Part shown: positions 1 to 64,000 of the stretch, piece by piece
How positions within the stretch are numbered: position 1 is the stretch's first letter
Layout of the letters: every line of letters begins with the position of its first letter
Origin: an uncultured delta proteobacterium
GTDB lineage: Bacteria > Desulfobacterota > Syntrophia > Syntrophales > CAMTWB01
DNA: 64,000 bases
Assembly: GCA_947085375.1 (NCBI GenBank)
Contig: CAMTWB010000007.1
Coordinates: 44,261 to 108,260 of the forward strand
Reading direction: 5' to 3'
Position numbers and translations under genes: made by a program
The notes under the pieces: model-generated
Databases searched by the model: none
What the model was told of the DNA's origin: nothing
What the model saw: the letters and a program-made list of their open reading frames with translations, nothing else

Positions 1-404
1 GCATTCGTAAAATAGCGGCGGTAAACCGAGCGCAAGAGCTCCGCCCGGAGAACGGGCATATTCTTGGGGTCCCCGGTGCCGATGTAAAAATGACACTTGT
101 CGGCGCAGGCGCCGCAACGCACACAGATATCCATGAAGAGGCGAAAGGAACGATACTTTTCCAGCCTTTCTTTAAACCCTTCCAGGATGATCTCTTTCCA
201 ATTTTCCGGAAGCATCCAATCTGCATCCGGGGGTTGCCAGGCCCGCGGGTTGGGCAGGCCAAGTGTATTTAAACTTTTGGGAGTCCCGCTATAGCTCCAG
301 GTGCCCGGCCGGAAGATGGTCGGCGTCTCCATCCAGGGCGTCTGAGGGGGCAGGTACTTGATGTCGATAAGTTCGTGTGGTTTAGGTATCTTAGCAAAGG
401 ACAT
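1..404 (-). CDS. dsrK: DsrK N-terminal part (gene continues beyond left edge of window)
   Basis: Absent from the ORF track because it is truncated. My reverse translation from the ATG at 404-402 gives MSFAKIPKPHELIDIKYLPPQTPWMETP...FMDICVRCGACADKCHFYIGTGDPKNMPVLRAELLRSVYRRY. This matches the conserved DsrK N-terminus and its 4Fe-4S Cys motif. It starts 3 nt after the dsrM stop. Confidence 0.8.
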   Translation of the reverse strand, partial: MSFAKIPKPHELIDIKYLPPQTPWMETPTIFRPGTWSYSGTPKSLNTLGLPNPRAWQPPDADWMLPENWKEIILEGFKERLEKYRSFRLFMDICVRCGACADKCHFYIGTGDPKNMPVLRAELLRSVYRRYFTN

Positions 405-406
405 GA

Positions 407-1396
407 CTACTCCTTCTCCACGGGCAGGCCGGCTTCTTTCATCTGCCCCCTGAAATCATTTTCGTACTCCTCGTAGGTATGAACCTTCACCGGGGCATTC
501 CAGGGATTGACATGCCTTTTCCTGCGGCTGTCGTTGGCCAGATTCCGGGTTGGGCTTAAGAATATTCCCCCCAGGTGCATGAGCTTGCTGAAAGGGAACC
601 AGATAAAAAGGGCACAGACAAAAAAGAGGTGGATATAAAAAAACGGACTTAACCCCTTGGGAACCGTCGGCGTAAAGGTCAGCCAGCCTAAGGCCAGGGA
701 CTTGACCGCAAGCAGATCAACGGGAAAGAAGTAGCGCATCAGGATGCCGGTTACAACCGCCCCGAAGAGCAAGAGCAGTGAAAAGTAATCGCTGAAGAGC
801 GACAAGTAGCGAATCCGCGGCGCCAGCACCCGGCGGAGCATCAGGAAGGTGAGACCAGTAATAATCAGAACATTGCTTAGATACAGCGTGGGCAGGCCAA
901 TCTCGAAAAATCCATCAAGGGCGGATAGGGTATTGATCCAAGGAGCGATCGGTTCGATAAAAAGGCGCAGATGGCGAAGCAAAATGATCAAAAGCGACCA
1001 GTGGAAGGCCAGCGCGAAAAACCATAGCCACTTGGAGCTGGTATAGAGGGTACGTCCGTAACCAATTTCCGCCCGGCTGTTGCGGAAGAGCGACCGGAAA
1101 AACAGCACCTCCAGGAGCATTCGCCCGATAACACCCCATTTGCCCGCCGGGCTTTCCAGCGGGTTCCATTTTATCCAAGGCAGGGACTTCCCCTGGCCGC
1201 AGGTGGTGGGAATGCGAAAGGGAACGGGAGACCTCGCCCAGAGGAGCATCCGGTAGATAAACCCCAGGATAAACAGGGTCAAGGCCCCGTAGGGAAGAAC
1301 CAGGGCGAGCAGGCCCGTCCAGCCGGCTGCCAGGGCCGCCAGGGGAAGCACGATCAGAATACCTGCGGCAATCAGGGATGTGACGAGATGATTCAT
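407..1396 (-). CDS. dsrM: DsrM, NarI-type membrane dihaem cytochrome b of the DsrMK(JOP) complex
   Basis: 329-aa polytopic membrane ORF immediately followed by dsrK, and part of the dsr gene string. Confidence 0.8.
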   Translation of the reverse strand: MNHLVTSLIAAGILIVLPLAALAAGWTGLLALVLPYGALTLFILGFIYRMLLWARSPVPFRIPTTCGQGKSLPWIKWNPLESPAGKWGVIGRMLLEVLFFRSLFRNSRAEIGYGRTLYTSSKWLWFFALAFHWSLLIILLRHLRLFIEPIAPWINTLSALDGFFEIGLPTLYLSNVLIITGLTFLMLRRVLAPRIRYLSLFSDYFSLLLLFGAVVTGILMRYFFPVDLLAVKSLALGWLTFTPTVPKGLSPFFYIHLFFVCALFIWFPFSKLMHLGGIFLSPTRNLANDSRRKRHVNPWNAPVKVHTYEEYENDFRGQMKEAGLPVEKE

Positions 1397-1457
1397 GGCT
1401 TCATAATCCGTAAATGCTTTTGGTGTTTAGGCCGAAGGCCCCTGTCTCTGCCTTTTC

Positions 1458-1518
1458 GGTTCAGGATTGCAGCCTGAACCGGGAATTAATGTTTTGGTTC
1501 AATCTGCAAGATTGAACC
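1458..1518. repeat. Two adjacent palindromes: GGTTCAGGATTGCAGCCTGAACC (1458-1480) and GGTTCAATCTGCAAGATTGAACC (1496-1518)
   Basis: Read directly. The second is identical to the core palindrome of the repeats in the 29.3-38.1 kb cassette region. Confidence 0.9.
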
Positions 1519-1528
1519 AGCCAAGCCG

Positions 1529-1584
1529 CCTTTAGCCTTTAGCCTTCAGCCTTCAGCCTTCAGCCTTTAGCCTTCAGCCTTTAG
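1529..1584. repeat. Tandem heptanucleotide repeat (CCTTYAG)x8; on the coding strand (CTRAAGG)x8
   Basis: Eight perfect-length 7-nt units counted directly. The array abuts the stop codon (1586-1588) of the DsrK-like gene, in the spacer before dsrM. Confidence 0.95.
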
Positions 1585-1585
1585 C

Positions 1586-2923
1586 CTATTTCCCCGAATA
1601 GTCCCTGCGTTCCGCGGCTTTTCCGTTGATCACGATGGCCCGGGAAAGCAGATCATGGACACCGCCGAGTTCCATGTCCAGGTGGTGGTACTCGATTAAC
1701 TGCGTGAGTTGACGCTTGCAGTTCGAGCAGGCTGCGGCCACATATTTGGCTCCCGTGGCAAGAATCTGTTCGACCTTCTTCTTCCCTGAGATATTCATCC
1801 GGAAGTCCAGGATGCTGTCCATGGCGGAGAGCCCGGCGCCGCCCCCGCAGCACCAGTTATCGCCACGGTTGGGATACATCTCGCGGAAGTCCGCACAGAC
1901 CGCATTGAGGATCACCCGGGGCTCATCAAGAATACCGCAGGAACGGCCGAAATTGCAGGGGTCATGGTATGTTACCGGTTGGGGATTTTTGCTTTTATCG
2001 AACTCGAAGCGATTGTTTTTAATGTGCAGGGCGGTCCATTGCAGGCAATTGATGATGGTGAAAGGAAGATCGCCCCACCACTTCCCCTTTTCCATGAGCA
2101 TCTTCATGATCCGATAGGCATGACCGCACTCGCCCATGAGCATCACCTTGGCGCCCAGGCGCTTCGCCTCCTCCACGTATCCCTTGTTGTCCTCCTTCAT
2201 GTGCGCGTCGTTACCCGTGAACAGCCCGTAGTTCGCGCCATCGAAAAACCGGGAACTCATCGTCCATTTGTCCGTCATGCCCAGGACATGAAAGATTTTG
2301 GCAATACCCATCGTCGCCTCGATGTTGACCAGCACATCCCCGGAAGGCGGTACGTAAAAGTACTCCGCCCCCACCACATCCACGGGAATCTTGATTGCTA
2401 CGCCGTGCTCGTCCATCATTTCTTCTTCCAGAAACTCCACGGCATTCATCAACGCCGCGGGGGAAGCCCCGTCGGTGTTCCCCGTCTTGAGAGAAACGCT
2501 GACGACCTTCGCCATATGCGGCGGCGTCAATCCCATTTTATCCACAATGCCCCGGGCTTTCCTCGTGACGACGGAGTGATCGAGGCCAAAGGGACAGTAC
2601 ATGGCGCAACGCCGGCAGCCCGTACATTCATAAAAAGACTCGACCCACTCTTTAAGTTCCTCGGGCGCGAAATCCCCGGCCCCGGAGAGCTTGGCCAGTA
2701 ATCGTCCCGTGAGGGTGCCGTAGCGCTTGTAAACCCGACGGATCAGTTCCGTCCTCTCCGCGGGATTGTATCTTTTTTCGCTTTTGCCATAATATACGGG
2801 ACACACCGAGGCGCAAGTGCCGCACTTGGCGCACATCTCCATGTTCATCCGTAAGGCCCGGGGGCCGTTTTTGATGGCCATAACCTCATCTATTACCTTG
2901 TTTTTCAGGTTACCGTCTGACAT
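1586..2923 (-). CDS. DsrK-like / HdrD-like iron-sulfur protein (two 4Fe-4S motifs plus CCG domains)
   Basis: 445 aa with CAKCGTCASVCP and CTGCRRCAMYCP ferredoxin motifs. The C-terminal half has CCG-type motifs (NWCCGGG, DPCNFGR). It is paired with a NarI-like membrane protein upstream. Confidence 0.7.
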   Translation of the reverse strand: MSDGNLKNKVIDEVMAIKNGPRALRMNMEMCAKCGTCASVCPVYYGKSEKRYNPAERTELIRRVYKRYGTLTGRLLAKLSGAGDFAPEELKEWVESFYECTGCRRCAMYCPFGLDHSVVTRKARGIVDKMGLTPPHMAKVVSVSLKTGNTDGASPAALMNAVEFLEEEMMDEHGVAIKIPVDVVGAEYFYVPPSGDVLVNIEATMGIAKIFHVLGMTDKWTMSSRFFDGANYGLFTGNDAHMKEDNKGYVEEAKRLGAKVMLMGECGHAYRIMKMLMEKGKWWGDLPFTIINCLQWTALHIKNNRFEFDKSKNPQPVTYHDPCNFGRSCGILDEPRVILNAVCADFREMYPNRGDNWCCGGGAGLSAMDSILDFRMNISGKKKVEQILATGAKYVAAACSNCKRQLTQLIEYHHLDMELGGVHDLLSRAIVINGKAAERRDYSGK

Positions 2924-2942
2924 TCATATCTCCCTAATTTGA

Positions 2943-3662
2943 TCAATTCTTCCGAATAAGCTGGTGCGTAAAGAATATCCCCCCCAGATGCAACAGTTTG
3001 CTGAAGGGAATACAGATCAGCAACAGTAACGATAAACCCATATGAACAAGGAAAAGATTGTTCTTCAGCACTGCCGCTTCGGTTACACCGGAAAATGACG
3101 CCAAGCCGGCAAAGTAGTTTCTGGTCAGCGTCAGGTCGAAATGATCCGTGCCAAAGCGCATCAGGTTGCCCGTCACGATGATCGCCAGGAGGAGCAGGAG
3201 GGCAAGGTAGTCGCCCGGCCCGGTGATCTCCCGGACACGGGCCAGGGTCACCCGCCTGAACAAGAGCAACAGCAGTGTCGCCATAATCAGTACCCCCGCC
3301 GCGCCGCCTACCCCGCCGGACATGGCCTTAATGCCCTCCTGAGTCATTCCCAGGGCAAAAAAAATCCCATCCACATTGGCAAAGACACGGAAATGGCCTA
3401 AAAATATGAGGGCCAATAGGGCATGAAAGCTCCAGGCAAAAAACCAGAGCGTCCGGTCGCCCTGGAAAAGACTCTTAAAAAACAAGGCCTCCTGGACCGT
3501 ATTGAGGAAATTGGCCGCCCCCGTGGGTGGAGAGGGAAAGAGGGTAATGGACGGTGAGGGAAGTTTGGTCCACACGTAAATACGGTAGCTCATCCCCGCG
3601 ATAAAGACCATAAGTGCAAGGTACGGGAGAATTGCCCCGACGATGAACCTGACGATTTCCAT
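2943..3662 (-). CDS. DsrM-like / NarI-family membrane cytochrome b (paralogue)
   Basis: Polytopic membrane ORF. The start is trimmed to the ATG at 3662 (MEIVRFIVG...), which sits 7 nt after AGGAGG. The ORF-track start at 3728 lacks an RBS. Confidence 0.65.
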   Translation of the reverse strand: MEIVRFIVGAILPYLALMVFIAGMSYRIYVWTKLPSPSITLFPSPPTGAANFLNTVQEALFFKSLFQGDRTLWFFAWSFHALLALIFLGHFRVFANVDGIFFALGMTQEGIKAMSGGVGGAAGVLIMATLLLLLFRRVTLARVREITGPGDYLALLLLLAIIVTGNLMRFGTDHFDLTLTRNYFAGLASFSGVTEAAVLKNNLFLVHMGLSLLLLICIPFSKLLHLGGIFFTHQLIRKN

Positions 3663-3764
3663 TTGCATGCCTCCTGTTAATAACAATGAACAATAATCAA
3701 TGAACAATGATAATTGACCGTTGATCATTGTTCATTGAAAACACGCTTCCTTGCTCTCGCCGCG

Positions 3765-4091
3765 CTACACGCAACCCGTCGGTTTCGAAAGGCCGGCGAG
3801 CTTGCAGGCTCCCTTGGCCGGTCCCGTGGGGAAAAGCTCATAAAGTCGCTTCATATCGATTCCATTGTCCTTGCAGAGCTTGCGAACCATCGGGGCAATG
3901 CCGAACTTGTTAAAATAATCCCGCAGGTAATTAATAATCTTCCAGTGCTCCTCTGTAAGCGGGCCTTCAATGTCTTCCATTTTGGCGTAAGCCTCGACAA
4001 ACTCCTCATTCCACTTGTCCAGTTCCTGAAGGAAACCATCTTCATCGACTTCATACATCTTTCCAGCTAATTCAATTGTGGGCATATCCAA
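3765..4091 (-). CDS. dsrC: DsrC (TusE/DsrC family) with the two conserved C-terminal cysteines
   Basis: 108 aa. It contains VDEDGFL, GIAPMVR and FPTGPAKGACKLAGLSKPTGCV at the C-terminus, which is the classic DsrC signature. Confidence 0.92.
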   Translation of the reverse strand: MDMPTIELAGKMYEVDEDGFLQELDKWNEEFVEAYAKMEDIEGPLTEEHWKIINYLRDYFNKFGIAPMVRKLCKDNGIDMKRLYELFPTGPAKGACKLAGLSKPTGCV

Positions 4092-4116
4092 AACCTCCGT
4101 AAATTTTTATCGCTTT

Positions 4117-5541
4117 TTAGCGGTTCATCTTTTTTTGGCCGGCATCGCTTTCGGCGCGATAGCTCCGGGCCTTGTCAATCAATGCCGATGCCCATTGGGG
4201 CGCACCCGCAGCGTGCAGATGGGAAAACCCGGCCAGGATGTTTTTCCGCACAAGGCCGTCTCGCCCGCCTCCCATGCCGGTGCCGCGAATGACCCGATAG
4301 GCGCACTGATCATCCCCGGCTCTCTTGGAAACAATCCGGCAGTAATGAAACTCGTGTCCGTTCATCCGGGCGCCTACGGGGAAAAACGGGTTTTCTCTGG
4401 CCACCTCCAAAACGGTGTACCCATGCCCCTGGGGACGCTTCTCCATCTTGAAGGCAACCGGCAAGGCGCCCACCATCGGGTATTGAATGTCGCCAACGGT
4501 CAGTGATTCCCCCAGGTATATAAACCCGCCGCATTCGGCGTATATCGGCAGACCATTTTCCGCCGCCTCGCGCAGGGACCGGCGAAAGGTCTCGTTTCCA
4601 GCAAGCAGCTCAGCTTGCGTCTCTGGAAAACCGCCGCCTATGTACAAGGCATCGATGGCAGGCAAGAATTTATCTTCAATGGCGCTGATTTCCACAATCC
4701 TGGCGCCACCTTCAGCCAAGGCCTCAATATTTTCCTGATAGTAAAACTGAAAAGCCGCATCCCGGATGATGCCTATAGCCACCGGCTTGCAGGAATCACT
4801 GGCTGCCGGCCCGGGCGTTGCGTCGGATGCGATATGTTCCCACTGCGGGGCGCTTCTGGCCGCTTGGATTATGGCTGCCATATCCAGATAGCGGTCGGCA
4901 ATGTCCCCCGCCTTGTTCAGGGCAGCCTGCACGCGGTGGTGCTCCTGCGGCGGCACCAGTCCTAAATGCCGCTGCGGAAAGGGGAGATCATCTACCCGCG
5001 GCACACAGCCAAAAACCGGGACACGGCAAATATCTTCCACGGATTTTGTTGCCAGGGCGGCATGACGTTCTCCCCCCACCCGATTGAGGATGACCCCCTG
5101 AATATTCAAATCCGGGTCCATCCGTTGACAACCCAGAACCATAGCGGCTGTCGTCCGGGTAACCTTGTCGCAATCGACCACCAGGATCACCGGGGCGGAC
5201 AAGAGCCTGGCCAGTTCGGCCGTGCTGTGCTCGCCCTCGTGATTCATGCCGTCAAAAAGGCCCCGATTCCCCTCAATCAGAGAGATGGAGCCTTCACGGG
5301 CGCGCCGAGTGAAGGAATCAAGAACCTGCGTACGGCCGATCAAAAAGGTATCCAGGTTATAGCAGGGGCCGCCTACCGCCTGGCCCAGCCAGGCGGCGTC
5401 GATATAATCCGGACCTTTTTTAAAGGGCACTACTGAAAGCCCCCTCCTTTGCAAGGCCACCGCCAAAGCCACCGTAATTGTGGTCTTGCCGGCGCCGCCC
5501 CGCAACGCGGCCACCACCAACCGAGGACAGAAGCGGCTCAT
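4117..5541 (-). CDS. dsrN: DsrN, cobyrinate a,c-diamide synthase-like sirohaem amidase
   Basis: 474 aa with an N-terminal P-loop (GGAGKTT) and a C-terminal glutamine amidotransferase-like half (AECGGFIYL). It lies between dsrD and dsrC. Confidence 0.8.
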   Translation of the reverse strand: MSRFCPRLVVAALRGGAGKTTITVALAVALQRRGLSVVPFKKGPDYIDAAWLGQAVGGPCYNLDTFLIGRTQVLDSFTRRAREGSISLIEGNRGLFDGMNHEGEHSTAELARLLSAPVILVVDCDKVTRTTAAMVLGCQRMDPDLNIQGVILNRVGGERHAALATKSVEDICRVPVFGCVPRVDDLPFPQRHLGLVPPQEHHRVQAALNKAGDIADRYLDMAAIIQAARSAPQWEHIASDATPGPAASDSCKPVAIGIIRDAAFQFYYQENIEALAEGGARIVEISAIEDKFLPAIDALYIGGGFPETQAELLAGNETFRRSLREAAENGLPIYAECGGFIYLGESLTVGDIQYPMVGALPVAFKMEKRPQGHGYTVLEVARENPFFPVGARMNGHEFHYCRIVSKRAGDDQCAYRVIRGTGMGGGRDGLVRKNILAGFSHLHAAGAPQWASALIDKARSYRAESDAGQKKMNR

Positions 5542-5554
5542 AGGTCGCCACCAA

Positions 5555-5806
5555 TCAGGAACACGTACCCCCGTCTTTCGGATAATGCTCCGCCAAAATC
5601 AGGTACGTCGAACTGCCGCTAGACCAGTAGCGGATGATTTCCTCTTCCAGCAGTTCTTTTACCGCGGTTTGGATGGCATTGCGGTCGTCACCTGGAAGCC
5701 AGCGAACAACATCCCGGATGTAGTACATCTTCTTGTCGCCGCCGGACTTCTGCCTGAATGCTTGCAGTACCCTCGCCTTTAAGTCTTCGCTCATGGTCAA
5801 CTCCAC
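5555..5806 (-). CDS. dsrD: DsrD
   Basis: Small ORF after dsrB containing YWSSGSSTY, the DsrD hallmark block. The start may be the internal ATG at 5794 (MSEDLK...). Confidence 0.85.
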
Positions 5807-6858
5807 TTGAAGAGTGCGGACGAGCGGAAGGTTTCTGTCGCCAGATCAAAGTCATCGATGTGCTTGTCCGTAAAGGGAATCCCCGTTAAAGTGAAAAATC
5901 TCTCCCAACCGACTCGCTCGATCCACTCACCGACGCGCTCATGCTTTCGGGCATTGCTGGCATATATTTCGATGATCTTTTTGACGGCATTGACTACCTC
6001 CGGCCAGCGCGGCGGGTTGTTTGGCAGGAAGGGGATGGCCAGCTTGGAAAAGGCGGGAGCACTGCGGGCGTTCGACACCTTTCCCCCAACCCAGATCGAG
6101 ATGCCGTCGTTATCGGGATCGGCAATGGGCAGGGCGGGGCAGACCGTGTAGCAGTTGCCGCAGTACATGCACTTATCTTCGATCAGGGTGACGGTCTTTT
6201 TGTTCAAGTCACCCCGGATCGCCCCAGTGGGGCAGGAAGCCACGGTGGAGGGAATTTCACAAACATTGGGCACCCTGGTGTTATCCACCTTGGGCACTGT
6301 ACGATGGATTCCCAAAATGGCAATGTCCGAGCAGTGCACAGCGCCGCACATGTTGAGACAGCAGGCGAGCGCAATCCGCACGTGTGCCGGGAGCGTCATG
6401 CTCTCGAAGTAATCGTAAATTTCATCCATCAGCGCCTTGACCGGGCCTGAACCGTCCGTGGCCGGGGTATGACAGTGGATCCAGCCCTGAGTATGAATAA
6501 TGTTGGATATGGAGCGTCCCGTTCCTCCGACGGGGTAGTTTCGGCTCTTCAATTCCGCAATCAGCGGCTCTACCTTATCCGCACCGGTCGGGAAAAACTC
6601 AATGTTATGGCGGCTGGTGAAGCGCAGATAGCCGTCGCAGTACTTTTCGGCAATATCACAGATTTCCCGGATATGCTCCGTGGACAACAGACGCGCCGAG
6701 CCGGCACGGACCGTGTACATCTTTTCTCCCGATTCCGAAGTATGAACCAAAACTCCCGGGCGGGGAATTTCATGGTAACGCCATTTACCATAATTATTGC
6801 TGATCACGGGTGGCAGCATTCCCTTATAATCAGGGGGACCGATATCAGTTTTTGCCAT
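5797..6858 (-). CDS. dsrB: Dissimilatory sulfite reductase beta subunit
   Basis: 353 aa with sirohaem/4Fe-4S Cys clusters and a ferredoxin insert ([12 protein letters not shown]). It is adjacent to dsrA with a 1-nt gap. Confidence 0.9.
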
Positions 6859-6859
6859 C

Positions 6860-8053
6860 TTACTTATCCTCCTTCTTGATAATATCTTCCGGCCAGAAAA
6901 AGACGTACGGATTCGCCCGGGGCGCCTTTACCATCTGCGGTACCGCAGGAAGCCCGACCGCGCGCAGGAATTGCCTCATCCCCAGACGCTTGATCAGCTC
7001 ACCCAGCCTTTCCCGTGACTTGCCGTGCTCATCCCACCAGTCTAAAACCTTCAACAGAAGATCTTTCACCTCGTCATAGGGCGGCTCCAGCTTCATAAAT
7101 GGCACGATAACCCAGGACAGGAGAGCCCCTTCCAAAATCGGCGCTTTCCCTCCCACCAGGATGGTGGCGCCCCCCTCCTCGCCCGGCCGGAGCGCTTTGG
7201 ACATCAGGTTAATACAGTGCATACACCGGGTGCAGTCTTCGTTGTAGATTTTCAATTTTTTCCCGTCCCATTCCATGCACCTGGTAGGACAGAGGTCACA
7301 AACTTCTTTCTGAATGTTCAGGCCGGATTCCGCATAGGCCGCTACTTCCGCCTGATCGATGCGGATGTCCCCCTTCCATGTTCCGATTATGGAAAAATCA
7401 GACCGAGCAATGGAGGCAACGCAGTCATTGGCGCAGGCCGAAACCTTAAGCTTGAACTTGTACGGGAACATGGGGCGGTGAATCTTGTCCTGAAAAGACA
7501 TGGTGATGTTGTAGCAGATATCCAGACTGTCGATACAGGCCCACTCACAGCGCGCCGGCCCTACGCAAGCGCTGGGCGTTCTCAGCGCCGACCCGGAACC
7601 GCCCAGGTCAAATCCCGCCTCGGTAAGGTCGTCAAAGCAGGGTTGAATATGTTCGGTGTTAGTGCCAAGTAAGATGATGTCACCCGTCGAGCCGTGCATA
7701 TTGGTCAGACCGCTGCCATGCTTATCCCAAACATCGCAAAGGCGACGCAGGGTATCTGTTTTGTAAAACCAGCCCGTGGGATGGTTCACCCTCATGGTGT
7801 GGAAAGCCTGCACATTCGGGAAGAGTTCCGGGCGATCCGAGTAGCGCCCGATTACTCCGGCGCCGTAACCCTTGACGCCGACAATCCCGCCGTGCTTCCA
7901 ATGCCCTATCTTTTCCTTATAGGAAAGTTCCAACTGATTGAGAAGATCCGCCGCCATAGGTTTCTTCTCGGCCGCTTGCTTCATATCCTTAACGAAGCTT
8001 GGCCACCTACCCTCTTCCAGCTGATCCAGAAGAGGTGTTTTCGAGTCCGCCAT
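6860..8053 (-). CDS. dsrA: Dissimilatory sulfite reductase alpha subunit
   Basis: 397 aa with a conserved DsrA N-terminus ([27 protein letters not shown]) and Cys clusters ([23 protein letters not shown]). Confidence 0.9.
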
Positions 8054-8242
8054 GATGTTGCCTCCTTTCGTTTTTTAAAAAATATCTTGCTGTGAACTAT
8101 GATGACTTCTGGTTCAAGCACCGGTGGCACATCAGTAACTGCGAGGCTTCGCGCAACTTGCTTGTTTAGCTGACATGTACGTTTTTGCGATACGTAAACC
8201 GGTGTGGTTCTAGTGGTCTGGCCGTCCCAGGTTCGCACCGGT

Positions 8243-8271
8243 CTATTACTGATATCGGTGGCATTTGTCAA
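8243..8271 (-). promoter_or_regulatory. Candidate sigma70-type promoter for the dsr operon (TTGACA-N17-TAATAG)
   Basis: Read on the minus strand about 190 nt upstream of the dsrA ATG. This is a motif match only. Confidence 0.3.
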
Positions 8272-8330
8272 TCTATTATTTTCCTTTTCGTGAAGATTCA
8301 GTGTTGACGACTTTTTACGAGGTCGTCTTT

Positions 8331-9176
8331 TTAGTTGCGGGTAAATTTTCCAAGCAAACCCCTAGGCGAGGTGATTAATCTATTGATGCCCAATCTTATA
8401 TGGTCAACCCCCAGCGCCAGACCTAGCAACTGGGTGATATAAAGGACTGGAATCCTTATTTTCTCCCCCAGTTCCCGTTCAATCGCGTTTTGTTTGCCGT
8501 CCAGCATGAAATGGCACAGGGGGCACGCAACCACCAGGCAATCGGGCGCATACCGCCTGGCTACCTTCAATATCCTTCCGGCCAATTTAAGCGCCACTTT
8601 TTCTTTGGTGAGTAAGAGCCCGCCGCCGCAACAATCGACCTTATCGGGAAAGGAGAGGGGTTTCGCCCCCGTTAAGGCGATCAACTTCTCCATTATTTGG
8701 GGGTTCTCCCGGCTCTCCGTCCCGCCCGGAGGAAAGGGCCGCACGGTCAGACAACCGTAGTAGGGAAGGACCTTGATTCCCGCGAGGGAACAAACCAGGC
8801 GCCGTTTAATTTCTTCCGGCCCCAGGTCGAAGCCCAAGACATCCAGTAACTGCTTGACGTCGGGAAACCGGGAGGGAGAGGCCTTGGCTGTCTCGTCTTT
8901 CCGCAGCCGGTCAAGCGCCTGCTGGTGATTGAGGTAACAATTCGGACAGAGCGTCAGGAGTTCCCGGTTTGCCTTGGCCGCCTGCTCAAGGGTTTTTAAG
9001 GGCAGGCGCTCTGCCAGCTCTTTACTCAAGGATTTGGCCACCGTCGCGCCGCAACAGCCCCAATCGCCCGGTTCTTCGATTTCAATCCCGAGGTCAGGGG
9101 CAATCGCTTTAAAAGACTCTTCAAAATCACGGGCGGTTCCCTTCAGGGAGCATCCCGGATAATAGAGGTATTTCAT
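8331..9176 (-). CDS. HdrB-like heterodisulfide reductase subunit (two CCG domains)
   Basis: The start is trimmed to MKYLYYPGCSLKG (ATG at 9176), which overlaps the hdrC-like stop as ATGA. CCG-type Cys motifs are present (GCCGATV, VDCCGGG). Confidence 0.75.
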   Translation of the reverse strand: MKYLYYPGCSLKGTARDFEESFKAIAPDLGIEIEEPGDWGCCGATVAKSLSKELAERLPLKTLEQAAKANRELLTLCPNCYLNHQQALDRLRKDETAKASPSRFPDVKQLLDVLGFDLGPEEIKRRLVCSLAGIKVLPYYGCLTVRPFPPGGTESRENPQIMEKLIALTGAKPLSFPDKVDCCGGGLLLTKEKVALKLAGRILKVARRYAPDCLVVACPLCHFMLDGKQNAIERELGEKIRIPVLYITQLLGLALGVDHIRLGINRLITSPRGLLGKFTRN

Positions 9177-9589
9177 CGGATTTTCCCCCGTCGCCACAGT
9201 TGCAAAAAAAGCAGGGCCTGACCCAGAGGACGGCGGGGAAACCGGCATAGCGCCGATTTAAATCCGAGCCGCCACTCGCTGACCCGACCGCTCTTTTCGA
9301 TCATTTGCCTAAATATCCGGTAAAACGCCGGCGCTCTGACCTCCCCCAGCTCCTGGCCCTCTCGTCGCAATGCCAGCATGATCTCCAAAACCGGCAGCCC
9401 CCGGGGACATCTGGTGGAACAGGCCTGGCAGGTCGCGCAAAACCACAACAAAGGGCTCCGGCGGGCCTCTCCCCGTTGGTCAAGCTGGAGCAGCCGGATG
9501 ATTTGCCTTGGCGACTGACCTGACTCGAAGGCCACGGGACATCCCGCCGAGCAGCGGCCGCATTGAACACATGCTGATATCCTTTCCAT
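9173..9589 (-). CDS. HdrC-like 4Fe-4S ferredoxin subunit
   Basis: 138 aa with CVQCGRCSAGCP and CATCQACSTRCP motifs. It appears translationally coupled to the hdrB-like gene. Confidence 0.7.
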   Translation of the reverse strand: MERISACVQCGRCSAGCPVAFESGQSPRQIIRLLQLDQRGEARRSPLLWFCATCQACSTRCPRGLPVLEIMLALRREGQELGEVRAPAFYRIFRQMIEKSGRVSEWRLGFKSALCRFPRRPLGQALLFLQLWRRGKIR

Positions 9590-9593
9590 CGGC

Positions 9594-11951
9594 TCAAGCC
9601 CTAAATGGGTTCGGACCCATTTCCTTCAGCTCTTTGAGGTATGAATGGATCAGTTCGACATAGGCCCGGGAATCACGGATTTCCAGGTTCGTAAGCCGGA
9701 CCCGCCGGGGGTCCATGATCATGCTCTGCAATTTTGCCTTCAGATCATCCCCTCGGGTTTTGATCAGTTGATTGCCCTTGATATAATGGCACTGGCCGTC
9801 TCTACAGCCGGCGATAAGGACGCCGTCGCTGCCGAAGGCCAGCGCATCGGCAATCAGCGCATTATTCACGGCCCCGATGCAGGGAACGGTAATATGAAAA
9901 ACGTTTAAGGGAATCGACAGACCCAATTCCGCCGCCCGGCGCACCGCCGGGTAGGCGTCGTTGGCGCAGAGAAAGGCCAGGAGCACGGGTTCTTCCCGGG
10001 CCAGAAAAGAGGGCTTGACGGCCCTTACCTGGGCGGCTAGTTGTTCGATGGTGCTGTGCCGCCGGGATACGGCCAAAAGCGGACAGGTTCCCATACAGCC
10101 GCCACATTGCCGACATCTGCCCAAATCCACCTGAGAGAACCCTTCGGCATCGAAAAGGAAGCTGCCAAAGGGGCATTCCTCCATGCAGCGTTTGCACTTG
10201 TCGCATTTGGACAAGTTGAGGACCGGAACGGTCGGTGTGACTTCGATGGTCTCCTGGAGGAAGGGCAGGACATCCAGGGCCGCCTGCTGGGCCGTTTCGA
10301 TCGCACGATCAATTCCCATCGGGCCGCGGCTCGTCCCCCCTACCCGGATCCCCGTCCGCTGACTTTCCTCCGAATGGCAGGGAAGGTGGGATTCGAAGAA
10401 ACCCTCGGCATTTCGGGGGAGTTTCAAAACATCGGCGATCTCACTGGTCCCCTCCGACGGGATCAATCCGCCGGCCAGAACCAGAAGATCAACGGACAAA
10501 TCGAGCTCTTTTCCGCTGAAGGTGTCTTCCACGCGCAGTGCCAGCCGGCCATCCTGCCGCGGCCTTACCACCGCCGGATTCGCCCGGATAAAGAGCACCC
10601 CTTCCAAAGCCTTGACCCGTTGGTACAGCTCTTCACCCAAGCCAGGCGTCCTTATATCCTGATAGAAGATATAACAGCGCACCGCGGGGTTTTTCTCTTT
10701 CAGCGCCAGGACCTGCTTGAGCGTCACGGAACAACAGACGGCGGAGCAGTAATCGAGGTGTCGCTCATCCCGACTCCCAGCGCATTGGATAAAGCCGACC
10801 TCACGGATTTCCCCCGGCAAGGCATCCTGTTGTTCCATCTCCAGGTTGCTGATTACATTTGGATAACGGCCGTAGCCATACTCCTCTACCTTAGCCAGCG
10901 CGTAGGGATCCCAACCGGTGGTCACCAGCATTGCCCCAACCCGAAAAGTGAGCTCTGTGGGCGGTTGATCCAGCAGCACGGCGGCGCTGGGGCAGGCCTT
11001 TTCGCACTTTCGGCAATGGGGCGGGCATAAAGGGCGTGCGATTACATAGGCGGTGGGAAAATTAAGCGGCCAGGGTGGGCTAATGGCGCACTTCCGGAAG
11101 GTTGACTCGCAAACTGTCTCCGGGGCGTGCTGACATCCGTACGGACCTGAGGTCTCTTCCGGAAGGACCACCGGACAGACCTTCCGGCATTCCCCGCAGG
11201 CGTTGCACCGCTCTTCATCCACATAACGGGGGGCCTTTAAGACCCGAACGAAAAAGTTGCCCGGTCCGCCCTCGACCGCCACCACCCGGGAAAGGGTATG
11301 AATTTCTACCGATTTGGTCTTTCGTATCTTTTGGATGATGAAATCTAGTCCGCAATGGGGGTCACAGATCCGCGGATAGAGCCGCCCAAGCTCTGCCACC
11401 TTCCCGCCCACCGCACTTTGCTGTTCGATGAGATAGACCTTTTTTTTGGCCTGAGCCAAGGCCGCGACGGCGTGCAGACCGGCGGTCCCGCCACCTACGA
11501 CGAGGACTGCATCTGTTCCCGGCAGGCAAAGCGGCTCGAGCGGTTCCAGGAGCCGGGTACGCGCCAGGGACATCTGAATCAGGATCATGGCCTTCTGGGT
11601 CTGAAGCTCACGGAGGTCTTTCTCATGATAAATTCCCTGTTCCCGCAGATCGCACCACTCCTGCAGGTAAGGATTGAGTCCTGCGGCAGCCAGATCCGAT
11701 TCCCAGTTTCTCCTCTGTTCCGGGGAGAATCTTCCCACCCAGAGGATGCGGTTGAACATTCCCTGCTGGTACTTCGCAATGATGTCTTCCCGATTTTTCC
11801 CGGCCCCTCCCCCCGGCAATACCTCGCAGCAGGAGACATTTTTGGCGCGTGAAAACCTGGGAACAAGGGCCGCAAGATCAACGGACTGTGAGAGCTCATC
11901 TCCTTCATTTGCGAAAAATATCGCGATTTTAGGAGTAACTTTCAAGCTCAA
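9594..11951 (-). CDS. HdrA/QmoB-like FAD- and FeS-flavoprotein with a C-terminal MvhD-like domain
   Basis: Contains GxGxxG (VVGGGTAGL) and four 4Fe-4S motifs (CNACGECRKVCP, CRKCEKACP, CDKCKRCMEECP, CRQCGGCMGTCP). The C-terminal block resembles MvhD/FlpD. The start is uncertain: the ORF-track ATG at 12017 overlaps the aprB-like gene by 70 nt. I favour TTG at 11951 or 11945, which overlaps the aprB-like stop. Confidence 0.7.
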   Translation of the reverse strand: MSLKVTPKIAIFFANEGDELSQSVDLAALVPRFSRAKNVSCCEVLPGGGAGKNREDIIAKYQQGMFNRILWVGRFSPEQRRNWESDLAAAGLNPYLQEWCDLREQGIYHEKDLRELQTQKAMILIQMSLARTRLLEPLEPLCLPGTDAVLVVGGGTAGLHAVAALAQAKKKVYLIEQQSAVGGKVAELGRLYPRICDPHCGLDFIIQKIRKTKSVEIHTLSRVVAVEGGPGNFFVRVLKAPRYVDEERCNACGECRKVCPVVLPEETSGPYGCQHAPETVCESTFRKCAISPPWPLNFPTAYVIARPLCPPHCRKCEKACPSAAVLLDQPPTELTFRVGAMLVTTGWDPYALAKVEEYGYGRYPNVISNLEMEQQDALPGEIREVGFIQCAGSRDERHLDYCSAVCCSVTLKQVLALKEKNPAVRCYIFYQDIRTPGLGEELYQRVKALEGVLFIRANPAVVRPRQDGRLALRVEDTFSGKELDLSVDLLVLAGGLIPSEGTSEIADVLKLPRNAEGFFESHLPCHSEESQRTGIRVGGTSRGPMGIDRAIETAQQAALDVLPFLQETIEVTPTVPVLNLSKCDKCKRCMEECPFGSFLFDAEGFSQVDLGRCRQCGGCMGTCPLLAVSRRHSTIEQLAAQVRAVKPSFLAREEPVLLAFLCANDAYPAVRRAAELGLSIPLNVFHITVPCIGAVNNALIADALAFGSDGVLIAGCRDGQCHYIKGNQLIKTRGDDLKAKLQSMIMDPRRVRLTNLEIRDSRAYVELIHSYLKELKEMGPNPFRA

Positions 11952-12274
11952 TCGAGGCTTCCCCGGTTGATATAATGAAACCGCTCCACCTTGCCGTTCA
12001 GGTCGATTAGCGTCCAAGTTATGCTGTTAGTCCCCATCAGGGGGATCAGTTTCGCCTGATGATAGCCGATCTGATAGGGAACCCTGGTCTCCAGCGCCCC
12101 CTTGGGGCAGATCTTGACACAGGACATGCAGTCCCAGCAGTCCCGGGGCATCCGGCAGCGGGCCTTTTTATCCTCGCCCAGCGTGAAAAGATCGCCCGGG
12201 CAGATCTGTTCACAGAGGGGTTCGTTTTCCGCCTTGCAACCATCACATTTTTCACGATCCACTTTGGGTGGCAT
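11948..12274 (-). CDS. AprB-like 2x[4Fe-4S] ferredoxin subunit (short form)
   Basis: 108 aa. The motifs KCDGCKA...CEQICPGDL and DCWDCMSCVKICPKGA follow the AprB pattern. It appears to lack the extended C-terminal tail of canonical AprB. Confidence 0.65.
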   Translation of the reverse strand: MPPKVDREKCDGCKAENEPLCEQICPGDLFTLGEDKKARCRMPRDCWDCMSCVKICPKGALETRVPYQIGYHQAKLIPLMGTNSITWTLIDLNGKVERFHYINRGSLD

Positions 12275-12299
12275 CTCTGTCCTCCTTATTTAAATCAGC

Positions 12300-14057
12300 T
12301 TACCCCTTCGTCCGATCCCCAGCAACAAGCTGTTCGTAGGACCGGGTAAATACCTTCACCTCGCCGGACAGGGGATCCCGGCGGCTTTCGATAAAACAAT
12401 CAAGATCAGGGTTGACCTCGGGATAGTCCATCCTCGTCTGCCAGCCCTCCCAGCGGGTTTCCTTGCGGTAGATCAGATGGTGCAGCAGGACCTCGGCCAC
12501 GCTCAGGCGGTCGATAACCTCATGAACATTCAGTAGATCATGGAGGTCTGAGGCAAAAAGGTATCTAGTCTGGTCTTGAAGCACCTTGACCTGTTTTAAG
12601 GCGTGCTCTAGGCGTTCCTCGTTCATCCGGTAAAACTGACTTACGCCCCCGGCATACTCGTCCATGAGCCGCTGCAGCCGCTCCTCCATCTCCACTGCGG
12701 TAACCCCGTCAAAAGCGCCTCCTCGCAGTAGCGGGGCAAAGACCCGCTCCTTTTCCCGGTCGATCTGGTCGGCAGGTGGCGCCGGTAAGGAGACGCCCAT
12801 CAAATATTCCAAGGCGCCCCGCGCGGCAATCCGGCCTTCCGTAGCGCATCCGCCGACAAACTTGTTGGGACTGCCGCCGGCGGCCTCGCCGGCGGCGAAA
12901 AGGCCGGGGATGGTACTCATTCTTTTAATATCGACCCAGTAGCCGCTGCCGGTGTGTCCCCCGACAATGTAGGGATCACTGCCGAATATTTCCACCGGCT
13001 CCTTGGTGATGTCGATCCCGTTGCTGGCCAGAAACAACACAAATGATGGGCGTTCGTTGAGGAGATCTTCCCGCAGTTCTTTCGACTCCTCCGAGCTCAA
13101 CCTTGTTGTATCAACATAGGTAGGGGCACGACCCTCGAGCCATTCCGTCATCGGGGCGTTGAGGCGCAAAAACCGCGGCGCCTTTTCCCCTCCAAGGTGG
13201 GCGTAACGATCGGCCATGATCTTCTCCCCCCTGCCGTTGATCATCAGGCAGCCATATCCTACGGCGAGGGTATCGACCGGTCCGCAGAAGTCCTTCGTCC
13301 GAATGGCCACCCATCTTTGTTCCAGCGAGGTCATCTCCGCGCCCGCCCGTATCCCAATGGCGTACCCACTGCCTACATTGAAGGGGCACATCCAGGTCTG
13401 ATGGTGCGAGCCCGTATAATCGGTCACCGGAGAGCGGTAGATGCCGCAGGCTCCGCCGGTGGCGACAATGGTGGCTTTCGCTTGAAATACGTATAATTTT
13501 CCGTCCCGCACCCCAAGACCAAAAGCCCCGACGCAGCGGTCACCAGCCATTAAGAGATTCGTCGCCGCGACGCGATTGTAAACCTGGGCGCCGGCCTCCA
13601 TCGCCTTTTCGGCCATAATCGGTTTGAGCTGCTCCCCCTGGATCGAGATGTCCCAGCGCCCCCGGAGCTTGTAGTACCCCTCGTCATCGCGGACAATGGG
13701 CAGCCCCCACTCCTCGAGCATTTCCACCGACTCGTTTAAGAGCTCCGCATTGCTCAGCACCAGGTCTTCCCGGATCGGGCCTCCGCCTAGTTGTGCGCGT
13801 CCCCAGCGAACTAGGCTTTCTGGTGTCTCACCCCGATCTTCCCGGATATAGGTGTTAATGGCGTCCATGCCAGCGGCGGTCGCGCCGCTGCGACTGATCT
13901 GCGCCTTTTCCATAATGGTTACCTTCAGGGCGGGGTTTTGGGTTTTGGCCTCGTAAGCGGCAAAGCAACCCGCATTTCCGCCGCCGATAATCAGCAGGTC
14001 GGTTTCGATGATCTCGGTCTTAATATCGTTGAGCGTTGTAATACCCTTGTTCTCCAT
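12300..14057 (-). CDS. AprA-like FAD flavoprotein (divergent adenylylsulfate-reductase alpha-type subunit)
   Basis: The start is trimmed to the ATG at 14057 (MENKGI...), behind GAAGGAG. It has an FAD fold (LLIIGGGNAGC) and Apr-like blocks: RSGATAAGMDAINTY, EEWGLPI, ATGGACGIY, GAEMTSLEQRW, KETRWEGWQTRMDYPE. Confidence 0.7.
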   Translation of the reverse strand: MENKGITTLNDIKTEIIETDLLIIGGGNAGCFAAYEAKTQNPALKVTIMEKAQISRSGATAAGMDAINTYIREDRGETPESLVRWGRAQLGGGPIREDLVLSNAELLNESVEMLEEWGLPIVRDDEGYYKLRGRWDISIQGEQLKPIMAEKAMEAGAQVYNRVAATNLLMAGDRCVGAFGLGVRDGKLYVFQAKATIVATGGACGIYRSPVTDYTGSHHQTWMCPFNVGSGYAIGIRAGAEMTSLEQRWVAIRTKDFCGPVDTLAVGYGCLMINGRGEKIMADRYAHLGGEKAPRFLRLNAPMTEWLEGRAPTYVDTTRLSSEESKELREDLLNERPSFVLFLASNGIDITKEPVEIFGSDPYIVGGHTGSGYWVDIKRMSTIPGLFAAGEAAGGSPNKFVGGCATEGRIAARGALEYLMGVSLPAPPADQIDREKERVFAPLLRGGAFDGVTAVEMEERLQRLMDEYAGGVSQFYRMNEERLEHALKQVKVLQDQTRYLFASDLHDLLNVHEVIDRLSVAEVLLHHLIYRKETRWEGWQTRMDYPEVNPDLDCFIESRRDPLSGEVKVFTRSYEQLVAGDRTKG

Positions 14058-14168
14058 GCTAGGCTCCTTCTTTTTGGTGAGAATTTTAATATCTGTGCGG
14101 GGCAAATGGTATCAGCCAGGCGATAGAGTGTAAAAAAGATCGTGATTTGCGCGCTCGGCCCGCCGCCG

Positions 14169-15659
14169 TCAGGTCTTTTTCATCGTCCCCAAGGTGGTCT
14201 TGACGATCACATAACCGGTAATGGCCATCAAGAGCATGGCCACGGGACGGGTGAGGAACATATAGGAGTTATGCTGCGAGGCGATGATCACCTGCTGGAG
14301 CGATGTTTCCCACATCGGGGCCAGAATGAAACCGATGATGAAGCAGATGTGGTTGAAATCGAACTTCTTCATGAAGTAGGCGACAAAGGCGAAAAACAGC
14401 ATCGTGCTGACTTCAAATACGGACATGCCGGCCAGATAAGAGCCGACGAGGCAGGTTAGGATAACGATCGGAAAAAGGATCGCGGGGGGTGTCTGCACGA
14501 CCCTGCAAAACATCTTCAAACCGGCGACCCCAGTAATGAGGAGAAAGATATTGGCCACAATCAGACTGCCGTAGATCGAGTAGATGAACTGCGCGTTCTT
14601 TTCAAACATCAACGGTCCCGGGATCATGCCGTGGATCACAAACGCGCCGATGAGGAGCGCCGCGGCAACGTTCCCCGGAATCCCCAGCGTGAACAGCGGG
14701 ATGAGGCTGCCGCCGACGACTGCGCTGTTGGCCGATTCGGAGGCGGCGATACCCTCAATCCTGCCTTTTCCAAACTCTTCCGGATGTTTGGACCTTTTCT
14801 TCTCCTGGTCGTAGGCAAAAAACGAGGCAACCGGGGCGCCGAGGCCGGGCAGCGCGCCGACTACGGTGCCGAAAATTGAGGAACGAAAAAGCGTCTTTAG
14901 GCAACCGCGGTACTCGGCCCAGGAAACACGGTTGTCCTCCGGTTTGGCGGAAAACGAGATGGTGCCGCCGCTGGCGCCCATCCGGATATGGCGTTCCAGT
15001 TGGATGATGATTTCAGAAAAGGCCAGCATCCCAATCCCGATCGGGATAAGAGAGAAGCCCTTTTCCAACTGATAGATTCCGAAGGTCAGCCGAGGCAGCG
15101 CCGATACGGAGTCCATGCCCACGGAACCGACCAGTATGCCAAAGGCGGCAGCGACGAGACCCCGGGCGAGCGACTTGCTTCCCACGCCAGCAATGATCGT
15201 CATTGCGACACAAATCAGCGCAAATATCTCCGGCGGCCCCATGTAGAGTGCGACCGCCGCCAGCGGCGCCGCCACCATAATCAGCACCAGCGTTGAAAAG
15301 GCATCCCCTGAGACCGAGGCGTAGAGCGCCATCAGCAGCGCTTTTTTCCCCTTGCTCTGTCTGGCCAAGGGAAATCCGTCCCAGGTGGTCGCGGCGGCTT
15401 CAGGTGTGCCCGGCGTGTTCATCAGAATGCCGGAGATGGACCCCCCGAAAAAGGCGCCCTTGTTGAGGCCAACCAGAAAACTGATGGCTGACACCGGAGA
15501 CATATAATAGGATAGGGGAATGCAAAGTGCGATGGCCATCGGACCGTTGATACCGGGAATGGCCCCTGCAATTGTACCCAAGATGACGCCCAGCAACACG
15601 AACAACAGGTTGAGAGGGTGGAGCGAATCGGTAAGCCCGGCGATGATGATCTCTAGCAT
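14169..15659 (-). CDS. tctA: Tripartite tricarboxylate transporter large permease
   Basis: About 496-aa polytopic membrane protein. The start is trimmed to MLEIIIAGL (ATG at 15659), which avoids overlap with tctB. Confidence 0.85.
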   Translation of the reverse strand: MLEIIIAGLTDSLHPLNLLFVLLGVILGTIAGAIPGINGPMAIALCIPLSYYMSPVSAISFLVGLNKGAFFGGSISGILMNTPGTPEAAATTWDGFPLARQSKGKKALLMALYASVSGDAFSTLVLIMVAAPLAAVALYMGPPEIFALICVAMTIIAGVGSKSLARGLVAAAFGILVGSVGMDSVSALPRLTFGIYQLEKGFSLIPIGIGMLAFSEIIIQLERHIRMGASGGTISFSAKPEDNRVSWAEYRGCLKTLFRSSIFGTVVGALPGLGAPVASFFAYDQEKKRSKHPEEFGKGRIEGIAASESANSAVVGGSLIPLFTLGIPGNVAAALLIGAFVIHGMIPGPLMFEKNAQFIYSIYGSLIVANIFLLITGVAGLKMFCRVVQTPPAILFPIVILTCLVGSYLAGMSVFEVSTMLFFAFVAYFMKKFDFNHICFIIGFILAPMWETSLQQVIIASQHNSYMFLTRPVAMLLMAITGYVIVKTTLGTMKKT

Positions 15660-15687
15660 AAGTTGCTCCCGTCGTTGATACACCGGC

Positions 15688-16167
15688 TCATGGCATCGGA
15701 ACCCCAAGCCCGTAACGCATGACCGCATACAATATGAACACGGAAGCGACGGCGGTGACCACCGCCGCAACCGGTTTTCGCTGCCCGCAGAGGTATTGAA
15801 TAAGCAGCATGAAGACCAGCCCCGCCGGGATGAACCCCAGCCAATTCATCGCGGGCATCAAGAGGGCGCTTGGGAACATGAAGCGGGCAAGATGCCATAA
15901 ATGTACCCGGTCTTCCCGATATCCGTCGCTGGACGGTCTCTGTTCGTCAATTTTGGCTACCTCCACCCGACCGGACCAGAGATTGCGCCCCAGCGACAAA
16001 AGAGAGAGCACCAGCATGATGCCCACGGTTACACTGGGCACCAGCGCCGCCGATACTCCATACCCCGGATAGGGGGGCGAGTAGGCGGGGATAACCCACA
16101 ATAAAAAAATCAGACTGAATAACGCGATGCCGCCATAGATGATATTTTCTCTCTGCCTGCTCGTCAT
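15688..16167 (-). CDS. tctB: Tripartite tricarboxylate transporter small membrane subunit
   Basis: 159 aa with four hydrophobic segments, located between the tctC-like and tctA genes. Confidence 0.7.
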   Translation of the reverse strand: MTSRQRENIIYGGIALFSLIFLLWVIPAYSPPYPGYGVSAALVPSVTVGIMLVLSLLSLGRNLWSGRVEVAKIDEQRPSSDGYREDRVHLWHLARFMFPSALLMPAMNWLGFIPAGLVFMLLIQYLCGQRKPVAAVVTAVASVFILYAVMRYGLGVPMP

Positions 16168-16192
16168 AATGCTGTTTCCTGCGGGTTTTTAT

Positions 16193-17161
16193 TCACTTCT
16201 TCGTTTCCGCCGCTTCCTGTCGGAAACGCTCGTTGGCCTGCCTCATATAAGACCTGGCGTGATCCCGGCCGAAGGGCTGAGGCCCCATTTTTAGATCCGC
16301 CGTGATGAACTTACGAAACCTGTCATCCTTGGCCAAAATAGCCATCGTCCTTTCCAGCCGCGCCATCACCGCTTCAGGCAACCCCCTTGGCGCTGCCAGC
16401 ACCAGATACATCTCCACAGATTCGTCCCATCCCTGTTCCCGCAAGGTCGGCACATCGGTCAGTTGCGTCAGCCGCTCAGGGGTGGAGGCCGCCAACAACT
16501 TCAGGCGGCCGGATTGGACATACTCAAACAAGATGGCCCCTACATGGCCGATGTCGGCATGACCGCCCATCACGGCTGCGATTACCGAAGGGCCGCCGGT
16601 GCTCGGCATAAGCGCGATATTTACCCCTTCGCTCGCGGCGATGCGCTTGAGCGCGTCCCGGTCGTCGGAGCCCTGAAACATGTAGGTCAGCCCCTTTTTT
16701 TCCTTTTTCGCCCAAGCAAAGGCATCTTTCAAGGTCTTCCAGGGACGGTCAGGAGCACAGATAACCCCGCTTTGGTTGAGTCCCAACATGGATATGAAGT
16801 CAAAATCATCAAATTTGTAGGTTGTTTTCACAAAATGTGGCGAATAGGTAAAGGCCGCCGTTACCGATACCCCCAGGGTGTAGCCATCGGGCTTGGCGGC
16901 ACTTAGTTCCGCCGCCATCACGCTGCCGTGCGATCCGCCTGGGCTATTGGTCACCAGTACCGGTTGTCCCAACTGGTCACTCATCGCCTTTGCCAGCGCG
17001 CGCGTCAGCAAATCAATCTGGGCGCCCGGACCGGTCATCGTAAGCATCTTAATCGGCCGATTCGGGTATTCCGCCGCCAGCGCCGGAGGGGAAACGCACA
17101 CAACGGCAAAAACTCGCCAAATAGGCGCCTTCTTCGCAGGGACGAGTTCCGACTCGTCCAC
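16193..17161 (-). CDS. tctC: TTT periplasmic substrate-binding protein (Bug/TctC family)
   Basis: The Bug-family-like body runs from ...AAEYPNRPIKMLTMTGPGAQ. The ORF-track start at 17473 reads through a repeat element and the ilv leader region. I favour GTG at 17161, which gives a KK-hydrophobic-ALAAE signal peptide. ATG at 17206 is an alternative. Confidence 0.75.
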   Translation of the reverse strand: MDESELVPAKKAPIWRVFAVVCVSPPALAAEYPNRPIKMLTMTGPGAQIDLLTRALAKAMSDQLGQPVLVTNSPGGSHGSVMAAELSAAKPDGYTLGVSVTAAFTYSPHFVKTTYKFDDFDFISMLGLNQSGVICAPDRPWKTLKDAFAWAKKEKKGLTYMFQGSDDRDALKRIAASEGVNIALMPSTGGPSVIAAVMGGHADIGHVGAILFEYVQSGRLKLLAASTPERLTQLTDVPTLREQGWDESVEMYLVLAAPRGLPEAVMARLERTMAILAKDDRFRKFITADLKMGPQPFGRDHARSYMRQANERFRQEAAETKK

Positions 17162-17189
17162 CCCTATGCATAGGCCTTGCCGAAAGGCA

Positions 17190-17262
17190 TAGCATTTTAC
17201 TGCCATGACGAAGCATGGCCCTCCGAAAAACCCCTCTGAATATGTTTCGGAGTCAAGTGGGA
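17190..17262. repeat. Short structured repeat (TTTACnGCCATGACGrAGCATGGCCCTCCGAAAA ... TTTCGGAG); second copy at 29205-29300
   Basis: A core of about 35 nt is shared with 29205-29245. Both copies contain the CCATG-N6-CATGG and CTCCGAAA...TTTCGGAG inverted repeats. Confidence 0.7.
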
Positions 17263-17371
17263 CATAAGCATCCGGAGTTTTAACCGCTTGATCAAAATTG
17301 TCTGCTGCAAAAAAACCTTGACAGCGGGGAATCAAGTTGCTAGGTGTCGAATCAACGTGGAGATTTACCAG

Positions 17372-17455
17372 ATGCTTATGAACCGTGCTTTTGTAAAATA
17401 CATCGCCATAATTATTCTTGGGATAATTATACCCTTGCGCGGAGGGTACTGGTGA
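17372..17455 (+). CDS. Candidate ilv leader peptide (27 aa, MLMNRAFVKYIAIIILGIIIPLRGGYW)
   Basis: GGAG lies 9 nt upstream of the ATG. The peptide has 7 Ile, 3 Leu and 1 Val, with 9 Ile/Leu in an 11-residue stretch. It ends 25 nt before a terminator hairpin and lies upstream of ilvB. Confidence 0.5.
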   Translation: MLMNRAFVKYIAIIILGIIIPLRGGYW

Positions 17456-17479
17456 TGGTTTAGGCTTACACACAATCCT

Positions 17480-17518
17480 AAAAAAAACCGTTGCCAGGGT
17501 CGGCAGCGGTTTTTTTTT
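17480..17518 (+). terminator. Intrinsic terminator/attenuator hairpin (A8-ACCGTTGCC-loop-GGCAGCGGT-T9)
   Basis: 9-bp stem including one G-U pair, followed by a T9 run. It sits 31 nt upstream of the ilvB ATG. Confidence 0.6.
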
Positions 17519-17548
17519 GGCGTAAGTGCTACGAGTTGGGAGGGAGAT

Positions 17549-19276
17549 ATGAAGTTAACAGGGGCGCAGATATTTTTTCAAGCATTGAAGATGGAAGGGG
17601 TGGATACGATTTTCGGCTATCCCGGTGGCGCAGTGATGGACCTTTATGATGAAATGTACCGTCAGGACATCAGGCATATCCTGGTCCGCCACGAACAGGG
17701 AGGAGTCCACGCCGCCGACGGCTATGCCCGCAGTACCGGCAGGGTGGGAGTATCTCTCGTTACCTCCGGCCCCGGGGCGACCAATGCCGTAACCGGTATT
17801 GCGACAGCATTTCTCGATTCGGTTCCACTGGTGGTTTTCACCGGACAGGTGCCGACCAGATTCATCGGCAATGATTCTTTCCAGGAGGTGGATATCACCG
17901 GGATAACCCGTTCCTGCACTAAACATAACTTTTTGGTGAGGGACGTGAGACAACTGCCGCAGACTATTCGCCAGGCTTTTAATATTGCTCGCAGCGGACG
18001 TCCCGGTCCGGTCCTGGTGGACCTGCCAAAAGATGTAATCCAGTCGGTGGTGGAAAGGGCGGATATCGATTTTCCGTCTGATGTTCAAGAGGAGTTGCCA
18101 TCACGGAAATACCTGGAGATGCGCTGTCGGGAGGCGCTGGATCTACTGCTTAAGGCCGAAAAACCGCTTATCCTGTGCGGCGGCGGCATTTTGCGCGGCA
18201 AGGCCTCGGAGGAATTCCGAAAGCTTGTGACCCGATTAAATATACCGGTTACCAGCACTCTCATGGGCATCGGTTCCTTTCCCGGTCATTCTCCCCTCTG
18301 GCTGGGAATGGTGGGAATGCACGGCACTTACTACGCCAACATGGCCGTCAGCCATTGCGATCTCCTGTTTGCCGTGGGGGCCCGTTTTGATGACCGGGTT
18401 ACCTCCAAAGTGGAAGCCTTTGCCCCCCATGCCAAGATAATTCACGTAGACATTGATCCCCTGTCTCTGGAAAAGGTTGTTCGCACCCACGTTGCCATTC
18501 AAAGTGACTGTAAACCGGTTTTGCAACTGCTAAACGATATGCTGGACGAGGCCTTGCCTAAGCGCCAGGGTGATCAATATTCATCCTATTCACCCTATTC
18601 ACATTGGCGGGAGGAGATCGCCCGCTGGAAGAAAAAGGTCCCTCTTAGCTATTGTCGCAACGAAAACATCAAGCCCCAGTATGTGATCCAAAAACTGAAT
18701 AAAATTACCAATGGCCAGGCAATCATCACCACTGACGTGGGACAGCACCAGATGTGGGCGGCCCAGTTTTATAATTTTGACTATCCTGATACCTTCCTTA
18801 CCTCTGGAGGACTGGGCACTATGGGCTACGGACTGCCCGCGGCCATTGGCGCCCAGGTTGCTCATCCGGAGCGTCTGGTGGTCAACATTGCCGGTGACGG
18901 CAGCATTCAGATGAATATCCAGGAACTTGCCACCGCCGTTGAATATGACTTGCCGGTCAAGGTAATTATTTTGAATAACGGCTACCTGGGGATGGTGCGT
19001 CAGTGGCAGGAAATGTATTACGGAAAACGCTACTCTCAATCGGGAATCAGCGGCTGCCCGGATTTTGTCAAACTGGCCGCAGCCTACGGGGCGCTGGGGC
19101 TCCGTACCGACAGGCCCGACCTGGTGGAAGAAATCCTCCGGCAGGGCATTGCTCATCCGGGGGTGGCTGTTATGGATTTCCGTATCGAACCATTGGAGGG
19201 AGTATATCCGATGGTCAAGCCCGGGGCCCCCTTGACGGAAATGCTTCTGGGACAACAGACAGCGGCAATAATGTAA
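17549..19276 (+). CDS. ilvB: Acetolactate synthase large subunit (ThDP/FAD)
   Basis: 575 aa with conserved blocks GYPGGAVMDLYD, TSGPGATN and GLGTMGYGLPAAIGA. Confidence 0.92.
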   Translation: MKLTGAQIFFQALKMEGVDTIFGYPGGAVMDLYDEMYRQDIRHILVRHEQGGVHAADGYARSTGRVGVSLVTSGPGATNAVTGIATAFLDSVPLVVFTGQVPTRFIGNDSFQEVDITGITRSCTKHNFLVRDVRQLPQTIRQAFNIARSGRPGPVLVDLPKDVIQSVVERADIDFPSDVQEELPSRKYLEMRCREALDLLLKAEKPLILCGGGILRGKASEEFRKLVTRLNIPVTSTLMGIGSFPGHSPLWLGMVGMHGTYYANMAVSHCDLLFAVGARFDDRVTSKVEAFAPHAKIIHVDIDPLSLEKVVRTHVAIQSDCKPVLQLLNDMLDEALPKRQGDQYSSYSPYSHWREEIARWKKKVPLSYCRNENIKPQYVIQKLNKITNGQAIITTDVGQHQMWAAQFYNFDYPDTFLTSGGLGTMGYGLPAAIGAQVAHPERLVVNIAGDGSIQMNIQELATAVEYDLPVKVIILNNGYLGMVRQWQEMYYGKRYSQSGISGCPDFVKLAAAYGALGLRTDRPDLVEEILRQGIAHPGVAVMDFRIEPLEGVYPMVKPGAPLTEMLLGQQTAAIM

Positions 19277-19288
19277 GGAGAAATAAAG

Positions 19289-19777
19289 ATGCCGAACATG
19301 GAAACAGCTCTTGCGATTTTAGTTAACAACAAACCCGATGTTCTGGCCCGGATTGCCGGAACATTTAGTGGTCGCGGATTCAATATTGAAAGTATATCGG
19401 CCAATACAACCAGTGATCCCGCCCTGACCAAGATTGTCATTACCACTAACGATAGCCGGGAGGTAATAAAAAAGATTGAAAAACAGTTGAAAAATATCGT
19501 TGATGTGCTCAAGGTGGAGAATCTTTCCACCCAGAAATCGATTCACCGGGAGATGCTATTGGTTAGAATGAAGGCGGCAGGGGATAAAATCTCTTTGCTG
19601 GAAAAGATAATTGCCGAACGGGGATGGCGGCTGATAAGCAGGAACAGCGGCTGTTTTATTCTGGAAATTACCGGGGATCAGAAGGAAATCATGGCCGCCC
19701 TTGCCCTTTTGGAATCTTTTGGTATTGACGATTACACCAGAGGCGGGGTAGTGGCTTTGGAACTAGAGCAGAAATGA
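19289..19777 (+). CDS. ilvN: Acetolactate synthase small (regulatory, ACT-domain) subunit
   Basis: 162 aa with the ACT motif LVNNKPDVLARIAGTFSGRGFNIESI, directly after ilvB. Confidence 0.9.
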   Translation: MPNMETALAILVNNKPDVLARIAGTFSGRGFNIESISANTTSDPALTKIVITTNDSREVIKKIEKQLKNIVDVLKVENLSTQKSIHREMLLVRMKAAGDKISLLEKIIAERGWRLISRNSGCFILEITGDQKEIMAALALLESFGIDDYTRGGVVALELEQK

Positions 19778-19810
19778 CATTTTGTCAACTAAACTGAAAA
19801 CGGGGGATTT

Positions 19811-20866
19811 ATGGCTAAAATTAATTTTGGCGGTGTGATTGAAGATGTGGTTACGGTGGACGAATTTCCGGTAGCAAAGGCCCGGAAATTACTCAGCACG
19901 GAGACGGTGGCCGTAATCGGTTACGGGGTCCAGGGACCTGGTCAGGCCCTTAATATGAGGGATAACGGAGTTGCAGTAATTGTGGGGCAACGGGAAGGCA
20001 CCCCTTCTTGGGATAAGGCGCAAGCGGACGGATTTGTGCCCGGCAAGACTCTTTTTACGCCGGAAGAAGCCGCCCAGAGGGGCACGATAATAATGTATCT
20101 CCTCTCTGATGCCGGTCAGAAGGCCATGTGGCCGGCCATCAAGCCTCAGCTCAAACCGGGCGACGCTCTTTATTTCTCACATGGATTCTCCATCACCTAC
20201 AAGGAGCAGACGGGGGTTATTCCGCCTGCGGACGTAGATGTTATTCTCGTCGCCCCCAAGGGCTCCGGAAGATCGCTGCGGACAAACTATCTGGCGGGCA
20301 GCGGTCTCAATTCCAGCTATGCCATCTTCCAGGATTACACCGGGCGGGCAAACGAGCGGGCGCTGGCGGTGGGGATGGCCATCGGTTCCATTTATCTCTT
20401 CCCGACTACCTTCGAAAAAGAAGTCGTGAGCGACCTGACCGGCGAACGGGGAGTGCTGATGGGCTGCCTGGCCGGGGTCATGGAGGCCCAATACAATATC
20501 CTCAGGAAACATGGCCATTCACCTTCGGAAGCATTCAACGAAACGGTGGAGGAACTGACCCAGAGCCTTATCATTCTGGTTGGGGAAAACGGGATGGATT
20601 GGATGTACGCCAACTGCAGCACCACTGCCCAGCGGGGCGCCCTGGACTGGAAGGGTCCCTTCCGGGATGCTGTTGCGCCGGTGTTCGAGAAGCTCTATGA
20701 GCAGGTAGTTTCCGGCGAGGAGACCAGAATCGTCCTTGCTGCTAACAGCGCCCCGGATTATCGAGAACGTCTGAACAAAGAACTAGAAGCCGTAAAACAG
20801 ATGGAAATGTGGCAGGCCGGCGCCGCGGTCCGGGCGCTGAGGCCGGAAAATCGCAGAACAAATTAA
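19811..20866 (+). CDS. ilvC: Ketol-acid reductoisomerase
   Basis: 351 aa with IGYGVQGPGQALNMRDNG (NADP site) and an IlvC C-terminal knotted-domain pattern. Confidence 0.9.
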   Translation: MAKINFGGVIEDVVTVDEFPVAKARKLLSTETVAVIGYGVQGPGQALNMRDNGVAVIVGQREGTPSWDKAQADGFVPGKTLFTPEEAAQRGTIIMYLLSDAGQKAMWPAIKPQLKPGDALYFSHGFSITYKEQTGVIPPADVDVILVAPKGSGRSLRTNYLAGSGLNSSYAIFQDYTGRANERALAVGMAIGSIYLFPTTFEKEVVSDLTGERGVLMGCLAGVMEAQYNILRKHGHSPSEAFNETVEELTQSLIILVGENGMDWMYANCSTTAQRGALDWKGPFRDAVAPVFEKLYEQVVSGEETRIVLAANSAPDYRERLNKELEAVKQMEMWQAGAAVRALRPENRRTN

Positions 20867-20923
20867 GGGGAGAGATGAAGGAGAACTTGAGCCACCGGAC
20901 TTCTGACAAAGCCGCCAAATAGC

Positions 20924-21131
20924 GCGTGCGACAAATTTATGGCTGTCCTAATCTTGCAGGGCCCAGCCCCCCCCCTTTCCCAAAGGGGGGCAGGGGGGAT
21001 TTTCCCAAAGGGGGGCAGGGGTGTTTCATAATGAAAGCAAGAGGTTACTTTTAGTTCGTGAAATCTCCCCCGACCCCTCTTTGGGAAAGAGGGGAGAAAA
21101 ACCGTCTCTACCCATAAATTTGTCGCGCACC
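20924..21131. mobile_element. MITE-like element with about 20-bp terminal inverted repeats (GCGTGCGACAAATTTATGG / CCATAAATTTGTCGCGCAC) and internal C6TTT-N3-AAAG6 hairpins
   Basis: TIRs were read directly. A homologous, inverted copy lies at 55194-55467. Confidence 0.7.
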
Positions 21132-21147
21132 CCGTCAAATATAGTTC

Positions 21148-21176
21148 TTGTCAAGGCCAAAAAAAATCGCTATAAA
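21148..21176 (+). promoter_or_regulatory. Candidate sigma70 promoter TTGTCA-N17-TATAAA upstream of ftsB
   Basis: Motif match only. Confidence 0.3.
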
Positions 21177-21260
21177 ACCACACCTAAACAACTGAATTAC
21201 GCCTGCCATGCGCTTTTTAACTCGGGAGGCGCACTTGCCATTTTTAAGGTGGGGCACGCC

Positions 21261-21527
21261 ATGAAGTTACTAAAATATCTCTTAATTTTTGTTTTTATGG
21301 GTGGCCTTCTCATTATCTTTGGTGACCGCGGGTTGATTGACAACTATCGCCTGTCCCAGCGTCTGCATGATTTAAAAAGTCAAAATGAACAATTACTGCA
21401 GGAAAACAAAAAAACCCAGCAAATAATTTCTCTACTCAAAGAAGACCTGACCTATATTGAAATGATTGCGCGCCGAGAGCTGGGAATGACCGGCAAGGGC
21501 GAACTGGTGTACCGCTTTACACAATAA
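21261..21527 (+). CDS. ftsB: Septum formation initiator (FtsB/DivIC family)
   Basis: 88 aa with an N-terminal TM helix, a coiled coil, and EMIARRELGM. The ORF-track start at 21021 translates the MITE. Confidence 0.7.
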   Translation: MKLLKYLLIFVFMGGLLIIFGDRGLIDNYRLSQRLHDLKSQNEQLLQENKKTQQIISLLKEDLTYIEMIARRELGMTGKGELVYRFTQ

Positions 21528-21600
21528 GCAGGCGGTATCTTCAGCGAAGATGCAGGAGCTTTTCCGGTAATGCTTTTTTTGTGGTCTAAGTGAGAGCGTC

Positions 21601-22677
21601 ATGTTTAGCTTGAAAGACATTTTTCCCAAGCGCAGTCAGGTTATAGGAATCGATGTCGGGTCGAGTTCGTTGAAGCTCTTGGACATCAAGGACTCTCCCC
21701 GCGGCCCAGAGCTGATCAAGTTTGGCCAGATAGCCATGCCCCGGGGGGCGATTGTGAATGGCGAGCTCCTGGAGCCGGGGGTCCTTTCCGACAGGCTGGT
21801 AGAGCTCGTTTCCTCCTGCGGTTGTAAGCGAAGACCGGTCGTTTCCTGCCTTTCGGGAAACTCGGTGCTGGTAAAAAAGGTCAATTTCAACCAGATGGGC
21901 GAGGAAGAACTACGCGAACTCCTCCAGGATGAGGGCGCCAAGTATCTCCCCTTTGAAGACATATCTCATGTGTACCTCGATTTCCAGGTTCTAAAGGGTT
22001 CTGATGTAAATCCCAACCAAATGGAAGTTCTGATCGTAGCGGCAAAGAAAGACGTCGTTGACAGCTATACGCAGGCCTTCCTCAAGGCAGGCTTGGAGGT
22101 GGTCATCATGGATGTCGACTCCTACGCCATTGAGACCATGTATGAAGAAAATTATGATTTCGATGACGACGAGGTAGTTGCTCTGATCGATATCGGCGCC
22201 AGCGCCACTAATATAAATGTGCTCAAGGGCGGCATTTCCATCTTCACCCGGTCCTTTTCCCTGGGGGGCAACATCATTACCGAAGCCATTGGGCGCGAGC
22301 TGGGGGTGGCCTTCGATGAAGCGGAGCTGATAAAGATAACGGGGGTTTCCGGCGAAACTGCGGAGAGAGAGAAGTTGCGCGAAAAAATAATCATTGAGGC
22401 CGAATCAATCATCCAGGAAATTGAGAGCTCTCTTGATTACCTCAAGTTCCAGGCCCGGGAATTTGTCAAGCAGATTGTGCTGTCCGGCGGTAGCGCAACT
22501 ATTGCCGATTTCGATCGTGTTATTGCCGATAGACTTAACATGGCGGCAAGTATCGTCGATCCCTTCAGGAAAATTCATGTCGATCCCCAAAAAATTTCGC
22601 CGACGATCATTGCCGCCGCAGCGCCTTTCGCGGCAGTTGGAGTGGGCCTGGCCTTAAGAAGATTGGGGGACAGATGA
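21601..22677 (+). CDS. pilM: Type IV pilus assembly ATPase-like protein PilM
   Basis: 358 aa with an actin-like fold pattern (IGIDVGSSSLK..., IDIGASATN). It is the first gene of the pilMNOPQ string. Confidence 0.85.
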   Translation: MFSLKDIFPKRSQVIGIDVGSSSLKLLDIKDSPRGPELIKFGQIAMPRGAIVNGELLEPGVLSDRLVELVSSCGCKRRPVVSCLSGNSVLVKKVNFNQMGEEELRELLQDEGAKYLPFEDISHVYLDFQVLKGSDVNPNQMEVLIVAAKKDVVDSYTQAFLKAGLEVVIMDVDSYAIETMYEENYDFDDDEVVALIDIGASATNINVLKGGISIFTRSFSLGGNIITEAIGRELGVAFDEAELIKITGVSGETAEREKLREKIIIEAESIIQEIESSLDYLKFQAREFVKQIVLSGGSATIADFDRVIADRLNMAASIVDPFRKIHVDPQKISPTIIAAAAPFAAVGVGLALRRLGDR

Positions 22678-23261
22678 TCCGGATTAATCTACTTCCCTAC
22701 TGGGAGAAGGGGAAAAAAGAGGACATCAGACGTCAGGTGTTTTTCCTGGCAGCTTCGTTTGTTTTGTTTATCCTTGTCCTGTCTTCTTTTTATATTTACA
22801 TCAGTTGGAGTAACTCTAGATTGGAAGCCCAGGTCAAAACGATGGAGCTAAGGACCGCAATGTTGGCCAAGGAGGTAGGGGATGTTGAGGCTAACCTGAA
22901 GAAAAAAAGACAATTTGAGCAGAAACTTGCGGTCATTGAAGAATTGGATAATAATCGCCTTTTTGCGCTCCGGCTTTTCCGGGAAATGAGCTTCTTCACG
23001 CCGATAGGCAACGTCTGGCTGAACAAAGTTGCTCAAAAGGGCACCGAAGTGCGGCTGGACGGCTATGCCAGGCATAACATGGCCGTGGCGCAATTCATGA
23101 AAAATGTGGAGAAATCGGGCTTCCTTACCGATGTTGATTTGGTTGTTTCCAAACGGGAGGAGGTGGAGAAAAGCATGGTGCAGCGTTTCGTGGTGACCGG
23201 TCGGCTTTTCGGAAATCAGCCGGGGACTTCGCTTAAAGAGGGGCCAGCGGGCCGAAACTGA
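22674..23261 (+). CDS. pilN: PilN
   Basis: 195 aa starting MIRINLLPY, with one TM helix. It overlaps the pilM stop by 4 nt. Confidence 0.8.
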   Translation: MIRINLLPYWEKGKKEDIRRQVFFLAASFVLFILVLSSFYIYISWSNSRLEAQVKTMELRTAMLAKEVGDVEANLKKKRQFEQKLAVIEELDNNRLFALRLFREMSFFTPIGNVWLNKVAQKGTEVRLDGYARHNMAVAQFMKNVEKSGFLTDVDLVVSKREEVEKSMVQRFVVTGRLFGNQPGTSLKEGPAGRN

Positions 23262-23263
23262 TT

Positions 23264-23941
23264 ATGGCGATAGAATCATTAGATGACATAAAAAAGCTTC
23301 CCCCCCGCCACAAGGCAATTGCGGCCGGTGTCCTATATGCCCTCCTGGCTTATTTTTTCTGGTTTTTCCTTCTCCAGTCGGCCTGGGAGGAAAGGGCCAA
23401 GCTACAATCATCCCTGGAGGAGCTGGGAAAAAAGATTGCCGCTCAGGAAAAGGTAGTGGCGCAAAAGGAAAAGTATCTGCGGGAGCTAAGAGCGCTCGAT
23501 GAGCAGTTTAGATTGGCACTCTTGAAACTGCCCGAACGCAAAGAGATCCCAGCGCTGCTTTGGTCCATTGCAAAGGAGGGAAAGATTTCCGGCCTCGATT
23601 TTGTTCTTTTTGAGCCAATTCCGCCGCCGCCGGCTTTGGAGCAAAAGCCGGTAGCCAAAAAAGAAGAGGCGAAAAAGCCGGAGGCTGACAAGGAACAGTT
23701 CTATGAAACCATACAGATACATATGACCGTAAGCGGGAGTTTTCACAAGACCGCCTTGTTTTTGGATCGCCTGGCTAAGCTTCCCCGGATCATAAATCTG
23801 GATCAGATAACAGTAGGCGATCGGGCAGGGGTTAAGGAACGCCCAGATGCCCTGACCACATCGGCCGTGATAAAAACCTACATGTTCAAGTCAACACCTT
23901 TAGATGGAAAGAAAGTCACGACTGATGAAAAGAGCAAATAG
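23264..23941 (+). CDS. pilO: PilO
   Basis: 225 aa with a TM helix, a coiled coil and a C-terminal ferredoxin-like region. The call rests partly on position. Confidence 0.7.
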   Translation: MAIESLDDIKKLPPRHKAIAAGVLYALLAYFFWFFLLQSAWEERAKLQSSLEELGKKIAAQEKVVAQKEKYLRELRALDEQFRLALLKLPERKEIPALLWSIAKEGKISGLDFVLFEPIPPPPALEQKPVAKKEEAKKPEADKEQFYETIQIHMTVSGSFHKTALFLDRLAKLPRIINLDQITVGDRAGVKERPDALTTSAVIKTYMFKSTPLDGKKVTTDEKSK

Positions 23942-24407
23942 GGTTCTGATTTCCAGTCTCATTTTTCTGGTTGTTCTCCTCAATAGCACCTCGACCTCAG
24001 CGGGGACTATGAAGAAGGAGCGGACTGTGGTCAAAACAGGCAGGGTCCTGGTGGCTAAAGCCGACCCGTTCAAACCATTTTTAGAGATGGATGCACAAGT
24101 GGCAAGGAATCGGGAAAAACTTCAGGCGCTGCCGCTGTCGCCCCTGTTGCGTTACCCCGTTGATACCTTCCGGCTGACGGGGATTGGCGGAGCACACGGT
24201 AGCCGTATGGCGGTGGTAGAAGACGGCAAGGGTCGATTTTATATCCTGCTTACGGGAAGCGATATCGGAACCAGAAATGGCCGGGTGGTGCAGATCCATC
24301 AGGATCACGTAATCATTGAAGAGCGGACAAAAAGATCCTCCGGTCAGGAAAAACGGGAAGAGATCAAACTGAGGCTTCATACGGGGGGGCAAGAGGGGAG
24401 GCCATGA
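23904..24407 (+). CDS. pilP: PilP-like lipoprotein/periplasmic protein
   Basis: 167 aa with a signal peptide. The call rests on position between pilO and pilQ. The start may be the ATG at 23925. Confidence 0.6.
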   Translation: MERKSRLMKRANRVLISSLIFLVVLLNSTSTSAGTMKKERTVVKTGRVLVAKADPFKPFLEMDAQVARNREKLQALPLSPLLRYPVDTFRLTGIGGAHGSRMAVVEDGKGRFYILLTGSDIGTRNGRVVQIHQDHVIIEERTKRSSGQEKREEIKLRLHTGGQEGRP

Positions 24408-27400
24408 ATATCTATCTTGATGACTTCGTAAAAAGTCCGGATGCGGCGTTGCGCTGCATCCATCGTCACTGCGGCGTACGAAAAGTACGCCTCATTCCTC
24501 GTGATTTGCGCGCCTTGCCTTCGTCCTTTTTACGAAGCCGTCCTAAATGCAAGGCCTTTGCAACTTTTTACGAGCTGGTCTATCTAAGGCTGTTTGTTGT
24601 CTTTATTCTTACCATCTTCGGGATCGTTAATTACCCGGCATATTCCCACGCAACTGCTCCTTCCCCGGCTGAGTCCGCCAAGGCCACAGGCTTTGTACAG
24701 GATGTAAATGTCGGTTATATCGAGAGTATCAGTTTCAGCAGGCCTCCCGGCAGGGAGAGGGTGGTCATTGCCCTGTCCAATCGTACTCTGCTTAGCTTCC
24801 CCAAGTTGCCCCTCTTGGCGGTGGAGGACCGGGCCTTATCAGTGCTCGTCAAGATGGAGGATATGTTTGTCCCGGAGCACCTGAGACGACCGCAGGGAGA
24901 AAATGTTCCCGGCAATATCGTCCGGGTGGCACCACATCAGGTCAGCCTGGATGGCAAGCAGTTCGTTCATCTGGTTGTCGATTTAAAGGAGAGGGTGCCC
25001 TATGCGGTTCGCCGTGAAGGCGGCAACATCATCTTGGATTTTAATGTCGTCTCACTGATGGATAAAGAGGCTACGACATCGGCCAGGCCGGCGCACGTCG
25101 TTCAGGCGTCTCAACCGGCGCCGCCTGAAGCAGCCAAGAAGCCGGCCCCAGAAGCCTCTCCGGCGGCAGCGGCTGCCGCTACCACCCAGCCTATTTCCCT
25201 TGATTTTCAAGAAGCAAACATCAAGAGCGTTCTTAGGCTTCTGGCGGAAATGGGCGGGGTCAATATCGTCTCCGGCGAGGATGTCAAGGGCGCAATTACC
25301 GTAAATCTGCGGAATGTGTCATGGGAACAGGCCCTGGATGTGATCCTTGACGTAAGTAACCTGACCCGCAGGGAAACGGGCAATGTTATTACCGTGATGA
25401 CCGTCGAGCGGATGAAGAAGGAGGAGGCGGAGCGGGCCTCTTTGGTGGAGGCCCAGCGCCGGGCCGAGATGGACCGAGCCAAGGCGGAGCTGGAGAAGGA
25501 TAAGGAGCGGCTGGTCCTGGAGAAGGAGCGTCAGCGTTTTCTGGAGGAACAGGAACGGCAAAAACTTGCTTTAGAAAAAGATCGCCAGCGGCTCTTGGCG
25601 GAGCAGGAGCAGCGGAAGCTGGCGTTGGAGAAGGAACGGCTGGAGCTGGAGGCCCGCGCCCGGGCGGAGAAGGAACGGCCAGTGGCAAAACCGCCCGTGG
25701 AGCCGAGTACGGATGCGTTCGTTGATACGGATATTCGCCGGGTTTTCCAGCTCTTGGCGGAGGAGAGCCGGAAGCGGGGCGATGTGGTCAGCATTGTGGC
25801 GGGTGATGATGTCAAGGGAACGTTAACCGCAGACTTTAAGGAGGTCCCCTGGGAGCAGAAGTTAGACACGGTTTTAGAGATCAAGGGGCTTGCGAAGCGC
25901 CGGGTCGGCAATGTCATTTCGGTGATGACCATGGATCGGATGAAGAAGGAGGAGGCCGAACGGGCGCTTCTTTTGGAGTCTCAGCGGCGGGCGGAATTGG
26001 AGCGGCGCAAGGCGGAGTTGGATAAGGAGAAGGAGCAGCTCGCCCTGGAGAAGGAACGGCAGCGTTTTCTGGAGGAGCAGGAACGGCAGAAACTGGCTTT
26101 AGAGCAGGAGCGGCAGCGGCTTTTGGAGGAGCAGGAGCGCCGGCGGTTGGCTCTGGAGAAGGAGCGGCTGGAGCTTGAGGCCCGGGTTCGGGCTGAGCAG
26201 GAGCGGCCGACGGTGACGCCGATTTCGAAACCGGCGGAGCCGGGGACGGATGTTTTTGTGGAGATGGATATTCGCCGGGTTTTCCAGCTTTTGGCCGAAG
26301 AGAGTCGTCGCAGGGGCGATGTCGTCAGCATTGTAGCGGGTGATGATGTCAAGGGTACGTTAACCGCAGACTTTAAGGATGTCCCCTGGGAGCAGAAGCT
26401 GGACACGGTTTTAGAGATCAAGGGGCTTGCGAAGCGCCGGGTCGGCAATGTCATTTCTGTGATGACCTTGGATCGGATGAAGAAGGAGGAGGCCGAACGG
26501 GCGCTTCTTTTGGAGTCTCAGCGGCGGGCGGAGTTGGAGCGGCGCAAGGCGGAGTTGGATAAGGAGAAGGAGCAGCTCGCCCTGGAGAAGGAGCGGCAGC
26601 GGCTTTTGGAGGAGCAGGAGCGCCGGCGGTTGGCTCTGGAGAAGGAGCGGCTGGAGCTTGAGGCCCGCGCCCGGGCGGAGAAGGAGCGGCCGGTGGTGAA
26701 GCCCCCGGAGCCAGGGGCGGATGTTTTTGTGGAGATGGATATCCGCCGAGTGTTTCAGCTTTTGGCAGAGGAGAGCCGTCGCCGGGGCGATCTGGTCAGC
26801 ATTGTGGCGGGTGATGATGTCAAGGGAACATTCACCGCAGACTTTAAGGATGTCCCCTGGGAGCAGAAGTTAGACACGGTTTTAGAGATCAAGGGGCTCG
26901 CGAAGCGTCGGGTTGGCAATGTCATTACCGTGATGACGGTGGAGCGGATGAAGAAGGAGGAGGCGGAACGGGCAGCCGCCGACCAGGTCCGCCGAAAGCT
27001 GGAGCAGGAGCATCGCGAGCGTGAGCAGAAGATACTGGCGGAGCAGATGAAGATCGACCAGGCCAAAAGGAAAGATGAAACATCATTGGCCAGACCGCCC
27101 CTTTTAACCAGAGTGGTGGGCGTCCGTTACGCCACCCCTAAGTCGCTGCAGGAAAATCTTCAGGAACTGCTTTTGAAGGATCAGCGGGAAGGCATTCCCC
27201 CGGGGTCTGTTCGGGTCGATGAGCACAGTAATTCCCTGATCATCCAGGCCACCAAGGAGGACATGGGCCGCCTGATTGCCCTGATCGAAAAGGTGGACAA
27301 AGTCACCCCGCAAATATCGATCAAGGCCAATATCATCGAGACCACCAAGGATACGGCCCGTGACCTTGGCATCCTGTGGGGTGGAGTATGGGGTCAGAAG

Positions 27401-28150
27401 GTCGGCGACCAGGGGCTGTACGTAACCCCGGGCGGCATAGGGTCTGTTCCCGGGGCTACAACACCGCCCGGCCAGGCATTTTCCGGGGGGTATACGCCTA
27501 CCTCCGGGTCCCGGGGTATCAGCGGGCAGGGATTTGGCGTTAATTTCCCGGCCACAGCCATGACTGGAGCCGCTTCAGGGTCTTTGGGGGTCATGTTTGG
27601 CGCCATCGGGGGAAATATCCTGGAGGTACAATTGAATGCCTTGCAAAAGGATGGCAAGCTGAACATCCTTTCCAGCCCCCAGATTACCACCCTGGATAAT
27701 CAAATGGCATTCACTGAAAACGGTGAAAAGATACCCTATGTGTCTATCGATAAGGATGGCCGGCCGGAGGTGAAATTCCAGGACGCCGTCTTGAGGTTGG
27801 AAATTACTCCCAATACCATCGATGACAAGACGATGAAGATGAAAATAATAATCAAGAAGGATGAAGTTGATACCACTCGTAACGTGGCGGGCAATCCGTT
27901 TATAATAAAGAAGCATACCGAAACAAACCTGATCGTCCAGGATGGCGAAACAATTGTAATCTCCGGATTGACCAGACAAAAGAACATGGAAGGCACCAGC
28001 GGGATTCCCTGGCTGAAAGATATTCCCGTCCTGGGGTGGCTGTTTAAGGGGGAAGGAAAGAAGGAGTCAATGGAAGAGGTCTTAATCTTTATTACTCCCA
28101 ATATTCTCAAGGCCGGCGCTGTCGCCGGCATCCAGACGGGACAGCCGTAG
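24404..28150 (+). CDS. pilQ: Type IV pilus secretin PilQ, expanded form (AMIN, 4 N0/STN-like modules with E/R/K-rich helices, secretin core)
   Basis: The C-terminal secretin blocks are LNALQKDGKLNILSSPQITTLDNQ, ETIVISGL, GIPWLKDIPVLGWLFK and EVLIFITPNIL. The start ATG overlaps the pilP stop as ATGA. The effective start and signal peptide are unclear (see findings). Confidence 0.85.
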   Translation: MNIYLDDFVKSPDAALRCIHRHCGVRKVRLIPRDLRALPSSFLRSRPKCKAFATFYELVYLRLFVVFILTIFGIVNYPAYSHATAPSPAESAKATGFVQDVNVGYIESISFSRPPGRERVVIALSNRTLLSFPKLPLLAVEDRALSVLVKMEDMFVPEHLRRPQGENVPGNIVRVAPHQVSLDGKQFVHLVVDLKERVPYAVRREGGNIILDFNVVSLMDKEATTSARPAHVVQASQPAPPEAAKKPAPEASPAAAAAATTQPISLDFQEANIKSVLRLLAEMGGVNIVSGEDVKGAITVNLRNVSWEQALDVILDVSNLTRRETGNVITVMTVERMKKEEAERASLVEAQRRAEMDRAKAELEKDKERLVLEKERQRFLEEQERQKLALEKDRQRLLAEQEQRKLALEKERLELEARARAEKERPVAKPPVEPSTDAFVDTDIRRVFQLLAEESRKRGDVVSIVAGDDVKGTLTADFKEVPWEQKLDTVLEIKGLAKRRVGNVISVMTMDRMKKEEAERALLLESQRRAELERRKAELDKEKEQLALEKERQRFLEEQERQKLALEQERQRLLEEQERRRLALEKERLELEARVRAEQERPTVTPISKPAEPGTDVFVEMDIRRVFQLLAEESRRRGDVVSIVAGDDVKGTLTADFKDVPWEQKLDTVLEIKGLAKRRVGNVISVMTLDRMKKEEAERALLLESQRRAELERRKAELDKEKEQLALEKERQRLLEEQERRRLALEKERLELEARARAEKERPVVKPPEPGADVFVEMDIRRVFQLLAEESRRRGDLVSIVAGDDVKGTFTADFKDVPWEQKLDTVLEIKGLAKRRVGNVITVMTVERMKKEEAERAAADQVRRKLEQEHREREQKILAEQMKIDQAKRKDETSLARPPLLTRVVGVRYATPKSLQENLQELLLKDQREGIPPGSVRVDEHSNSLIIQATKEDMGRLIALIEKVDKVTPQISIKANIIETTKDTARDLGILWGGVWGQKVGDQGLYVTPGGIGSVPGATTPPGQAFSGGYTPTSGSRGISGQGFGVNFPATAMTGAASGSLGVMFGAIGGNILEVQLNALQKDGKLNILSSPQITTLDNQMAFTENGEKIPYVSIDKDGRPEVKFQDAVLRLEITPNTIDDKTMKMKIIIKKDEVDTTRNVAGNPFIIKKHTETNLIVQDGETIVISGLTRQKNMEGTSGIPWLKDIPVLGWLFKGEGKKESMEEVLIFITPNILKAGAVAGIQTGQP
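24422..24545. repeat. Repeat element with CTTCGTAAAAAGT / ACTTTTTACGAAG-type termini lying inside the 5' end of the pilQ ORF
   Basis: Termini GACTTCGTAAAAAGTCCGG ... CGTCCTTTTTACGAAGCCGTC. A related motif ACTTTTTACGAG occurs at 24573-24590 and 8306-8325. Confidence 0.6.
25195..26990 (+). repeat. Intragenic tandem duplication in pilQ (N0/STN-like module plus charged helix; nt periods 537 and 471 between the three youngest copies)
   Basis: Near-identical about 200-nt blocks start at 25730, 26267 and 26738. An older copy lies at about 25195. Confidence 0.9.
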
Positions 28151-28199
28151 GGGCGAATAATCATTCGCCCCTACGGCTGGATTCAAGGAGACAGGCGTC

Positions 28200-29165
28200 A
28201 TGAAACATTTGGCCAGATTGACATTCATAGCCTTTGTTGCCATCATGCTGGGGGTCGCAGCAGGCTGCGCCGGACCCAAGTATCAAAAGGGGATGAAAAA
28301 CTACAACCCGGATGATCCGGCGGCGGCGGTGCGGCAGTTGCAACCTCTGGCTCAAGGGGGCAATGCCGATGCTCAGTTCAATCTTGGGTCTCTTTACTAT
28401 CAGGGACGGGGGGTGCCGCAGGACTACCAGGAGGCAATCAAATGGTTTAGCAAGTCGGCCGATCAGGGGCATAGCGCCGCCCAGGTCAACTTAGGCGCCC
28501 TCTATGCCCAGGGCATTTCGGGCGTTATCGCTAAAGATTATCCGCAGGCGCTCAAGTGGCATATCCTGGCTGCAGCCCAGGGGGACGCAGAAGCCGTAAC
28601 GTTGCGGGACAACCTGGCAGTAAAGATGACACCGGCACAAATTGCCGAAGGACAGCGGCTCGCCCGGGAATTCAAACCGGAAGATATGCATACCCGGGCA
28701 CTCAAAGAGATGCTCAAGTCGGCGGAAAAAGGCGACCATCTGGCCCAGTTTAAGGTTGGCCTGATGTACTACTTTGGCCAGGGGACCGTTTTGAATTACC
28801 GCGAGGCAATCGGATGGTTTAAGAAGGCGGGCCTGCAGGGTAATCCTTTGGCCCAATCCAATGTCGGCTACATGTACGAAAAGGGTGAGGGAGTGCCACA
28901 GGATTTTGTGGAGGCGGCAAAATGGTATCGACTCGCCTCGCTCAGAGGAAACGCCCAGGCCCAGTTCTCGCTGGGCTCCATGTACGAGAAGGGCTACGGA
29001 GTTCAACTGGACGAAGTCCAGGCGCTCATGTGGTTCACCCTGGCGGCCGCGCAGGGCGGGACCCCAGCCAGAGCAGCCAGGGACCGGATAACCGCCTGGA
29101 TGACGCCGACCCAGATCGCAGAAGCCCAGCGCCTGGCCCGGGAATTCAAGGTGGTGGATAAATGA
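28200..29165 (+). CDS. Sel1-repeat (SLR/TPR-like) lipoprotein
   Basis: 321 aa with a lipobox (LGVAAGC). About 7 Sel1 units are present, such as AQFNLGSLYYQGRGVPQDYQEAIKWF. Two copies of MTPxQIAEGQRLAREFK occur. It lies directly after pilQ and could be a pilotin-type partner; that is inference. Confidence 0.8.
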   Translation: MKHLARLTFIAFVAIMLGVAAGCAGPKYQKGMKNYNPDDPAAAVRQLQPLAQGGNADAQFNLGSLYYQGRGVPQDYQEAIKWFSKSADQGHSAAQVNLGALYAQGISGVIAKDYPQALKWHILAAAQGDAEAVTLRDNLAVKMTPAQIAEGQRLAREFKPEDMHTRALKEMLKSAEKGDHLAQFKVGLMYYFGQGTVLNYREAIGWFKKAGLQGNPLAQSNVGYMYEKGEGVPQDFVEAAKWYRLASLRGNAQAQFSLGSMYEKGYGVQLDEVQALMWFTLAAAQGGTPARAARDRITAWMTPTQIAEAQRLAREFKVVDK

Positions 29166-29337
29166 GGCTGGCCCCAATACTGTCCGGTACGTAATTTGCG
29201 AAGTTCTATTTACGGCCATGACGGAGCATGGCCCTCCGAAAACCCGGTGGACGTGTTTTGGATAAACCTATGGGTATTGTTTTTCGGAGAGACGAATTCA
29301 AGTCTCGTCCGGATTATTGCGCAGATATTGCACTCCG

Positions 29338-29440
29338 CTGGTTCAATCTTGCAGATTGAACCACACTAGTAAAAATATTGACCAATGGCACTTGGCACTG
29401 CTATTTAATGCTGTGGTTCAATCTTGCAGATTGAACCAGC
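29338..29440. repeat. Two copies of the GGTTCAATCTTGCAGATTGAACC palindrome (29340-29362 and 29415-29437) with flanks of the long cassette repeat, arranged head to head
   Basis: Read directly. The flanks CCACACTAGTAAAAATATT and TTAATGCTGTGG match the reverse and forward arms of the repeats at 34991, 35560 and 36506. Confidence 0.9.
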
Positions 29441-29487
29441 GGGGGCAACTGGGTGGGACAGATAATAATCAGGGAGGAACAGTAATT

Positions 29488-29847
29488 GTGAAACGATCCA
29501 TAATATTATTAGTATTGCCTCTATTTGTGACGCTTGCAATATTCGGCTGCGGCAAGGAGAAAGGCAAGAGTGCCGACAAGGTTGCACCCACGGTGCCCAA
29601 TGGCATTGCAATTACGGCCGTATCTTCTTCCGAAATTAAAATATCCTGGAACCCGTCAGCCGATGATTCCGGGAGAATAAAAGGCTATAAGGCTTACAGA
29701 AATGGTAAATATCTTAAGACGGTAGAAACAACATCGGTATCAGACACGGGCCTGAGCCCCCAAGTTAAGGTCTGTTACCGAATTTCGGCCTTTGATGGAG
29801 CAGGAAACGAATCGGCCCAGAGTGCCGAGGTCTGTGCAATCCTTTAA
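29488..29847 (+). CDS. Small lipoprotein with one FN3-like domain
   Basis: GTG start behind AGGGAGGAA, and a lipobox (LAIFGC). The FN3 unit with the CY...C pattern is homologous to the units in the downstream giant protein. Confidence 0.6.
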   Translation: MKRSIILLVLPLFVTLAIFGCGKEKGKSADKVAPTVPNGIAITAVSSSEIKISWNPSADDSGRIKGYKAYRNGKYLKTVETTSVSDTGLSPQVKVCYRISAFDGAGNESAQSAEVCAIL

Positions 29848-29880
29848 TTACGGCATGACTTTGTTCACAAGGAGATCGCG

Positions 29881-32800
29881 ATGGGAAGGTTATTTTCCGC
29901 ACTGAAAAAAAACCTGTTTTTACTGCTGGTGTTATCTCTGCTTATAGGATGCGGCACAGGCGGCCTAGAAAATGCCCCCTCTCCCTCTCCATCGCCCTCC
30001 CCCACACCGCCTGCCGGAACGACAACAATTACCGGGTACGTCGTGGACGGCTTCATTGCGGGTGCATCAGTGCGGGCCTACCAGATCAATGCCAACGGGA
30101 CGCGGGGCGATGCCATCGGTGCGGCGACAACGACGGACGCAAACGGGCGCTATACCTTAAATCTGAACTATACGGGACCGATCCTTGTCGAAAGCACAGG
30201 AGGAACCCACAAAGATTGGGCCACGGGGGTAGAGAAGATAGCCGTCACGGATAAATTAAGCGCCCTCATGTCCAACGCAAAAGATGCGGTCACAATCAAC
30301 ATTACTCCGCTGACCCATATGGCTTCCCTCCGCGCCCTGCAGGATATGGCCGTCAACAAAACCGCAGTTGCCACGGCCATTGATGCGGCTAATACCAAGA
30401 TCGGCGAGTATTTCGGCGGCATAGACATCATTAAAGACACCCCCATAGATCCCACCGTCGCCAATTCCGCGAGCGGCATCTCGCAAAAAAGGATCGACTA
30501 TGCCCTGATCCTGGCCGGGATTTCTCAAAGCGCCCTTGTCAACGGTTTGAACCCCTTTTCTCTCGCCATCGCCTTGGCTAGGGATGCCGAGGACGGGCTT
30601 TTCGACGGCAAACAAGGAACAACACAACTGACGGTGGTAAATGCCAACGGTGGGGGTACGACCAACCTATCGGCCACCGCCGCCAAAGGCGACTTGGGCG
30701 CCAACATCAATACCTTTCAGAACTCGGCGACAAACAAATCCGGCGGCGCTATAACTACCCGGATCACGGCTGGCTTAAGCGATCCGGCAAACACCGGCGT
30801 CATTCGCGCCAGGCCGGATATCCCCTCAGGATTTTCCGTGACGGCCGTTTCTTCTACGCAGATCAACCTTTCCTGGTCTGCTCCTTCCGGGGCGACGGGG
30901 TATAATGTCTATAAGGGAGACGTCTATCTTAGGTCGGTAACCACGACAACGGCCTCCGATACAGGTTTAACGCCCAATACGCAGTACTGCTATGCAATCT
31001 CTGCCTACGATGTATCCGGGAACGAATCCTCACGGACAAGTAAGTTTTGCACTACGACGAATGTTGCTCCTCCTCCTGTTCCTACGGGCCTGACGGCAGC
31101 GGCGGCTTCAGCGAGCCAGGTTGGTCTCACCTGGACGGCATCAGCGGGCGCTTCGGGTTATAAGATATACCGGGGCGGGACGCTCTTGAAGTCGGTGACG
31201 CAGACTGCGGCGACGGATGCCGGCTTAGCGGCGAATACGCAGTATTGTTACACGGTTTCCGCCTACGATGCTTCCGGCAATGAGTCGATTCAGAGCAGTA
31301 CGGTCTGTGCGACGACGAATTTGCCTGGTCCTGCCTTGCCCACGGCTTTAACGGTTGTCGCCGCCTCATCGAGGCAGATTAATCTTTCCTGGACGGCTTC
31401 GGCGGGCTTACCGGCAGCGGTGGGATACAAGATATTCAAGAACGGCGCCCATCTTAAATCCGTACCCTCGACGGTAACAACGATTGTCGAGGCGGGATTA
31501 ACGGCAAGCACACAGTATTGTTATAACGTCAGCGCCTATGACATTTCCGGAAACGAATCTATCCTGACCAGCACCGTTTGTGCGACGACCTGGAATACGC
31601 CGCCGCCGATCCCTGCCGGTTTGACAGCAACCATTATCTCCACAACGCAAATCAATCTGTCCTGGTCAGCCTCCTTGGGCGCCGCCAATTACCGGATATA
31701 CCGGAATGGAGTGGTCCACACGGTTGCCGCCACGGCCTATGCCGATACAGGCCTTGCGGCCAACACTCGGTATTGTTATACGCTCACGGCCAGCGATTCA
31801 ACGGGCAGCGAATCGGACCAGAGCGGGCAAATTTGCGCAACGACCCCGGCGATTGCACCGCCGGCAGGATTTACGGCAGTTGCGGCATCATCATCGCAGA
31901 TCAATCTCTCCTGGACAGCAGCGGCGGGCGCTTGGGGTTATAAGATATACCGTGGCGGGACGCTGCTCAAGTCTGTTACGACGGTAACGGCGACAGATGC
32001 TGGTTTAGCGGCCAGCACGCAGTATTGTTACGCGATTTATGCCTATGACGGCAACGGCAACCAGTCCCTGTCTTCCAGCCAGGTGTGCGCCACTACCTAT
32101 AATCCGCCGTCAGCCTTCCCGGTCAGCTTGACGGCCAGAGCTATCTCTACCTCAAGCATATCCTTATTTTGGACGGCCTCTACCGGCGCGGCAAGTTATA
32201 AAATCTACCGCGAAGGATCGGCCCCACCGCCCCCAACATCATTATCGACGTCCTACGCCGATACGGGACTCAATGCAGCTACCACATATTGTTATACAGT
32301 TACGGCAGTTGACGGTACGGGCAGCGAATCCGCTCCCAGCAACCGGGCCTGCGCCAATACGGGTCTGCTTGTCCCCGCAGGATTGACGGCGGCCGCCAAA
32401 TCGGAATCCAGAATCGACCTCTCCTGGCTGGCAGCCACCGGGGCAACGCAGTACAGGTTGTATAAAAACGGGGCATCCTGGAGGGCCGTCTCTGCCTTAT
32501 TGACCTCGGACACGGGTCTTTTGGCCAACACCCAATACTGCTATAGCGTATCATCTTTAAATGATTCAGGAAATGAATCGGCCCAGAGCAGCCAGGTTTG
32601 TGTAACGACCAACAATACGCCGCCGGCTGTCCCCACAGGTCTGACGGCCGCGGCTGTAACCCCCGGCCCCGGCGGAGTGATCAATCTGACGTGGAATGCG
32701 TCGCCGGGCGCGACCATCTACAAGATTTATCGAGACGGTTCTTCTGCTGCTATGGCCTCGCAAACAATAACTTCTTATTCCGATACCGGATTGGCGGCCT

Positions 32801-34992
32801 CTACAAGATATTGTTATGCGGTGACTGCCTTGGATGCCACGGGCAGCGAATCGGCCGCTAGCGCCCTGGCCTGTGCCAATACGGGGTTGACGGTGCCGGC
32901 CGGCCTGACGGCGATGGCGGCCTCAGCGACGCAAATCAATGTATCATGGACGGCAGTGGCGGGGGCTTCCGGTTATAAGGTATATAAAAACAGGGAATTG
33001 CAAGGGTCGGTCGTCACACCCGCCATCGTGGACGCCGGTTTGACAGCGAATACCCAGTACTGCTATGCCATTTCTGCTTTCGATGCAGCGGGCAATGACT
33101 CCGCGCAGAGCAGCCAGCTCTGTGTAACGACCCCGTCGCTTCCTGCGCCAGCAAGTATTGACCTGCTGGTCAGCAATCCCCAGCTCAATTCCGGCGGTGA
33201 AACACCTGTAACGATAACCGCTCTGGTCAAAGACAGTGGCAACCGGGCCCTGGCCAATCAAACGGTAACATTCACGGCGGACTCCGGGCTGCTGGTTGTT
33301 GCCAATCCCTTGACCAATGCCAGCGGCCAGGCGACGGCGACGTTAAATACCGGCGGTAACCAGAAAAACCGGATGATCACGGTTACTGCCAGCACTGGTT
33401 CTTTATCAGTACCCAAGAAGATCGATGTGGTGGGAACGGTCGTCACGATCACGGGACAGACGAATGAGGTTCTATTAAACGGTACGACAATTTTGACCGT
33501 GCAGCTAAAAGATTCCGCGGGGCGAGGCATCCCCGATCAAATCCTTGACTTGTCCAGCACCCACGGCAACACCCTGAACCCCACGACGGTGACCACCAAT
33601 GCCAGCGGGCAGGGCACGACAGTCTTTACGGCACTGGATATTCTCGGAAGCACTGCCGTCATCACGGCTACGTCCACGGCCATGAATGCAACCGGCGCCT
33701 TTAATATTAAAGTGCTAAACGATCCAACGGCAAAAACCCTGACCTTCAGTACTCCGCCTGCCGGCAAGGAGATTGCGATAAATACCAATGAACCAGTGAC
33801 TGTTCGTTACACCGATATTTCAGGTCCTATCGTGGGCGCCCAGGTCGATTTTTCCTCCTCACGGGGAACATTAAGCGCCCCGTCGGCCCTGACCAATGGC
33901 AGCGGGGAGGCCAGCCTGACGATTACTTCCACGAACGTCGGACCGGCGGTGGTGACGGCGTCCGTCGACGGCGGGCCTGCTGCGACCTTAGCGGTTGAGT
34001 TCATTGCCCCGACAGCGGCCAGGATAGACGTCCAGGCTGACCCGGCCATTATCGGCGTCAATCTCGCGGGCTCGACGACGCAGAGAAGCAGCATCGTGGC
34101 CATAGTCAGGGATGCAGAAAATAATTTAGTCAAGAATAAAACCGTAAATTTCAACATTGCAACTGATCCGAGCGGCGGCTCTCTATTGCCGAGTTCCGGT
34201 ATCGTCGTCACGGATAGTTTCGGCTCGGCCGTTGTGCAATTTGTGGCCGGCTTGTCGCCCAGTGGTCAAAGCGAGGTCAGGATCAGCGCGACGGTGGCCG
34301 GAACGGCGATTACCGCCAGTACGACCTTGACGGTGGCGCAGAAATCATTGTTTATCACCGTGGGGACGGGAAATGTCGTCATAAAGGCCGACCCGAACTT
34401 GTATCAGGTGGACTTCGCGGCCCTGGTGACTGATGCGGCCGGCAATCCCATCAAGGACGCAAACATTGCCGCCAGCCTGATGCCGGTCGTGTATATGAAG
34501 GGCGAGCACACATGGGGAGGGGCGGTATGGGCGCCAGCATATACGTTGACGTCGTCAAATCATCCCAGCCCACCGCCGCCCAATACCCCTTATCCCTGGC
34601 CGGGGTCACCGCCAAATTCCTGCGCGAACGAGGATCTGACTTTCTACAATGATCCGGCGAGGAAAGCCTCCTTGCTGAACGGCATCCTTGACCCTGGAGA
34701 AGACAACAACGGCAACAACCGGCTGGATCCAGGGGGTATTGCCTCGGTCACCCGCACGGCAACTACGGACGCAAACGGAGTCGGCAGGCTGACCGTAACA
34801 TATGCACGGGAATTCGCCTACTGGGTAATCGTCCGCCTGGATGTCCACGTCGGTGTAGCGGGTACGGAGGGGTCGGCGTTCACAACACTGCTCCTGCCCG
34901 GTGCAGGAGACGATTACAACGACCAATCGATCCGTCCGCCCGGGCGCGTGAGTCCCTTTGGTCAATCGGTTACATGCGCCGACAGCCAGTAG
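29881..34992 (+). CDS. Giant surface lipoprotein: N-terminal CarboxypepD_reg-like region, 9 FN3-like repeats, multiple Big (invasin/intimin-type Ig-like) domains
   Basis: 1703 aa with a lipobox (LLIGC). Nine units end in Y-C-Y...GNES...C. Big-type units follow, such as TVTFTADSGLL...TNASGQATATL. Confidence 0.8.
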   Translation: MGRLFSALKKNLFLLLVLSLLIGCGTGGLENAPSPSPSPSPTPPAGTTTITGYVVDGFIAGASVRAYQINANGTRGDAIGAATTTDANGRYTLNLNYTGPILVESTGGTHKDWATGVEKIAVTDKLSALMSNAKDAVTINITPLTHMASLRALQDMAVNKTAVATAIDAANTKIGEYFGGIDIIKDTPIDPTVANSASGISQKRIDYALILAGISQSALVNGLNPFSLAIALARDAEDGLFDGKQGTTQLTVVNANGGGTTNLSATAAKGDLGANINTFQNSATNKSGGAITTRITAGLSDPANTGVIRARPDIPSGFSVTAVSSTQINLSWSAPSGATGYNVYKGDVYLRSVTTTTASDTGLTPNTQYCYAISAYDVSGNESSRTSKFCTTTNVAPPPVPTGLTAAAASASQVGLTWTASAGASGYKIYRGGTLLKSVTQTAATDAGLAANTQYCYTVSAYDASGNESIQSSTVCATTNLPGPALPTALTVVAASSRQINLSWTASAGLPAAVGYKIFKNGAHLKSVPSTVTTIVEAGLTASTQYCYNVSAYDISGNESILTSTVCATTWNTPPPIPAGLTATIISTTQINLSWSASLGAANYRIYRNGVVHTVAATAYADTGLAANTRYCYTLTASDSTGSESDQSGQICATTPAIAPPAGFTAVAASSSQINLSWTAAAGAWGYKIYRGGTLLKSVTTVTATDAGLAASTQYCYAIYAYDGNGNQSLSSSQVCATTYNPPSAFPVSLTARAISTSSISLFWTASTGAASYKIYREGSAPPPPTSLSTSYADTGLNAATTYCYTVTAVDGTGSESAPSNRACANTGLLVPAGLTAAAKSESRIDLSWLAATGATQYRLYKNGASWRAVSALLTSDTGLLANTQYCYSVSSLNDSGNESAQSSQVCVTTNNTPPAVPTGLTAAAVTPGPGGVINLTWNASPGATIYKIYRDGSSAAMASQTITSYSDTGLAASTRYCYAVTALDATGSESAASALACANTGLTVPAGLTAMAASATQINVSWTAVAGASGYKVYKNRELQGSVVTPAIVDAGLTANTQYCYAISAFDAAGNDSAQSSQLCVTTPSLPAPASIDLLVSNPQLNSGGETPVTITALVKDSGNRALANQTVTFTADSGLLVVANPLTNASGQATATLNTGGNQKNRMITVTASTGSLSVPKKIDVVGTVVTITGQTNEVLLNGTTILTVQLKDSAGRGIPDQILDLSSTHGNTLNPTTVTTNASGQGTTVFTALDILGSTAVITATSTAMNATGAFNIKVLNDPTAKTLTFSTPPAGKEIAINTNEPVTVRYTDISGPIVGAQVDFSSSRGTLSAPSALTNGSGEASLTITSTNVGPAVVTASVDGGPAATLAVEFIAPTAARIDVQADPAIIGVNLAGSTTQRSSIVAIVRDAENNLVKNKTVNFNIATDPSGGSLLPSSGIVVTDSFGSAVVQFVAGLSPSGQSEVRISATVAGTAITASTTLTVAQKSLFITVGTGNVVIKADPNLYQVDFAALVTDAAGNPIKDANIAASLMPVVYMKGEHTWGGAVWAPAYTLTSSNHPSPPPPNTPYPWPGSPPNSCANEDLTFYNDPARKASLLNGILDPGEDNNGNNRLDPGGIASVTRTATTDANGVGRLTVTYAREFAYWVIVRLDVHVGVAGTEGSAFTTLLLPGAGDDYNDQSIRPPGRVSPFGQSVTCADSQ

Positions 34993-35115
34993 TCGAAGGT
35001 GCGTTAGCAAAGCGTAACGCACCTAAAACAAATGGTGCGTCCAGACGCACCCTGCATGCTGATGAAAAAATATTCTTAATGTTGTGGTTCAATCTGCAAG
35101 ATTGAACCAGCGGGG
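34991..35115 (+). repeat. Long cassette repeat, copy A (about 125 nt, three palindromes)
   Basis: AGTCG.AGGTGCGTTAGCAAAGCGTAACGCACC...GGTGCGTCCAGACGCACC...AATATTCTTAATGTTGTGGTTCAATCTGCAAGATTGAACCAGCGGGGG. It starts 2 nt inside the stop codon of the giant gene. Confidence 0.9.
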
Positions 35116-35135
35116 GAGGAGAATAAAAATACGTT

Positions 35136-35420
35136 ATGTTAGATACATATAAAGCCAGATTAAAGGGAAGCCGAGTAAAATGGACGGATGACCGTCCTAT
35201 CGCAGTATCTCAGGATCAGGAGATTGAAGTCTTGGTAACATTTCTGTATGAAATGAAGACCCCACCGGATATGCAAGCCCAACAAGGAGAACGTATGGCG
35301 CAATGTTTAGAGAAGATTGCGAGGACAGGAGGCATTCAGGGGATCACGGATCCTGTCGCGTGGCAACGGGAAATCCGAAAAGATCGTCTGGTCTATCCTG
35401 AAAACCACCATGATTCTTGA
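35136..35420 (+). CDS. Orphan antitoxin-like protein (VapB-type context)
   Basis: 94-aa ORF. The C-terminal DPVAWQREIRKDR-type tail resembles antitoxins paired with PIN toxins; this is from memory, not a search. Its stop overlaps a truncated MILD... toxin start. Confidence 0.45.
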   Translation: MLDTYKARLKGSRVKWTDDRPIAVSQDQEIEVLVTFLYEMKTPPDMQAQQGERMAQCLEKIARTGGIQGITDPVAWQREIRKDRLVYPENHHDS

Positions 35421-35441
35421 CAGTCGTAGGGTGGGGAATTA
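35409..35441 (+). pseudogene. Remnant of a PIN (VapC-like) toxin gene, cut after 4 codons at a repeat border
   Basis: ATGATTCTTGAC (MILD, a typical VapC start that overlaps the antitoxin stop) is followed immediately by AGTCGTAGGGTG. That sequence is the left end of the long repeat, and a stop follows. Confidence 0.4.
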
Positions 35442-35559
35442 GGGACACATCACTTATATCCATATTATCTTCCGGTTAGAACCGGGGATATGTCCCCGGT
35501 CTAATGCCTTGTATGAGCAGTATGGAGGTAAAGTTTATGGAAACAACCGGATTGACATT

Positions 35560-35682
35560 AGTCGTAGGGGGCGTTAGCAAAGCATAACGCACCTAAAACA
35601 AATGGTGCGTCCAGACGGCACCCTACATGCTGACGAGAAAATATTCTTAATAGTGTGGTTCAATCTGCAAGATTGAACCAGC
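35560..35682 (+). repeat. Long cassette repeat, copy B
   Basis: Same three-palindrome architecture. It is flanked on both sides by a 38-nt duplication (35524-35561 and 35685-35722) of the RBS and first codons of the downstream gene. Confidence 0.9.
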
Positions 35683-35697
35683 AAGGAGGTAAAGTTT

Positions 35698-35964
35698 ATG
35701 GAAACAACCGGGTTGACATTAGAGATACCGGGGGAGATTTTGGCTGCTGTCAAATTGCCGCCCCGAGAGATTGAACGGGAGTTTCGAAAGGAGCTTGCAT
35801 TGGCTTTGTACCAACGTGGAACCCTTTCGTTTGGCAAGGCGCGAACTCTGGCGCAGTTGACCTATTGGGAATTTGACGACTTGCTTGGGCAGCGTGAGAT
35901 CGTGCGCCATTATACGGATGATGATCTCCAAGAGGATATTCAATATGCCCACGGTGATAAGTGA
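35698..35964 (+). CDS. UPF0175-family antitoxin-like protein
   Basis: 88 aa. LALALYQRGTLSFGKARTLAQLTYWEFDDLL is a typical UPF0175 pattern. It overlaps the downstream PIN-like gene. Confidence 0.7.
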   Translation: METTGLTLEIPGEILAAVKLPPREIEREFRKELALALYQRGTLSFGKARTLAQLTYWEFDDLLGQREIVRHYTDDDLQEDIQYAHGDK

Positions 35965-36451
35965 TTCGTCAACATTGATCCATTTGGCCAAGATTGGTCG
36001 ATTGAATCTGCTGCGAAAGCTTTTTGGACGGATTGTCATAACACCGCGAGTCTGGATAGAAGTCGTAGAGCAAGGCAGTAGCCGCGCTGGAGCAACCGAG
36101 GTGGAAGTGGCCTGCGCAGATGGTTGGATAGAGATTATTGCTCCTGTAGATGCGATGATATTGCCTTTACTAAAACGTGATTTAGACGAAGGAGAAGCCG
36201 AGGTGATCGCCTTGGCGATTGAATGTAAGGCGGACATGGTTCTGCTGGATGAATGGGAAGCGCGCAGAATTGCGGAGGTATATAATTTGGTGAAGACTGG
36301 CATTATAGGAGTTTTGCTGCGCGGTAAGCAGGAAGGATACATTGGTTTTCTAAAGTCGGAATTAGATAAATTGCGAGGCCCCGGCGGATTTTGGATTGAT
36401 GAAGAATTATATCGGCGGGCACTGACCGCCGCAGGAGAGGACGGGGAATAA
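35945..36451 (+). CDS. PIN-like (DUF3368-type) toxin-like protein
   Basis: Starts MPTVISDSSTLIHLAKIGRLNLL, and contains DEGEAEVIALA. It overlaps the antitoxin-like gene by 20 nt. Confidence 0.7.
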   Translation: MPTVISDSSTLIHLAKIGRLNLLRKLFGRIVITPRVWIEVVEQGSSRAGATEVEVACADGWIEIIAPVDAMILPLLKRDLDEGEAEVIALAIECKADMVLLDEWEARRIAEVYNLVKTGIIGVLLRGKQEGYIGFLKSELDKLRGPGGFWIDEELYRRALTAAGEDGE

Positions 36452-36505
36452 ATAAAGGATGCCATTGCTTTTCTGACCCGCCAGGTGTCGGCGCAGGATG
36501 GGCAA

Positions 36506-36631
36506 AGTCGTAGGGTGCGTTAGCAAAGCGTAACGCACCTAAAACAGATGGTGCGTCAAGACGCACACTACATGCTGACGAGAAAATATTCTTAATAGTG
36601 TGGTTCAATCTGCAAGATTGAACCAGCGGGG
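36506..36631 (+). repeat. Long cassette repeat, copy C
   Basis: Near-identical to copies A and B. Confidence 0.9.
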
Positions 36632-36638
36632 GAGACCC

Positions 36639-36902
36639 GTGTTACCATATGCGATTGACATGTTTAAATATGCGATTTACTTTGAAAAAGATGTCCTTGC
36701 AAAACGACCATACCTGAAGAAGGACTGGTGTGAACGAGTCGTTTCCTCCAGAGAGCATATAGAAGAGCAACCTGATGGATGGTTTCGTTTTTGGGGTCAA
36801 GTCCCAGAATACGGAAACAAATATCTTCGCGTTGTGACACTTCCAGACCAGGAGACTATTCTCAATGCCTTTTTCGACCGAGATTTTAAGGAGGTGAGCT
36901 GA
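36639..36902 (+). CDS. DUF4258-like small protein (putative toxin partner of DUF2283)
   Basis: Small ORF ending ...YLRVVTLPDQETILNAFFDRDFK. The start is uncertain: GTG at 36639 or ATG at 36660. The ORF-track start lies inside the repeat. Confidence 0.5.
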   Translation: MLPYAIDMFKYAIYFEKDVLAKRPYLKKDWCERVVSSREHIEEQPDGWFRFWGQVPEYGNKYLRVVTLPDQETILNAFFDRDFKEVS

Positions 36903-36903
36903 A

Positions 36904-37116
36904 ATGAGACTTAGTTATCATGCTGGAACCGATTCGCTTTACATTCATCTTGTCGAGCGTCCTGGAGCGGAAGCCCGTGAAGTTGCTCCCGGGATTGTGG
37001 TCGATTTTGATGCTGAGGGAAAGCCAGTTGGAATAGATATTGAACATGCCCAGAATATTCTTGACCTTACAACCCTTGATGCCGAATCTCTACCAATAAA
37101 AGTCAAGGCTGCGTAA
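36904..37116 (+). CDS. DUF2283-family small protein
   Basis: 70 aa. YHAGTDSLYIHL...VDFDAEGKPVGIDIEHA is the DUF2283 pattern. It begins 1 nt after the upstream gene. Confidence 0.7.
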   Translation: MRLSYHAGTDSLYIHLVERPGAEAREVAPGIVVDFDAEGKPVGIDIEHAQNILDLTTLDAESLPIKVKAA

Positions 37117-37128
37117 TGATCTTTTGCT

Positions 37129-37151
37129 GGTTCAATCTTGCAGATTGAACC
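37129..37151 (-). repeat. Core palindrome copy (reverse orientation)
   Basis: GGTTCAATCTTGCAGATTGAACC, 13 nt after the DUF2283 stop. Confidence 0.9.
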
Positions 37152-37333
37152 ACGCTATGGAGAGGCAATTGCAAAAGTGCCAATATGTCATTTTCGCAAA
37201 GTTTTTGGGTAGGAATCCAGCGGTGCGCAACCTCTTGCAAAAGAGGCAGGGAGAGGACTTTTCTCTTGACAACTGACAACCGTATCAGGGTGCGTTTCGC
37301 CCCACGTTCGACACCCTCTGAGCTGAGGCAGAA

Positions 37334-37720
37334 TTGAATAAAGACGTTAAGAACTGGGTAGCTACCTCAAACTACGATATTCAAACGGCGGCCGCCATGT
37401 ATAAGGCGGGCAGGTATCTCTATGTCGTTTTTATGTGCCATCTCGCCGTCGAAAAAATACTGAAAGCGCTGTTGGCACAAAAATACCCGGAAGACCTGCC
37501 GCCCAAAATCCACAACCTGATTAAGTTGTTACAGAAACTAGAACTAACGCCGCCGGAGAATCTTAAGGATTTTTTACAGCGGATTGATAATGTCAGTCTC
37601 GTCACCCGTTATCCTGAAGACCTTCGAACGTTGTCCAAGGAATTCAATCGGGACATGGCAAAACGGATTCTTACTGAAACAAAGAGGATCATAAAGTGGC
37701 TCAAGCAACACTTGAAATAA
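37334..37720 (+). CDS. HEPN-domain protein (toxin component of a HEPN/MNT pair)
   Basis: 128 aa with a TTG start. It matches the HEPN pattern with an RxxxxH-type region (SLVTRYPED...), and overlaps the downstream nucleotidyltransferase. Confidence 0.7.
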   Translation: MNKDVKNWVATSNYDIQTAAAMYKAGRYLYVVFMCHLAVEKILKALLAQKYPEDLPPKIHNLIKLLQKLELTPPENLKDFLQRIDNVSLVTRYPEDLRTLSKEFNRDMAKRILTETKRIIKWLKQHLK

Positions 37721-38031
37721 GAAATATAATTGCCCGGTACCTGGAAAATCTGAGAGCATTAGGCGTACCTGTCGAAAGGGTCTATCTTTTCGGCTCTCAG
37801 ACGCGCTTGGATGCGGGCAGGGAAAGTGACGTAGATCTGGCCATTGTGTCGCCCTTGTTTGAAAAGATGAGTTTATGGGACCGTGCCGGTTATTTAGGAA
37901 AAGCGGCATGGGATATTCCCTATCAGATGGATATTCTTGGCTTCGCACCATCGCAAATAAGAAAAGCAACACCCGGAACGCTTTTGAGGCACATATTAAA
38001 AAACGGGATAGAGATTGCCCCTGCTGGTTAA
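37696..38031 (+). CDS. Minimal nucleotidyltransferase (MNT) domain protein
   Basis: 111 aa with the LFGSQTRLDAGRESDVDLAIV motif (GS...DxD). Confidence 0.75.
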   Translation: MAQATLEIRNIIARYLENLRALGVPVERVYLFGSQTRLDAGRESDVDLAIVSPLFEKMSLWDRAGYLGKAAWDIPYQMDILGFAPSQIRKATPGTLLRHILKNGIEIAPAG

Positions 38032-38048
38032 ATCTTGCAGATTGAACC
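38026..38048 (-). repeat. Core palindrome copy (variant GGTTAAATCTTGCAGATTGAACC) overlapping the MNT stop codon
   Basis: Read directly. Downstream, CCACATTATTAAAAGC resembles the reverse arm of the long repeat. Confidence 0.85.
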
Positions 38049-38199
38049 ACATTATTAAAAGCAGTTTTTCTGACCAATTCGAAAACTGAGCAAGCCGATC
38101 TTTCTGTTGCCCAAATTCGTCATATCGTGGGCAAGTTTAAGAATGAGGGATAGATATAGACGTCTAACTTATGTTACTGAATCCATATGAACCTATAGT

Positions 38200-40698
38200 T
38201 TGGCCGTGATGGCGCCTGACAACCCGCAGTTAAAACTAGCCGCTGAGTTCGTTCAGAATACGGGTTGTCACGTTTTTCTTACCGGGAAGGCCGGCACGGG
38301 CAAGACCACTTTTTTGCACAATCTCAAAAGAAATTCCATCAAGCGCATGGTGGTCTTGGCCCCGACGGGGGTGGCGGCCATCAATGCCGGCGGAGTAACA
38401 ATCCATTCCTTCTTTCAACTGCCCTTTGGGCCGCAACTTCCGGCGGGCGTTTTGGGGATGCCAAAGCCTGGGGAAGAGGAGCAGAGGTCTCACAGCGCGC
38501 GGTTTCAACGGTTCAGCCGGGAGAAGATCAACATTATCAAGAGCCTGGAACTGCTCGTCATTGACGAAATCTCGATGGTGCGGGCCGATCTGCTCGATGC
38601 TATTGATGAAGTCCTGAGGCGCTACCGCGACCGCGACTGTCCTTTTGGCGGGTTGCAGCTTTTGATGATCGGCGATTTGCAGCAACTGGCCCCGGTGGTC
38701 AAGGGGAATGAATGGTCTATCCTGCAGAATTATTACGATTCGCCGTATTTCTTCAGCAGCCGGGCATTGCAACAAACCGATTTTGTAAGCATTGAACTTA
38801 AGCACATATACCGTCAGCAGGACGAGGCCTTCATCCGCCTTTTAAACAAGGTACGTGATAACAGGCTGGATGAAAAGGCCCTCCGGGATTTGAACAGCCG
38901 CCATATACCAGGATTTTCACCTAGCCACGAGGATGGCTACATCACCCTGACCACCCATAATTTCCAGGCCCAGGAAATCAATCTTTCCCAACTCAATGCC
39001 CTAAAAGGCAAGGCACGGACTTTTAAGGCCCGCCTGGAGGGTGAATTTCCCGCAATATCCTATCCTACCGATCCCGAGCTCACCCTGAAGGTCGGCGCTC
39101 AGGTGATGTTTGTAAAAAACGACCCATCACCCCAGAAGCTCTATTATAACGGCAAGATAGGGAAAGTAACCGCACTGGATGAAGACCGGGTGCAGGTGAT
39201 CTGTCCTGGTGACACCGCCGCAATCGCAGTGGAAAAGGTCGAATGGCAAAATTGCCGTTACGCCCTGGATGAAGATAGCAAGGAGATCAAGGAGACGGTC
39301 ATCGGCTCATTTATCCAAGAGCCGCTGAAACTGGCCTGGGCGATCACGATTCATAAGAGTCAGGGCCTCACCTTTGAAAAGGCCGTCATCGATGCCCACT
39401 CCGCCTTTGCCCACGGGCAGGTGTATGTGGCCCTAAGCAGATGCAGGACACTCGAAGGGCTTGTTTTGAGCACCCCAATCAGTCCCCGGTCGCTGAAAAG
39501 CGATAACACGATTAATCAATTCATCCGCCGGATTGAAGAAAATAATCCGGGGGAAGAACAATTGGCAGCCAGCAAAAATGCTTTTCAAGAGCGGCTGCTA
39601 TTGGAGTTGTTCGATTTTTCCCTGTTGCAGCGGCCTCTGGGCTATTTGTTGAAGCTATTGAGGGACAATCTTTCCAGCATCGATGCCGAATTGCTTGCGA
39701 CGTTTACCCGCCAGGATGCGACCCTGAAGGCCGAGGTAGCCCAGGTGTCCGACAGATTCAAAAACGAACTGCGCCGGCTTATCGCAGCCAATCCGGATGT
39801 AGAAAAGAACGAGCTGCTGCAAGAACGGATCAGGAAGGCCTGTGGGTATTTTTCCCCCCGGATAGAGAACGATCTTTTAGAGGTGCTTCCGGCGGGTGAT
39901 ATTGAAACGGACAATAAAATACTGCGCAAATCCCTCAGAGAGGCGTTGTTGCGCCTCCGGTCAGAGGCAAGAATAAAAATTGCCAGTCTGGCTGCCTGCA
40001 AAACCGGCTTTAACCTTATTGCCTTGCTTCAGGCCAGGGCCAAGGCAGTAATCGACGTGCCGGCAGAGATAAAGGCGGCAAAAGCCTCAACGGCATTGAC
40101 AGTCTCCGCGCATCCTGAATTCTATCGGCTGCTCAAAGCATGGAAAGACCAGACGGCGGAAGCGCTGGGGCTGCCCGGTCACCGGCTTCTGCCCTTACGG
40201 ACGATGAAAGAAATAGCAACGACCCTCCCCGCCACAAGGCAGGCCCTGCGGAGCATTAAGGGGATGGGGGAGAAGAAAGTCAAAAGCTATGGTGCGGAAA
40301 TACTTAAAATGACGCTTAATTTCCGCCGGGAAAACAATATGGAGCTGCCCCGTGACGAAAAGACGGAAGCCCAACCCCAAGGCCGGGAAAAGGGGGAATC
40401 CCGAAGAATAAGCTTTGATCTTTTTCTGGCTGGAAGGTCAGTCCAGGAGATCGCGGCAGAAAGGAATTTGGCCCAAGCTACCATCGAGGGGCATCTATCG
40501 TATTTTGTGGGAACCGGCCAATTATCGCTGGACAATATATTGTCCGCCGAAAAAATTGCACGAATTACTGAATATTTTACCAGGACAAACAATGCCTGGC
40601 CGCAAGCGGCGAAGGCGGCCCTGGGCGCCGACATATCATACGGAGAAATAAACTGCGTCCTGAAACACCTGGAATATCTGAAAGCCACGAAAAGGTGA
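38200..40698 (+). CDS. PIF1/RecD-family (SF1B) helicase with C-terminal HRDC-like and HTH regions
   Basis: Walker A GKAGTGKTT, Walker B LVIDEISMV, and ITIHKSQGLTFEKAVID. An HRDC-like block (LPLRTMKEIATTLPATRQALRSIKGMG) is followed by an HTH-like tail. The start is TTG at 38200 or ATG at 38209. Confidence 0.8.
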   Translation: MAVMAPDNPQLKLAAEFVQNTGCHVFLTGKAGTGKTTFLHNLKRNSIKRMVVLAPTGVAAINAGGVTIHSFFQLPFGPQLPAGVLGMPKPGEEEQRSHSARFQRFSREKINIIKSLELLVIDEISMVRADLLDAIDEVLRRYRDRDCPFGGLQLLMIGDLQQLAPVVKGNEWSILQNYYDSPYFFSSRALQQTDFVSIELKHIYRQQDEAFIRLLNKVRDNRLDEKALRDLNSRHIPGFSPSHEDGYITLTTHNFQAQEINLSQLNALKGKARTFKARLEGEFPAISYPTDPELTLKVGAQVMFVKNDPSPQKLYYNGKIGKVTALDEDRVQVICPGDTAAIAVEKVEWQNCRYALDEDSKEIKETVIGSFIQEPLKLAWAITIHKSQGLTFEKAVIDAHSAFAHGQVYVALSRCRTLEGLVLSTPISPRSLKSDNTINQFIRRIEENNPGEEQLAASKNAFQERLLLELFDFSLLQRPLGYLLKLLRDNLSSIDAELLATFTRQDATLKAEVAQVSDRFKNELRRLIAANPDVEKNELLQERIRKACGYFSPRIENDLLEVLPAGDIETDNKILRKSLREALLRLRSEARIKIASLAACKTGFNLIALLQARAKAVIDVPAEIKAAKASTALTVSAHPEFYRLLKAWKDQTAEALGLPGHRLLPLRTMKEIATTLPATRQALRSIKGMGEKKVKSYGAEILKMTLNFRRENNMELPRDEKTEAQPQGREKGESRRISFDLFLAGRSVQEIAAERNLAQATIEGHLSYFVGTGQLSLDNILSAEKIARITEYFTRTNNAWPQAAKAALGADISYGEINCVLKHLEYLKATKR

Positions 40699-40730
40699 CG
40701 ACAGGGTAAAAAATCCATATAAAAATAATG

Positions 40731-40765
40731 CTTGACAAGTTTTTGTTTTTCTATATTTTGCAGCC
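40731..40765 (+). promoter_or_regulatory. Candidate sigma70 promoter (TTGACA-N16-TATTTT)
   Basis: Motif match only. It is followed by about 210 nt with no convincing ORF before the HTH gene. Confidence 0.3.
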
Positions 40766-40979
40766 AAAGTGGAATAGTATGGAATTAACGGGAAGATTTC
40801 CGATGGAGATGGAAAGGGGATGAAAAATCGGCCCAGGTCCGGAAGTGTTTACCTTGATGGGAGCGGGCGCCCTGCTGCAGCATCAGCGCAAGGGTACTCA
40901 TGAGACCAAACGCTTTCGGGATGTTTTGTATATTAGAGCCTAATTCAGGGCAGTACCTAACCAAATTGGACGCTTTACT

Positions 40980-41210
40980 ATGAACTCAAACAGATTGAAG
41001 GAGCGGCGCATTGCCGAAGGGCTTACCATAACGGAGTTGGCGCGCCTGGCCAACTTGAGCACCAAGATTATTAGCCAGACGGAGCGCTTCTTAACAGATC
41101 CGACTGAGGTTACCAAGAGAAAAATTGTAAACGGTTTGAATTCCGCCAAGAAGCCGGGTGAAAGACACTATGACTTTGAGTTCATTTTTCCCCGCGTTGA
41201 CGGTGATTGA
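40980..41210 (+). CDS. XRE-family HTH protein
   Basis: 76 aa. LKERRIAEGLTITELARLANLSTKIISQTE is a typical Cro/C1 HTH pattern. Confidence 0.7.
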   Translation: MNSNRLKERRIAEGLTITELARLANLSTKIISQTERFLTDPTEVTKRKIVNGLNSAKKPGERHYDFEFIFPRVDGD

Positions 41211-41236
41211 TTGAATTATGGACGATGACCAATAGT

Positions 41237-41388
41237 GCTGAAGCGGTAAAAAGTAAAAAGACCCCCTCTCCCTTGATGGGAGAGGGTTGGGGAGAGGGTG
41301 ATAATAGTTGATATATCGAATATTTAAGCCCCCCTCCCCCTACCCCCTCCCACCAGGGGAGGGGAAATCGGAGCTTTACCGCTTCATC
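41237..41388. mobile_element. MITE-like repeat (termini GAAGCGGTAAAAAGT / GCTTTACCGCTTC; internal CCCTCTCCC-N5-GGGAGAGGG and CCCCTCCC-N4-GGGGAGGGG hairpins)
   Basis: A homologous copy lies at 44005-44185. Confidence 0.7.
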
Positions 41389-41440
41389 AAAAGTGTGGTC
41401 ACTTGATTCGACTGGTAGTTTCCACATGAGAGGATTAGCA

Positions 41441-42589
41441 ATGAAGCCGCCTGTTACGCCGAGCCTTATCAAGCAGTGTTATTTTGCCATTGTGATTCTG
41501 GCATCGCTGCTATTTTTTTCATCCTGCAGCCATTCTCCTGATGTCCCTTCCCAGTTCGACAAGAGCATCAAAACCGCTGAGGATCTAAAACAATTTAAGA
41601 TGCTGGAAACAGGGTTGACGGTTACTCCGGAGAAGGCAGCGCTGCATCCGGATTACCAGATTATTGACAATATTGCGGTTCCCTATGTGCCAGAATACCG
41701 GATGGGACCGGGGGACGTGCTGGAAATCGTCTATCATCTCAAATACGAAAAGACTGCGGATGATTATCGCCTGGAAGTCCAGGACCGAATCAGCGTCAAT
41801 TTTCCTTTTCATCCGCAATACAGCTCCAGCGTACTGGTTAGATCCGACGGGAAAATTACCATGCCGCTAATCGGCGATGTGACGGTAGAATCCAAAACGC
41901 CAATGGAATTGGCAACGGAACTAAATCGGGCATACAAAAAATACTTTATTAACCCCAGCATTACCGTTGCCTTGGAAGCATTTAATGTTAAAGTTGACGA
42001 GCTGAAAAAAGCTATCACTACCGCAGCCAGGGGGCAAAGTAAGATTGCGCCCGTTGCCCCGGATGGGCGGATCTCTTTTCCGCTTATCGGCGGCATGCAT
42101 GTGCAGGGATTAACTGTGGCCCAATTGGAAAAATTGATCAATGAAAGCTATGCCAAACAGGTTCGCAATCTAAATATCACCCTTATTCTGCTGGAAATTC
42201 GTCATCCCAAACTTTATGTCTTGGGCGAAGTGGAAAGACCAGGCGCTTACGATATCGGTTCCGTACCTAATGTTTTGAACGCGCTAGCTTTGGCTGGCGG
42301 CTTAAGAAGAAGCGGCGATCTGGAAGAAATTGCAGTTTTCCGTAATGAAGGTCTCGAGAGGCCTATTGCCTTTAAAGTAGATATTAAAAAAGCTCTAAGA
42401 TCGGGGATCGCCCTGACCAATATCAAATTAAAACCCGGAGACATTATCTATGTCCCCAAAACACGGCTTGACGAGAGACTCGATACAATTGAAAAAATCT
42501 TTACCCGAGGCATTTATGCGGTATTGCCTTTTACGACCAGCTTAGGCGCCAGTTACAATTTGAATCCACTCATCGGACCCAGACAATAG
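41441..42589 (+). CDS. Polysaccharide export outer-membrane lipoprotein (Wza-like; Poly_export plus SLBB)
   Basis: The start is trimmed to MKPPVT..., with the lipobox LFFSSC. It contains the YRMGPGDVLEI and PGDIIYVP motifs. Confidence 0.8.
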   Translation: MKPPVTPSLIKQCYFAIVILASLLFFSSCSHSPDVPSQFDKSIKTAEDLKQFKMLETGLTVTPEKAALHPDYQIIDNIAVPYVPEYRMGPGDVLEIVYHLKYEKTADDYRLEVQDRISVNFPFHPQYSSSVLVRSDGKITMPLIGDVTVESKTPMELATELNRAYKKYFINPSITVALEAFNVKVDELKKAITTAARGQSKIAPVAPDGRISFPLIGGMHVQGLTVAQLEKLINESYAKQVRNLNITLILLEIRHPKLYVLGEVERPGAYDIGSVPNVLNALALAGGLRRSGDLEEIAVFRNEGLERPIAFKVDIKKALRSGIALTNIKLKPGDIIYVPKTRLDERLDTIEKIFTRGIYAVLPFTTSLGASYNLNPLIGPRQ

Positions 42590-42601
42590 GACGATCCTGT
42601 T

Positions 42602-43999
42602 ATGCAAAATATATTCAGAGAGTTTGTTTTCATTCTGTTTTACCGGCTGCCGCTGATTGTCATCGTGTTTCTGACGGTTTTTATTATTTCACTCATCTTA
42701 GCCGTGACGCTTCCCTCCGTCTACCGCTCAACGGCTAAATTCTCCCTTGTTATTCCGCAGAGTTTCGATCCACTGCAGCAGGAAACATCCTTTGATTACC
42801 GCAACAGGGTGCGCCGATTTCTTCAGGATCAAAAGGAGCTTATTACATCCAACCGGGTACTTGCCAAGGTTGTTCAGCAAGCATACCCCAATACCAAGGA
42901 ACAGTCTGAAATCATTACAAAGATAAACAAATTACGACAGAATCTAGATGTCGTCCCACCGGGAGGAGAAACCTTTGAAGGTTCCAGTGTATTTATTGTT
43001 GAATTTTCCGATCACAGTCCGACATTTGCAGCCAGGATTGCATCTTTGGTAACAGATAACTACCTGGCAACATACCGCGAGATTTCTCATAGCAAAACCA
43101 GTTACTCCCTCTCATTTTTTCAAGAGCAAACCCAGAAGCTGCAAAATGAAATGCAGGAGAAGGAAAATAAAGTCCGCGACTTCGAAACAAAGCAGGCCCT
43201 GGCCCTCTTGGAAATCCTCAATCTGGGGCAGGGAGGCGCAAATGTGGAAGTCGGTCCCAATGTTCTTTTGACGCAGTTTTTGCGAAGTTACCATGAGCTT
43301 CAAGCCGATTTGGCCGCGCTTCAGGTCTCCATAGTATCCCTTGAGCGGGAGAGTAACCAAAGTGGCATTCCTGCGGTGTTGCCGGAAATGGAGGTGACGG
43401 GACGCGCCATCACGGTTTTTAAAAACAAGGTTGCCCAGTTGCAGATTCAACTCAACGAAATGAAACCTCAGTTTCAAGAAAATTTTGAACCGATGAAGCA
43501 GGTTGAACAGGAGCTGAAACTAAGTGTTGATTCCCTGAAAAAAGAAATGAAAAGAGCCGTCAGCGCTCAACGAATAACGGCCAACAGCATCAGGGCCAAA
43601 ATAGACCAACTGGAAAAAACCATTCAAAGTCTAAAAGATCGGATACAGGTCATAGCCCGGGAGAAGGCTACCTATCAGGCGCTGTTGCAGGAATTCAACA
43701 TTGTCAAAGATGCCTATACCAGGACCCAGGCCCAGATGGAGCAGGCCCGAATGGCGCAATCGCTGACTCAAGACAAGCAGTTTCTGACCTTGATTGACAG
43801 GCCGACGGTACCGGTTGCACCGTATAAACCCAACCGCCTCCTCATACTTTTAGGAGGATTGCTCGCGGGAATCTTTGTGGGAGTCGCTGTTGCTTTAACC
43901 GTTGATCACTTTGATCACCGTCTGAAGACGGTTTATGAAATTGAAAAGCAGCTGAACGTTCCAGTGTTGGGGTCTATACCAAGTTTAACGGCCTCGTAA
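42602..43999 (+). CDS. Polysaccharide chain-length determinant (Wzz/GumC-type PCP, no kinase domain)
   Basis: 465 aa with N- and C-terminal TM helices flanking a long coiled-coil periplasmic region. Confidence 0.75.
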   Translation: MQNIFREFVFILFYRLPLIVIVFLTVFIISLILAVTLPSVYRSTAKFSLVIPQSFDPLQQETSFDYRNRVRRFLQDQKELITSNRVLAKVVQQAYPNTKEQSEIITKINKLRQNLDVVPPGGETFEGSSVFIVEFSDHSPTFAARIASLVTDNYLATYREISHSKTSYSLSFFQEQTQKLQNEMQEKENKVRDFETKQALALLEILNLGQGGANVEVGPNVLLTQFLRSYHELQADLAALQVSIVSLERESNQSGIPAVLPEMEVTGRAITVFKNKVAQLQIQLNEMKPQFQENFEPMKQVEQELKLSVDSLKKEMKRAVSAQRITANSIRAKIDQLEKTIQSLKDRIQVIAREKATYQALLQEFNIVKDAYTRTQAQMEQARMAQSLTQDKQFLTLIDRPTVPVAPYKPNRLLILLGGLLAGIFVGVAVALTVDHFDHRLKTVYEIEKQLNVPVLGSIPSLTAS

Positions 44000-44004
44000 A
44001 AAGT

Positions 44005-44185
44005 AATGGCACGGCAAAAAGTCAAAAGGCCCCCTCTCCCTTGATGGGAGAGGGTTGGGGCCTGCCCCGTACTTGATACGGGGAGAGGGTGATAATGGTA
44101 GACATACCGAATGTTTACATCCCCCTCCCCCTGCCCCTCCCACCGGGGGAGGGGTAATCAGAGTTTTACCGCGCCATCATAAGTG
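44005..44185. mobile_element. MITE-like repeat, second copy of the 41237-41388 family
   Basis: It shares CCCCCTCTCCCTTGATGGGAGAGGGTTGGGG ... GAGAGGGTGATAAT ... CCCTCCCACC.GGGGAGGGG ... TTTACCGC with the first copy. Confidence 0.7.
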
Positions 44186-44331
44186 ATGAAGCCGTAAAAA
44201 AGTCGGCAAATGTGTAATTTGGGGACGGCGCTGTAAAAAGCGCCTTAAGGCAGGGCGCGCAAATCATGCACAACCAGCCCCCTCCCCCGAAACACCCCTG
44301 CTGGTAACACTACAATGCAAAGGCGACCCCC

Positions 44332-45786
44332 GTGTACATACATGCTGTGCTCATAATCATAGCGTTTGCGACCATACTGCTGTGGCTACTGGCGGCGAGC
44401 AGGCCCGTTGACGCCAAGGATGACCAGCCAACTCTGCCGGCAATCCTTTTGGCATCATGGACTATTGCCGGTGCCGTATTTGGGTTCGCCTTTTATGTTC
44501 TTAAGATCCCCGGCGTATTTGATATTACCATCGAGCGGCTGCTCTTTTCACTCATCCTATTGCTGTTGGTAACTGGTCTTTTTACCGGGAAGGTGCGATT
44601 TCAAACCAACATAACAATTGAAATAGTCATGGGCATTTTTGTCTTACTGTGCCTTCTTTCCATGCTACGAACCGGATTTACTCCGCTTACCCCTGAATTC
44701 GTCTCCCCCTGGTTTGTGTTTATAACCGGCTACCTTTTCCCTTTCTTGGTGTTTGTCTTTGCCAAGAATTATATCTTCAGCGCAAGGGATGTGACGCTTA
44801 TCTTCCATGCGCTGTTCTATTTTGGGTTGTATCTCTCAATTATATCTTTTTTTGAATTCTACGACTTAAGCCAGTTTGTTTTCCCTGGATACATCCGCGA
44901 TCCTCTGGTGTCCCCGCTGCACTTGGAGCGGGCGCGGGGGCCATTTCTAAATGCGGCCTTCAATGGGGTCGGAATTCTGATCGGATTTATCAGCGGGCTT
45001 CACCTATTGGAAAAAAAAACCGGCCTGGCCAAAGCATTTTATCAAGGCTCCCTGCTCTTATTCTTCCCGGCTGTTTTCTTTACCCTGACCCGATCTGTCT
45101 ATCTGGGGCTTCTCGTTGCGCTGTTTATTTTTCTGGGATGGTACAAGACGTCATTCTCCAAGTGGAAGCTGATTGCACTGCCGCTGGCGGTGGTAATGAT
45201 TTTGGGAATTGCCCAGTCGCCCCGCTTGTTGTCCGCGGATAGACGGGCGGGAGGTGTTGCCCAGGTTGAAGAAGTGAGTATCCGCTTGGCCTTGTTGAAG
45301 ATATCTTATACATTGTATTCTGAACATCCGCTTACGGGCGTCGGACTGGCACAGTTCATTCCCGCTACCTATTATGCCAAGGTCTATAAGGGGAAGATGC
45401 CCCCGATTGTAGAAGAGGCGGTCGGGACTTTTCAACACAATCATCTGCTGGGAATCGCAACGGAACTGGGGCTTCCCGGATTTCTGGCCTATCTTACCCT
45501 GCTTATATTGATCCTGAGACGACTTAAACAGTTGGCCGGTAAGATGGCTCCAACAGGGATCATGGGAAACAATCTTCGGATTACAATCCTTGCTATCTGG
45601 TGTGTTTATCTGACCAATAACCTGTTTGTGGAGCCTTCAAACAATATTTTTATCAATTCCGTGCCTTTTTTATTTGCGGGAATTGCCGATGGTCTGTATA
45701 CACGTCATCAAGAATTAGTTTTACCTTCTCAATCAAGGGTCAGAATATCTCAGTCACCCATGAGGACAATTAATAACCATGTATAA
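44332..45786 (+). CDS. O-antigen ligase/polymerase-like membrane protein (Wzy_C family)
   Basis: 484-aa polytopic protein with a GTG start. It contains an internal A9 tract at 45011-45019. Confidence 0.7.
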   Translation: MYIHAVLIIIAFATILLWLLAASRPVDAKDDQPTLPAILLASWTIAGAVFGFAFYVLKIPGVFDITIERLLFSLILLLLVTGLFTGKVRFQTNITIEIVMGIFVLLCLLSMLRTGFTPLTPEFVSPWFVFITGYLFPFLVFVFAKNYIFSARDVTLIFHALFYFGLYLSIISFFEFYDLSQFVFPGYIRDPLVSPLHLERARGPFLNAAFNGVGILIGFISGLHLLEKKTGLAKAFYQGSLLLFFPAVFFTLTRSVYLGLLVALFIFLGWYKTSFSKWKLIALPLAVVMILGIAQSPRLLSADRRAGGVAQVEEVSIRLALLKISYTLYSEHPLTGVGLAQFIPATYYAKVYKGKMPPIVEEAVGTFQHNHLLGIATELGLPGFLAYLTLLILILRRLKQLAGKMAPTGIMGNNLRITILAIWCVYLTNNLFVEPSNNIFINSVPFLFAGIADGLYTRHQELVLPSQSRVRISQSPMRTINNHV

Positions 45787-47596
45787 AGATTATTACCATT
45801 TGAAAACCGAACCATTCAGCACCCACCCCAATACAGGCACTTTTTTTGTGTCCAATACCCACAAGGAGGCCTGGTATTATCTGCTCTTCGGCATCGATAC
45901 CCAGGAACCCTTTGTGGTGCTGACCGGCGAATATGGCATGGGAAAAACCCTGCTTTGTCTTAGGCTGATTAAGGTCCTAAAAGAAAAGGGGCTATCCCGG
46001 GTCGAATATATTCCCACTTCCAATGAAGGCTATGGCGGAATTTTGCGGCGAATGGCCTCCAGTCTGGAAATTTCACCGATTCCTGAAGATGAAGAAATTC
46101 TTCAGGACATGATTTATGAGCGTTTTAGGACTGACGCCTCGAATTCCCACTTTTATCTGATAATCGATGATGCCCACGAACTGAGCGCCGCAGTCTTGAC
46201 CAAGCTCAAACATTTATCGACTTTTAATTACAATGAATTTTTTCCGGTGATCATTATTTTTGTGGGACACCCCTCTTTTCTCCAGGAAATGAAAACACCG
46301 GCCCTAAGCTCACTTAATCAGCGGATAAAAAGGCGCTATCACCTGGCTAGGTTTAATTTCGAAGACACCAAAAATTATATTTATTTTCGCTTGATGAAAT
46401 CCGGCGCCACCGGCATCCCCGCTTTTTCTGACGAAACGATTCAAAAGATATTTGAATACAGCGGCGGTGTCCCGCGTTTGATCAACAACATCTGCGACAC
46501 CTGCCTGCTGATAGGCGCATCCAAACAATTGATTTCAATTCCGCCTTCCGTTGTGGCTGATGCCCGAAAGCTTGTTGAAGGCAGCCTGCCGGCTTCGACC
46601 ACACCATCCAGGCCGGATCCTGTTATAAACGAGGTGCCGGCGGACGCTGCGCCTAAGAAGGACAAGCCGCAAACCGCAATCACCTTTTCAGCAGATATTC
46701 CCGCAGATAACACCATTAGCCAGGTTCCCATTTTTTCATCCCTGGATGGGGATGAGGACCAGCCGGAAATACCCCTTCCCGCCGGTTCCGGTCTTAATAA
46801 AAGACTCAGCAAAGCCATTACACGTACTGTCGTTGTCCTTCTGTTGATTCTGGCTGTTTTTTTCCTGTACCGTTATTACCTGCAGGACATTGCTCTCACC
46901 AATTTTATTTCGCCATTTACCAAGGCAGATCCGCAAATGGCGCCGGCGCCGGCACCAACGGAAATGACCCCGGTGGAAATTCCTATCCTGAAAGAAGAGA
47001 TGGCTGATAAACCGCCGGTTGAAACTCCGACTATGCCCCCGGGGACTGAGTCCTTTACAGCGGCGGGCGCCACCCCCGGGCAGGCGGCTTCCCCACATTC
47101 CCAGCAGTTCACTAAAATGGAGCCCTCTTCAACAGCAAGCTTGGAGCAGCCTGCCCTTCATTCCTTTTCGCTCCGAGCTACCAGTTATCAGCAGCCACAG
47201 CGTGCTCTACAGGAGATTTCTGAAATTAAGCAACTGGGATTGAATGCCTATCTGGTTAAGGTAGACTTAGGCGATATGGGCGCCTGGTGGCGAATCTATA
47301 TCGGGTTTTATTCCAGCGAAGATGAAGCGAAAAAAATAATCAGCACCTACAAACTCGCCAATGCCCAGGTTCAAAAAACGGAATACGCCTGCCTGGCAGG
47401 GGAATTTACAAATGAAACCGACAGCTTCAACATGTTTGAAAAATTAAGGCAAGCCGGCCATTTCCCTTATGTAATCCAGAAGGGCAGAAACAGCTATCGC
47501 TTGTATCTAGGCGCTTATGAAAAAAAGTCCGAAGCCGAGGCACTGCAACAGGAACTGCAAAAAAAAGGTGTTAAGTCTCAGGTTGTTAAAAGATGA
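45779..47596 (+). CDS. ExeA-like AAA ATPase with Pro-rich linker, TM segment and two C-terminal SPOR domains
   Basis: Walker A GEYGMGKT and Walker B LIIDDAHE. SPOR-like repeats are present (WWRIYIGFYSSEDEAKK; YRLYLGAYEKKSEAEAL). Confidence 0.75.
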   Translation: MYKDYYHLKTEPFSTHPNTGTFFVSNTHKEAWYYLLFGIDTQEPFVVLTGEYGMGKTLLCLRLIKVLKEKGLSRVEYIPTSNEGYGGILRRMASSLEISPIPEDEEILQDMIYERFRTDASNSHFYLIIDDAHELSAAVLTKLKHLSTFNYNEFFPVIIIFVGHPSFLQEMKTPALSSLNQRIKRRYHLARFNFEDTKNYIYFRLMKSGATGIPAFSDETIQKIFEYSGGVPRLINNICDTCLLIGASKQLISIPPSVVADARKLVEGSLPASTTPSRPDPVINEVPADAAPKKDKPQTAITFSADIPADNTISQVPIFSSLDGDEDQPEIPLPAGSGLNKRLSKAITRTVVVLLLILAVFFLYRYYLQDIALTNFISPFTKADPQMAPAPAPTEMTPVEIPILKEEMADKPPVETPTMPPGTESFTAAGATPGQAASPHSQQFTKMEPSSTASLEQPALHSFSLRATSYQQPQRALQEISEIKQLGLNAYLVKVDLGDMGAWWRIYIGFYSSEDEAKKIISTYKLANAQVQKTEYACLAGEFTNETDSFNMFEKLRQAGHFPYVIQKGRNSYRLYLGAYEKKSEAEALQQELQKKGVKSQVVKR

Positions 47597-47661
47597 TGAA
47601 TTTAGTTTAAACGCCGCCACCGGGCCTTTTGCCGGGTCGGCAAAGATAAGGGGGGGGGATT

Positions 47662-48597
47662 GTGCGTATCTGGGAAGATGTATATTCCAAGCTCAAAGGG
47701 GTCGGAGGAGGACCTGTTGCTGCCCAAACCGATCAAAATCACTATCAGCAGCAACAATATCAGCTGCGGTCTGAATCGCTTGATCAGCAAGTAAGCTCAG
47801 CCGACTCCGGCCTATTGGAGGATGAAATGCACAGCCGCATCACCAAGCCGCAGTCGGCAAACCAGGCCGATCAGGAAGGGGCGGCTCAACCCACGACCAA
47901 ACCGGTGCATTCACGATTCATCCCGCGGATTCCATCGGGCAGGCCTTCCGCCCCCTATCCGCCAACATTGGCCAAAATGCGCCACAGCCTGGCGGATGCC
48001 TGGGCCAATATAATGCTGGAAACAAAACAAACGGTTGAGACGCTCTTGGTATGCGGCTCAGCCAGACAAGAAGGGACCACTTTGATTTCCTTTCACCTGG
48101 CTATGTTTTTGTCCAAAGAATACAACATGAAGGTTCTGTATGTAGATACGAATCTCAATCATACGGCGATCCCGAATACCCAGAGACGTCCGGGTGTTTA
48201 TTCCTTTGTTTCCGAAAAGAAAGATTTGGCCTCTCTGGTTGTGCCAACCCAGTATCCGGGGCTTTATTTGCTGCCTTCCGGAGCCGGCGCTGTTGCAAAA
48301 AATGTTGGCAGCAATATGCTCTCGCGCGAACCCATCGAAAACCTGCTTAAGTTTTGCCGGACAAATTTTGACATGACGGTTATCGATGGCCAGCCGTTGC
48401 TCAGCAGCCCCGTTATGATAGAATTTGCCAGGGTCGTTGACATGACGCTATTGGTATGTCGCTATGGATTTTCCCGGTATGAAGTAAGCAGGCTGGCTGT
48501 CGATAAACTGCAAAAATTCGGTGTAAATTCGATCGGGGTGATTTTCAATGACCGTAAGTTTCCCGTACCCCCAAAACTATATAAGATTATGGGTTGA
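47662..48597 (+). CDS. BY-kinase-like (CpsD/CapB, MinD/ParA-fold) protein with a degenerate Walker A
   Basis: The C-terminal half of about 200 aa aligns by eye to the tyrosine autokinase fold (VLYVDTNL, FDMTVIDGQPLL). The P-loop reads GSARQEGTT, with no Lys. There is no C-terminal Tyr cluster. GTG start behind a G9 tract. Confidence 0.55.
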   Translation: MRIWEDVYSKLKGVGGGPVAAQTDQNHYQQQQYQLRSESLDQQVSSADSGLLEDEMHSRITKPQSANQADQEGAAQPTTKPVHSRFIPRIPSGRPSAPYPPTLAKMRHSLADAWANIMLETKQTVETLLVCGSARQEGTTLISFHLAMFLSKEYNMKVLYVDTNLNHTAIPNTQRRPGVYSFVSEKKDLASLVVPTQYPGLYLLPSGAGAVAKNVGSNMLSREPIENLLKFCRTNFDMTVIDGQPLLSSPVMIEFARVVDMTLLVCRYGFSRYEVSRLAVDKLQKFGVNSIGVIFNDRKFPVPPKLYKIMG

Positions 48598-49766
48598 TTG
48601 TGGCTGAAATGCCGGGGAGGAAAAGGACGATCCTCCATGTGATTGATGCGTTGAATGTTGGCGGCGCTCAGGAATTGCTGGCGCTTCTGGCAGAGAAGGC
48701 GCCCCGAGCTAACTACCAAACCATCGTCTGCGTGATTCAACCCGATACGACAATCAAGGCGCGAATTGAGTCAACAGGAGTGCCGGTCTATTGCTTCAAC
48801 AGACCCAGAGCCAGCATATATAACCCTCTTGCTTTCTTTCTCTATTTTTATAGAAACATCAGGGATGTCATCTTACTGTGCCGGCGCCATAAGGTCCATG
48901 TAGTCCATTGCCACCTGTCGGATGCAGAATTTATCGGCATTCCGGCGGGATGGCTCTATCGCGCCGACAGGGTTATTTCTACCGTGCATTATCCGGCTCT
49001 ACTGCCGGAGCGAAAGGCTGGCGTCTGGCGAAATTACTTTCGCATCGGCGCAACCAGGGCGCTTTATCAGCTGACGGATTACGTGGTCGCCGTGTCCGCT
49101 GATGTGGCGGAACAACTCCAGAGCATCTTTCATCTGGCGCCTGCAAAAATCAGGGTCATAATCAATGGGATTGATGTCGAGGCAATCGCCGGCACCCGTC
49201 CCAACCGGGAGTTGTTGTCCAATATTAACGCCTTGCCGGGGCAGCGGCTGGTAACTTCCGTCGGACGTCTGATGCCTCCCAAGGGGCATTGCCATCTGGT
49301 TGCGGCCATGCCGTATTTGACCAGCCGGTTTGTCAACGTGAAATTGCTTTTAGCAGGCGATGGCGACCTGCGGGAATCGCTTGTGCAGCAGAGTCTGCAT
49401 CTGGGGGTTTGCGATGCGATTTCCTTCCTTGGCAGCAGAAATGATGTCCCTGAGATCCTGGCCTTAACAGAGATTTTTGTCCTTCCTTCCACTTCAGAAG
49501 GGACATCGCTTGCGCTTCTGGAAGCGATGGCAGCCGGAAAACCGATTGTTGCCACTGATATTCCCGGAAACCGCGCCATCTTAAAACACGGATACAATTG
49601 TCTCTTGGTTCCCCCGGGCAATGCGGAGAAGCTTGCTTGCGCAATTATTTTTTTACTTGACCACCCCGGTATTGCCTCTGATTACGGCCGCAATGCCCTT
49701 AAGGAGGTGTACCAGCGGTTCAACATTAACAACACCATAACAGAGCTTATGGGTATTTGGGGATAA
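48594..49766 (+). CDS. Glycosyltransferase family 4 (GT-B)
   Basis: 390 aa with the EGTSLALLEAMAAGKPIVATD motif. Confidence 0.8.
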   Translation: MIVAEMPGRKRTILHVIDALNVGGAQELLALLAEKAPRANYQTIVCVIQPDTTIKARIESTGVPVYCFNRPRASIYNPLAFFLYFYRNIRDVILLCRRHKVHVVHCHLSDAEFIGIPAGWLYRADRVISTVHYPALLPERKAGVWRNYFRIGATRALYQLTDYVVAVSADVAEQLQSIFHLAPAKIRVIINGIDVEAIAGTRPNRELLSNINALPGQRLVTSVGRLMPPKGHCHLVAAMPYLTSRFVNVKLLLAGDGDLRESLVQQSLHLGVCDAISFLGSRNDVPEILALTEIFVLPSTSEGTSLALLEAMAAGKPIVATDIPGNRAILKHGYNCLLVPPGNAEKLACAIIFLLDHPGIASDYGRNALKEVYQRFNINNTITELMGIWG

Positions 49767-50887
49767 AAATGGTTAAAATCGCGGCAACTGGCTTAAGGGG
49801 AATTCCGGCGACATGGGGCGGTGTCGAGCATCATTGCGAAAACCTCTACTCACGCCTGGCTCAGCAGGGATATGATATTACCATCTATGCCCGCAGCTAC
49901 TATGTCCCCCCGGGCGTGAAATATTATAAGGGGCTCAAGATTGTTCGCCTTCCTACCCTTAACCTCAAATATACCGACGCATTGTTACACACGTTTTTTT
50001 CGCTGATTCATATTCTTTTTACCAATCCGGATATCGTTCATATTCATGGGATTGGCCCCTCTTTCTTCAGTTGGATGCCCCGTCTTTTCCGACCCCGGAT
50101 GAAGGTTTTTTTCACCTGTCACGGGCTCGACTGGCAGCGTAAAAAATGGCCCTGGTGGGCGTCTAAACTGATCTATTTGGGCCAGCTGTGCGCAATTCTC
50201 TTTGCACAACACCGGATTGTGGTTTCCCGCGAACTTAAGCAGTACTTTGCTTCCGTCCATAAAGTCGATACTTTTTATATCCCCAACGGGATTACGCCGA
50301 TTCCACCCCGAGAGCCAAATTTGATCAAGCAATGGGGCCTGTCGGCCCAAAGCTATTTTCTGTGCGTCGGCCGCCTGGTTCCCGAAAAGCGGATGGAGGA
50401 TGTTATTAAAGCCTATTTATTGAAACCGCGAGAATATAGTCTGGTGATTGTGGGAGACAATGCCGCGGCCGGACAGTATCTGAATGACTTGCTAAAGCTT
50501 GCCAAGAACAGCCCGTCGGTCATTTTCACCGGCTATCAGTTCGGGGCTGTCCTGGAAGAACTATTTTCCAATGCCCGCGCCTTTGTAACCGCATCCGAAT
50601 TGGAGGGACTGCCAATAACTCTGCTGGAAGCCTTATCCTATGGCACAATGTGCGTTACAAGCGATATCGGCCCCCACATGGAACTGATGGCAGGCCTCCC
50701 CGGCCTGACCTTTCCGGTAGGGGATATTAATACTCTCTTGGGCCACATGAATCATCTTGAAACTATGACGGAAAAGCAGTATGATGACTTCAGGCAGCAG
50801 GCAGTTGCGATGATTTCCGGGCAGTTCAGTTGGGAGAGGGCCTGCGGCGAGCATGACCGCTTATATCGCACGAGCCTGTACCGTTAA
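49757..50887 (+). CDS. Glycosyltransferase family 4 (GT-B)
   Basis: 376 aa with the ELEGLPITLLEALSYGTMCVTSD motif. Confidence 0.8.
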   Translation: MGIKMVKIAATGLRGIPATWGGVEHHCENLYSRLAQQGYDITIYARSYYVPPGVKYYKGLKIVRLPTLNLKYTDALLHTFFSLIHILFTNPDIVHIHGIGPSFFSWMPRLFRPRMKVFFTCHGLDWQRKKWPWWASKLIYLGQLCAILFAQHRIVVSRELKQYFASVHKVDTFYIPNGITPIPPREPNLIKQWGLSAQSYFLCVGRLVPEKRMEDVIKAYLLKPREYSLVIVGDNAAAGQYLNDLLKLAKNSPSVIFTGYQFGAVLEELFSNARAFVTASELEGLPITLLEALSYGTMCVTSDIGPHMELMAGLPGLTFPVGDINTLLGHMNHLETMTEKQYDDFRQQAVAMISGQFSWERACGEHDRLYRTSLYR

Positions 50888-50897
50888 TGATAATCCC

Positions 50898-52340
50898 ATG
50901 GTGAGTCAGGACAGACAGATGTTAAGACGGATTGAACTGGCGGCAGACGTTTTTCTGACAGTAATGGCTTTTGTCGCCGCATACGCCATCAAACAAAGCT
51001 GGCTGGCCGGTCCTTTTGAAGGACTGACCACGACTCCCAATTATTATTACGTACTGCTTTTGATCATCGTCATCTGGTATATAATCCTGGATATTGTAAA
51101 TGTAAACTACCGCTATGGCGTGAAAATTGCGTTTCCTCTGGTGATGGAGCTGTTTAAGGCAGTCACCATCAGTATCGCAGTATTACTGGTTTGCCTGTAT
51201 ATTTTAAAAATCACCGATGTCAGCCGTCTCTTGATTTTGCTATTTTATGTCCTTGATTTGATCGTTCTTATTATGGCGCGGGTGCTGCTCGACCTGTTGG
51301 TTACATCCAAACGCCGGGATAGCTATTTCCATCGTTATATCCTCATCCTGGGAAGCCGGACCGCCGCGCAGGAACTCATCCAAATGGTCTGCAATCAAAA
51401 GGGATCCACCATTAAAATTGTGGGTTGTATCGAAACTGATCCGGTGGATGTCGGAAAAACGGTAGCTTGTGGAATCCCGGTAATTGGGACGTTAGATGAT
51501 CTGCGGACTATTTTGCTCAATCAGGTCGTCGATGAAGTGCTGATCACCATGCCATTGAACGAGATTAAAAATTCCGAGTGGTACCTGTCCTTTATCAACA
51601 GCTTTGGAATCACCGTCCGAATTATCCCCTACTGGTATATTCGCAAATTCATGACGATCCATGCCTTTCACTCCGTCCGGGTGGAGCAGTTTTTGTCTGA
51701 GCCCGCGCTCGTTGTCAGCCGGGTTCAGAAAAATCAGGACGCCCTGGCGATCAAGGCCATCATGGATTATACTTTGGCCATTTGTGGGCTAATCATTGCC
51801 GCGCCGCTGTTTTTGATTATACCCTGTCTGATCAAATTGATTTCTCCCGGTCCTGTTTTTTATAAGCAGATTCGCAGCGGTCAGGATGGCAGAAAATTTC
51901 CCCTCTTCAAATTTCGCACTATGGTGGTTGGCGCTGAAGAGCAGCAGTACACCCTGATCGAGCGCAATGAGGCCGACGGCCCGGTATTTAAAATCAAGGA
52001 TGACCCCCGCATCATTCCCTATATCGGGAAACTATTACGGAAATTCGGCATTGATGAAATCCCCCAGTTGATAAATGTGCTCCGGGGGGAGATGAGTATT
52101 GTCGGGCCCAGACCGCCAACACCCGCTGAAGTGGAAAAATATGAACTCTGGCAACGCCGGCGCCTCTCGATGAAGCCGGGGATTACCTGTATCTGGCAGG
52201 TCCAGCCCGGAAGAAACGATATTCCATTCAACCAGTGGATGAATATGGATATGGATTACATTGACCACTGGTCTTTACGGTTGGATATAGTTCTGATCTT
52301 GAAAACAATTCCGGCGCTCCTACTGGGGCAGGGCAGATAA
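50898..52340 (+). CDS. Priming polyprenyl-phosphate sugar transferase (WcaJ/EpsB-like, Bac_transf)
   Basis: N-terminal TM helices, a CoA-binding-like region, and C-terminal PGPVFYKQIRSGQDGRKFPLFKFRTM...GPRP. The start is trimmed to the ATG at 50898, which follows the upstream stop. Confidence 0.85.
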   Translation: MVSQDRQMLRRIELAADVFLTVMAFVAAYAIKQSWLAGPFEGLTTTPNYYYVLLLIIVIWYIILDIVNVNYRYGVKIAFPLVMELFKAVTISIAVLLVCLYILKITDVSRLLILLFYVLDLIVLIMARVLLDLLVTSKRRDSYFHRYILILGSRTAAQELIQMVCNQKGSTIKIVGCIETDPVDVGKTVACGIPVIGTLDDLRTILLNQVVDEVLITMPLNEIKNSEWYLSFINSFGITVRIIPYWYIRKFMTIHAFHSVRVEQFLSEPALVVSRVQKNQDALAIKAIMDYTLAICGLIIAAPLFLIIPCLIKLISPGPVFYKQIRSGQDGRKFPLFKFRTMVVGAEEQQYTLIERNEADGPVFKIKDDPRIIPYIGKLLRKFGIDEIPQLINVLRGEMSIVGPRPPTPAEVEKYELWQRRRLSMKPGITCIWQVQPGRNDIPFNQWMNMDMDYIDHWSLRLDIVLILKTIPALLLGQGR

Positions 52341-52384
52341 TTACGGACAGCGGCAGCGCTTCAGGTACAAACCCAGCCCAGCCA

Positions 52385-52413
52385 GTAAAGATTCAGTGTA
52401 ACTGAATCTTTAC
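52385..52413 (+). terminator. 12-bp perfect hairpin GTAAAGATTCAG-TGTAA-CTGAATCTTTAC after the EPS genes
   Basis: Read directly. There is no T-run, so a terminator function is uncertain. Confidence 0.3.
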
Positions 52414-52467
52414 CCCAGCCATCACATTTTTCTTGACTTTTTTACCGCCGGAAACCATTCTGTCAAC

Positions 52468-52986
52468 ATGGAAAACGAAGAGCAAGTCCTCCGGTATCTT
52501 GACGTCCACAATACCCTTACGCTTTGCACGGCCCAAGACGGCCTGCCTCACGGGGCAACAGTTTTCTATGTCAACCGCGGTTTTGTTCTATATTTTTTGA
52601 GCAGCCCCGACAGCAGACACGGGACTGATATTGCCGGCAATCCACGAGTGGCGGCCACAATAAGCGAGGATTGCAGCGCTTGGCTGAACATCAAGGGAAT
52701 CCAATTAGAAGGGATGGCGCAGCCCGTAGGAACAATTAGGGACAACATTTCGCTCGCCAAAACTTATGCGAAAAAATTCCCCGGCGTCAAGGAGCTGCTC
52801 TTTTCGCCCTCCAAGCTGGACCTGACGGTCCTCAAGAAGATCTCCGGCGTTATTTTTTATCAACTGACTCCCCAACGGATCTATTTTATCGACAATTCCA
52901 TCTCTTTTGGTCACCGGGAGGAGCTCTTGTTATCAAATGGCGTTCCCCGGAAGGGACCAGGGGAACTTAAACACAGGAGAAGATAA
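52468..52986 (+). CDS. Pyridoxamine 5'-phosphate oxidase-like FMN-binding protein
   Basis: 172 aa with a split-barrel pattern (LTLCTAQDGLPHGATVFY). Confidence 0.6.
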   Translation: MENEEQVLRYLDVHNTLTLCTAQDGLPHGATVFYVNRGFVLYFLSSPDSRHGTDIAGNPRVAATISEDCSAWLNIKGIQLEGMAQPVGTIRDNISLAKTYAKKFPGVKELLFSPSKLDLTVLKKISGVIFYQLTPQRIYFIDNSISFGHREELLLSNGVPRKGPGELKHRRR

Positions 52987-53384
52987 TGAAAAGACTCAGC
53001 ATCAAAACCGCGGCGCGAATTGAAATGATCGACATTACCGATCAACTGCGAGCCTTACTGAAGGAAACAGGGGTAGTAAACGGCATTTGTCACCTTTTCG
53101 TCCCCCATACCACGGCGGCTATAACGATTAACGAGAATGCTGACCCCGATGTGACCCAGGACATCCTGATCAGTCTGGAAAAACTGATACCGGTAAACGA
53201 CCCATATCGCCACATCGAGGGGAATGCGGCGGCGCATATCAAGGCCGCCATCCTGGGTCCGTCGGAGGTTATTTTTATCGAAAAGGGAGACTTCGCCTTT
53301 GGTATGTGGCAGTCCGTTTTCTTCTGCGAGTTTGACGGTCCGCGTGCCAGACAGCTTTTGGTAAACATAACTGCCACCAACTAA
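52986..53384 (+). CDS. YjbQ/UPF0047 family protein
   Basis: 132 aa. VPHTTAAITINENADPDV ... GNAAAHIKAAILGPS is the family signature. Confidence 0.8.
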   Translation: MKRLSIKTAARIEMIDITDQLRALLKETGVVNGICHLFVPHTTAAITINENADPDVTQDILISLEKLIPVNDPYRHIEGNAAAHIKAAILGPSEVIFIEKGDFAFGMWQSVFFCEFDGPRARQLLVNITATN

Positions 53385-54244
53385 ATGGTCTCGGCCTGCC
53401 TCAATTGCATAAGCATTTCCTGATGGATTATCCCGTTTGACGCGGCGATATCCGGTGAAGAAAGCTGATGGGGCCGGCCGGACAGTTCTGTCGTCACCCC
53501 TCCCGCCTCCTGGATCAGGAGCAACCCCGCTGCCACATCCCAGGGCATCAGCTGCAGCTCCCAAAAACCGTCAAACCGCCCTGCCGCCACATAGGCCATA
53601 TCCAGGGCCGCTGAACCGGGCCGCCGGACAGCCTGGCATGATACTGCCATATGGTTGAAATATTTTATATTGTTGTTTTTTGCGGTCCTTATATTGTATG
53701 GGAAGCCGGTTGCAAGCAGGCTTGCCTCCAGATTGTCAACCTTGGATACGGAAATCCTGCGGCCATTGAGAAATGCGCCCTGTCCCTTTTCGGCGACAAA
53801 CATCTCGCCTAGCATCGGATTGAATACCACCCCCAGGCGGATCTCCCCACCAATCTCCAAGGCGATAGAGACAGAAAATACGGGGTTGCCATGGGCATAG
53901 TTGGTTGTCCCATCCAGCGGGTCGATAATCCAGCGGTAATCAGACCCCAGGGCGGTTCCGGGTGATTCTTCCGAAAGAACATCATGCTGGGGATAGCGGG
54001 AGGTTATCCGGCCGATGATAAGTTCCTCGGACAGTCGGTCCGCTTCGGTAACCAGATTTTTTTCCCCTTTGAAGTCCACCTGGTGAGCTTCATGGAGCCG
54101 CCTTTTGAGCAACGACCCGGCTTCTCTGGCAATGGATACAGTGAATCGGCGAAACTTCTCCAATAGCAATTCCTCTCTTGTTCTGGCGTTTTCCTGACTT
54201 CGTTTAAGTGAAAATGATATCGGGCACCTGGGCAATGCTCTCAA
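53381..54244 (-). CDS. Inositol monophosphatase family protein (SuhB-like)
   Basis: Contains the SEE, WIIDPLDGTTNY and WDVAAG motifs. The start is uncertain because the ORF overlaps the upstream HAD gene. Confidence 0.8.
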   Translation of the reverse strand: MRALPRCPISFSLKRSQENARTREELLLEKFRRFTVSIAREAGSLLKRRLHEAHQVDFKGEKNLVTEADRLSEELIIGRITSRYPQHDVLSEESPGTALGSDYRWIIDPLDGTTNYAHGNPVFSVSIALEIGGEIRLGVVFNPMLGEMFVAEKGQGAFLNGRRISVSKVDNLEASLLATGFPYNIRTAKNNNIKYFNHMAVSCQAVRRPGSAALDMAYVAAGRFDGFWELQLMPWDVAAGLLLIQEAGGVTTELSGRPHQLSSPDIAASNGIIHQEMLMQLRQAETI

Positions 54245-54983
54245 ATATGAAGTCGGGACAGATGTCGGATTTCCTCAACATGACCTCGTCGGTAACGCCG
54301 GTCAGGACGAGTGCCGTGGCCGTGCCGCAGTCATTGCCGAGCTTGATATCGGTCTCCAGACGGTCACCGACAAGTAGACAATCCGCCGCGGGCAGTCCCA
54401 GAATATCCAGAGCCGCCTGGATGATCATTGGCGAGGGCTTGCCAACTACTGCTTCCACTTTTTTCAGGGTGATGGCCTCCAACGCGGCAATCGTTGCGGC
54501 GCAGTCCGGGATGTCGCCGTCTTCCGTGGGACAGGTACGGTCGGGATTGGTGGCCACAAAATGGGCGCCCCGCTTGATCGCCTGATAGGCGATGTTTAGC
54601 TTGCGGTAATCAAAGGTGCGGTCGAAGGCAGCGACAACATACTCAACCTGCTCCGGCTGGTCGGTGATGATAAATCCCGCCTCCAGCAACTCCGCGTTGA
54701 AGGGCGCCTCGCCGATCACAAAGAGCTTGGCCGCGGGAGCCGCATTTTGCAGATAGCGGACCATTGCCAGGGAGGAGGTCACCACCTCATCCGGTCGGGT
54801 GGGAATGCCCAGGCGGGTCAGTTTAGCCGCATAATCGCCCCTGGTCTCAAGGGGTTTGTTGGTCAGATAAACCACCTTGCGGCCCGCTTCGCGCAGCTGC
54901 TTGATTGCCTCCGCCGCCCCGGGAATGAGGTTGTCGCCCTTATAGACCGTCCCGTCGAGGTCGAGAATGAATCCTTTGAACAT
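54204..54983 (-). CDS. HAD-IIA phosphatase (NagD-like)
   Basis: Contains FILDLDGTVY ... LTNK ... GKP ... VGDRLETDI motifs. Confidence 0.8.
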   Translation of the reverse strand: MFKGFILDLDGTVYKGDNLIPGAAEAIKQLREAGRKVVYLTNKPLETRGDYAAKLTRLGIPTRPDEVVTSSLAMVRYLQNAAPAAKLFVIGEAPFNAELLEAGFIITDQPEQVEYVVAAFDRTFDYRKLNIAYQAIKRGAHFVATNPDRTCPTEDGDIPDCAATIAALEAITLKKVEAVVGKPSPMIIQAALDILGLPAADCLLVGDRLETDIKLGNDCGTATALVLTGVTDEVMLRKSDICPDFIFESIAQVPDIIFT

Positions 54984-55193
54984 TATGCTCCGGTATGAAG
55001 CCGAAAATTGATGTTATAGTAATTTCCTGTTCGGCGGAGGCAATATAAGGCAAGAGAAGCTGGTAGGTCAAAGGAAATTTACCAGCAAAGACGACCAGGT
55101 ATGACGAACAAATGCTGTTAAGACACAACAAGTTAACTATTGACGGCCTAGCACAAAAAGCATATATGCTCCCAATTAAAATAATAAACGCCT

Positions 55194-55467
55194 GGGTCTG
55201 CGACAAGTTTATGGGTAGCGCGGCTTTTTCTCTTCCCAAAGAGGGGTCGGAGGAGATTTGACGAACTAAAAATAACCTATTGCTTTTATTATAAATCCCC
55301 CCTGCCCCCCTTTGGGAAAGGGGGGTCTAGACGCCCCCCCCTTTGGGAAAGGGGGGTCTAGACGCCCCCCCCTTTGGGAAAGGGGGGTCTAGACGCCCCC
55401 CCCCTTTGGGAAAGGGGGGGGTATAGGCCCTGACAGATTAGGACAGCCATAAATTTGTCGCACACCC
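55194..55467. mobile_element. MITE-like element, inverted copy of the 20924-21131 family, with about 4 tandem 32-nt units (CCCCCCTTTGGGAAAGGGGGGTCTAGACG)
   Basis: The termini CTGCGACAAGTTTATGGG and CCATAAATTTGTCGCACACCC were read directly. The internal sequence is collinear with the reverse complement of copy 1. Confidence 0.75.
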
Positions 55468-55576
55468 TAAACGCGTCGGAGACTTGATTTGCCAAACCAT
55501 CCAGGATATTTATCTTGTCGTGCCAGCAGCAATGCTGATAGTACCTGCATTAAGCCGAACTGCCTCGGGAGAAAAT

Positions 55577-56623
55577 ATGCATAAAGAAAAAGGGATATTT
55601 TCATTTCTTGTTTTAGCGACCCTCTTCCTGCTGCTGGCAACAGCGCCTGCAGAGGCCACCAAAAAAAGCTGTCAAGACTGCCACGCCAAAAAGTCCCTCG
55701 AGGGAACCCCTCTTTATATTGATTCGGCGAAGTATCAATTGACCTCACATTCGCATTTGGGCTGCGAGGCTTGCCACGATAAGATGAGTAAACGCCATCC
55801 GACGGACAAGGTTCGACCGCCCAAGGTTTCCTGCAAGGAATGTCATGCCGAAATCTTTGCCGAGCATGCGAAGAGTGAACATGGCAATTATGCTGGCTGC
55901 ACCGACTGCCACAACCCGCACGCGGTGAGACCGCTTGCAACCCTCACCGCACGGGATTTGAACGTGCAGTGCGAAAAATGTCATAACCATTCAAAAATAG
56001 TTTTAAGTCACGCCAAATGGCTGCCCCAGGCACCACTGCATATTGATGCCTTGCCCTGCATAAGCTGCCATACGGGTTCCCAAAATTACATAATCCTGCT
56101 GAACATGGCAACGGGCGTGTCACGCTCAGTCGGCAGTGGGCTCAGACCGATCATTTTCAATGATTTACGGCTGTTGCTTCCAGAGGGGGAAAAAGTATCG
56201 ACACTAATAGACAACAATGGAGATGGCAAGATCTCACTTGAAGAGCTGAAAAAATTCAATAAAGACAGTCGATATCGGCATATTAAACTTCTGGGAACCA
56301 TGATGCCGGAGGTAGTGACACACACCTTTCAAACTTTGGATAACCGCTATGATTGCACTTTCTGCCATGCTTCAGGCCCAAATGTGCAACAGGCAAGTTT
56401 TATCGCCTTTCCCGAGCCGGATGGAACATACCGTCGCCTGCCTGTGGAGAAAGGCGCCATTATGGATATGCTTTACGGGACCCCGGATTTCTACATGATT
56501 GGTTTTACCCGCAGCACAACGCTCAGCATTATCGGGGCGCTGATCGTAGCAGGGGGGCTGATGGTGCCCATCCTTCACGGCACCTTACGCTTCCTCACCA
56601 GGAGAAGAAGAAAGGAGGGATGA
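55577..56623 (+). CDS. Heptahaem c-type cytochrome, periplasmic with C-terminal TM anchor
   Basis: The start is trimmed to MHKEKG..., with a signal peptide. Seven CxxCH motifs were counted. An EF-hand-like loop DNNGDGKISLEE is present. The C-terminal TM helix is followed by an RRRRK tail. Confidence 0.8.
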   Translation: MHKEKGIFSFLVLATLFLLLATAPAEATKKSCQDCHAKKSLEGTPLYIDSAKYQLTSHSHLGCEACHDKMSKRHPTDKVRPPKVSCKECHAEIFAEHAKSEHGNYAGCTDCHNPHAVRPLATLTARDLNVQCEKCHNHSKIVLSHAKWLPQAPLHIDALPCISCHTGSQNYIILLNMATGVSRSVGSGLRPIIFNDLRLLLPEGEKVSTLIDNNGDGKISLEELKKFNKDSRYRHIKLLGTMMPEVVTHTFQTLDNRYDCTFCHASGPNVQQASFIAFPEPDGTYRRLPVEKGAIMDMLYGTPDFYMIGFTRSTTLSIIGALIVAGGLMVPILHGTLRFLTRRRRKEG

Positions 56624-56624
56624 C

Positions 56625-57326
56625 ATGTCATCCGCCAAACCGAAGCAACGAATATATCTTACACCCACGCCGGTGAGAATATGGCACTGGTTGAACGCCC
56701 TGGGCATTGTGACCCTTTGCTTCACTGGCCTGCAGATAAGATTTCCTGAATATTTCAATATATTCGGCACATACAAAGCAGCAATCTTACTTCACGACAC
56801 TGCGGGCCTGGCTGTCACGATCTCTTTTCTTCTGGGTTTTTTGTACTCCTTGTTCAAAGTAAGAAGCCTGTTAAGACAATACATTCCCACGCGCGACGAT
56901 ATCAAAAGGGGATTATTACAACAGGCATTATTCTATTTCTTCCACTATTTCCAAGGCGGGAAAAATCCCCATACCCCCTCGCCGGAAAATAAATTCAACG
57001 CCATTCAAAAAACAACCTATCTGATAATCATGTTCCTGCTTCTACCCCTGGTTATAGTTACCGGGCTCCTCCTCTTGAATGTTGACCCTCTGCGGGGTTG
57101 GATCAGCGCGATCGGGGGGATCAAGTTCCTGGCTGAAACCCATTATCTTCTCGCCTGCTCATTTTTTGCCTTCCTCTGTGTTCATATCTACATGGCCACC
57201 CTGGGGCACGCGCCATTGGCGCATTTCCGACAGATGTGGACCGGTTGGGAGGAGACGGAGACACATGAGAAGGAAAATAAACAATCAGAGGGGCAAGCCG
57301 GCAGGGAAGCCACCCCACCCCTCTGA
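56625..57326 (+). CDS. Membrane cytochrome b (PhsC/HydC/FdnI-like)
   Basis: 233 aa with 4-5 TM helices, an RIWHWLNA start motif and conserved His residues in the helices. It begins 1 nt after the cytochrome c gene. Confidence 0.7.
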   Translation: MSSAKPKQRIYLTPTPVRIWHWLNALGIVTLCFTGLQIRFPEYFNIFGTYKAAILLHDTAGLAVTISFLLGFLYSLFKVRSLLRQYIPTRDDIKRGLLQQALFYFFHYFQGGKNPHTPSPENKFNAIQKTTYLIIMFLLLPLVIVTGLLLLNVDPLRGWISAIGGIKFLAETHYLLACSFFAFLCVHIYMATLGHAPLAHFRQMWTGWEETETHEKENKQSEGQAGREATPPL

Positions 57327-57481
57327 TTGGCCTTCCTGCGACGAACAGCATCCCCTTTTAAGGTCACGTTGGCAAAAAAGATTGTTAATGCCGCTGTATA
57401 GACTGAAACCTGAAGGCTAAACTTCAACTCTCAGTCGAAGCACCGGTATTGTCACAGTCCTTGAATCTTCGCGCCCTTACC

Positions 57482-57718
57482 TCAGCCGACTTTATCCGTG
57501 ACCTCAGCGGTTGTTTTCTTCATCCCTTTTCTGAAGCCCAAGAGCATCATCATGGCCGGGAATAACTGGGCGATAATGATCAGGGCGCAGAAAGCCAAAA
57601 ACACCCAAACCAGTATACCGCTGGAGTCTTCCCTGTTCGTCGGGGCCGCAAGGGCCTCTCCGGCAATGGTGGTGTAGAGCAACAGGGTTAAAAGAGCAGT
57701 TAGCCGTTCCACAATCAT
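57482..57718 (-). CDS. Small membrane protein (78 aa), paralogue of the 58188-58424 product
   Basis: A signal-like N-terminus (..EALAAP) and a TM helix with a QLFPAMMMLLGF core, followed by a basic tail. Confidence 0.55.
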   Translation of the reverse strand: MIVERLTALLTLLLYTTIAGEALAAPTNREDSSGILVWVFLAFCALIIIAQLFPAMMMLLGFRKGMKKTTAEVTDKVG

Positions 57719-57732
57719 TTCCTCCTTCTGTA

Positions 57733-58149
57733 TTATTGAAATAAATTGTTATTTAGGGCGCCAATGCCTCTAGTATTAAAGGTTTTCATCAGCGCGCAAT
57801 CCACCACCTGTTTGATTTCTTCCTTATCTGCCGCCATGATTGGCTTGAGCAGATGATAGAATATCCCTTCACGGCGCACTTTCTGCAGGGCCGCCAACGG
57901 AATTTCTTCCGAGATCAGAATGATGTTGATCTGGGGATTGCATTTCTTCAAGATTGGGATCATATCCGCCGCATTCAGCCCGTCAACCTCACTGCCTAGA
58001 AATACAATCTGGGCCAGGCGCTTTATGACACCGCCCAAGCCGCTAGCGGCGGTCTTGCTCACCATCACATCGTAACCATCTCCCACGAGCATCTCCATCA
58101 TTTGCCCGCGGACTGCCGCATCGTTGTCCATGATAAGAATCCCAAACAT
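57733..58149 (-). CDS. Stand-alone receiver-like (CheY-fold) protein, probably lacking the phospho-acceptor Asp
   Basis: 138 aa. ILIMDND, ..IILISE.. and ..LLKP.. fit the receiver beta1/beta4/beta5 signatures. The beta3 end reads IVFLGSEVDG instead of ..D..MP.MDG. Confidence 0.6.
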   Translation of the reverse strand: MFGILIMDNDAAVRGQMMEMLVGDGYDVMVSKTAASGLGGVIKRLAQIVFLGSEVDGLNAADMIPILKKCNPQINIILISEEIPLAALQKVRREGIFYHLLKPIMAADKEEIKQVVDCALMKTFNTRGIGALNNNLFQ

Positions 58150-58187
58150 AATTCCGCTCCTTGCCCGTTTGCTTCCTGTGGCTGCTA

Positions 58188-58424
58188 TCAGCCTTCCGCC
58201 CCGGTGCTCCTAGACGCTACCGCTGATGTTTTCATGAAGGCTCCCTTAAACATAGAACCTAACATGATCAGCGCCGGCATCAACTGGAGGAGCATGATCA
58301 AGGCCACCAACCCCAGGAAGAGGATTACCATGAGGCTCATCCCCCCTGGATCGGTGGTTTTAGCTGCCGCAAGAGCCGGGGTAGCCAACAGCAAGTATAA
58401 AGCGCTTATCGTGGTAGTTTTCAT
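58188..58424 (-). CDS. Small membrane protein (78 aa), paralogue of the 57482-57718 product
   Basis: Same architecture, with a QLMPALIMLGSMF core. A GAGGAGG RBS lies upstream. Confidence 0.55.
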   Translation of the reverse strand: MKTTTISALYLLLATPALAAAKTTDPGGMSLMVILFLGLVALIMLLQLMPALIMLGSMFKGAFMKTSAVASRSTGAEG

Positions 58425-58460
58425 GACGTCCTCCTCGTTTATTAGTCTTAATCAGCTTAA

Positions 58461-58476
58461 CGCAATCGTCATGCCA
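58461..58476 (-). promoter_or_regulatory. Sigma54 (-24/-12) promoter TGGCAT-N5-TTGCG
   Basis: On the minus strand, CTCCTGGCATGACGATTGCGTT has the correct GG/GC spacing. It lies about 37 nt upstream of the ATG at 58424. Confidence 0.6.
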
Positions 58477-58596
58477 GGAGTAAAAAAAGATTCAGAAAAA
58501 TACAACTAGCAGATATAATAAATATATTACAAAATATAATCGCTATATATTCCCGGCTGCGAGGTAAATCGTATAATTCATTATGCACCTAAACGT

Positions 58597-58621
58597 CAGA
58601 GATGAAGGAAATTCATCTCTG
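58597..58621. promoter_or_regulatory. 10-bp perfect inverted repeat CAGAGATGAA-N5-TTCATCTCTG in the AT-rich divergent region (candidate enhancer/operator)
   Basis: Read directly. It lies about 120-160 nt upstream of the sigma54 promoter. Confidence 0.35.
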
Positions 58622-58714
58622 AATAATTAAACATATCATTGCCATACGGAAGGTTGCTTGCTGTATTTATATATATACATGTTTCGCTGAGTTTATCCCG
58701 ATCGGGATCAGCAT

Positions 58715-58743
58715 TTGACTGTTGCCTGTGCCTGGTGTATTAA
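58715..58743 (+). promoter_or_regulatory. Candidate sigma70 promoter TTGACT-N17-TATTAA for the NtrC-type regulator gene
   Basis: Motif match only. Confidence 0.3.
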
Positions 58744-58825
58744 ACGCGGAGAATGCGTCGTCCGCGGCCTGACGGCGGGCAAGGTGGCGGGCTTGAAAAA
58801 ATAGTACCTTAATGAGGGTCGAAAC

Positions 58826-60241
58826 ATGGATAAAAAAGCAGTTTTAGTTGTTGACGACGAACCGGCAATAAGAGACGGGCTCAGGAGGATCTTCGAGAAA
58901 CAGGGATTCTCCGTGGAAACTGCGCCAAGCGGATATGACGCCCTTGAGTGCATCCAGAAAAGGGAATTCGGCATTGTACTCACCGATCTGAAAATGCCGG
59001 GGATGAGCGGCATGGAGGTCTTAAGGAGTATCAAGATACTCCAGCCCGACGTTCCGGTCATCATAATTACCGGTTACTCTACCATCTCCTCGGCAGTGGA
59101 GGCCATGAAAAACGGCGCTGCCGATTATATTGCGAAACCCTTTACTGCTGATCAGATTGTCCATAAGGTACAGGAGGTTTTATCAAAAAAAAAGGATTCC
59201 CCCGAAGCGAGACATTTATGGGACGAGTTGCAATTGAGGCGGGGATTCGACGGATTTATTGGTGACAGCAAGGTGATGCAGAAAGTCTACAACCGGATAA
59301 TCCAGGTGGCCCCTACGGACAGTACCGTTCTGATCAGGGGCGAGACGGGCACAGGAAAGGAACTGGTGGCCAGATCGATTCATAAACACAGTCTGAGACA
59401 GGACGGTCCTTTCGTGGCGGTTGATTGCACTTCTCTGGTGGAGCAATTGTTGGAAAGTGAACTGTTTGGTCATGTGAAAGGATCTTTTACGGGCGCCGTT
59501 CAGACCAAGATTGGCTTATTTAAGGTGGCCGACAGGGGGACGCTGTTTCTTGATGAAGTGGCCAACATCAGTTTGACTACTCAGGCCAAGCTGCTCAGGG
59601 TCCTTCAGGAAAAGGTGATCACGCCCATCGGCAGCACCAACCCGCAGCCCGTGGACATCCGCTTGATTGCCGCCACAAACAGAAATCTCAAGGAAATGAT
59701 TGCCCAGGAGACCTTCAGGGAAGACCTATATTTTCGACTGAATGTGATTCCCATTGATCTGCCACCGCTCCGGGAGAGGCAAGGCGATATACCGCTCCTC
59801 ATAAAGAGCTTCATTAATAAGTATTCCGCTGAGCTGGGTAAATCTATCCGGGGAATCGCACCGGAGACCGTTGAACTTTTGGACTCTTACAACTATCCGG
59901 GCAATGTCCGGGAATTGGAGAACCTTATTGAGCGGGCGGTTGTGCTTTGTAAAGGGGAAATAATTTCCAATGAAAACCTTGAACTTTACGGACGGTTAGA
60001 TGCCAGAGAGGAAAAATCTCCTGTTCCGTCCACCCTGGAGGAACTCAATGAGGCCAAACGTCTGATCCGGGGAACCACTATTGAAGCGCTGGAAAGGTCA
60101 TTTGTATTGAACGCACTGGAGAGAAACAAGGGGAATATCTCGCGTGCGGCTTTGGAAACAGGGATGTTGAGACCTAATTTTCAGGCGCTGATGAAAAAGC
60201 TTGGTATTTCGGGCAAGACGCCTGTGGATGAGCTGCCGTGA
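58826..60241 (+). CDS. Sigma54-dependent response regulator (NtrC/AtoC family: REC, AAA+, Fis-type HTH)
   Basis: VLVVDDEP..LTDLKMPGMSG receiver; GETGTGKELVA Walker A; the GSFTGA variant of GAFTGA; C-terminal HTH NISRAALETGMLRPNFQALMKKLGI. Confidence 0.9.
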   Translation: MDKKAVLVVDDEPAIRDGLRRIFEKQGFSVETAPSGYDALECIQKREFGIVLTDLKMPGMSGMEVLRSIKILQPDVPVIIITGYSTISSAVEAMKNGAADYIAKPFTADQIVHKVQEVLSKKKDSPEARHLWDELQLRRGFDGFIGDSKVMQKVYNRIIQVAPTDSTVLIRGETGTGKELVARSIHKHSLRQDGPFVAVDCTSLVEQLLESELFGHVKGSFTGAVQTKIGLFKVADRGTLFLDEVANISLTTQAKLLRVLQEKVITPIGSTNPQPVDIRLIAATNRNLKEMIAQETFREDLYFRLNVIPIDLPPLRERQGDIPLLIKSFINKYSAELGKSIRGIAPETVELLDSYNYPGNVRELENLIERAVVLCKGEIISNENLELYGRLDAREEKSPVPSTLEELNEAKRLIRGTTIEALERSFVLNALERNKGNISRAALETGMLRPNFQALMKKLGISGKTPVDELP

Positions 60242-60249
60242 CGGGAGCG

Positions 60250-61830
60250 CTATCCTTCTTTGCCAGCCACTTCCGGGCAGGCGAGGGGAAGCCAGATCCT
60301 GACTGTGGTGCCTGTGCCAACCTTGCTTTTCACTTCTATCCTGCCCTTATGGCTTTCTATAATACCATAGGAAATTGACATGCCCAGACCGGTTCCCCGG
60401 TTTTCCTTGGTGGTGAAAAAGGGATTGAATATCTTTCGCAGGTTTTCCTCCGATATTCCACAGCCCGTATCCGACACTTCCATATAGGCCGAAGTTTTGT
60501 CTGATGTCAGGCCGGAAGTGATGGTCAATATCCCCCCATCCGTCATTGCCTGGAATGAGTTCATCAGTATGTTTATAAATACCTGTTGCAGTTGACCAGC
60601 ATCTGCATGAATTTGCGGGAGCGCCTCATGAAAAGAGGTCTGGATTCTCATATTGGCTGCGGAAAATTGCTTTTCCATCAAATCCAATGTCTCCTTCATT
60701 ACTTTGTTGAGAGAGCAGGGGCCCATCTGGGGGATATGCTCCCGGGAAAATTCTAGCAGTGCCTTGACGATTTTGGCGCAGCGTTGTGCCTCGGAGATAA
60801 TAATTGAAACATCACTCTGTAGTTCCAGATCGAGTTTTTTATTATCGCACAGCAACGTGGCGTACATGAGGATACTGGTGAGGGGATTGTTAATTTCATG
60901 GGCTACGCCGGCGGCAAGCTGACCCACGGAAGCCATCTTTTCTGTGCGGATTAACTGATCCTGCATATTTCTTATTTCCTGAGTCCTCTCTTCAACCTTG
61001 GTCTCTAGGTTTTTCCCCCAGTCTTCCAGTTCACGACGGGCTTTCTTCAGACTGTCCGTCATGCCGTCGAAGGTCCACGCCAACCTCCCCAACTCGTCTT
61101 TTGATGTAGAGTCGATCTTCGAGTCCAGATCGCCTTCCCCGACCCTTCTGGCATGTTCAAGCAGCGCCTTGATCGGCCAATTGATGATCCGTTGCGTGAA
61201 AATGGTGATCAACGTTCCCGTGAGCAAAAGCAAGATAATGGTAAGGTAAATGGTCTTATTACGCAGGGCGGTGATCTCGGCGTTTTCTTTTTCCAGCGAG
61301 AAGACCACATCCAGCATTCCCAGCACCCTTGTTTGCGCCGGATGAGCGTGGCAAGAAGCATTGGAACAGCTCGGCTGATTGTAGATAGCCTTGGTCATTC
61401 CCAGTACCTTCCTGCTGCTTTCGTTTTTGAGGATCCTCCCCCGATCCATCGTGGAGGCATGAATAAGGGGTGTATCACCGGCGTGGCACATATTACAGGC
61501 CTTAGCCTGCTTGTTCATTATCGTTCCTATTTCTTCTTTGTCGGTGGAATGGATGATGACGCCATCCTTGTTTATCATTCTGATTTTTTCGATATCCTCC
61601 TGCTTGCCAACTTCGTCTATCATTAGGTATACTTGGCGTTTGTTGACGCTAAGCATCTCGTAATGAGTGGTTTTGATGATGGTTTCCGTTATTTTATCCG
61701 CATTGGAAGTGGCCTTTTCAACCACGTACCTGTTCATAGATTCAATGTTCATGTAGGCGAAAATGAACATAAATATGGCCAGGATTAGACTGCTGACAAT
61801 AGTAAGTTTGAAGATCAGACTTTGGCGCAC
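60250..61830 (-). CDS. Sensor histidine kinase with a periplasmic domain carrying c-type haem motifs, HAMP, HisKA and HATPase
   Basis: Two TM helices flank a domain of about 170 aa that contains CNMCH (CxxCH) and CSNASCH. The H-box is AHEINNPLT, and N/G boxes are present. GTG start. Confidence 0.8.
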   Translation of the reverse strand: MRQSLIFKLTIVSSLILAIFMFIFAYMNIESMNRYVVEKATSNADKITETIIKTTHYEMLSVNKRQVYLMIDEVGKQEDIEKIRMINKDGVIIHSTDKEEIGTIMNKQAKACNMCHAGDTPLIHASTMDRGRILKNESSRKVLGMTKAIYNQPSCSNASCHAHPAQTRVLGMLDVVFSLEKENAEITALRNKTIYLTIILLLLTGTLITIFTQRIINWPIKALLEHARRVGEGDLDSKIDSTSKDELGRLAWTFDGMTDSLKKARRELEDWGKNLETKVEERTQEIRNMQDQLIRTEKMASVGQLAAGVAHEINNPLTSILMYATLLCDNKKLDLELQSDVSIIISEAQRCAKIVKALLEFSREHIPQMGPCSLNKVMKETLDLMEKQFSAANMRIQTSFHEALPQIHADAGQLQQVFINILMNSFQAMTDGGILTITSGLTSDKTSAYMEVSDTGCGISEENLRKIFNPFFTTKENRGTGLGMSISYGIIESHKGRIEVKSKVGTGTTVRIWLPLACPEVAGKEG

Positions 61831-61907
61831 TTGGTCAGTTCTCTATGATCGTTAAGCGGCTGGTGGAGCCGTTGCACGGAATCAAAACGTACACCTACGA
61901 TTACAAA

Positions 61908-63761
61908 TCAGTTCCCTCGCTGCAATAAGGCGTAGATCATCATGATTATCAGGGCAGTGCCAACAAAAACAGCCAGGAAGCCAAACCCCTTAACCAGAAA
62001 ATCGTAGAGTACGCCACTGTGTTTCGCAAGATGGAACTGCTCCGTAATGCCCTCTTTTTCATAGCGTTTCCACTGATCGCCCCGCTCTTCGATCATTTCA
62101 TGCTTCGATATCTGGCCATTGAAAATGACGAAGTCCATGGGAAATTTCTCCGGCCGCAGGTGGGTGTTGAAGAAGTGAACCGTGAAGATGAATCCAGTGG
62201 CCAACAACGCCTCGTCGGAATGAATAACAGTGGCAATGTTGAATGTCCAGCCCGGCAAAAAGAGGCCGAAAAATTCCGGGAACCAGAGCATAAGTCCCGA
62301 ACCGCCGATGGCAAACATACCCCAGAAGACGGCGAGAAAATCAAACTTCTCCCAGTATGCCCACCTCTCGAAGGAAGGCTTGGGACCCCTGAAGAAGAAC
62401 CAGCGGAACATGGCGCCTACATCTTGGATGTCCCGGGGGGAAGGGAAGAGGGAATCCGGACCCATCAGCCGCTCCAACCAATTACCGGGAATATCTTTCC
62501 TGATGAAAAGAAAGTGGGCCACCAGGATCATCACCCAGCCAAAGCCTATGAACATAATGATAGCGCAGATTCTGTGGATGAGCCCCGCCATCGCTGTGCC
62601 ACCCATGAGAGAAATAAGCATTCTCGCCCACTCCTGGTCGCTGAACTTCAAGGGCGCGCCGGTCAGGGCCAGGCCAAGGAAACTGACCATCACCAGCAGA
62701 TGGAGAATAATATCCCGGTTACTGAAACGGCGGTACTGCTTGTATCCATCGGAAACCACCTGGGCTTTCCCTTCACTCAAGGCCCTGGTCTTTTCCCGGT
62801 TTTCCACAAAACCCCGGAACATCCACAAAAGCGAGTGGAACCAGAAAACGGCAAATACGCAGAGCAGAAGCCCCGTCATGGCAATAAAGGTCCAGTAGAG
62901 CAGGGGGTAGTTCTTCCTATCACTATAATCGCCGTGAGAGTAGAACTGAGTAAAGAGCGTCGTCGCCTTAGGATGGCACTGTCTGCAGGTCTTGACCAGA
63001 TTTTGAGGGTTTATGGAGGACTCAGGGTTATCCGCCTTGAGAATAGCATGGGCGGTATGACAATCCGTACAACCTGCCACCTTTTCCGGATAGCCCAAGC
63101 GATAATTTTTACCGTGATAACTATCAAGATAGGTTTTCGCCGGAATGGTAAGGATTCCGGTACGGGCCATCATCAAGTCGTTGCTGTGGCACTTGAGGCA
63201 TTCTTTGGTGTGAAACTCCTTCTGTGCGATGGGATTGGCTTCACGTACGGACTTGATTTCGTGGAGACCGTGACAATCATGACAGGCTGCCGAATCCGGG
63301 TTTCGGGCGGCGACACCCTTACCATGGACAGATTTTTGATACTCTTGACCCTTGTCGTGGCATTGGATACATTTTGCAACGGCGATGCGCTTGTCCCCCT
63401 GCCAGTGCTTGTGGGAATGAACATCCGTGTGACAATCGGCACAGGTTATATCTCGCCTAGCGTGTATACCGGCGTAATGCTCCGAATTTTCTTTTTTATG
63501 GCAACGCTGGCAATTAACCTTCTCCTTTTTAATCTTCTTATCCGTATGCCGTTCAATATCCGTGATAGAGGTGTGGCAAGCGGTACAGGCATTCCGCCCA
63601 TGTACGGAAGCGGAAAAGGCTTCCGGTGAAATTTTGTCGCTGTGGCAACCGAGACAAGTGGCCGGATCTATGGCCAGGCTCCCCGGTTTGGCTTGCGCCG
63701 GCAAAACAAAAAGTAGAAAAAAGGCAACTACAGACAGCACCCGGAATGAAATACTGAGCAT
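61908..63761 (-). CDS. CbcL-like fusion: nine-haem periplasmic cytochrome c domain plus membrane cytochrome b-like domain
   Basis: Signal peptide, nine CxxCH motifs counted, then about 6 TM helices with conserved His residues. Confidence 0.8.
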   Translation of the reverse strand: MLSISFRVLSVVAFFLLFVLPAQAKPGSLAIDPATCLGCHSDKISPEAFSASVHGRNACTACHTSITDIERHTDKKIKKEKVNCQRCHKKENSEHYAGIHARRDITCADCHTDVHSHKHWQGDKRIAVAKCIQCHDKGQEYQKSVHGKGVAARNPDSAACHDCHGLHEIKSVREANPIAQKEFHTKECLKCHSNDLMMARTGILTIPAKTYLDSYHGKNYRLGYPEKVAGCTDCHTAHAILKADNPESSINPQNLVKTCRQCHPKATTLFTQFYSHGDYSDRKNYPLLYWTFIAMTGLLLCVFAVFWFHSLLWMFRGFVENREKTRALSEGKAQVVSDGYKQYRRFSNRDIILHLLVMVSFLGLALTGAPLKFSDQEWARMLISLMGGTAMAGLIHRICAIIMFIGFGWVMILVAHFLFIRKDIPGNWLERLMGPDSLFPSPRDIQDVGAMFRWFFFRGPKPSFERWAYWEKFDFLAVFWGMFAIGGSGLMLWFPEFFGLFLPGWTFNIATVIHSDEALLATGFIFTVHFFNTHLRPEKFPMDFVIFNGQISKHEMIEERGDQWKRYEKEGITEQFHLAKHSGVLYDFLVKGFGFLAVFVGTALIIMMIYALLQRGN

Positions 63762-63870
63762 TATCCTCCTCCAGTTTTAATTTTCAAACAATATGTTATA
63801 CGGTTATCATGGTTCTCTAGTACAATGGAGGGCAGAAAGCAATAAAATTATCTGTCCGCGAGTAAAGATT

Positions 63871-63916
63871 GACGCGGCGGTAAAAACTCCCCGTTGGGAC
63901 TTTTTACCGCCGCGTC
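63871..63916. repeat. Perfect 16-bp-stem hairpin GACGCGGCGGTAAAAA-N14-TTTTTACCGCCGCGTC followed by a T-rich tract
   Basis: Read directly. The arms share the GCGGTAAAAA motif with the termini of the 41237/44005 repeat family. Confidence 0.8.
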
Positions 63917-64000
63917 ATTATTGGTATTTTTCTTTTTTGGGCCTGGTTTTAGTGGTCGTAGAATGCGGCCGGAATACTTCTCGATTCCTTCCAGGAAATC

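Follow-up and report, generated by a model that had tools for sequence, protein, structure and literature searches.

What would an APS reductase-like enzyme be doing between a membrane importer and a soluble Hdr module, a short distance from the genes for dissimilatory sulfite reductase? The question is raised by the 64-kb stretch of DNA analyzed here (the window), whose minus strand carries the co-directional genes tctC-tctB-tctA-aprA'-aprB'-hdrA(MvhD)-hdrC-hdrB, followed by dsrABD-N-C (Table 1). The best reading of the first eight genes, at a probability of roughly 45%, is an importer-fed, Hdr-wired reductase that would release sulfite for DsrAB.

All eight genes listed in a preliminary description of this DNA could be recovered, as could a gap of exactly 277 nt between hdrB and dsrA and every conserved block that it had picked out in the flavoprotein (RSGA..INTY, EEWGLP, ATGGA, GAEMT, ETRWEGW). 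The absence of sat, qmoA and qmoC that it reported for the cluster extends to the entire 64-kb window, where no sat, cysC, qmoA, qmoC or canonical aprBA was found. Its range of 9594-17161 misses hdrC and hdrB, although its text names both; the cassette occupies window positions 8331-17203. The upper limit of 17161 is close to the probable GTG start of tctC at 17158, in a frame now corrected as shown in Table 1. The tctA open frame reaches 15770, with Met38 as its likely start. Pfam and NCBIfam confirmed the families TctA/B/C, FAD_binding_2/AprA-type, AprB-type ferredoxin, HdrA plus FlpD (MvhD), HdrC-type dicluster, HdrB, DsrA and DsrB; because the genes are protein-coding with strong family matches, chance is not a concern.

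Table 1. Genes of the cassette and the adjoining dsr genes, in window coordinates.
Gene	Position	Strand	Product and supporting matches
tctC	16193..17203	-	periplasmic binding protein of tripartite tricarboxylate-type (TTT) importer; Pfam TctC 127 bits
tctB	15688..16167	-	small membrane subunit of TTT importer; Pfam TctB 49.6 bits; kept in TTT-type cassettes
tctA	14169..15659	-	large membrane subunit of TTT importer; Pfam TctA 458.7 bits
aprA'	12300..14057	-	585 aa; FAD subunit of AprAB-like reductase, distinct clade
aprB'	11948..12274	-	108 aa; ferredoxin-like subunit with two [4Fe-4S] clusters, without AprB C-terminal tail
hdrA-MvhD fusion	9594..11951	-	785 aa; HdrA2/QmoB-like flavo-iron-sulfur protein; TTG start
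hdrC-like	9173..9589	-	138 aa; two [4Fe-4S] clusters; TIGR03290 70 bits, Fer4_8/17
hdrB-like	8331..9176	-	281 aa; two CCG domains (Pfam); TIGR03288 127 bits
dsrA	6860-8053	-	TIGR02064 574 bits, above cut-off
dsrB	5797-6858	-	TIGR02066 509 bits, above cut-off
dsrD	5555-5794/5806	-	DsrD-like 83-aa ORF with YWSSGSSTY motif

AprA' belongs to the "AprAB-like" paralogues defined in 2021 (PMC8477390), one of which is a characterized PAPS reductase with a solved structure (8a8o; PMC10322725), so that the family was already known, a point missed in the preliminary description. This Methanothermococcus enzyme is the nearest solved relative of AprA', both by sequence (8a8o_A, E=7e-147, vs. 1e-106 for 1jnr) and by Foldseek, where it ranked first (TM-score 0.80/0.84), followed by APS reductases and then by Sdh/Frd. 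AprA' shares 40-47% of its residues with APS and PAPS reductases (40% with A. fulgidus AprA) and 15-20% with Sdh/Frd, the latter figure coming from the structural alignments made by Foldseek. AprA' passes the NF005331 model (589.5 bits; cut-off 557) but fails TIGR02061 (392 bits; cut-off 641.75), and in the phylogeny suggested for it the window clade and canonical AprA are separate, each with 100% bootstrap; grouping of the window clade with the PAPS-reductase clade received 14%. AprB' also falls below its family cut-off (TIGR02060, 89.4 bits; cut-off 135.65) and aligns with residues 1-105 of the 150 in A. fulgidus AprB, while keeping the electron-transfer tryptophan of CW(D/E)C. The clade placement, the sub-cut-off scores, the missing AprB tail and an altered APS pocket support the original view that AprA' is a non-canonical AprA, not the housekeeping APS reductase.

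Scoring of the AMP- and sulfite-contacting residues, another of the checks first proposed, gave a divided answer: the catalytic residues are conserved, but 5 of the 11 APS-contacting positions are changed, invariantly within the clade. In a census of 120 clade members, all 120 have N74, W234, R265, K267, R317 and H398, and W95, R141, D145 and D274, a set unlike that of either APS reductase or PAPS reductase, are likewise invariant. Relative to the canonical enzyme, the changes Y95W, E141R, Q145D and G274D are thus fixed, with catalytic N74, W234, R265 and H398 retained; the adenine-stacking R317 and V273 are also kept. Position 143 is variable (R/G/K/A), 144 is aromatic and 145 is always Asp. 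The adenosine subsite bears invariant new charged residues, and salt bridges may plug the pocket, an idea to be read alongside the low pLDDT of the predicted model around the active site.

A search for similar gene neighborhoods, as the preliminary description had recommended, found the importer plus AprA'B' cassette in 84 loci, spread over Desulfobacterota, Nitrospirota and Desulfovibrionales. Conserved among them are AprA'B', an importer of DASS, orthologous TTT or TauE type and a CRP/FNR regulator, which is missing from the window, together with an electron module that differs between loci; flanking regions show no conservation. Carriers come almost entirely from Dsr-type sulfur-respiring lineages. 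They include Solidesulfovibrio, Nitratidesulfovibrio and Fundidesulfovibrio, which are sulfate reducers, and many belong to disproportionating lineages (Desulfocapsaceae, Desulfurivibrio, Desulfobulbaceae). No Sat or APS-kinase motifs were found in the 1.4 Mb around the 84 cassettes. AprAB homologues occur in Bilophila and Taurinivorans, both of which lack Sat (preprint 10.1101/2024.10.14.618174; PMC10507020), and the Taurinivorans AprAB protein was undetected on taurine, sulfolactate and thiosulfate (PMC10507020).

The proposed tie between importer and enzyme stands up well in this comparison. TctC orthologues, 61-85% identical across phyla, were found solely beside AprA', and the window TctA is 68-82% identical to those of other cassettes; elsewhere the same position is filled by DASS (about 45 loci, vs. 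about 20 with TTT) or TauE (about 9). Carboxylates are the classical cargo of TTT and DASS carriers, and the nearest solved relatives of the cassette DASS proteins are dicarboxylate carriers, weakly similar (E=8e-12). There is also precedent in Desulfovibrionaceae for uptake of sulfoacetate and sulfolactate by TTT systems (PMC10413351, PMC10507020). Some cassettes have extra binding proteins, PhnD-like or ModA/Sbp-like, of a kind suited to inorganic oxyanions, and DASS and TauE/TSUP count among the candidates for sulfate transport (PMC5840216); both observations run counter to a sulfo-anion cargo.

Coupling of the enzyme to Hdr proteins, also part of the initial interpretation, is seen in the gene junctions and in the survey. 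The aprB' stop overlaps the hdrA TTG start (TTGA) and the hdrC stop overlaps the hdrB start (ATGA), supporting translational coupling of the Hdr genes to aprB', and of the 80 loci with judgeable downstream content, 37 have an hdrA after aprB'. The window HdrA can be aligned from end to end, first with methanogen HdrA (8rvu, residues 12-652) and, from query residue 654 to 785, with MvhD; it scores 511 bits for HdrA2 and 108 bits for FlpD; the HdrC-like protein matches the N-terminal part of QmoC at 46 bits, and both C..CC..CxxC motifs are present in the HdrB-like translation. With its single HdrA, the module resembles the QmoAB-HdrCB of Gram-positive sulfate reducers, aprBA-qmoAB-hdrCB being a known arrangement (PMC10504309). 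Electron modules are interchangeable among cassettes: some have none, some HdrA-HdrCB, and in other lineages HdrA is followed by a membrane QmoC-like protein and HdrB, by an AsrA/AsrB-like NAD(P)H module or by a NuoF-like protein. AprB' is 67-96% identical to the window protein in Hdr-linked cassettes vs. 50-71% in Hdr-less ones, with similar AprA' divergence.

The adjacency to dsrAB, also pointed out initially, is peculiar to the window among the loci compared; the closest relatives have islAB (isethionate sulfite-lyase) there instead. The dsrABD genes are neighbors outside the conserved unit, and dsrAB probably has its own promoter, the 277-nt gap containing a promoter-like TTGACA-17-TAATAG and a hairpin. 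DsrABD, with DsrD marking reductive operation, is a reductive-type dissimilatory sulfite reductase and the likely consumer of the cassette's sulfite.

How might these parts work together? In the importer-fed scheme, the cassette would be a respiratory unit complete in itself: the TTT system would take up an anionic sulfo-compound (X-SO3-), and cytoplasmic AprA'B' would strip the sulfo group reductively through an FAD-N5-sulfite adduct, the chemistry of APS and PAPS reductases; DsrAB/DsrC next door would respire the sulfite. Electrons would reach AprA' through AprB', itself fed by HdrA(MvhD)-HdrC-HdrB as a soluble counterpart of Qmo, with the HdrB end working on a thiol/disulfide couple, for which DsrC or a low-molecular-weight thiol would be plausible; electrons might be bifurcated or confurcated at the HdrA flavin. 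We infer the reductive direction, the sulfite product and this electron path. A non-nucleotide sulfo-anion brought in by the cassette's own importer is favored as substrate because sat and cysC are never linked to the cassette, Sat-less hosts keep it and the adenosine subsite is newly charged. Candidates include a thiosulfonate, such as thiosulfate, a short sulfo-carboxylate and a sulfate ester; reductive attack on a C-SO3 bond, however, would face a poor leaving group and, to our knowledge, has no precedent in the family.

APS itself remains plausible, since R317 and V273 are kept and both characterized relatives use adenine nucleotides. In a rather unlikely alternative, the importer brings sulfate, Sat encoded elsewhere makes APS, AprA'B' yields sulfite and HdrA-HdrCB replaces QmoABC, in effect a second, differently regulated entry module for sulfate reduction. 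The retained catalytic residues and 40% identity to A. fulgidus AprA would fit, as would AprB', whose match to canonical AprB (E=4e-26) is closer than that to the beta subunit of the PAPS reductase (E=2e-16); E141R plus Q145D could be a charge swap still binding the ribose diol. Further points in its favor are the candidate sulfate carriers, the precedent for HdrCB after aprBA-qmoAB, CRP/FNR-type HcpR sites upstream of sat and apsAB in Desulfovibrio (PMC545781) and improved growth of Bilophila with added APS (preprint 10.1101/2024.10.14.618174). However, sat adjoins 0 of 84 cassettes, Sat-less hosts retain them, five APS contacts are altered, and the enzyme would duplicate canonical AprBA-Qmo in Solidesulfovibrio, Nitratidesulfovibrio and Fundidesulfovibrio; we know of no TTT system that carries sulfate. 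A PAPS reductase like that of Methanothermococcus, serving assimilation or sulfotransferase-linked PAPS recycling, is improbable, despite the 8a8o match, the Arg at 141 shared with that enzyme, sulfotransferase genes next to cassettes of at least four lineages (L003/4, L016, L019, L037) and the assimilatory role suggested for AprAB-like proteins by the DiSCo authors (PMC8477390): the basic loop proposed to bind the 3'-phosphate (PMC10322725) is unconserved, with the invariant Asp145 at the would-be phosphate site, the two clades join at 14% bootstrap, APS-kinase/Sat motifs are near no cassette, and the sole inositol-monophosphatase-family gene of the window is SuhB/HisN-like, not CysQ, and 40 kb away. 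The hosts also make excess sulfide, so assimilation would be needless.

Operation in reverse, with imported or internal sulfite and AMP giving APS and electrons passing via HdrA-HdrCB to DsrC or thiols, as a sulfite disproportionation or detoxification module, is very unlikely. CCG sites of HdrB type in DsrK act on DsrC-type substrates, the cassette's neighbors are sulfite producers or consumers, carriers often belong to disproportionating lineages, "sulfite carrier" is the name attached to TauE, and AprAB is reversible in sulfur oxidizers and disproportionators (PMC10504309); against this, Sat or another APS outlet would be required, which Bilophila lacks in the form of Sat, TTT systems only import, DsrD indicates reductive Dsr, and the characterized PAPS reductase shows no reverse reaction (PMC10322725). 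A fumarate reductase-like enzyme whose substrate would be a di- or tricarboxylate taken up by the importer, thiol-coupled like thiol:fumarate reductase (TfrAB), seems equally hard to credit. It draws on the classical cargo of TTT/DASS and the dicarboxylate relatives of the latter, on the place of AprA within the Frd/Sdh superfamily, on SdhE of methylmenaquinol:fumarate reductase as top NCBIfam match of HdrB (148 bits, failing the cut-off of 500) and on TfrB among the weak matches of HdrB and HdrC. But Frd/Sdh/TfrA models score far below Apr-type ones (TfrA 139 bits vs. 589.5 for NF005331), sequence identity to Sdh/Frd is likewise much lower than to APS and PAPS reductases, N74 and W234, both specific to Apr, never vary in the clade, the ferredoxin partner is Apr-type with its conserved tryptophan, and almost all carriers belong to lineages that respire sulfur through Dsr.

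The cassette is probably a previously uncharacterized route to sulfite for respiration, and the importer-plus-enzyme combination is widespread in sulfite and sulfate reducers, including the gut pathobiont Bilophila.

The eight genes that the preliminary description had read as one tightly spaced string (tctC-tctB-tctA, aprA', aprB' and hdrA-hdrC-hdrB) were all found on the minus strand, with Pfam and NCBIfam confirming every gene assignment of the cassette and with TctC, TctB and TctA each above the Pfam gathering score, making the TTT system complete in the window. The coordinate range first given left out hdrC and hdrB; the observation was otherwise accurate, to the exact 277 nt separating hdrB from dsrA. 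The tctA and aprA' genes are 111 nt apart and aprA' and aprB' 25 nt, the latter spacing containing an AAGGAGG ribosome-binding site; the TTG start of hdrA shares TTGA with the aprB' stop and the ATG of hdrB shares ATGA with the hdrC stop (4-nt overlaps), and hdrA and hdrC are separated by 4 nt. A TTTACA-17-TACCAT site lies 5' of aprA', in a promoter and terminator scan whose counts over the window were at shuffle level and do not decide whether tctCBA and dsrAB are co-transcribed with the core.

Positions of cassette genes and other features in the window and in compared loci (L numbers denote cassette loci in other genomes)
Feature	Sequence	Position	Strand	Remark
tctC	window	16193-17203	minus	more likely start codon: GTG at 17158
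tctB	window	15688-16167	minus	
tctA	window	14169-15659	minus	
aprA'	window	12300-14057	minus	585 aa
aprB'	window	11948-12274	minus	108 aa
hdrA fused to MvhD	window	9594-11951	minus	785 aa
hdrC	window	9173-9589	minus	
hdrB	window	8331-9176	minus	
DsrD-like ORF	window	5555-5806	minus	83 aa
NarI-like and DsrK-like genes	window	407-3728	minus	
Co-directional run with secretin	window	21601-34992	plus	
Inositol-monophosphatase-family gene	window	53381-54244		
Multihaem cytochrome region, first part	window	55484-57326	plus	
Multihaem cytochrome region, second part	window	58826-63761		
Isethionate sulfite-lyase gene	L001	15824-19258		convergent with cassette
Sulfotransfer_3 gene	L003	17228-18367		
SBP_bac_11 gene	L033	4553-5461		
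SBP_bac_11 gene	L087	11296-12222		
SBP_bac_11 gene	L088	6345-7256		
FAD_binding_2 fragments	L088	1314-1819		opposite strand, at contig start

The absence of sat, qmoA and qmoC remarked on earlier for the cluster extends to the whole 64-kb window, which also has no cysC and no canonical aprBA; neither Rfam families at gathering threshold nor tRNA genes were found anywhere in these 64 kb. The sole inositol-monophosphatase-family gene of the window, part of a polysaccharide gene cluster, was considered as a PAP phosphatase and rejected, scoring as SuhB/HisN-like and not as CysQ. Elsewhere in the window, a co-directional run begins with an actin-like ATPase, PilM-like (type IV pilus assembly) by eye, and takes in a secretin of unusual length (1,248 aa), a protein with Sel1 repeats and a surface protein of 1,703 aa with fn3/Big_1 repeats. 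Another region encodes two MtrC/c7-like multihaem cytochromes of 379 and 617 aa, a cytochrome b resembling PhsC (112 bits against the model for the thiosulfate-reductase cytochrome b), and a sensor kinase together with a sigma-54 response regulator.

AprA', the AprA-like FAD protein, passes the NCBIfam equivalog NF005331 (589.5 bits, cut-off 557) and fails the classical aprA equivalog TIGR02061 (392 bits, cut-off 641.75); its ferredoxin partner AprB' fails TIGR02060 (89.4 bits, cut-off 135.65). The best solved-structure match of AprA' is the alpha subunit of 8a8o, the Methanothermococcus AprAB-like PAPS reductase (E=7e-147), against 1e-106 for Archaeoglobus and 2e-66 for Desulfovibrio APS reductase, with Sdh/Frd far behind 8a8o. 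Foldseek returned the same ranking (8a8o at rank 1, TM-score 0.80/0.84) for an AlphaFold model that is of moderate quality (pLDDT 74, pTM 0.77) and poor around the active site. AprB' aligns only with residues 1-105 of the 150-residue Archaeoglobus AprB (1jnr_B) and therefore lacks the C-terminal tail; the tryptophan of the CW(D/E)C motif is kept.

A neighbour-joining tree of 93 sequences (100 bootstraps) was built from 50%-identity cluster representatives of an exhaustive HMMER search, eight members of the clade to which AprA' belongs (the window clade), and Methanothermococcus and Archaeoglobus sequences rebuilt from alignments. It recovers a single Apr superclade and, within it, canonical AprA, each at 100% bootstrap. 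The window clade stands apart from canonical AprA, also at 100% (95% with its nearest outlier). The PAPS-reductase-type group is weakly supported (56%), as is its joint clade with the window clade (14%), and the branching order among the three is not resolved by this neighbour-joining tree; simple membership of AprA' in the PAPS-reductase type is not established.

The substrate pocket departs further from the canonical enzyme. At the APS-contacting positions of Archaeoglobus AprA (A. fulgidus numbering: N74, Y95, E141, Q145, W234, R265, V273, G274, L278, R317 and H398), six of the eleven contacts are kept and five changed. Among 120 clade members N74, W234, R265, K267, R317 and H398 are invariant (120/120), and so are the replacements Y95W, E141R, Q145D and G274D, while L278V occurs in 118 of the 120. 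Positions 95, 141, 145 and 274 are thus occupied by W, R, D and D in the window clade, by Y, E, Q and G in APS reductase, and by Y, R, S and G in PAPS reductase. Jespersen and Wagner (PMC10322725) proposed a basic loop for the PAPS 3'-phosphate in the Methanothermococcus enzyme (R118, K120, R121, S122); of its counterpart in the window clade only Arg141 is invariant, position 143 varies, 144 is aromatic, and the invariant Asp145 (120/120) sits where the 3'-phosphate would be. The new charges suggest that D274 may pair with R317 and D145 with R141, replacing the adenine and ribose contacts. Model scores, tree and pocket residues together rule out a canonical AprA, in agreement with the original view of the enzyme as something other than the housekeeping APS reductase: AprA' neither nests inside canonical AprA nor conserves all APS-binding residues.

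The preliminary description knew of no characterised system of this composition; a paralogue family and a characterised relative are in fact on record. "AprAB-like" paralogues were defined by DiSCo (Neukirchen and Sousa, 2021; PMC8477390) in 63 organisms, including Deltaproteobacteria and Nitrospira, as a tail-less AprB-like protein with an AprA-like protein that has gaps in its capping and helical domains; an assimilatory role was proposed from the neighboring sat, cysC, asr and sulfate transporter genes (PMC8477390). One archaeal member is a PAPS reductase whose electron donor is not known (Jespersen and Wagner, 2023; PMC10322725), and AprAB homologues have been remarked on in Bilophila wadsworthia (preprint 10.1101/2024.10.14.618174) and in Taurinivorans muris (PMC10507020), neither of which has Sat or Qmo. 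Beyond these, the literature search returned no description of a cassette joining an Apr-like enzyme, Hdr subunits and an importer.

The window proteins share with 8a8o and the AprAB-like type a short alpha subunit (~570-590 aa), a tail-less beta subunit of ~105 aa, alpha-then-beta gene order, the catalytic residues and Arg141, but identity to 8a8o is only 46-49%, the window clade is separate and well supported, and 8a8o lacks the W95, D145 and D274 that are invariant in it, as the clade lacks the conserved 3'-phosphate loop. Neighborhoods differ as well: sat, cysC, PAP-phosphatase, asr and fsr in the AprAB-like/PAPS type versus an importer, a CRP/FNR regulator and often Hdr in the window clade, whose hosts are Dsr-type respirers and not assimilators. 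With canonical AprBA the window enzyme has in common an FAD subunit, a subunit with two [4Fe-4S] clusters, the catalytic Asn/Trp/Arg/His, and presumably a product that feeds DsrAB. Canonical AprA is, however, ~60-75 residues longer, its AprB has a tail, and the genes are ordered B then A with sat and/or qmoABC, whereas the window has A then B without sat.

The window-clade AprAB is a distinct and widespread Apr-type clade whose genes travel with those of an importer of their own, a regulator and exchangeable electron modules. Database searches found 3,489 relatives of AprA' at E<=1e-20, the best 120 all at least 68% identical. Neighborhoods were compared for 84 loci, among them three of the top relatives and 80 loci of species-representative genomes mapped by tblastn, and a single architecture recurs: an anion importer directly upstream, aprA', aprB', an optional electron module, and a CRP/FNR-type regulator of 229 aa. 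In about 45 loci the importer is of the DASS type, frequently accompanied by a PhnD/SsuA-like binding protein; about 20 have TctCBA, frequently together with a ModA/Sbp-like SBP_bac_11 protein, and about nine a TauE/SafE-family permease. Most loci with no detected importer are truncated upstream of aprA'. Almost no genes recur beyond the cassette borders among the compared loci, the architecture includes no sat, cysC, PAP phosphatase, asr or fsr, and neither Sat motifs (GRDHAG, QxRNPxHxxH) nor the APS-kinase P-loop motif occur in the 1.4 Mb around the 84 cassettes.

Carriers include Syntrophales/Syntrophobacterales MAGs (the nearest AprA' 89% identical to that of the window), Desulfarculales, Desulfobaccales, Desulfobacterales, Desulfocapsaceae, Desulfurivibrio, Thermodesulfovibrio and other Nitrospirota, one Acidobacteriota MAG, and the Desulfovibrionales isolates Bilophila wadsworthia, Solidesulfovibrio magneticus, S. 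aerotolerans, several Nitratidesulfovibrio and Fundidesulfovibrio. Many of these genera reduce sulfate and are already equipped with canonical AprBA-Qmo.

The TTT importer can be followed across these genomes. Cassette TctC proteins are 61-85% identical to that of the window across phylum-level distances (Bilophila 65%, Nitrospirota 71%), a conservation as high as that of AprA' itself, and only 430 database proteins match the window TctC at E<=1e-30. Of three close TctC relatives, one lies in an AprA' cassette and one by fragments of such a gene, the contig of the third being too short. Since TctC orthologues are conserved and sit in AprA' cassettes, the TTT genes belong to the functional unit irrespective of how they are transcribed, which bears out the initial proposal that the importer belongs with the enzyme. 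PDB searches with TctC and with cassette DASS proteins gave only distant matches, uninformative on the ligand. In many TTT cassettes a ~300-aa SBP_bac_11 protein of ModA/Sbp-type oxyanion-binding fold is encoded 3' of tctA; one copy (L033) has no obvious N-terminal signal peptide by eye, and the window has neither this protein nor a PhnD/SsuA-like one. In L088, short FAD_binding_2 fragments, possibly the remains of an aprA' gene, lie next to a complete CRP-tctCBA-SBP_bac_11 set.

TTT systems of Desulfovibrionaceae import sulfoacetate and sulfolactate (SauXYZ and SlcHFG, respectively; PMC10413351, PMC10507020). The likeness to the window TTT is at the level of transporter family and host type, and these systems supply sulfite-yielding pathways feeding Dsr, as proposed for the window. 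Their partners, in contrast, are a CoA ligase, dehydrogenases and a glycyl-radical lyase, or SuyAB, and not an Apr-like reductase.

Five arrangements are found 3' of aprB' among the compared loci: no electron module (Desulfovibrionales and some others); hdrA-hdrC-hdrB, the window type; hdrA, a 580-aa membrane protein with a NarI-like and a QmoC/HdrC-like part, and hdrB; hdrA-hdrC with an iron-sulfur and FAD/NAD(P)H pair resembling AsrA/AsrB or sulfhydrogenase beta/gamma (Desulfocapsaceae); and hdrA-hdrC-hdrB with a NuoF-like NADH module two genes on (two Nitrospirota loci). The overlapping junctions of the window and the Hdr-linked cassettes of other genomes uphold the early assignment of Hdr to the Apr-like enzyme. 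No hydrogenase, formate dehydrogenase or F420 module was found in the window; other lineages carry NAD(P)H- or quinone-type modules.

Window HdrA aligns end to end with methanogen HdrA (8rvu; residues 12-652), including the CxGSRD cluster motif and both the inserted and the C-terminal ferredoxin domain, followed by the fused FlpD (MvhD) domain (residues 680-801 of the ORF). HdrB has two complete CCG motifs (Pfam CCG in two stretches) and HdrC matches Fer4_8/17. All equivalog scores of the Hdr subunits are below cut-off, and the N-terminal CxCG motif of methanogen HdrA is replaced by ANEG; judging from the sequence, one iron-sulfur cluster of classical HdrA may be absent. The window module thus shares with methanogen HdrABC-MvhAGD a full-length HdrA, a two-cluster HdrC and a two-CCG HdrB, but differs in the missing CxCG motif, in scores far below the equivalog cut-offs, and in having an Apr-type enzyme as partner. 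Fusion of MvhD to HdrA is also seen in Methanosarcina HdrA2B2C2 and in QmoB, an HdrA-like flavoprotein with an MvhD-like domain; in the window, HdrC and HdrB are encoded directly downstream. The aprBA-qmoAB-hdrCB arrangement of Gram-positive sulfate reducers works alike, except that a single hdrA lies between aprB' and hdrC in the window where two HdrA-like subunits (QmoA and QmoB) would be expected for Qmo. AprB' is 67-96% identical to the window protein in Hdr-linked cassettes versus 50-71% in Hdr-less ones at similar AprA' divergence, which fits a role of AprB' in docking to HdrA; common descent of the Hdr-linked loci may account for part of the difference.

The adjacency of dsrAB, initially taken as part of the system, did not hold up: among the compared loci it is found only in the window. 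In its two closest relatives (L001 and L007) hdrB is instead followed by a convergently oriented gene for isethionate sulfite-lyase (IslA, matching 5ymr at 1,346 bits) together with that of the activase, and a CRP/FNR gene lies upstream of tctC, no such regulator gene being present anywhere in the window's 64 kb; the flanks point to recent rearrangement on both sides. The hdrB-dsrA spacing holds a hairpin and a promoter-like TTGACA-17-TAATAG, so dsrAB probably has its own promoter. Neighbors that make or consume sulfite in the window lineage fit, but do not prove, sulfite as the product of the cassette. The CRP/HcpR palindrome TTGTGAN6TCACAA has 21 matches against 21.3 expected, and a candidate HcpR site upstream of tctC was rejected, its three mismatches being at chance level.

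Downstream of the cassette follow dsrA, dsrB, dsrD, dsrN (cobyrinate-diamide-synthase-type), dsrC, a NarI-like/DsrK-like pair and true dsrM. DsrC has both C-terminal cysteines. The DsrD-like ORF between dsrB and dsrN has the motif YWSSGSSTY and marks the dsr locus as reductive-type. The pair after dsrC consists of a NarI-like membrane protein (261 aa) and a protein resembling DsrK (351 bits, cut-off 400). True DsrM (475 bits) follows at the window edge, so that the locus has a DsrMK-like paralogue pair preceding the genuine dsrMK(JOP).

The leading candidate substrate, with a probability of roughly 45%, is a non-nucleotide sulfo-anion supplied by the importer. On chemical grounds thiosulfate, trithionate, S-sulfo-thiols and aryl sulfates are feasible, since their leaving groups are comparable to AMP in an attack by FAD N5; carbon-bound sulfonates are less feasible targets, although sulfoacetate and sulfolactate are imported by TTT systems of the same bacterial family. 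That the substrate is instead APS made from sulfate is unlikely but well worth keeping in mind, and PAPS is a considerably weaker candidate. A nucleotide is used by both characterised relatives, R317 and V273 are kept, DASS and TSUP carriers count among the candidates for sulfate transport (PMC5840216), HcpR-type CRP/FNR proteins are the predicted regulators of sat and apsAB in Desulfovibrio (PMC545781), and added APS improved Bilophila growth (preprint). For PAPS in particular, the link is kept alive by sulfotransferase (Sulfotransfer_3) genes beside four independent cassettes. The lineages in which they border it number at least four (L003, L016, L019 and L037), more than we would expect by chance for so rare a family. 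Against either nucleotide derived from sulfate are the lack of Sat and APS-kinase motifs around the cassettes, the canonical AprBA-Qmo already owned by many carrier genera, the retention and expression of the genes in Sat-less Bilophila (preprint), and the invariant new charges, if they pair as suggested.

Two further readings have only slim chances. In one, the enzyme would run in reverse and oxidize sulfite; in the other, equally improbable, it would be a reductase of non-sulfur dicarboxylates. The flavoprotein falls short of the fumarate and thiol:fumarate reductase models (TfrA 139 bits, cut-off 718; Sdh/Frd at most 310, cut-offs at least 567), and such an identity is also opposed by the Apr-specific N74 and W234, both invariant in the clade.

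If the substrate is an importer-fed sulfo-anion, a respiratory route independent of ATP can be envisaged, though as a whole it is a rather doubtful proposal. The dedicated importer would take up a compound such as thiosulfate or a related thiosulfonate, a sulfate ester, or a sulfo-carboxylate of short chain, and the Apr-like enzyme would release sulfite directly, without a Sat or APS step. In Hdr-linked versions AprB' would be one arm of a flavin-based electron-bifurcating HdrA, coupling sulfo-anion reduction to a thiol/disulfide (DsrC) couple. If true, Dsr organisms, Bilophila included, would gain a new source of respiratory sulfite.

Genome surveys routinely label the cassette genes "adenylyl-sulfate reductase" and count them as evidence of sulfate reduction; the window clade is distinct from the canonical enzyme and has members in organisms unable to activate sulfate, such as Bilophila and Taurinivorans. 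These observations should interest specialists in the sulfur cycle and the gut microbiome, and cultured carriers allow direct substrate testing. Knowledge of the substrate would put right the sulfur-cycle annotation of thousands of genomes and metagenomes, and might uncover a new origin of respiratory sulfite and H2S in sediments and groundwater as well as in the human gut. It would also provide a natural series of Apr enzymes with no module, a soluble HdrACB, a membrane QmoC-like protein or an NAD(P)H-linked module, bearing on the long-standing question of how APS-type reduction is coupled to energy conservation.

Follow-up and report, generated by a model that had tools for sequence, protein, structure and literature searches.

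In enterobacteria, the ilvBN and ilvGMEDA operons are controlled by leader peptides rich in branched-chain residues, followed by an intrinsic terminator, and the Escherichia coli leader ivbL uses valine and leucine. Outside this group, the ilvB-II, ilvB-OMG and Leptospira ilvB elements were described as lineage-specific RNA motifs and turned out to be attenuators (PMC10272879, PMC11857589). Their hosts are Corynebacterium (ilvB-II), Leptospira (ilvB) and 'various bacterial phyla' (ilvB-OMG) (PMC10272879). According to a survey from 2013, attenuators for isoleucine and valine are absent from Rfam, and a gammaproteobacterial origin of amino-acid attenuators was suggested (PMC3766115). The full-text literature searched contains no description of ilv attenuators in Syntrophales or other deltaproteobacteria; a comparative survey of attenuators from 2010 (Lopatovskaya et al., Mol Biol 44:128), which lies outside that literature, may cover this lineage. 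Here we analyse the leader of the ilvBNC operon in a member of the Syntrophales, located in a window of 64,000 nucleotides (the whole stretch of DNA that was analysed). The element very probably controls ilvBNC by classical ribosome-mediated attenuation of transcription through a leader peptide, tuned mainly to isoleucine.

Gene organization around the leader

The following genes surround the leader region:

16193-17206, minus strand: tctC, a binding protein of the TTT family, transcribed divergently; it bounds the intergenic region on the left and lies outside the switch
17549-19276, plus strand: ilvB, acetolactate synthase large subunit (TIGR00118 score 790.9 bits, cutoff 538)
19289-19777, plus strand: ilvN, acetolactate synthase small subunit (TIGR00119 score 123 bits, cutoff 57)
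19811-20866, plus strand: ilvC, ketol-acid reductoisomerase (TIGR00465 score 318 bits, cutoff 226)

The scores of ilvB, ilvN and ilvC all exceed the curated NCBIfam cutoffs. On the 3' side of ilvC lies a repeat element and then pilM, whose start is 735 nt further on, which suggests that the controlled operon is ilvBNC, with ilvC as its last gene. The genome contains two acetolactate synthase operons, each on a contig of its own, and a tctCBA cassette is placed divergently upstream of ilvBNC. This neighbourhood bears on the gene model of tctC, since a 426-aa minus-strand open reading frame (ORF) model of this gene spans both the leader and its promoter. The initial annotation had argued that this model is over-extended, and it was right to do so. 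The Pfam TctC domain corresponds to residues 68-312 of a 337-aa version that starts at ATG 17206. Moreover, tctC is the upstream neighbour in this genome only, and the DNA of leader and promoter is also conserved where relatives lack tctC at this place, including beside ilvN2. The true 5' end of tctC is therefore located at 17206 or at the other candidate start, GTG 17161, the latter being followed by a signal-peptide-like segment.

Anatomy of the leader

The region between tctC and ilvB carries a promoter, a short ORF and a set of segments with the capacity to pair in alternative ways:

17318-17323, plus strand: TTGACA, the -35 hexamer of the leader promoter, from reading of the sequence
17338-17346, plus strand: extended -10 element TG-c-TAGGTG, with a spacer of 17 nt to the -35 hexamer
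17359-17362, plus strand: GGAG ribosome binding site (RBS) of the leader ORF, 9 nt 5' of ATG 17372
17372-17455, plus strand: leader ORF of 27 codons plus UGA (stop at 17453-17455), product MLMNRAFVKYIAIIILGIIIPLRGGYW
17401-17408, plus strand: region 1, CAUCGCCA, 5' arm of the anti-antiterminator helix, whose partner is 17450-17457 (UGGUGAUG)
17402-17431, plus strand: regulatory isoleucine codons 11, 13-15 and 18-20 (AUC, AUA, AUU, AUU, AUA, AUU, AUA)
17408-17431, plus strand: hairpin A, two AUAAUUAU blocks paired together (-5.3 kcal/mol)
17431-17448, plus strand: hairpin B, ACCCUU-GCGCG-GAGGGU (-7.8 kcal/mol), between the isoleucine codons and region 2
17449-17464, plus strand: region 2, CUGGUGAUGGUUUAGG, 5' arm of the antiterminator, which includes the leader stop codon UGA
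17477-17497, plus strand: region 3, CCU-A8-CCGUUGCC-AG, 3' arm of the antiterminator and at the same time 5' arm of the terminator
17480-17518, plus strand: intrinsic terminator, composed of A8, the stem CCGUUGCC/GGCAGCGG with a 6-nt loop, and U9

Reading of the sequence confirms the 27-codon leader ORF reported in the initial annotation, with its GGAG sequence and a product containing seven isoleucines, three leucines and one valine; all seven isoleucines fall within 10 consecutive residues. The clustering of isoleucine and leucine noted there is real as well, although it amounts to eight such residues in 11, or nine in 12, rather than nine in 11, and the TTGACA box is present but begins at 17318, not at 17317. 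The GC-rich hairpin flanked by A8 and T9 had been given a stem of 9 bp. Its flanks are as described and its stem is one of 8 bp, in which CCGUUGCC at 17488-17495 pairs with GGCAGCGG at 17502-17509, including one G-U pair, while A8 (17480-17487) and U9 (17510-17518) are able to lengthen it. The order of the elements likewise stands, with distances of 24 nt (formerly 25) from the leader stop codon to the start of the A-tract and 30 nt (formerly 31) from the end of the U-tract to the ilvB start codon (ATG 17549), the latter being preceded by GGGAGGGAG. The last isoleucine codon is situated 18 nt 5' of region 2, and the leader stop codon lies inside it.

Isoleucine accounts for 7% of the codons in long ORFs of this genome. 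Three of the seven isoleucine codons in the leader are AUA, the least used isoleucine codon of the genome (16% of isoleucine codons). Such rare codons could sharpen the response, but no weight is placed on their rarity because the AUAAUUAU blocks are also needed for hairpin A.

The -10 element of the window (TAGGTG) is weak, was missed by a consensus promoter scan and was found only via the relatives. The sequence TTGAC[AT] occurs at the same place in all 63 related leaders with enough upstream sequence; in 55 of these 63 a TA is present at the 17-nt spacing, and in 47 a TG at -15/-14. This conservation of the promoter locates the transcription start near 17352, approximately 20 nt 5' of the ORF, and favours ATG 17372 as the start codon of the leader. 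In 51 of 66 relatives, the start codon chosen for the leader has an RBS-like word in front of it.

Mutually exclusive RNA structures

The 176-nt leader folds with a z-score of -3.5 relative to shuffled sequences. The fold of the free leader consists of a three-way junction at 17401-17457 (-21.7 kcal/mol) and the terminator. The junction is composed of the helix between region 1 and 17450-17457, hairpin A and hairpin B, and the minimum free energy (MFE) and centroid structures agree on the region 1/2 helix. Region 2 is in addition complementary to CCU-A8-CCGUUGCCAG (17477-17497), a stretch that takes in the 5' arm of the terminator as well as some of its loop. The resulting antiterminator hairpin (17449-17497) has an energy of -16.5 kcal/mol, compared to -17.3 kcal/mol for the core of the terminator and -21.8 kcal/mol when its A/U extension is included. 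As the 5' arm of the terminator is used by both, the antiterminator helix and the terminator are mutually exclusive.

The influence of a translating ribosome was modelled by masking a footprint of 30 nt, in a transcript cut at 17501, before the 3' arm of the terminator. With the footprint on Ile-15 or Ile-20, the antiterminator was the MFE structure, while a footprint on the stop codon abolished it. With no ribosome on the cut transcript the antiterminator was again the MFE structure, thermodynamically beating the region 1/2 helix. A mutually exclusive antiterminator pairing, for which a search by RNA folding had been suggested in the initial annotation, does therefore exist (17449-17464 with 17477-17497) and is blocked by a ribosome at the stop codon. 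When the full-length leader was folded at equilibrium the antiterminator was never seen, not even with a ribosome on the isoleucine codons, and the terminator with its A/U extension won. The decision must consequently be a kinetic one, taken co-transcriptionally as in the trp paradigm.

The fact that the full-length fold always favours the terminator would also be expected of a constitutive or insulating terminator, for example a relic of an ancestral ilvB2-ilvN2 operon, in which case the mini-ORF would sense nothing and ilvBNC would be expressed via leaky read-through. The symmetrical stem flanked by A8 and U9 could indeed act in both directions, and in eight relatives a second acetolactate synthase operon, ilvB2-ilvN2, is found directly upstream of, and co-directional with, the leader and ilvBNC. 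However, the terminator is positioned 3' of a conserved promoter and leader ORF and not directly after ilvN2, and the divergent orientation of the upstream gene in this genome leaves nothing upstream to terminate. A conserved antiterminator overlapping the stop codon would, moreover, have no role in such an arrangement, and we consider this explanation very unlikely.

Occurrence in the Syntrophales and other bacteria

Of 41 genomes from the same order, 38 have an orthologue of ilvB, and a small ORF with a run of isoleucine or valine codons followed by a terminator is present upstream of ilvB at 29 of 30 loci, representing 24 families of the order. Two sequence types of leader can be distinguished. 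Type A, to which the leader of the window belongs (as do those in the eight relatives with ilvB2-ilvN2 upstream), has the peptide core IAIIIxGIIIP, the end GGNUGAUGGUUU and the terminator AAACCGUURCC...GGYAACGGUUUU. In type B, valine replaces isoleucine, the peptide being VVVVIV...GTAAR and the terminator GCCGCGGG...CCCGCGGC.

A strict type-A DNA pattern, comprising the stop-codon segment and the terminator, matched 60 stretches among 185,579 species genomes, of which 59 originate from metagenome-assembled genomes. Most of these 59 are labelled Syntrophales, Syntrophaceae, Syntrophus, Smithellaceae or Syntrophobacterales, the rest carrying unresolved or other labels (Deltaproteobacteria, Thermodesulfobacteriota and Proteobacteria, with a single Acidobacteriota and a single Caldisericales). 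In 57 of the 60 stretches ilvB follows 20-215 nt downstream, while the remainder are without downstream sequence. The one other match to the DNA pattern, in Pragia fontium (L056), was discarded as a chance match, having no isoleucine ORF. The conservation of a small isoleucine-rich ORF and terminator upstream of ilvB, which the initial annotation had put forward as a check, is thus borne out by the 29 loci and by 59 further genomes of Syntrophales type.

A looser type-A pattern was present only within the order and in none of the 387 genomes of the phylum from outside it (in a sample of 401). Likewise, none of the 74 ilvB loci listed from other phyla carried such a leader according to a scanner that recovers 23 of the 30 Syntrophales leaders, which argues that a leader of this kind is not a default feature of ilvB. 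Concerning type B, masked folding returned the expected antiterminator in one of seven leaders (L005). A pairing recognized by eye between CYGCUGCUC and GAGCCGCGG comprises eight of nine possible pairs; it is a candidate only.

Conservation of the pairing segments and of the leader ORF

When the 66 unique type-A leaders were folded one by one, the antiterminator was predicted in 63 of them, compared to 218 of 1320 controls (16.5%) in which region 2 had been shuffled; the region 1/2 pairing was predicted in 46 of the 66. In the alignment of these leaders the terminator is paired in 100% of the cells, and double changes from A-U to G-C are found at one position, in 14 sequences. This switching terminator position can in every case pair with the stop-codon U (U71) in region 2, as either U-A or U-G. 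In the antiterminator core, 94.7% of the cells are paired. No compensatory double changes occur in the antiterminator helix in the 66-sequence alignment, as both of its arms are nearly invariant, and covariation is for this reason uninformative here. The antiterminator is supported by conservation and thermodynamics, not by covariation. Alignment positions U64, U67, G68 and G69 of region 2 are invariant in all 66 sequences, as is UGG, the three non-coding bases that follow the stop codon, and the stop codon variants UGA, UAA and UAG all retain the pairing with GUU(A/G). Hairpin B is paired in 86% of the cells among the relatives, and three of its four pairs show changes on both sides.

The ORF with its run of isoleucine or valine codons is kept in all 66 leaders, with a median of eight isoleucines per leader. 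It ends at the conserved stop codon in 57 cases, 12 nt earlier in two and 8 nt later in seven. Seven codons separate the last isoleucine from the stop codon in 47 of the 66, while the N-terminal parts are unrelated. This combination of a spacing kept in most leaders and unrelated N-termini fits a ribosome-positioning device rather than a functional peptide. The latter reading, in which the product of the ORF is itself a small, hydrophobic peptide with a function (e.g. a membrane micro-protein) and the hairpin is merely its terminator, draws on the hydrophobic core of the product, on the conservation of IAIIIxGIIIP at the amino-acid level and on the existence of leader peptides with functions in trans, such as peTrpL (PMC7298713). 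Yet outside the isoleucine run the peptides range from 15 to 100 residues in length and, as noted, differ entirely at their N-termini, and the conserved C-terminal residues coincide with the RNA pairing segments. Seven relatives are even frame-shifted, so that the peptide has another end (...GGWVMV) while the RNA sequence is unchanged. As a related subfamily has valine in place of isoleucine, and as the element is always found immediately 5' of ilvB, a function of the peptide in its own right appears extremely improbable.

Other leaders in the genome and the nature of the sensor

Both strands of the 2.52-Mb assembly were scanned for mini-ORFs with an RBS-like word and at least eight isoleucine, leucine or valine residues in 10, followed by a hairpin and a T-run within about 110 nt downstream. 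Two matches were obtained in the genome, one upstream of each acetolactate synthase large-subunit gene, a distribution that cannot be coincidence. The second match (MISNINAGGNLLILGYVLVVLVAKGAAARCL, contig C19) is located about 170 nt 5' of the second acetolactate synthase operon. This leader is rich in leucine and valine, resembles type B in style and is followed by two tandem terminators, and its segment GGGGCUGCUGCU is complementary to the 5' arm of the first terminator at 11 of 12 positions. Judging from their leader sequences, the two acetolactate synthase isozyme operons would thus differ in the amino acids to which they respond, a situation reminiscent of E. coli with its ilvBN and ilvGMEDA. 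In addition, trpE-trpG-trpD is preceded by a leader with three consecutive tryptophans (MFSNLSLLNWWWQGTKEGLRRR), two terminators and a predicted antiterminator. The presence of isoleucine, leucine/valine and tryptophan leaders in front of the matching operons suggests that leader-peptide attenuation is a general strategy of this organism.

These leaders, together with a search of Rfam, also bear on whether the ilvBNC switch is read by the ribosome. A scan against Rfam 15, run at E-values up to 10, returned no family at gathering score. The best match, Thr_leader (RF00506), reached 27.1 bits against a gathering score of 55 (E = 0.01, whole model aligned), while the other matches had E-values of at least 0.76 and concerned unrelated families only, with no T-box among them. 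Readings as a T-box or a riboswitch were rejected, as this permissive scan gave only the sub-threshold Thr_leader match. More generally, the leader could be an RNA switch read by a factor other than the ribosome (a small-molecule riboswitch, a T-box-like tRNA sensor or a protein-binding leader), the ORF being incidental. Such a switch would be in line with the strong structure of the leader (the z-score given above) and with its conservation at the nucleotide level, non-coding bases included, and Geobacter, a member of the former Deltaproteobacteria, does use a T-box at leuA (PMC2700814). However, the single sub-threshold Rfam match is itself a leader-peptide attenuator, and an incidental ORF would hardly retain its isoleucine/valine run in every one of the 66 leaders despite a freely varying N-terminal part, nor always end within or next to region 2, nor preserve its seven-codon spacing in 47 of them. 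The enriched amino acid is, moreover, a product of the controlled pathway, and the same genome carries the leucine/valine and tryptophan leaders before their matching operons. A sensor other than the ribosome is accordingly regarded as highly improbable.

Proposed mechanism

The attenuator logic put forward in the initial annotation is supported by the predicted antiterminator, the modelled ribosome geometry and the conservation of the element. Under ribosome-mediated attenuation, transcription would start from the conserved sigma-70-type promoter approximately 20 nt before the leader ORF, and a ribosome would translate the 27-codon leader while RNA polymerase is still transcribing. When charged tRNA-Ile is plentiful, the ribosome would reach the UGA at 17453 and cover region 2 (17449-17464), whereupon the terminator (17480-17518) would fold and transcription would end 30 nt short of ilvB. 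If charged tRNA-Ile runs short, the ribosome would be expected to stall on the seven isoleucine codons (17402-17431), with the region 1/2 helix melted and region 2 free. The free region 2 could then capture the 5' arm of the terminator (17477-17497) while the 3' arm is yet to be transcribed; termination would be prevented and the polymerase would continue into ilvB, ilvN and ilvC. If the leader is not translated at all, region 1 (17401-17408) may hold region 2, with the terminator then forming. The stalling, the termination and their dependence on the amino acid are what we infer from the elements present, their alternative pairings, the geometry of the ribosome footprint and the conservation of all of these.

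Comparison with known attenuators

The proposed attenuator supplies a concrete regulatory annotation for ilvBNC in poorly studied syntrophic and sulfite- or sulfate-reducing bacteria that are mostly known from metagenomes. The 66-sequence alignment could seed an RNA family model, and such a model would prevent these leaders from being called hypothetical small proteins or from being swallowed by neighbouring ORFs. No principle is changed by the present findings, and the over-long gene model of tctC is corrected. That the Syntrophales leaders represent an uncatalogued, order-wide RNA family in which an isoleucine-only ilvBNC leader is paired with a leucine/valine leader of a second acetolactate synthase operon, alongside a tryptophan leader of trpEGD, is put forward tentatively, as a possibility to which we assign somewhat less than even chances. 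If it holds, leader-peptide attenuation of the classical type would be ancient and in general use in a lineage of the Desulfobacterota, contrary to an origin of amino-acid attenuators in Gammaproteobacteria followed by spread through a few transfers (PMC3766115).

The likeness to Thr_leader comprises a hairpin containing the codon run, a spacer and a terminator between an A-run and a U-run, but the match derives largely from the terminator, and neither the operon nor the sensed amino acid is the same. The leuA T-box of Geobacter is likewise a termination-based RNA control of branched-chain genes in a lineage of the former Deltaproteobacteria, but it senses uncharged tRNA directly, without a leader ORF (PMC2700814).

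A resemblance is also seen to ilvL and ivbL of E. coli and Salmonella, which follow the same logic of an ORF with branched-chain codons, regions 1-4 and a terminator before the first gene. The likeness extends to the presence of two acetolactate synthase operons with a leader each, here one rich in isoleucine and one rich in leucine and valine. The similarity does not extend to the nucleotide sequence, as a blastn search (word size 11) with 17350-17520 gave no match in 5,426 complete E. coli genomes. Unlike ivbL, the Syntrophales leader before ilvBNC would, from its codon content, be almost purely isoleucine-sensing. It also differs from both ilvL and ivbL in having its stop codon inside the 5' arm of the antiterminator, and it belongs to another lineage.

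The ilvBNC attenuator of Corynebacterium glutamicum (ilvB-II) and the ilvB-OMG and Leptospira ilvB motifs similarly have an upstream ORF with branched-chain codons and a terminator upstream of ilvB(NC). In contrast to these, the Syntrophales family is characterized by the invariant triad of GGNUGAUGGUUU, AAACCGUURCC and GGYAACGGUUU. The element thus represents a family that is new at the sequence level and conserved throughout the order, with a mechanism of the textbook kind. If the mechanism holds, it adds one more lineage to those with leader-peptide attenuation of ilvB, a form of control that would then be widespread and would, in each lineage, either have arisen afresh or have changed too far to be recognized.

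Gene neighbourhood and variation of the type-A leader

Among the ilvB-upstream loci of relatives, the second acetolactate synthase small-subunit gene is found directly upstream of ilvB and co-directional with it in L002, L007, L008, L010, L011, L013, L016 and L018, and the type-A leader, an Ile-rich ORF with an intrinsic terminator, is located between the two genes in all of these except L013, where no leader occurs between them. tctC is the upstream neighbour in the genome of the window only, and this unique gene order points to a rearrangement in that genome. The gene model concerned is:

Window 16193-17473, minus strand: 426-aa tctC ORF, about 90-105 codons in excess

The initial annotation regarded this ORF as over-extended, and this is borne out by the Pfam TctC domain and a signal-peptide-like segment, which fit a later start at either an ATG (17206) or a GTG (17161).

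The leader ORF itself varies in where it ends. The frame reads through the conserved UGAUGG, located in the 5' arm of the antiterminator, and stops 8 nt later in L028, L033, L049, L053, L071, L076 and L078, giving a peptide ending in ...GGWVMV, yet the RNA sequence is the same as elsewhere. Two further leaders, those of L025 and L083, end 12 nt upstream because their frame meets a stop codon sooner. The type-A DNA pattern without an Ile-rich leader ORF was encountered in a single case, L056 of Pragia fontium (7932-7995), a locus whose sequence stops 2 nt past the match, the downstream gene lying beyond its end. No Ile ORF was found ahead of the match, which is probably a chance terminator match.

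Additional leaders in the same genome and type-B leaders in relatives

Two further leaders are located outside the window, on other contigs of the same genome:

Contig C19, forward coordinates 66648-66743, minus strand: second leader ORF, Leu/Val-rich, MISNINAGGNLLILGYVLVVLVAKGAAARCL
Contig C25, 1725-1793, plus strand: Trp leader upstream of trpE-trpG-trpD, MFSNLSLLNWWWQGTKEGLRRR

The C19 ORF is accompanied by two tandem terminators, and GGGGCUGCUGCU within it is complementary at 11 of 12 positions to the 5' arm of the first. A second acetolactate synthase operon, with a large subunit (TIGR00118, 611 bits) and a small subunit, begins ~170 nt downstream. The Trp leader has a TTGACA promoter of the conserved style and a predicted antiterminator, and its terminators are likewise two in tandem. 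The same ~45-nt stretch, CTTCGCAAAAAGTCCGGATGCGGCGTTRCGCTAAATCCCTCGTCACT, is located just 3' of both terminator pairs and resembles a dispersed, REP-like repeat that has inserted between the attenuator and the gene it precedes.

Seven relatives (L005, L017, L019, L022, L023, L029 and L030) carry upstream of ilvB a Val-rich type-B leader (...VVVVIV...GTAAR), the terminator of which (GCCGCGGG...CCCGCGGC) is unlike that of type A; in many cases a second terminator comes after it. As the ilvB behind it is the sole copy in each of these relatives, the order must have seen either a swap of leader type or its divergence.

Follow-up and report, generated by a model that had tools for sequence, protein, structure and literature searches.

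The periplasmic domains of a secretin determine how the outer-membrane pore is coupled both with the cell wall and with the assembly platform of the inner membrane, and in the systems described so far this periplasmic part is lengthened by N1-type rings (Thermus) or by AMIN domains (Myxococcus). The pilQ gene of an uncultured Syntrophales bacterium, which lies in a stretch of 64,000 nucleotides that was analysed as a whole (the window), raises the question of how a type IV pilus secretin came to carry four N0 domains, each followed by a charged segment predicted to be one long helix, and of what such an array would do between the two membranes. Literature searches for PilQs that carry N0 domains in tandem, coiled coils or single α-helix domains brought up no account of this architecture. 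A reading of the window from its letters only (the sequence-only reading) had proposed a greatly elongated stalk with rigid spacers; here, the array is examined by domain searches, structure prediction and comparison with relatives.

The pilQ gene and its operon

The gene encodes PilQ, the secretin of type IVa pili. The protein scores 503.5 bits against TIGR02515 (cut-off 284.35), and Pfam places in it four STN stretches, Secretin_N (PF03958) at residues 902–969 (6.5e-10) and Secretin (PF00263) at residues 1079–1236 (3.6e-45). The top Foldseek match is PilQ from V. cholerae (PDB entry 6w6m; E 2.6e-21), and the fold agrees with both 6w6m and 4ar0 with an rmsd of 2.7 Å. The chain begins with a signal peptide and a single AMIN-fold domain, continues with four N0/STN domains, and ends in N1 followed by the secretin core (Table 1); the PilQ with four N0 modules recognized by the sequence-only reading is borne out by the STN stretches, by the TIGR02515 match and by the architecture of the AlphaFold2 (AF2) model. 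Directly 5′ of pilQ, pilM, pilN, pilO and pilP (21601..24407, + strand) encode the inner-membrane alignment subcomplex. All four products are of normal size, with no elongation of PilN, PilO or PilP, and the gene order and similar sizes are kept in relatives with one-, two- and four-unit PilQs. A Sel1-repeat lipoprotein gene lies directly 3′ of pilQ; a Sel1 gene also follows pilQ in the relative L037, and in L001 and L033–L036 this position is taken by lipoprotein-like ORFs of like size and N-terminus, which were matched by sequence similarity only; the lipoprotein is a candidate accessory or pilotin-like protein.

Table 1. Features of the pilQ locus (positions in the window; aa, residues of PilQ)
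Feature	Position	Strand	Remarks
pilM	21601-22677	+	Pfam PilM_2 2e-63
pilN	22674-23261	+	Pfam PilN 4.5e-17
pilO	23264-23941	+	Pfam PilO 7.7e-26
pilP	23904-24407	+	Pfam PilP 1.8e-9
pilQ	24404..28150	+	1248 aa; start overlaps pilP stop; last gene of the pilMNOPQ operon
Dispersed repeat element, 168-nt in-frame insertion (56 codons) in pilQ	24419..24586	+	After codon 5
Single AMIN-fold domain, aa ~96-216	24689..25051	+	AF2 pLDDT ~90
Pro/Ala-rich linker, aa 217-264	25052-25195	+	Follows the AMIN-fold domain
Unit 1: A-type (canonical-like) N0 aa 265-333, 88-aa helix aa 334-421, Pro-rich linker	25196..25717	+	STN match, AF2
Unit 2: B-type N0 aa 439-509, 90-aa helix aa 510-599, linker	25718..26254	+	Pfam STN, AF2
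Unit 3: B-type N0 aa 618-688, 72-aa helix aa 689-760, linker	26255..26725	+	Nucleotide repeats, AF2
Unit 4: B-type N0 aa 775-845, 50-aa helix aa 846-895 (N0-N1 connector)	26726..27088	+	STN, AF2
N1 (Secretin_N, aa ~901-981) and secretin β-barrel core (to aa 1248)	27104..28147	+	Pfam, AF2, Foldseek
Sel1-repeat lipoprotein	28200..29165	+	Pfam Sel1 5.3e-51; directly 3′ of pilQ

The N-terminal AMIN domain usual in PilQ is recognized by its modelled fold and not by its sequence. [quoted passage not shown] At the other end of the chain, from N1 onwards, the protein is 70% identical to a short paralogue encoded on contig C14 of the same genome, a canonical secretin of 534 residues with one N0 and a connector of ~23 residues, which belongs to a complete second pilus-type cluster. 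As this second system works with such a short secretin, an envelope of normal width must be spannable in this organism. A chimeric origin, in which the PilQ core would have been taken from the short paralogue, was rejected because the single-N0 PilQs of sister families, which stand in the same synteny, are equally close (68–73% identity).

The four N0 units

All N0 units match solved PilQ N0 domains in a sequence search of the PDB (E 5e-12 to 2e-9), and they fall into two types. The N0 domains of units 2–4, of which that of unit 2 bears a five-residue SRKRG insert, are 90–96% identical in protein sequence; the N0 of unit 1 has ~50% identity to these, and 65% to the lone N0 found in the sister families. 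The direct nucleotide repeats are spaced by 537 and 471 nt, exactly the periods given by the sequence-only reading, the copies being 91% and 81% identical to the one taken as reference, and TRF returns the 471-nt period together with internal periods of 27 and 54 nt. The high nucleotide identity that had been claimed for the units as a whole holds for units 2 and 3 (92%), but not for unit 4 (72–76% overall) or unit 1 (~69%). Values of ω are 0.06–0.17 for the N0 domains and the helices, both between paralogous units and against the sister species, and all units evolve under purifying selection.

Repeats of this kind had also been flagged as prone to assembly collapse. In the window this is unlikely because the longest exact stretch common to any two units is 79 nt, although the count of four rests on one assembly together with a gapped sister assembly. 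In the sister genome (L001) the risk is real: a gap of 100 N lies inside the array, the two visible B-type N0 domains are 100% identical in nucleotides, and the helix after unit 2 equals helix 1 over 215 nt, so that three or four units are allowed. That gap between identical copies, the draft state of the window's genome (51 contigs) and the occurrence of the exact protein on one contig only might suggest that the unit count is an artefact of mis-joined repeats or of strain variants set in tandem. However, helix, Pro-rich linker and N0 are joined throughout without a break in sequence or reading frame, the units are set apart by a clean 54-nt indel and by mostly synonymous changes at the low ω given above, and the independent sister assembly also requires at least three units; together with the short exact matches, these observations make an artefact very improbable.

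Relatives and origin of the array

The sister families have single-N0 PilQs of 612–643 residues in the same pilMNOPQ–lipoprotein synteny, with only 8–20 residues between N0 and N1. In the family of four genomes to which the window belongs, the unit counts are two (G001, 816 residues), two (G003/P0003, 857 residues), at least three (G002/L001) and four (the window, 1248 residues). A single genus includes both the 816-residue protein, with two units and a first helix of 46 residues, and the 1248-residue protein with four units. Across the relatives the first helix measures 46, ~80, 88 or ~178 residues, the longest being a single helix in a metagenomic relative. The remaining STN-bearing frames among the matches listed from 151 genomes of the order have 220–727 residues, and when metagenomes were scanned with the whole array, each of the 16 loci obtained had one N0 only, and no independent three- or four-unit assembly was among them. 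The survey of PilQ length and N0 copy number suggested by the sequence-only reading thus places multiple units in this family and a single N0 in its sister families: in a well-known protein, the four-N0 form is rare and specific to this lineage.

The B-type N0 domains form a clade with a support of 0.99, and A-type and B-type are each ~62–65% identical to the N0 of the sister families; the B-type probably has a single origin. The units are more alike within the genome (89–91% nucleotide identity) than they are to units of the sister species (82–85%), and concerted evolution or recent amplification, as the sequence-only reading had proposed, therefore fits. Judged from these comparisons, N0 was probably duplicated in the family ancestor, which gave a distal A-type copy beside the AMIN domain and a proximal copy of the B-type, after which the unit of B-type N0 and helix would have been amplified to three copies in the window's lineage and kept similar by gene conversion. 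Slippage of 27/54-nt repeats (9/18 residues) may have lengthened the connectors into E/R/K/Q-rich helices of 50–90 residues.

A different reading of the same variability is neutral repeat expansion in a decaying gene. The free drift of copy number and helix length among the relatives could be taken in its favour, as could the dispersed repeat inserted ahead of the hydrophobic core of the signal peptide, which would then mark loss of function. This 168-nt element has 112 blastn matches throughout the genome, and its insertion into pilQ, which has no counterpart in the aligned DNA of L001 and L002, is seen in this genome only; a flanking TCTATCT duplication leaves its boundaries ambiguous by ~7 nt. 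Since it sits in the signal-peptide region, export of PilQ is not certain in this strain. However, the reading frame stays open through the insert and all 1248 codons, the N0 domains, helices and core are under purifying selection, and relatives without the insertion keep the multi-unit architecture, so that decay appears extremely improbable.

The charged helices

In the AF2 model every N0 is followed by one continuous helix (pLDDT 81–91), as the sequence-only reading had supposed, although the lengths of 88, 90, 72 and 50 residues depart from the 90–100 residues that it gave for each; together the helices comprise 300 residues, or ~45 nm. Helix 3 lacks one 18-residue (54-nt) block of helix 2, and helix 4 resembles the others over its first ~12 residues only. 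The gap between N0 and N1 in unit 4 is 54 residues, compared with a median of 23 residues in 102 single-N0 secretins. The possibility that the charged segments are disordered linkers of no conserved length, which had been named as an outcome contrary to the sequence-only reading, is answered in two ways: the segments are predicted to be helical, and their length is indeed not conserved among relatives.

The helices are built of nine-residue E/R/K/Q repeats, with 25–30% acidic and 29–32% basic residues, a net charge between −1 and +2, and 19–23 opposite-charge i/i+4 pairs in each of helices 1–3 (14 in the 51-residue fourth segment). Helices 1–3 have a dominant period of nine residues (normalized power 2.0–4.7) and no significant hydrophobic period of 3.5–3.67 residues (normalized power at most 1.4 at 3.5, 3.6 and 3.67). 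With this composition, balanced charge and lack of a heptad seam the helices look like single α-helices: dense opposite-charge pairs at near-zero net charge and the absence of a hydrophobic seam are consistent with such an assignment, as judged from the amino-acid sequence. E/R/K single α-helix domains, such as those of myosin levers and INCENP (PMC4183817, PMC4571873, PMC5378345), likewise have ~30% acidic and ~30% basic residues in balance, i/i+4 pairs and no heptad seam, and likewise form a long continuous predicted helix joining two folded domains. The helices of the window differ in being periplasmic and bacterial, and in their higher Leu content in a strict nine-residue repeat; the Leu/Phe/Met/Val/Ile content of helices 1–3 (~20%, compared with 16% in the fourth) exceeds that of classical single α-helices.

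A canonical coiled coil was rejected because hydrophobic residues recur with neither a heptad nor a hendecad spacing, and helical hairpins because AF2 gives single continuous helices, which is weak evidence as the model is of a monomer. Modelled by AF2 as a monomer, any sequence rich in E/R/K comes out as long helices, and a single helix cannot be distinguished in this way from a coiled coil or from a palisade of helices in a 12–15-mer. The helices might accordingly serve as oligomerization elements, packed side by side as coiled coils in a palisade or barrel that closes into a helical tube between the N0 rings, and the hydrophobic residues of helices 1–3, recurring every nine residues on alternating faces, could provide two seams, one for each neighbour. 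However, heptad and hendecad periodicity are absent, balanced charge and dense salt-bridge pairs at i/i+4 are typical of single helices, the hydrophobic residues of the relative P0002 are reduced to about one Leu per nine residues, and helix length is not conserved; we regard this arrangement as quite improbable.

Comparison with known secretins

The protein shares with the type IVa PilQs (V. cholerae 6w6m, P. aeruginosa 6ve2, N. meningitidis 4ar0/4av2 and M. xanthus 3jc8) the order AMIN, N0, helical connector, N1 and secretin, as well as the pilMNOPQ operon. It differs from them in having four N0 domains instead of one, in uniting N0 domains of two diverged types, A and B, within a single chain, and in its connectors of 50–90 residues, against the ~23 residues typical of single-N0 secretins. 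In V. cholerae PilQ a 32 Å helix follows N0, which is specific to type IVa pili and absent from T2SS and T3SS secretins (PMC7545093).

PilQ from Thermus thermophilus (757 residues) has six stacked periplasmic rings, N0–N5, and is described as spanning most of a wide periplasm (PMC5745081). It is alike in being a type IV pilus secretin with a periplasmic part lengthened by added ring-type domains; however, its rings are N1-like (β-α-β-β-α) and are packed directly, without long helices (PMC5745081), whereas the additional domains of the window are of the N0/STN type, have long charged helices and flexible linkers rich in Pro between them, and belong to a protein type that varies in length among close relatives. 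Assignment to the Thermus-type multi-ring PilQs was rejected on these grounds, the STN/N0-type domains being separated by helices of 72–90 residues and linkers. Four tandem N0 domains before the secretin are also found in Candidatus Desantisbacteria (PIP42429.1), but with linkers of ~20 residues and no long helices. The PilQ of 'Ca. Acidoferrum' (Acidobacteriota) has tandem N0 domains before the secretin, but only two units; in the Acidobacteriota proteins P0004 and P0057 a gap of 65 residues with charged segments (83–86% E/D/K/R/Q/A) follows each N0. As this lineage is unrelated, its two-N0 PilQs are taken to have arisen independently.

Proposed function

The sequence-only reading had inferred rigid spacers and a stalk across an unusually wide periplasm or a sheath. 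In such an arrangement, N0 rings on helix pillars at fixed spacing would form a multi-tier conduit of ~55–60 nm through an unusually wide periplasm or an additional layer of the envelope, and this is in line with the ~45 nm of helix added to four N0 domains, with purifying selection on the units and with the wide span that extra rings give to Thermus PilQ. The single α-helix spacer itself is supported by composition, charge balance and the lack of a 3.5–3.67-residue period, but the rigid, fixed-length role is not: unit number and helix length vary between close relatives, PilMNOP remain normal, and a short secretin serves the second pilus-type cluster of the same cell. Because the sizes of PilMNOP do not change, the canonical paralogue is present and the first helix varies from 46 to ~178 residues, a fixed ruler is disfavoured, and we consider the rigid stalk unlikely.

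We favour, with moderate confidence, the explanation that the amplified N0–helix PilQ arose by the duplications outlined above and serves as a tether or extended vestibule that is spring-like and tolerates differences in length. In this arrangement, N1 and the secretin at the C-terminus would form the usual outer-membrane pore, and the helices, acting as single α-helices, would be semi-rigid, spring-like spacers that string the additional N0 domains into a long tether or vestibule. Through it, the pore would be linked both with the AMIN domain, which binds peptidoglycan, and with the N0 on which PilP of the inner-membrane platform docks. A more far-reaching proposal, for which we see a slim chance, is that the array couples the pilus pore of the outer membrane and the inner-membrane motor in an architecturally new way: docking rings on single-α-helix springs would extend beyond 50 nm or compress, so that the machine could keep its connection where the periplasm varies or is locally very wide, or could take up the force of retraction, and its length would be quickly tuned by repeat slippage and unit duplication.

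In conclusion, the lineage of the window multiplies the PilP-docking N0 itself, with the copies spaced by charged helices of 7–13 nm, and the fully extended array would exceed 55 nm, which is beyond an ordinary periplasm. Type IV pili are named in a listing of electron-transfer appendages in PMC5285504, and on the strength of that listing the pilus machinery of Syntrophales is of physiological interest. If the helices are true single α-helices, this PilQ would clearly exemplify such a spacer or spring in the periplasm, as part of a machine that crosses the envelope, and the relatives would offer a natural length series (46, ~80, 88 and ~178 residues; two to four units) for testing how strictly the distance between pore and platform must be kept.

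Architecture of the window PilQ

The window pilQ is the final gene of an operon with the order pilM-pilN-pilO-pilP-pilQ (Pfam: PilM_2, 2e-63; PilN, 4.5e-17; PilO, 7.7e-26; PilP, 1.8e-9), and its product scores 503.5 bits against NCBIfam TIGR02515 (type IV pilus secretin PilQ; cut-off 284). Pfam assigned four STN (N0) stretches, one Secretin_N domain (902-969) and a secretin domain (1079-1236). Four N0 folds also appear when the mature protein is modelled with AlphaFold2 (34 aligned rows; mean pLDDT 72.9), in agreement with the four modules proposed in the sequence-only reading. Every N0 is followed by one unbroken helix (pLDDT 81-91), and low-confidence Pro-rich linkers of 14-18 aa connect each helix end to the next N0; the helices were correctly anticipated, but not a length of 90-100 aa for each, as the model gives 88, 90, 72 and 50 residues.

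The domain assignments are backed by sequence and structural matches. The N0 units match the N0 of the solved PilQs from P. aeruginosa, N. meningitidis, V. cholerae and M. xanthus (E 5e-12 to 2e-9); in Foldseek, V. cholerae PilQ (6w6m) is the top match of the whole model, and N. meningitidis N0 (4ar0) superposes at 2.7 Å. Modelled by itself (pLDDT 82), the N-terminal domain resembles AMIN-bearing AmiC (4bin), the B2 domain of N. meningitidis PilQ (4aqz) and M. xanthus PilQ (3jc8), with TMq of 0.58-0.60, its AMIN match by sequence being sub-threshold only.

Coordinates of the pilQ region and of the predicted parts of window PilQ
Feature	Window position (nt)	Residues	Remarks
pilQ ORF	24404-28150		+ strand; 1248 aa
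Dispersed-repeat copy	24419-24586		168 nt; in frame after pilQ codon 5
Sel1-repeat lipoprotein	28200-29165		321 aa; directly 3' of pilQ
Eight-stranded β domain		~104-214	AlphaFold2; pLDDT about 90
Pro/Ala-rich disordered linker			AlphaFold2; between β domain and first N0
N0 folds		265-333, 439-509, 618-688, 775-845	AlphaFold2
Helices after N0		334-421, 510-599, 689-760, 846-895	AlphaFold2
N1 and secretin barrel			AlphaFold2; C-terminal to N0 array

At the nucleotide level, a repeat finder recovered three copies with the spacings first reported, 537 and 471 nt (91% and 81% identical to the reference copy); TRF also found the 471-nt period, together with internal periods of 27 and 54 nt. The high identity between units that had been claimed holds for units 2 and 3 (92%), but not for unit 4 (72-76% overall) or unit 1 (about 69%). 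The N0-helix repeat is a real feature, and the original observation is confirmed.

The dispersed repeat at the 5' end of pilQ belongs to a family with 112 blastn matches genome-wide, many of 160-175 nt at 84-90% identity. The insert is flanked by a TCTATCT target duplication, is missing from both congeneric genomes and lengthens the predicted signal-peptide n-region by 56 residues, which may affect export of this PilQ.

In L037, too, pilQ is followed by a Sel1 protein (Pfam), and comparable lipoprotein-like ORFs occupy this place in the sister genome of the same genus (L001) and in L033-L036, the loci of further relatives, so that the pilQ-lipoprotein synteny looks conserved across one-, two- and four-unit relatives. 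The window lipoprotein may be a pilotin or accessory protein of the secretin.

The charged helices

Acidic residues make up 25-30% of the helices, basic residues 29-32% and Gln 5-10%, and the net charge is -1 to +2. Opposite-charge i/i+4 pairs number 19-23 in helices 1-3 and 14 in the 51-aa fourth segment. Their sequence is a 9-residue repeat (for example LALEKERQR or FLEEQERQK), and in helices 1-3 this period dominates the hydrophobic periodicity (normalized power 2.0-4.7). Leucines 9 residues apart lie on opposite faces, so no heptad-type seam is formed: in helices 1-3 the power at 3.5, 3.6 and 3.67 residues is about 1 or less. Judged by sequence, these features are characteristic of an E/R/K single α-helix and not of a classical coiled coil, although about 20% of residues are L/F/M/V/I. 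The continuous helices of the model, the composition and the missing seam all agree with the single-helix alternative first suggested beside coiled coils; as a less probable rival, the helices of the oligomer would pack as coiled coils or as a palisade.

Relative to helix 2, helix 3 has a clean 18-residue (54-nt) deletion, which together with the 27/54-nt tandem repeats points to the mode by which helix length changes. Successive N0s are 105-110 aa apart, and the N0-to-N1 gap is 54 aa in window PilQ, compared with 23 aa (median; quartiles 23-24) in the 102 single-N0 secretins recovered. V. cholerae PilQ has a 32-Å helix after N0, which according to its authors no T2SS or T3SS secretin has (PMC7545093). 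Single α-helix domains are documented spacers and constant-force springs (PMC4183817).

Origin and maintenance of the repeats

The N0 of unit 1 (A-type) resembles canonical PilQ N0, whereas those of units 2-4 (B-type) contain five additional residues, SRKRG, and are 90-96% identical among themselves versus about 50% to the A-type. Every two-unit relative has A then B. Since the B-type N0s of all family members form a single clade (support 0.99), and the single N0 of sister families shares about 62-65% identity with A and with B alike, the sequences fit one internal N0 duplication in the family ancestor, after which both copies diverged.

On sequence grounds, it is very unlikely that the unit count is an assembly artefact: the longest exact stretch common to any two units is 79 nt, all junctions are in frame, and L001, a separate assembly (89% identical), has at least three units. 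Its count is 3 or 4 and its pilQ length (1105 aa including the gap) is unreliable, because a 100-N scaffold gap (JBBIRO010000010.1, 7560-7659) lies exactly within the array, amid copies 100% identical over >360 nt. Also against an artefact, unit-to-unit differences are mostly synonymous (omega 0.12, 0.06 and 0.17 for B-type N0 pairs, 0.15 for helices). Comparison with the sister species gives omega of 0.07-0.13, and of 0.045 in the core. Such values count against neutral decay, a further and unlikely rival.

The B-type N0s are 89-91% identical (nt) within the window but only 82-85% to the sister species, and dS is 0.08 between helices 2 and 3, 0.37-0.49 between N0s and 0.55-0.98 between orthologues. 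This mosaic pattern indicates gene conversion (the concerted evolution that had been proposed), possibly atop recent amplification.

Distribution

The window genome belongs to Syntrophales, and the records of its relatives are named Syntrophobacterales, Smithellaceae or Syntrophales. The suggested survey of PilQ length and N0 copy number gave, for the four genomes of the GTDB family, four units (window), at least three (same genus), two (same genus, 816 aa) and two (other genus, 857 aa). Across 151 sampled genomes of the order, representing 24 families, the STN-bearing frames listed are 816-1276 aa inside the family and all 220-727 aa outside it. The nearest single-unit relatives belong to two other families (core 68-73% identical, same pilMNOPQ-lipoprotein synteny), with an N0-N1 joint of only 8-20 residues. 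In the metagenomic relative P0002 (933 aa), which shares this synteny, a single charged segment, about 178 residues long, separates two units. Syntrophales contain two clades of pilMNOP-linked PilQ cores, 54-73% versus only 31-42% identical to the window core, and families seem to differ in keeping one or both.

A metagenome scan with the whole N0-helix array returned single-N0 relatives only. An N0 profile scan of 1.84 billion representative proteins found other multi-STN proteins, including several STN arrays without a secretin, so tandem N0 is not unique to the window family. A Candidatus Desantisbacteria secretin likewise has four N0s, but with ~20-aa linkers instead of long helices; Acidobacteriota PilQs likewise have a charged segment after each N0 (65-residue gap, 83-86% E/D/K/R/Q/A), but two N0s instead of four. 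In these scans, only the window family and, as the two-unit form, Acidobacteriota showed tandem N0 combined with long E/R/K helices. A literature search found no paper describing a PilQ N0-helix array. Five metagenomic proteins (P0050, P0055, P0075, P0077 and P0092) with 4-7 tandem STN/N0-like domains and no secretin core, some with C-terminal coiled-coil-like or other domains, look like an uncharacterized class of STN-repeat proteins.

Implications for the pilus machine

A second type IV pilus-like cluster lies outside the window on contig C14 of the same genome (15411-27953). By names read from the sequences, it would encode a PilT-like ATPase, a 640-aa PilM/N-like fusion, PilO- and PilP-like proteins, PilB, PilC, an ExeA/MshM-like AAA protein and a sigma-54 activator. 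Its secretin is a 534-aa lipoprotein with one N0 and a ~23-aa connector, 70% identical to window PilQ from N1 on.

Fully extended, the helices of window PilQ would reach about 45 nm (300 residues x 0.15 nm), and a stalk with four N0 domains >55 nm; the Gram-negative inter-membrane distance is usually roughly 25-35 nm. The sequence-only reading had proposed an elongated stalk, perhaps for an unusually wide periplasm or a sheath layer; the corresponding rival is a rigid ruler with stacked rings as in Thermus PilQ (PMC5745081). Such a ruler for a wide periplasm is not favoured, since unit number and helix length differ greatly among very close relatives, PilM, PilN, PilO and PilP are of ordinary size in one-, two- and four-unit genomes, and the canonical short-secretin machine of C14 must cross the same envelope. 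For the same reasons, a length-tolerant arrangement is favoured, in which single helices acting as semi-rigid springs, together with flexible hinges rich in Pro, would tie the N1-secretin pore to the peptidoglycan-binding AMIN domain, to the N0 that docks PilP and to the additional N0 modules.
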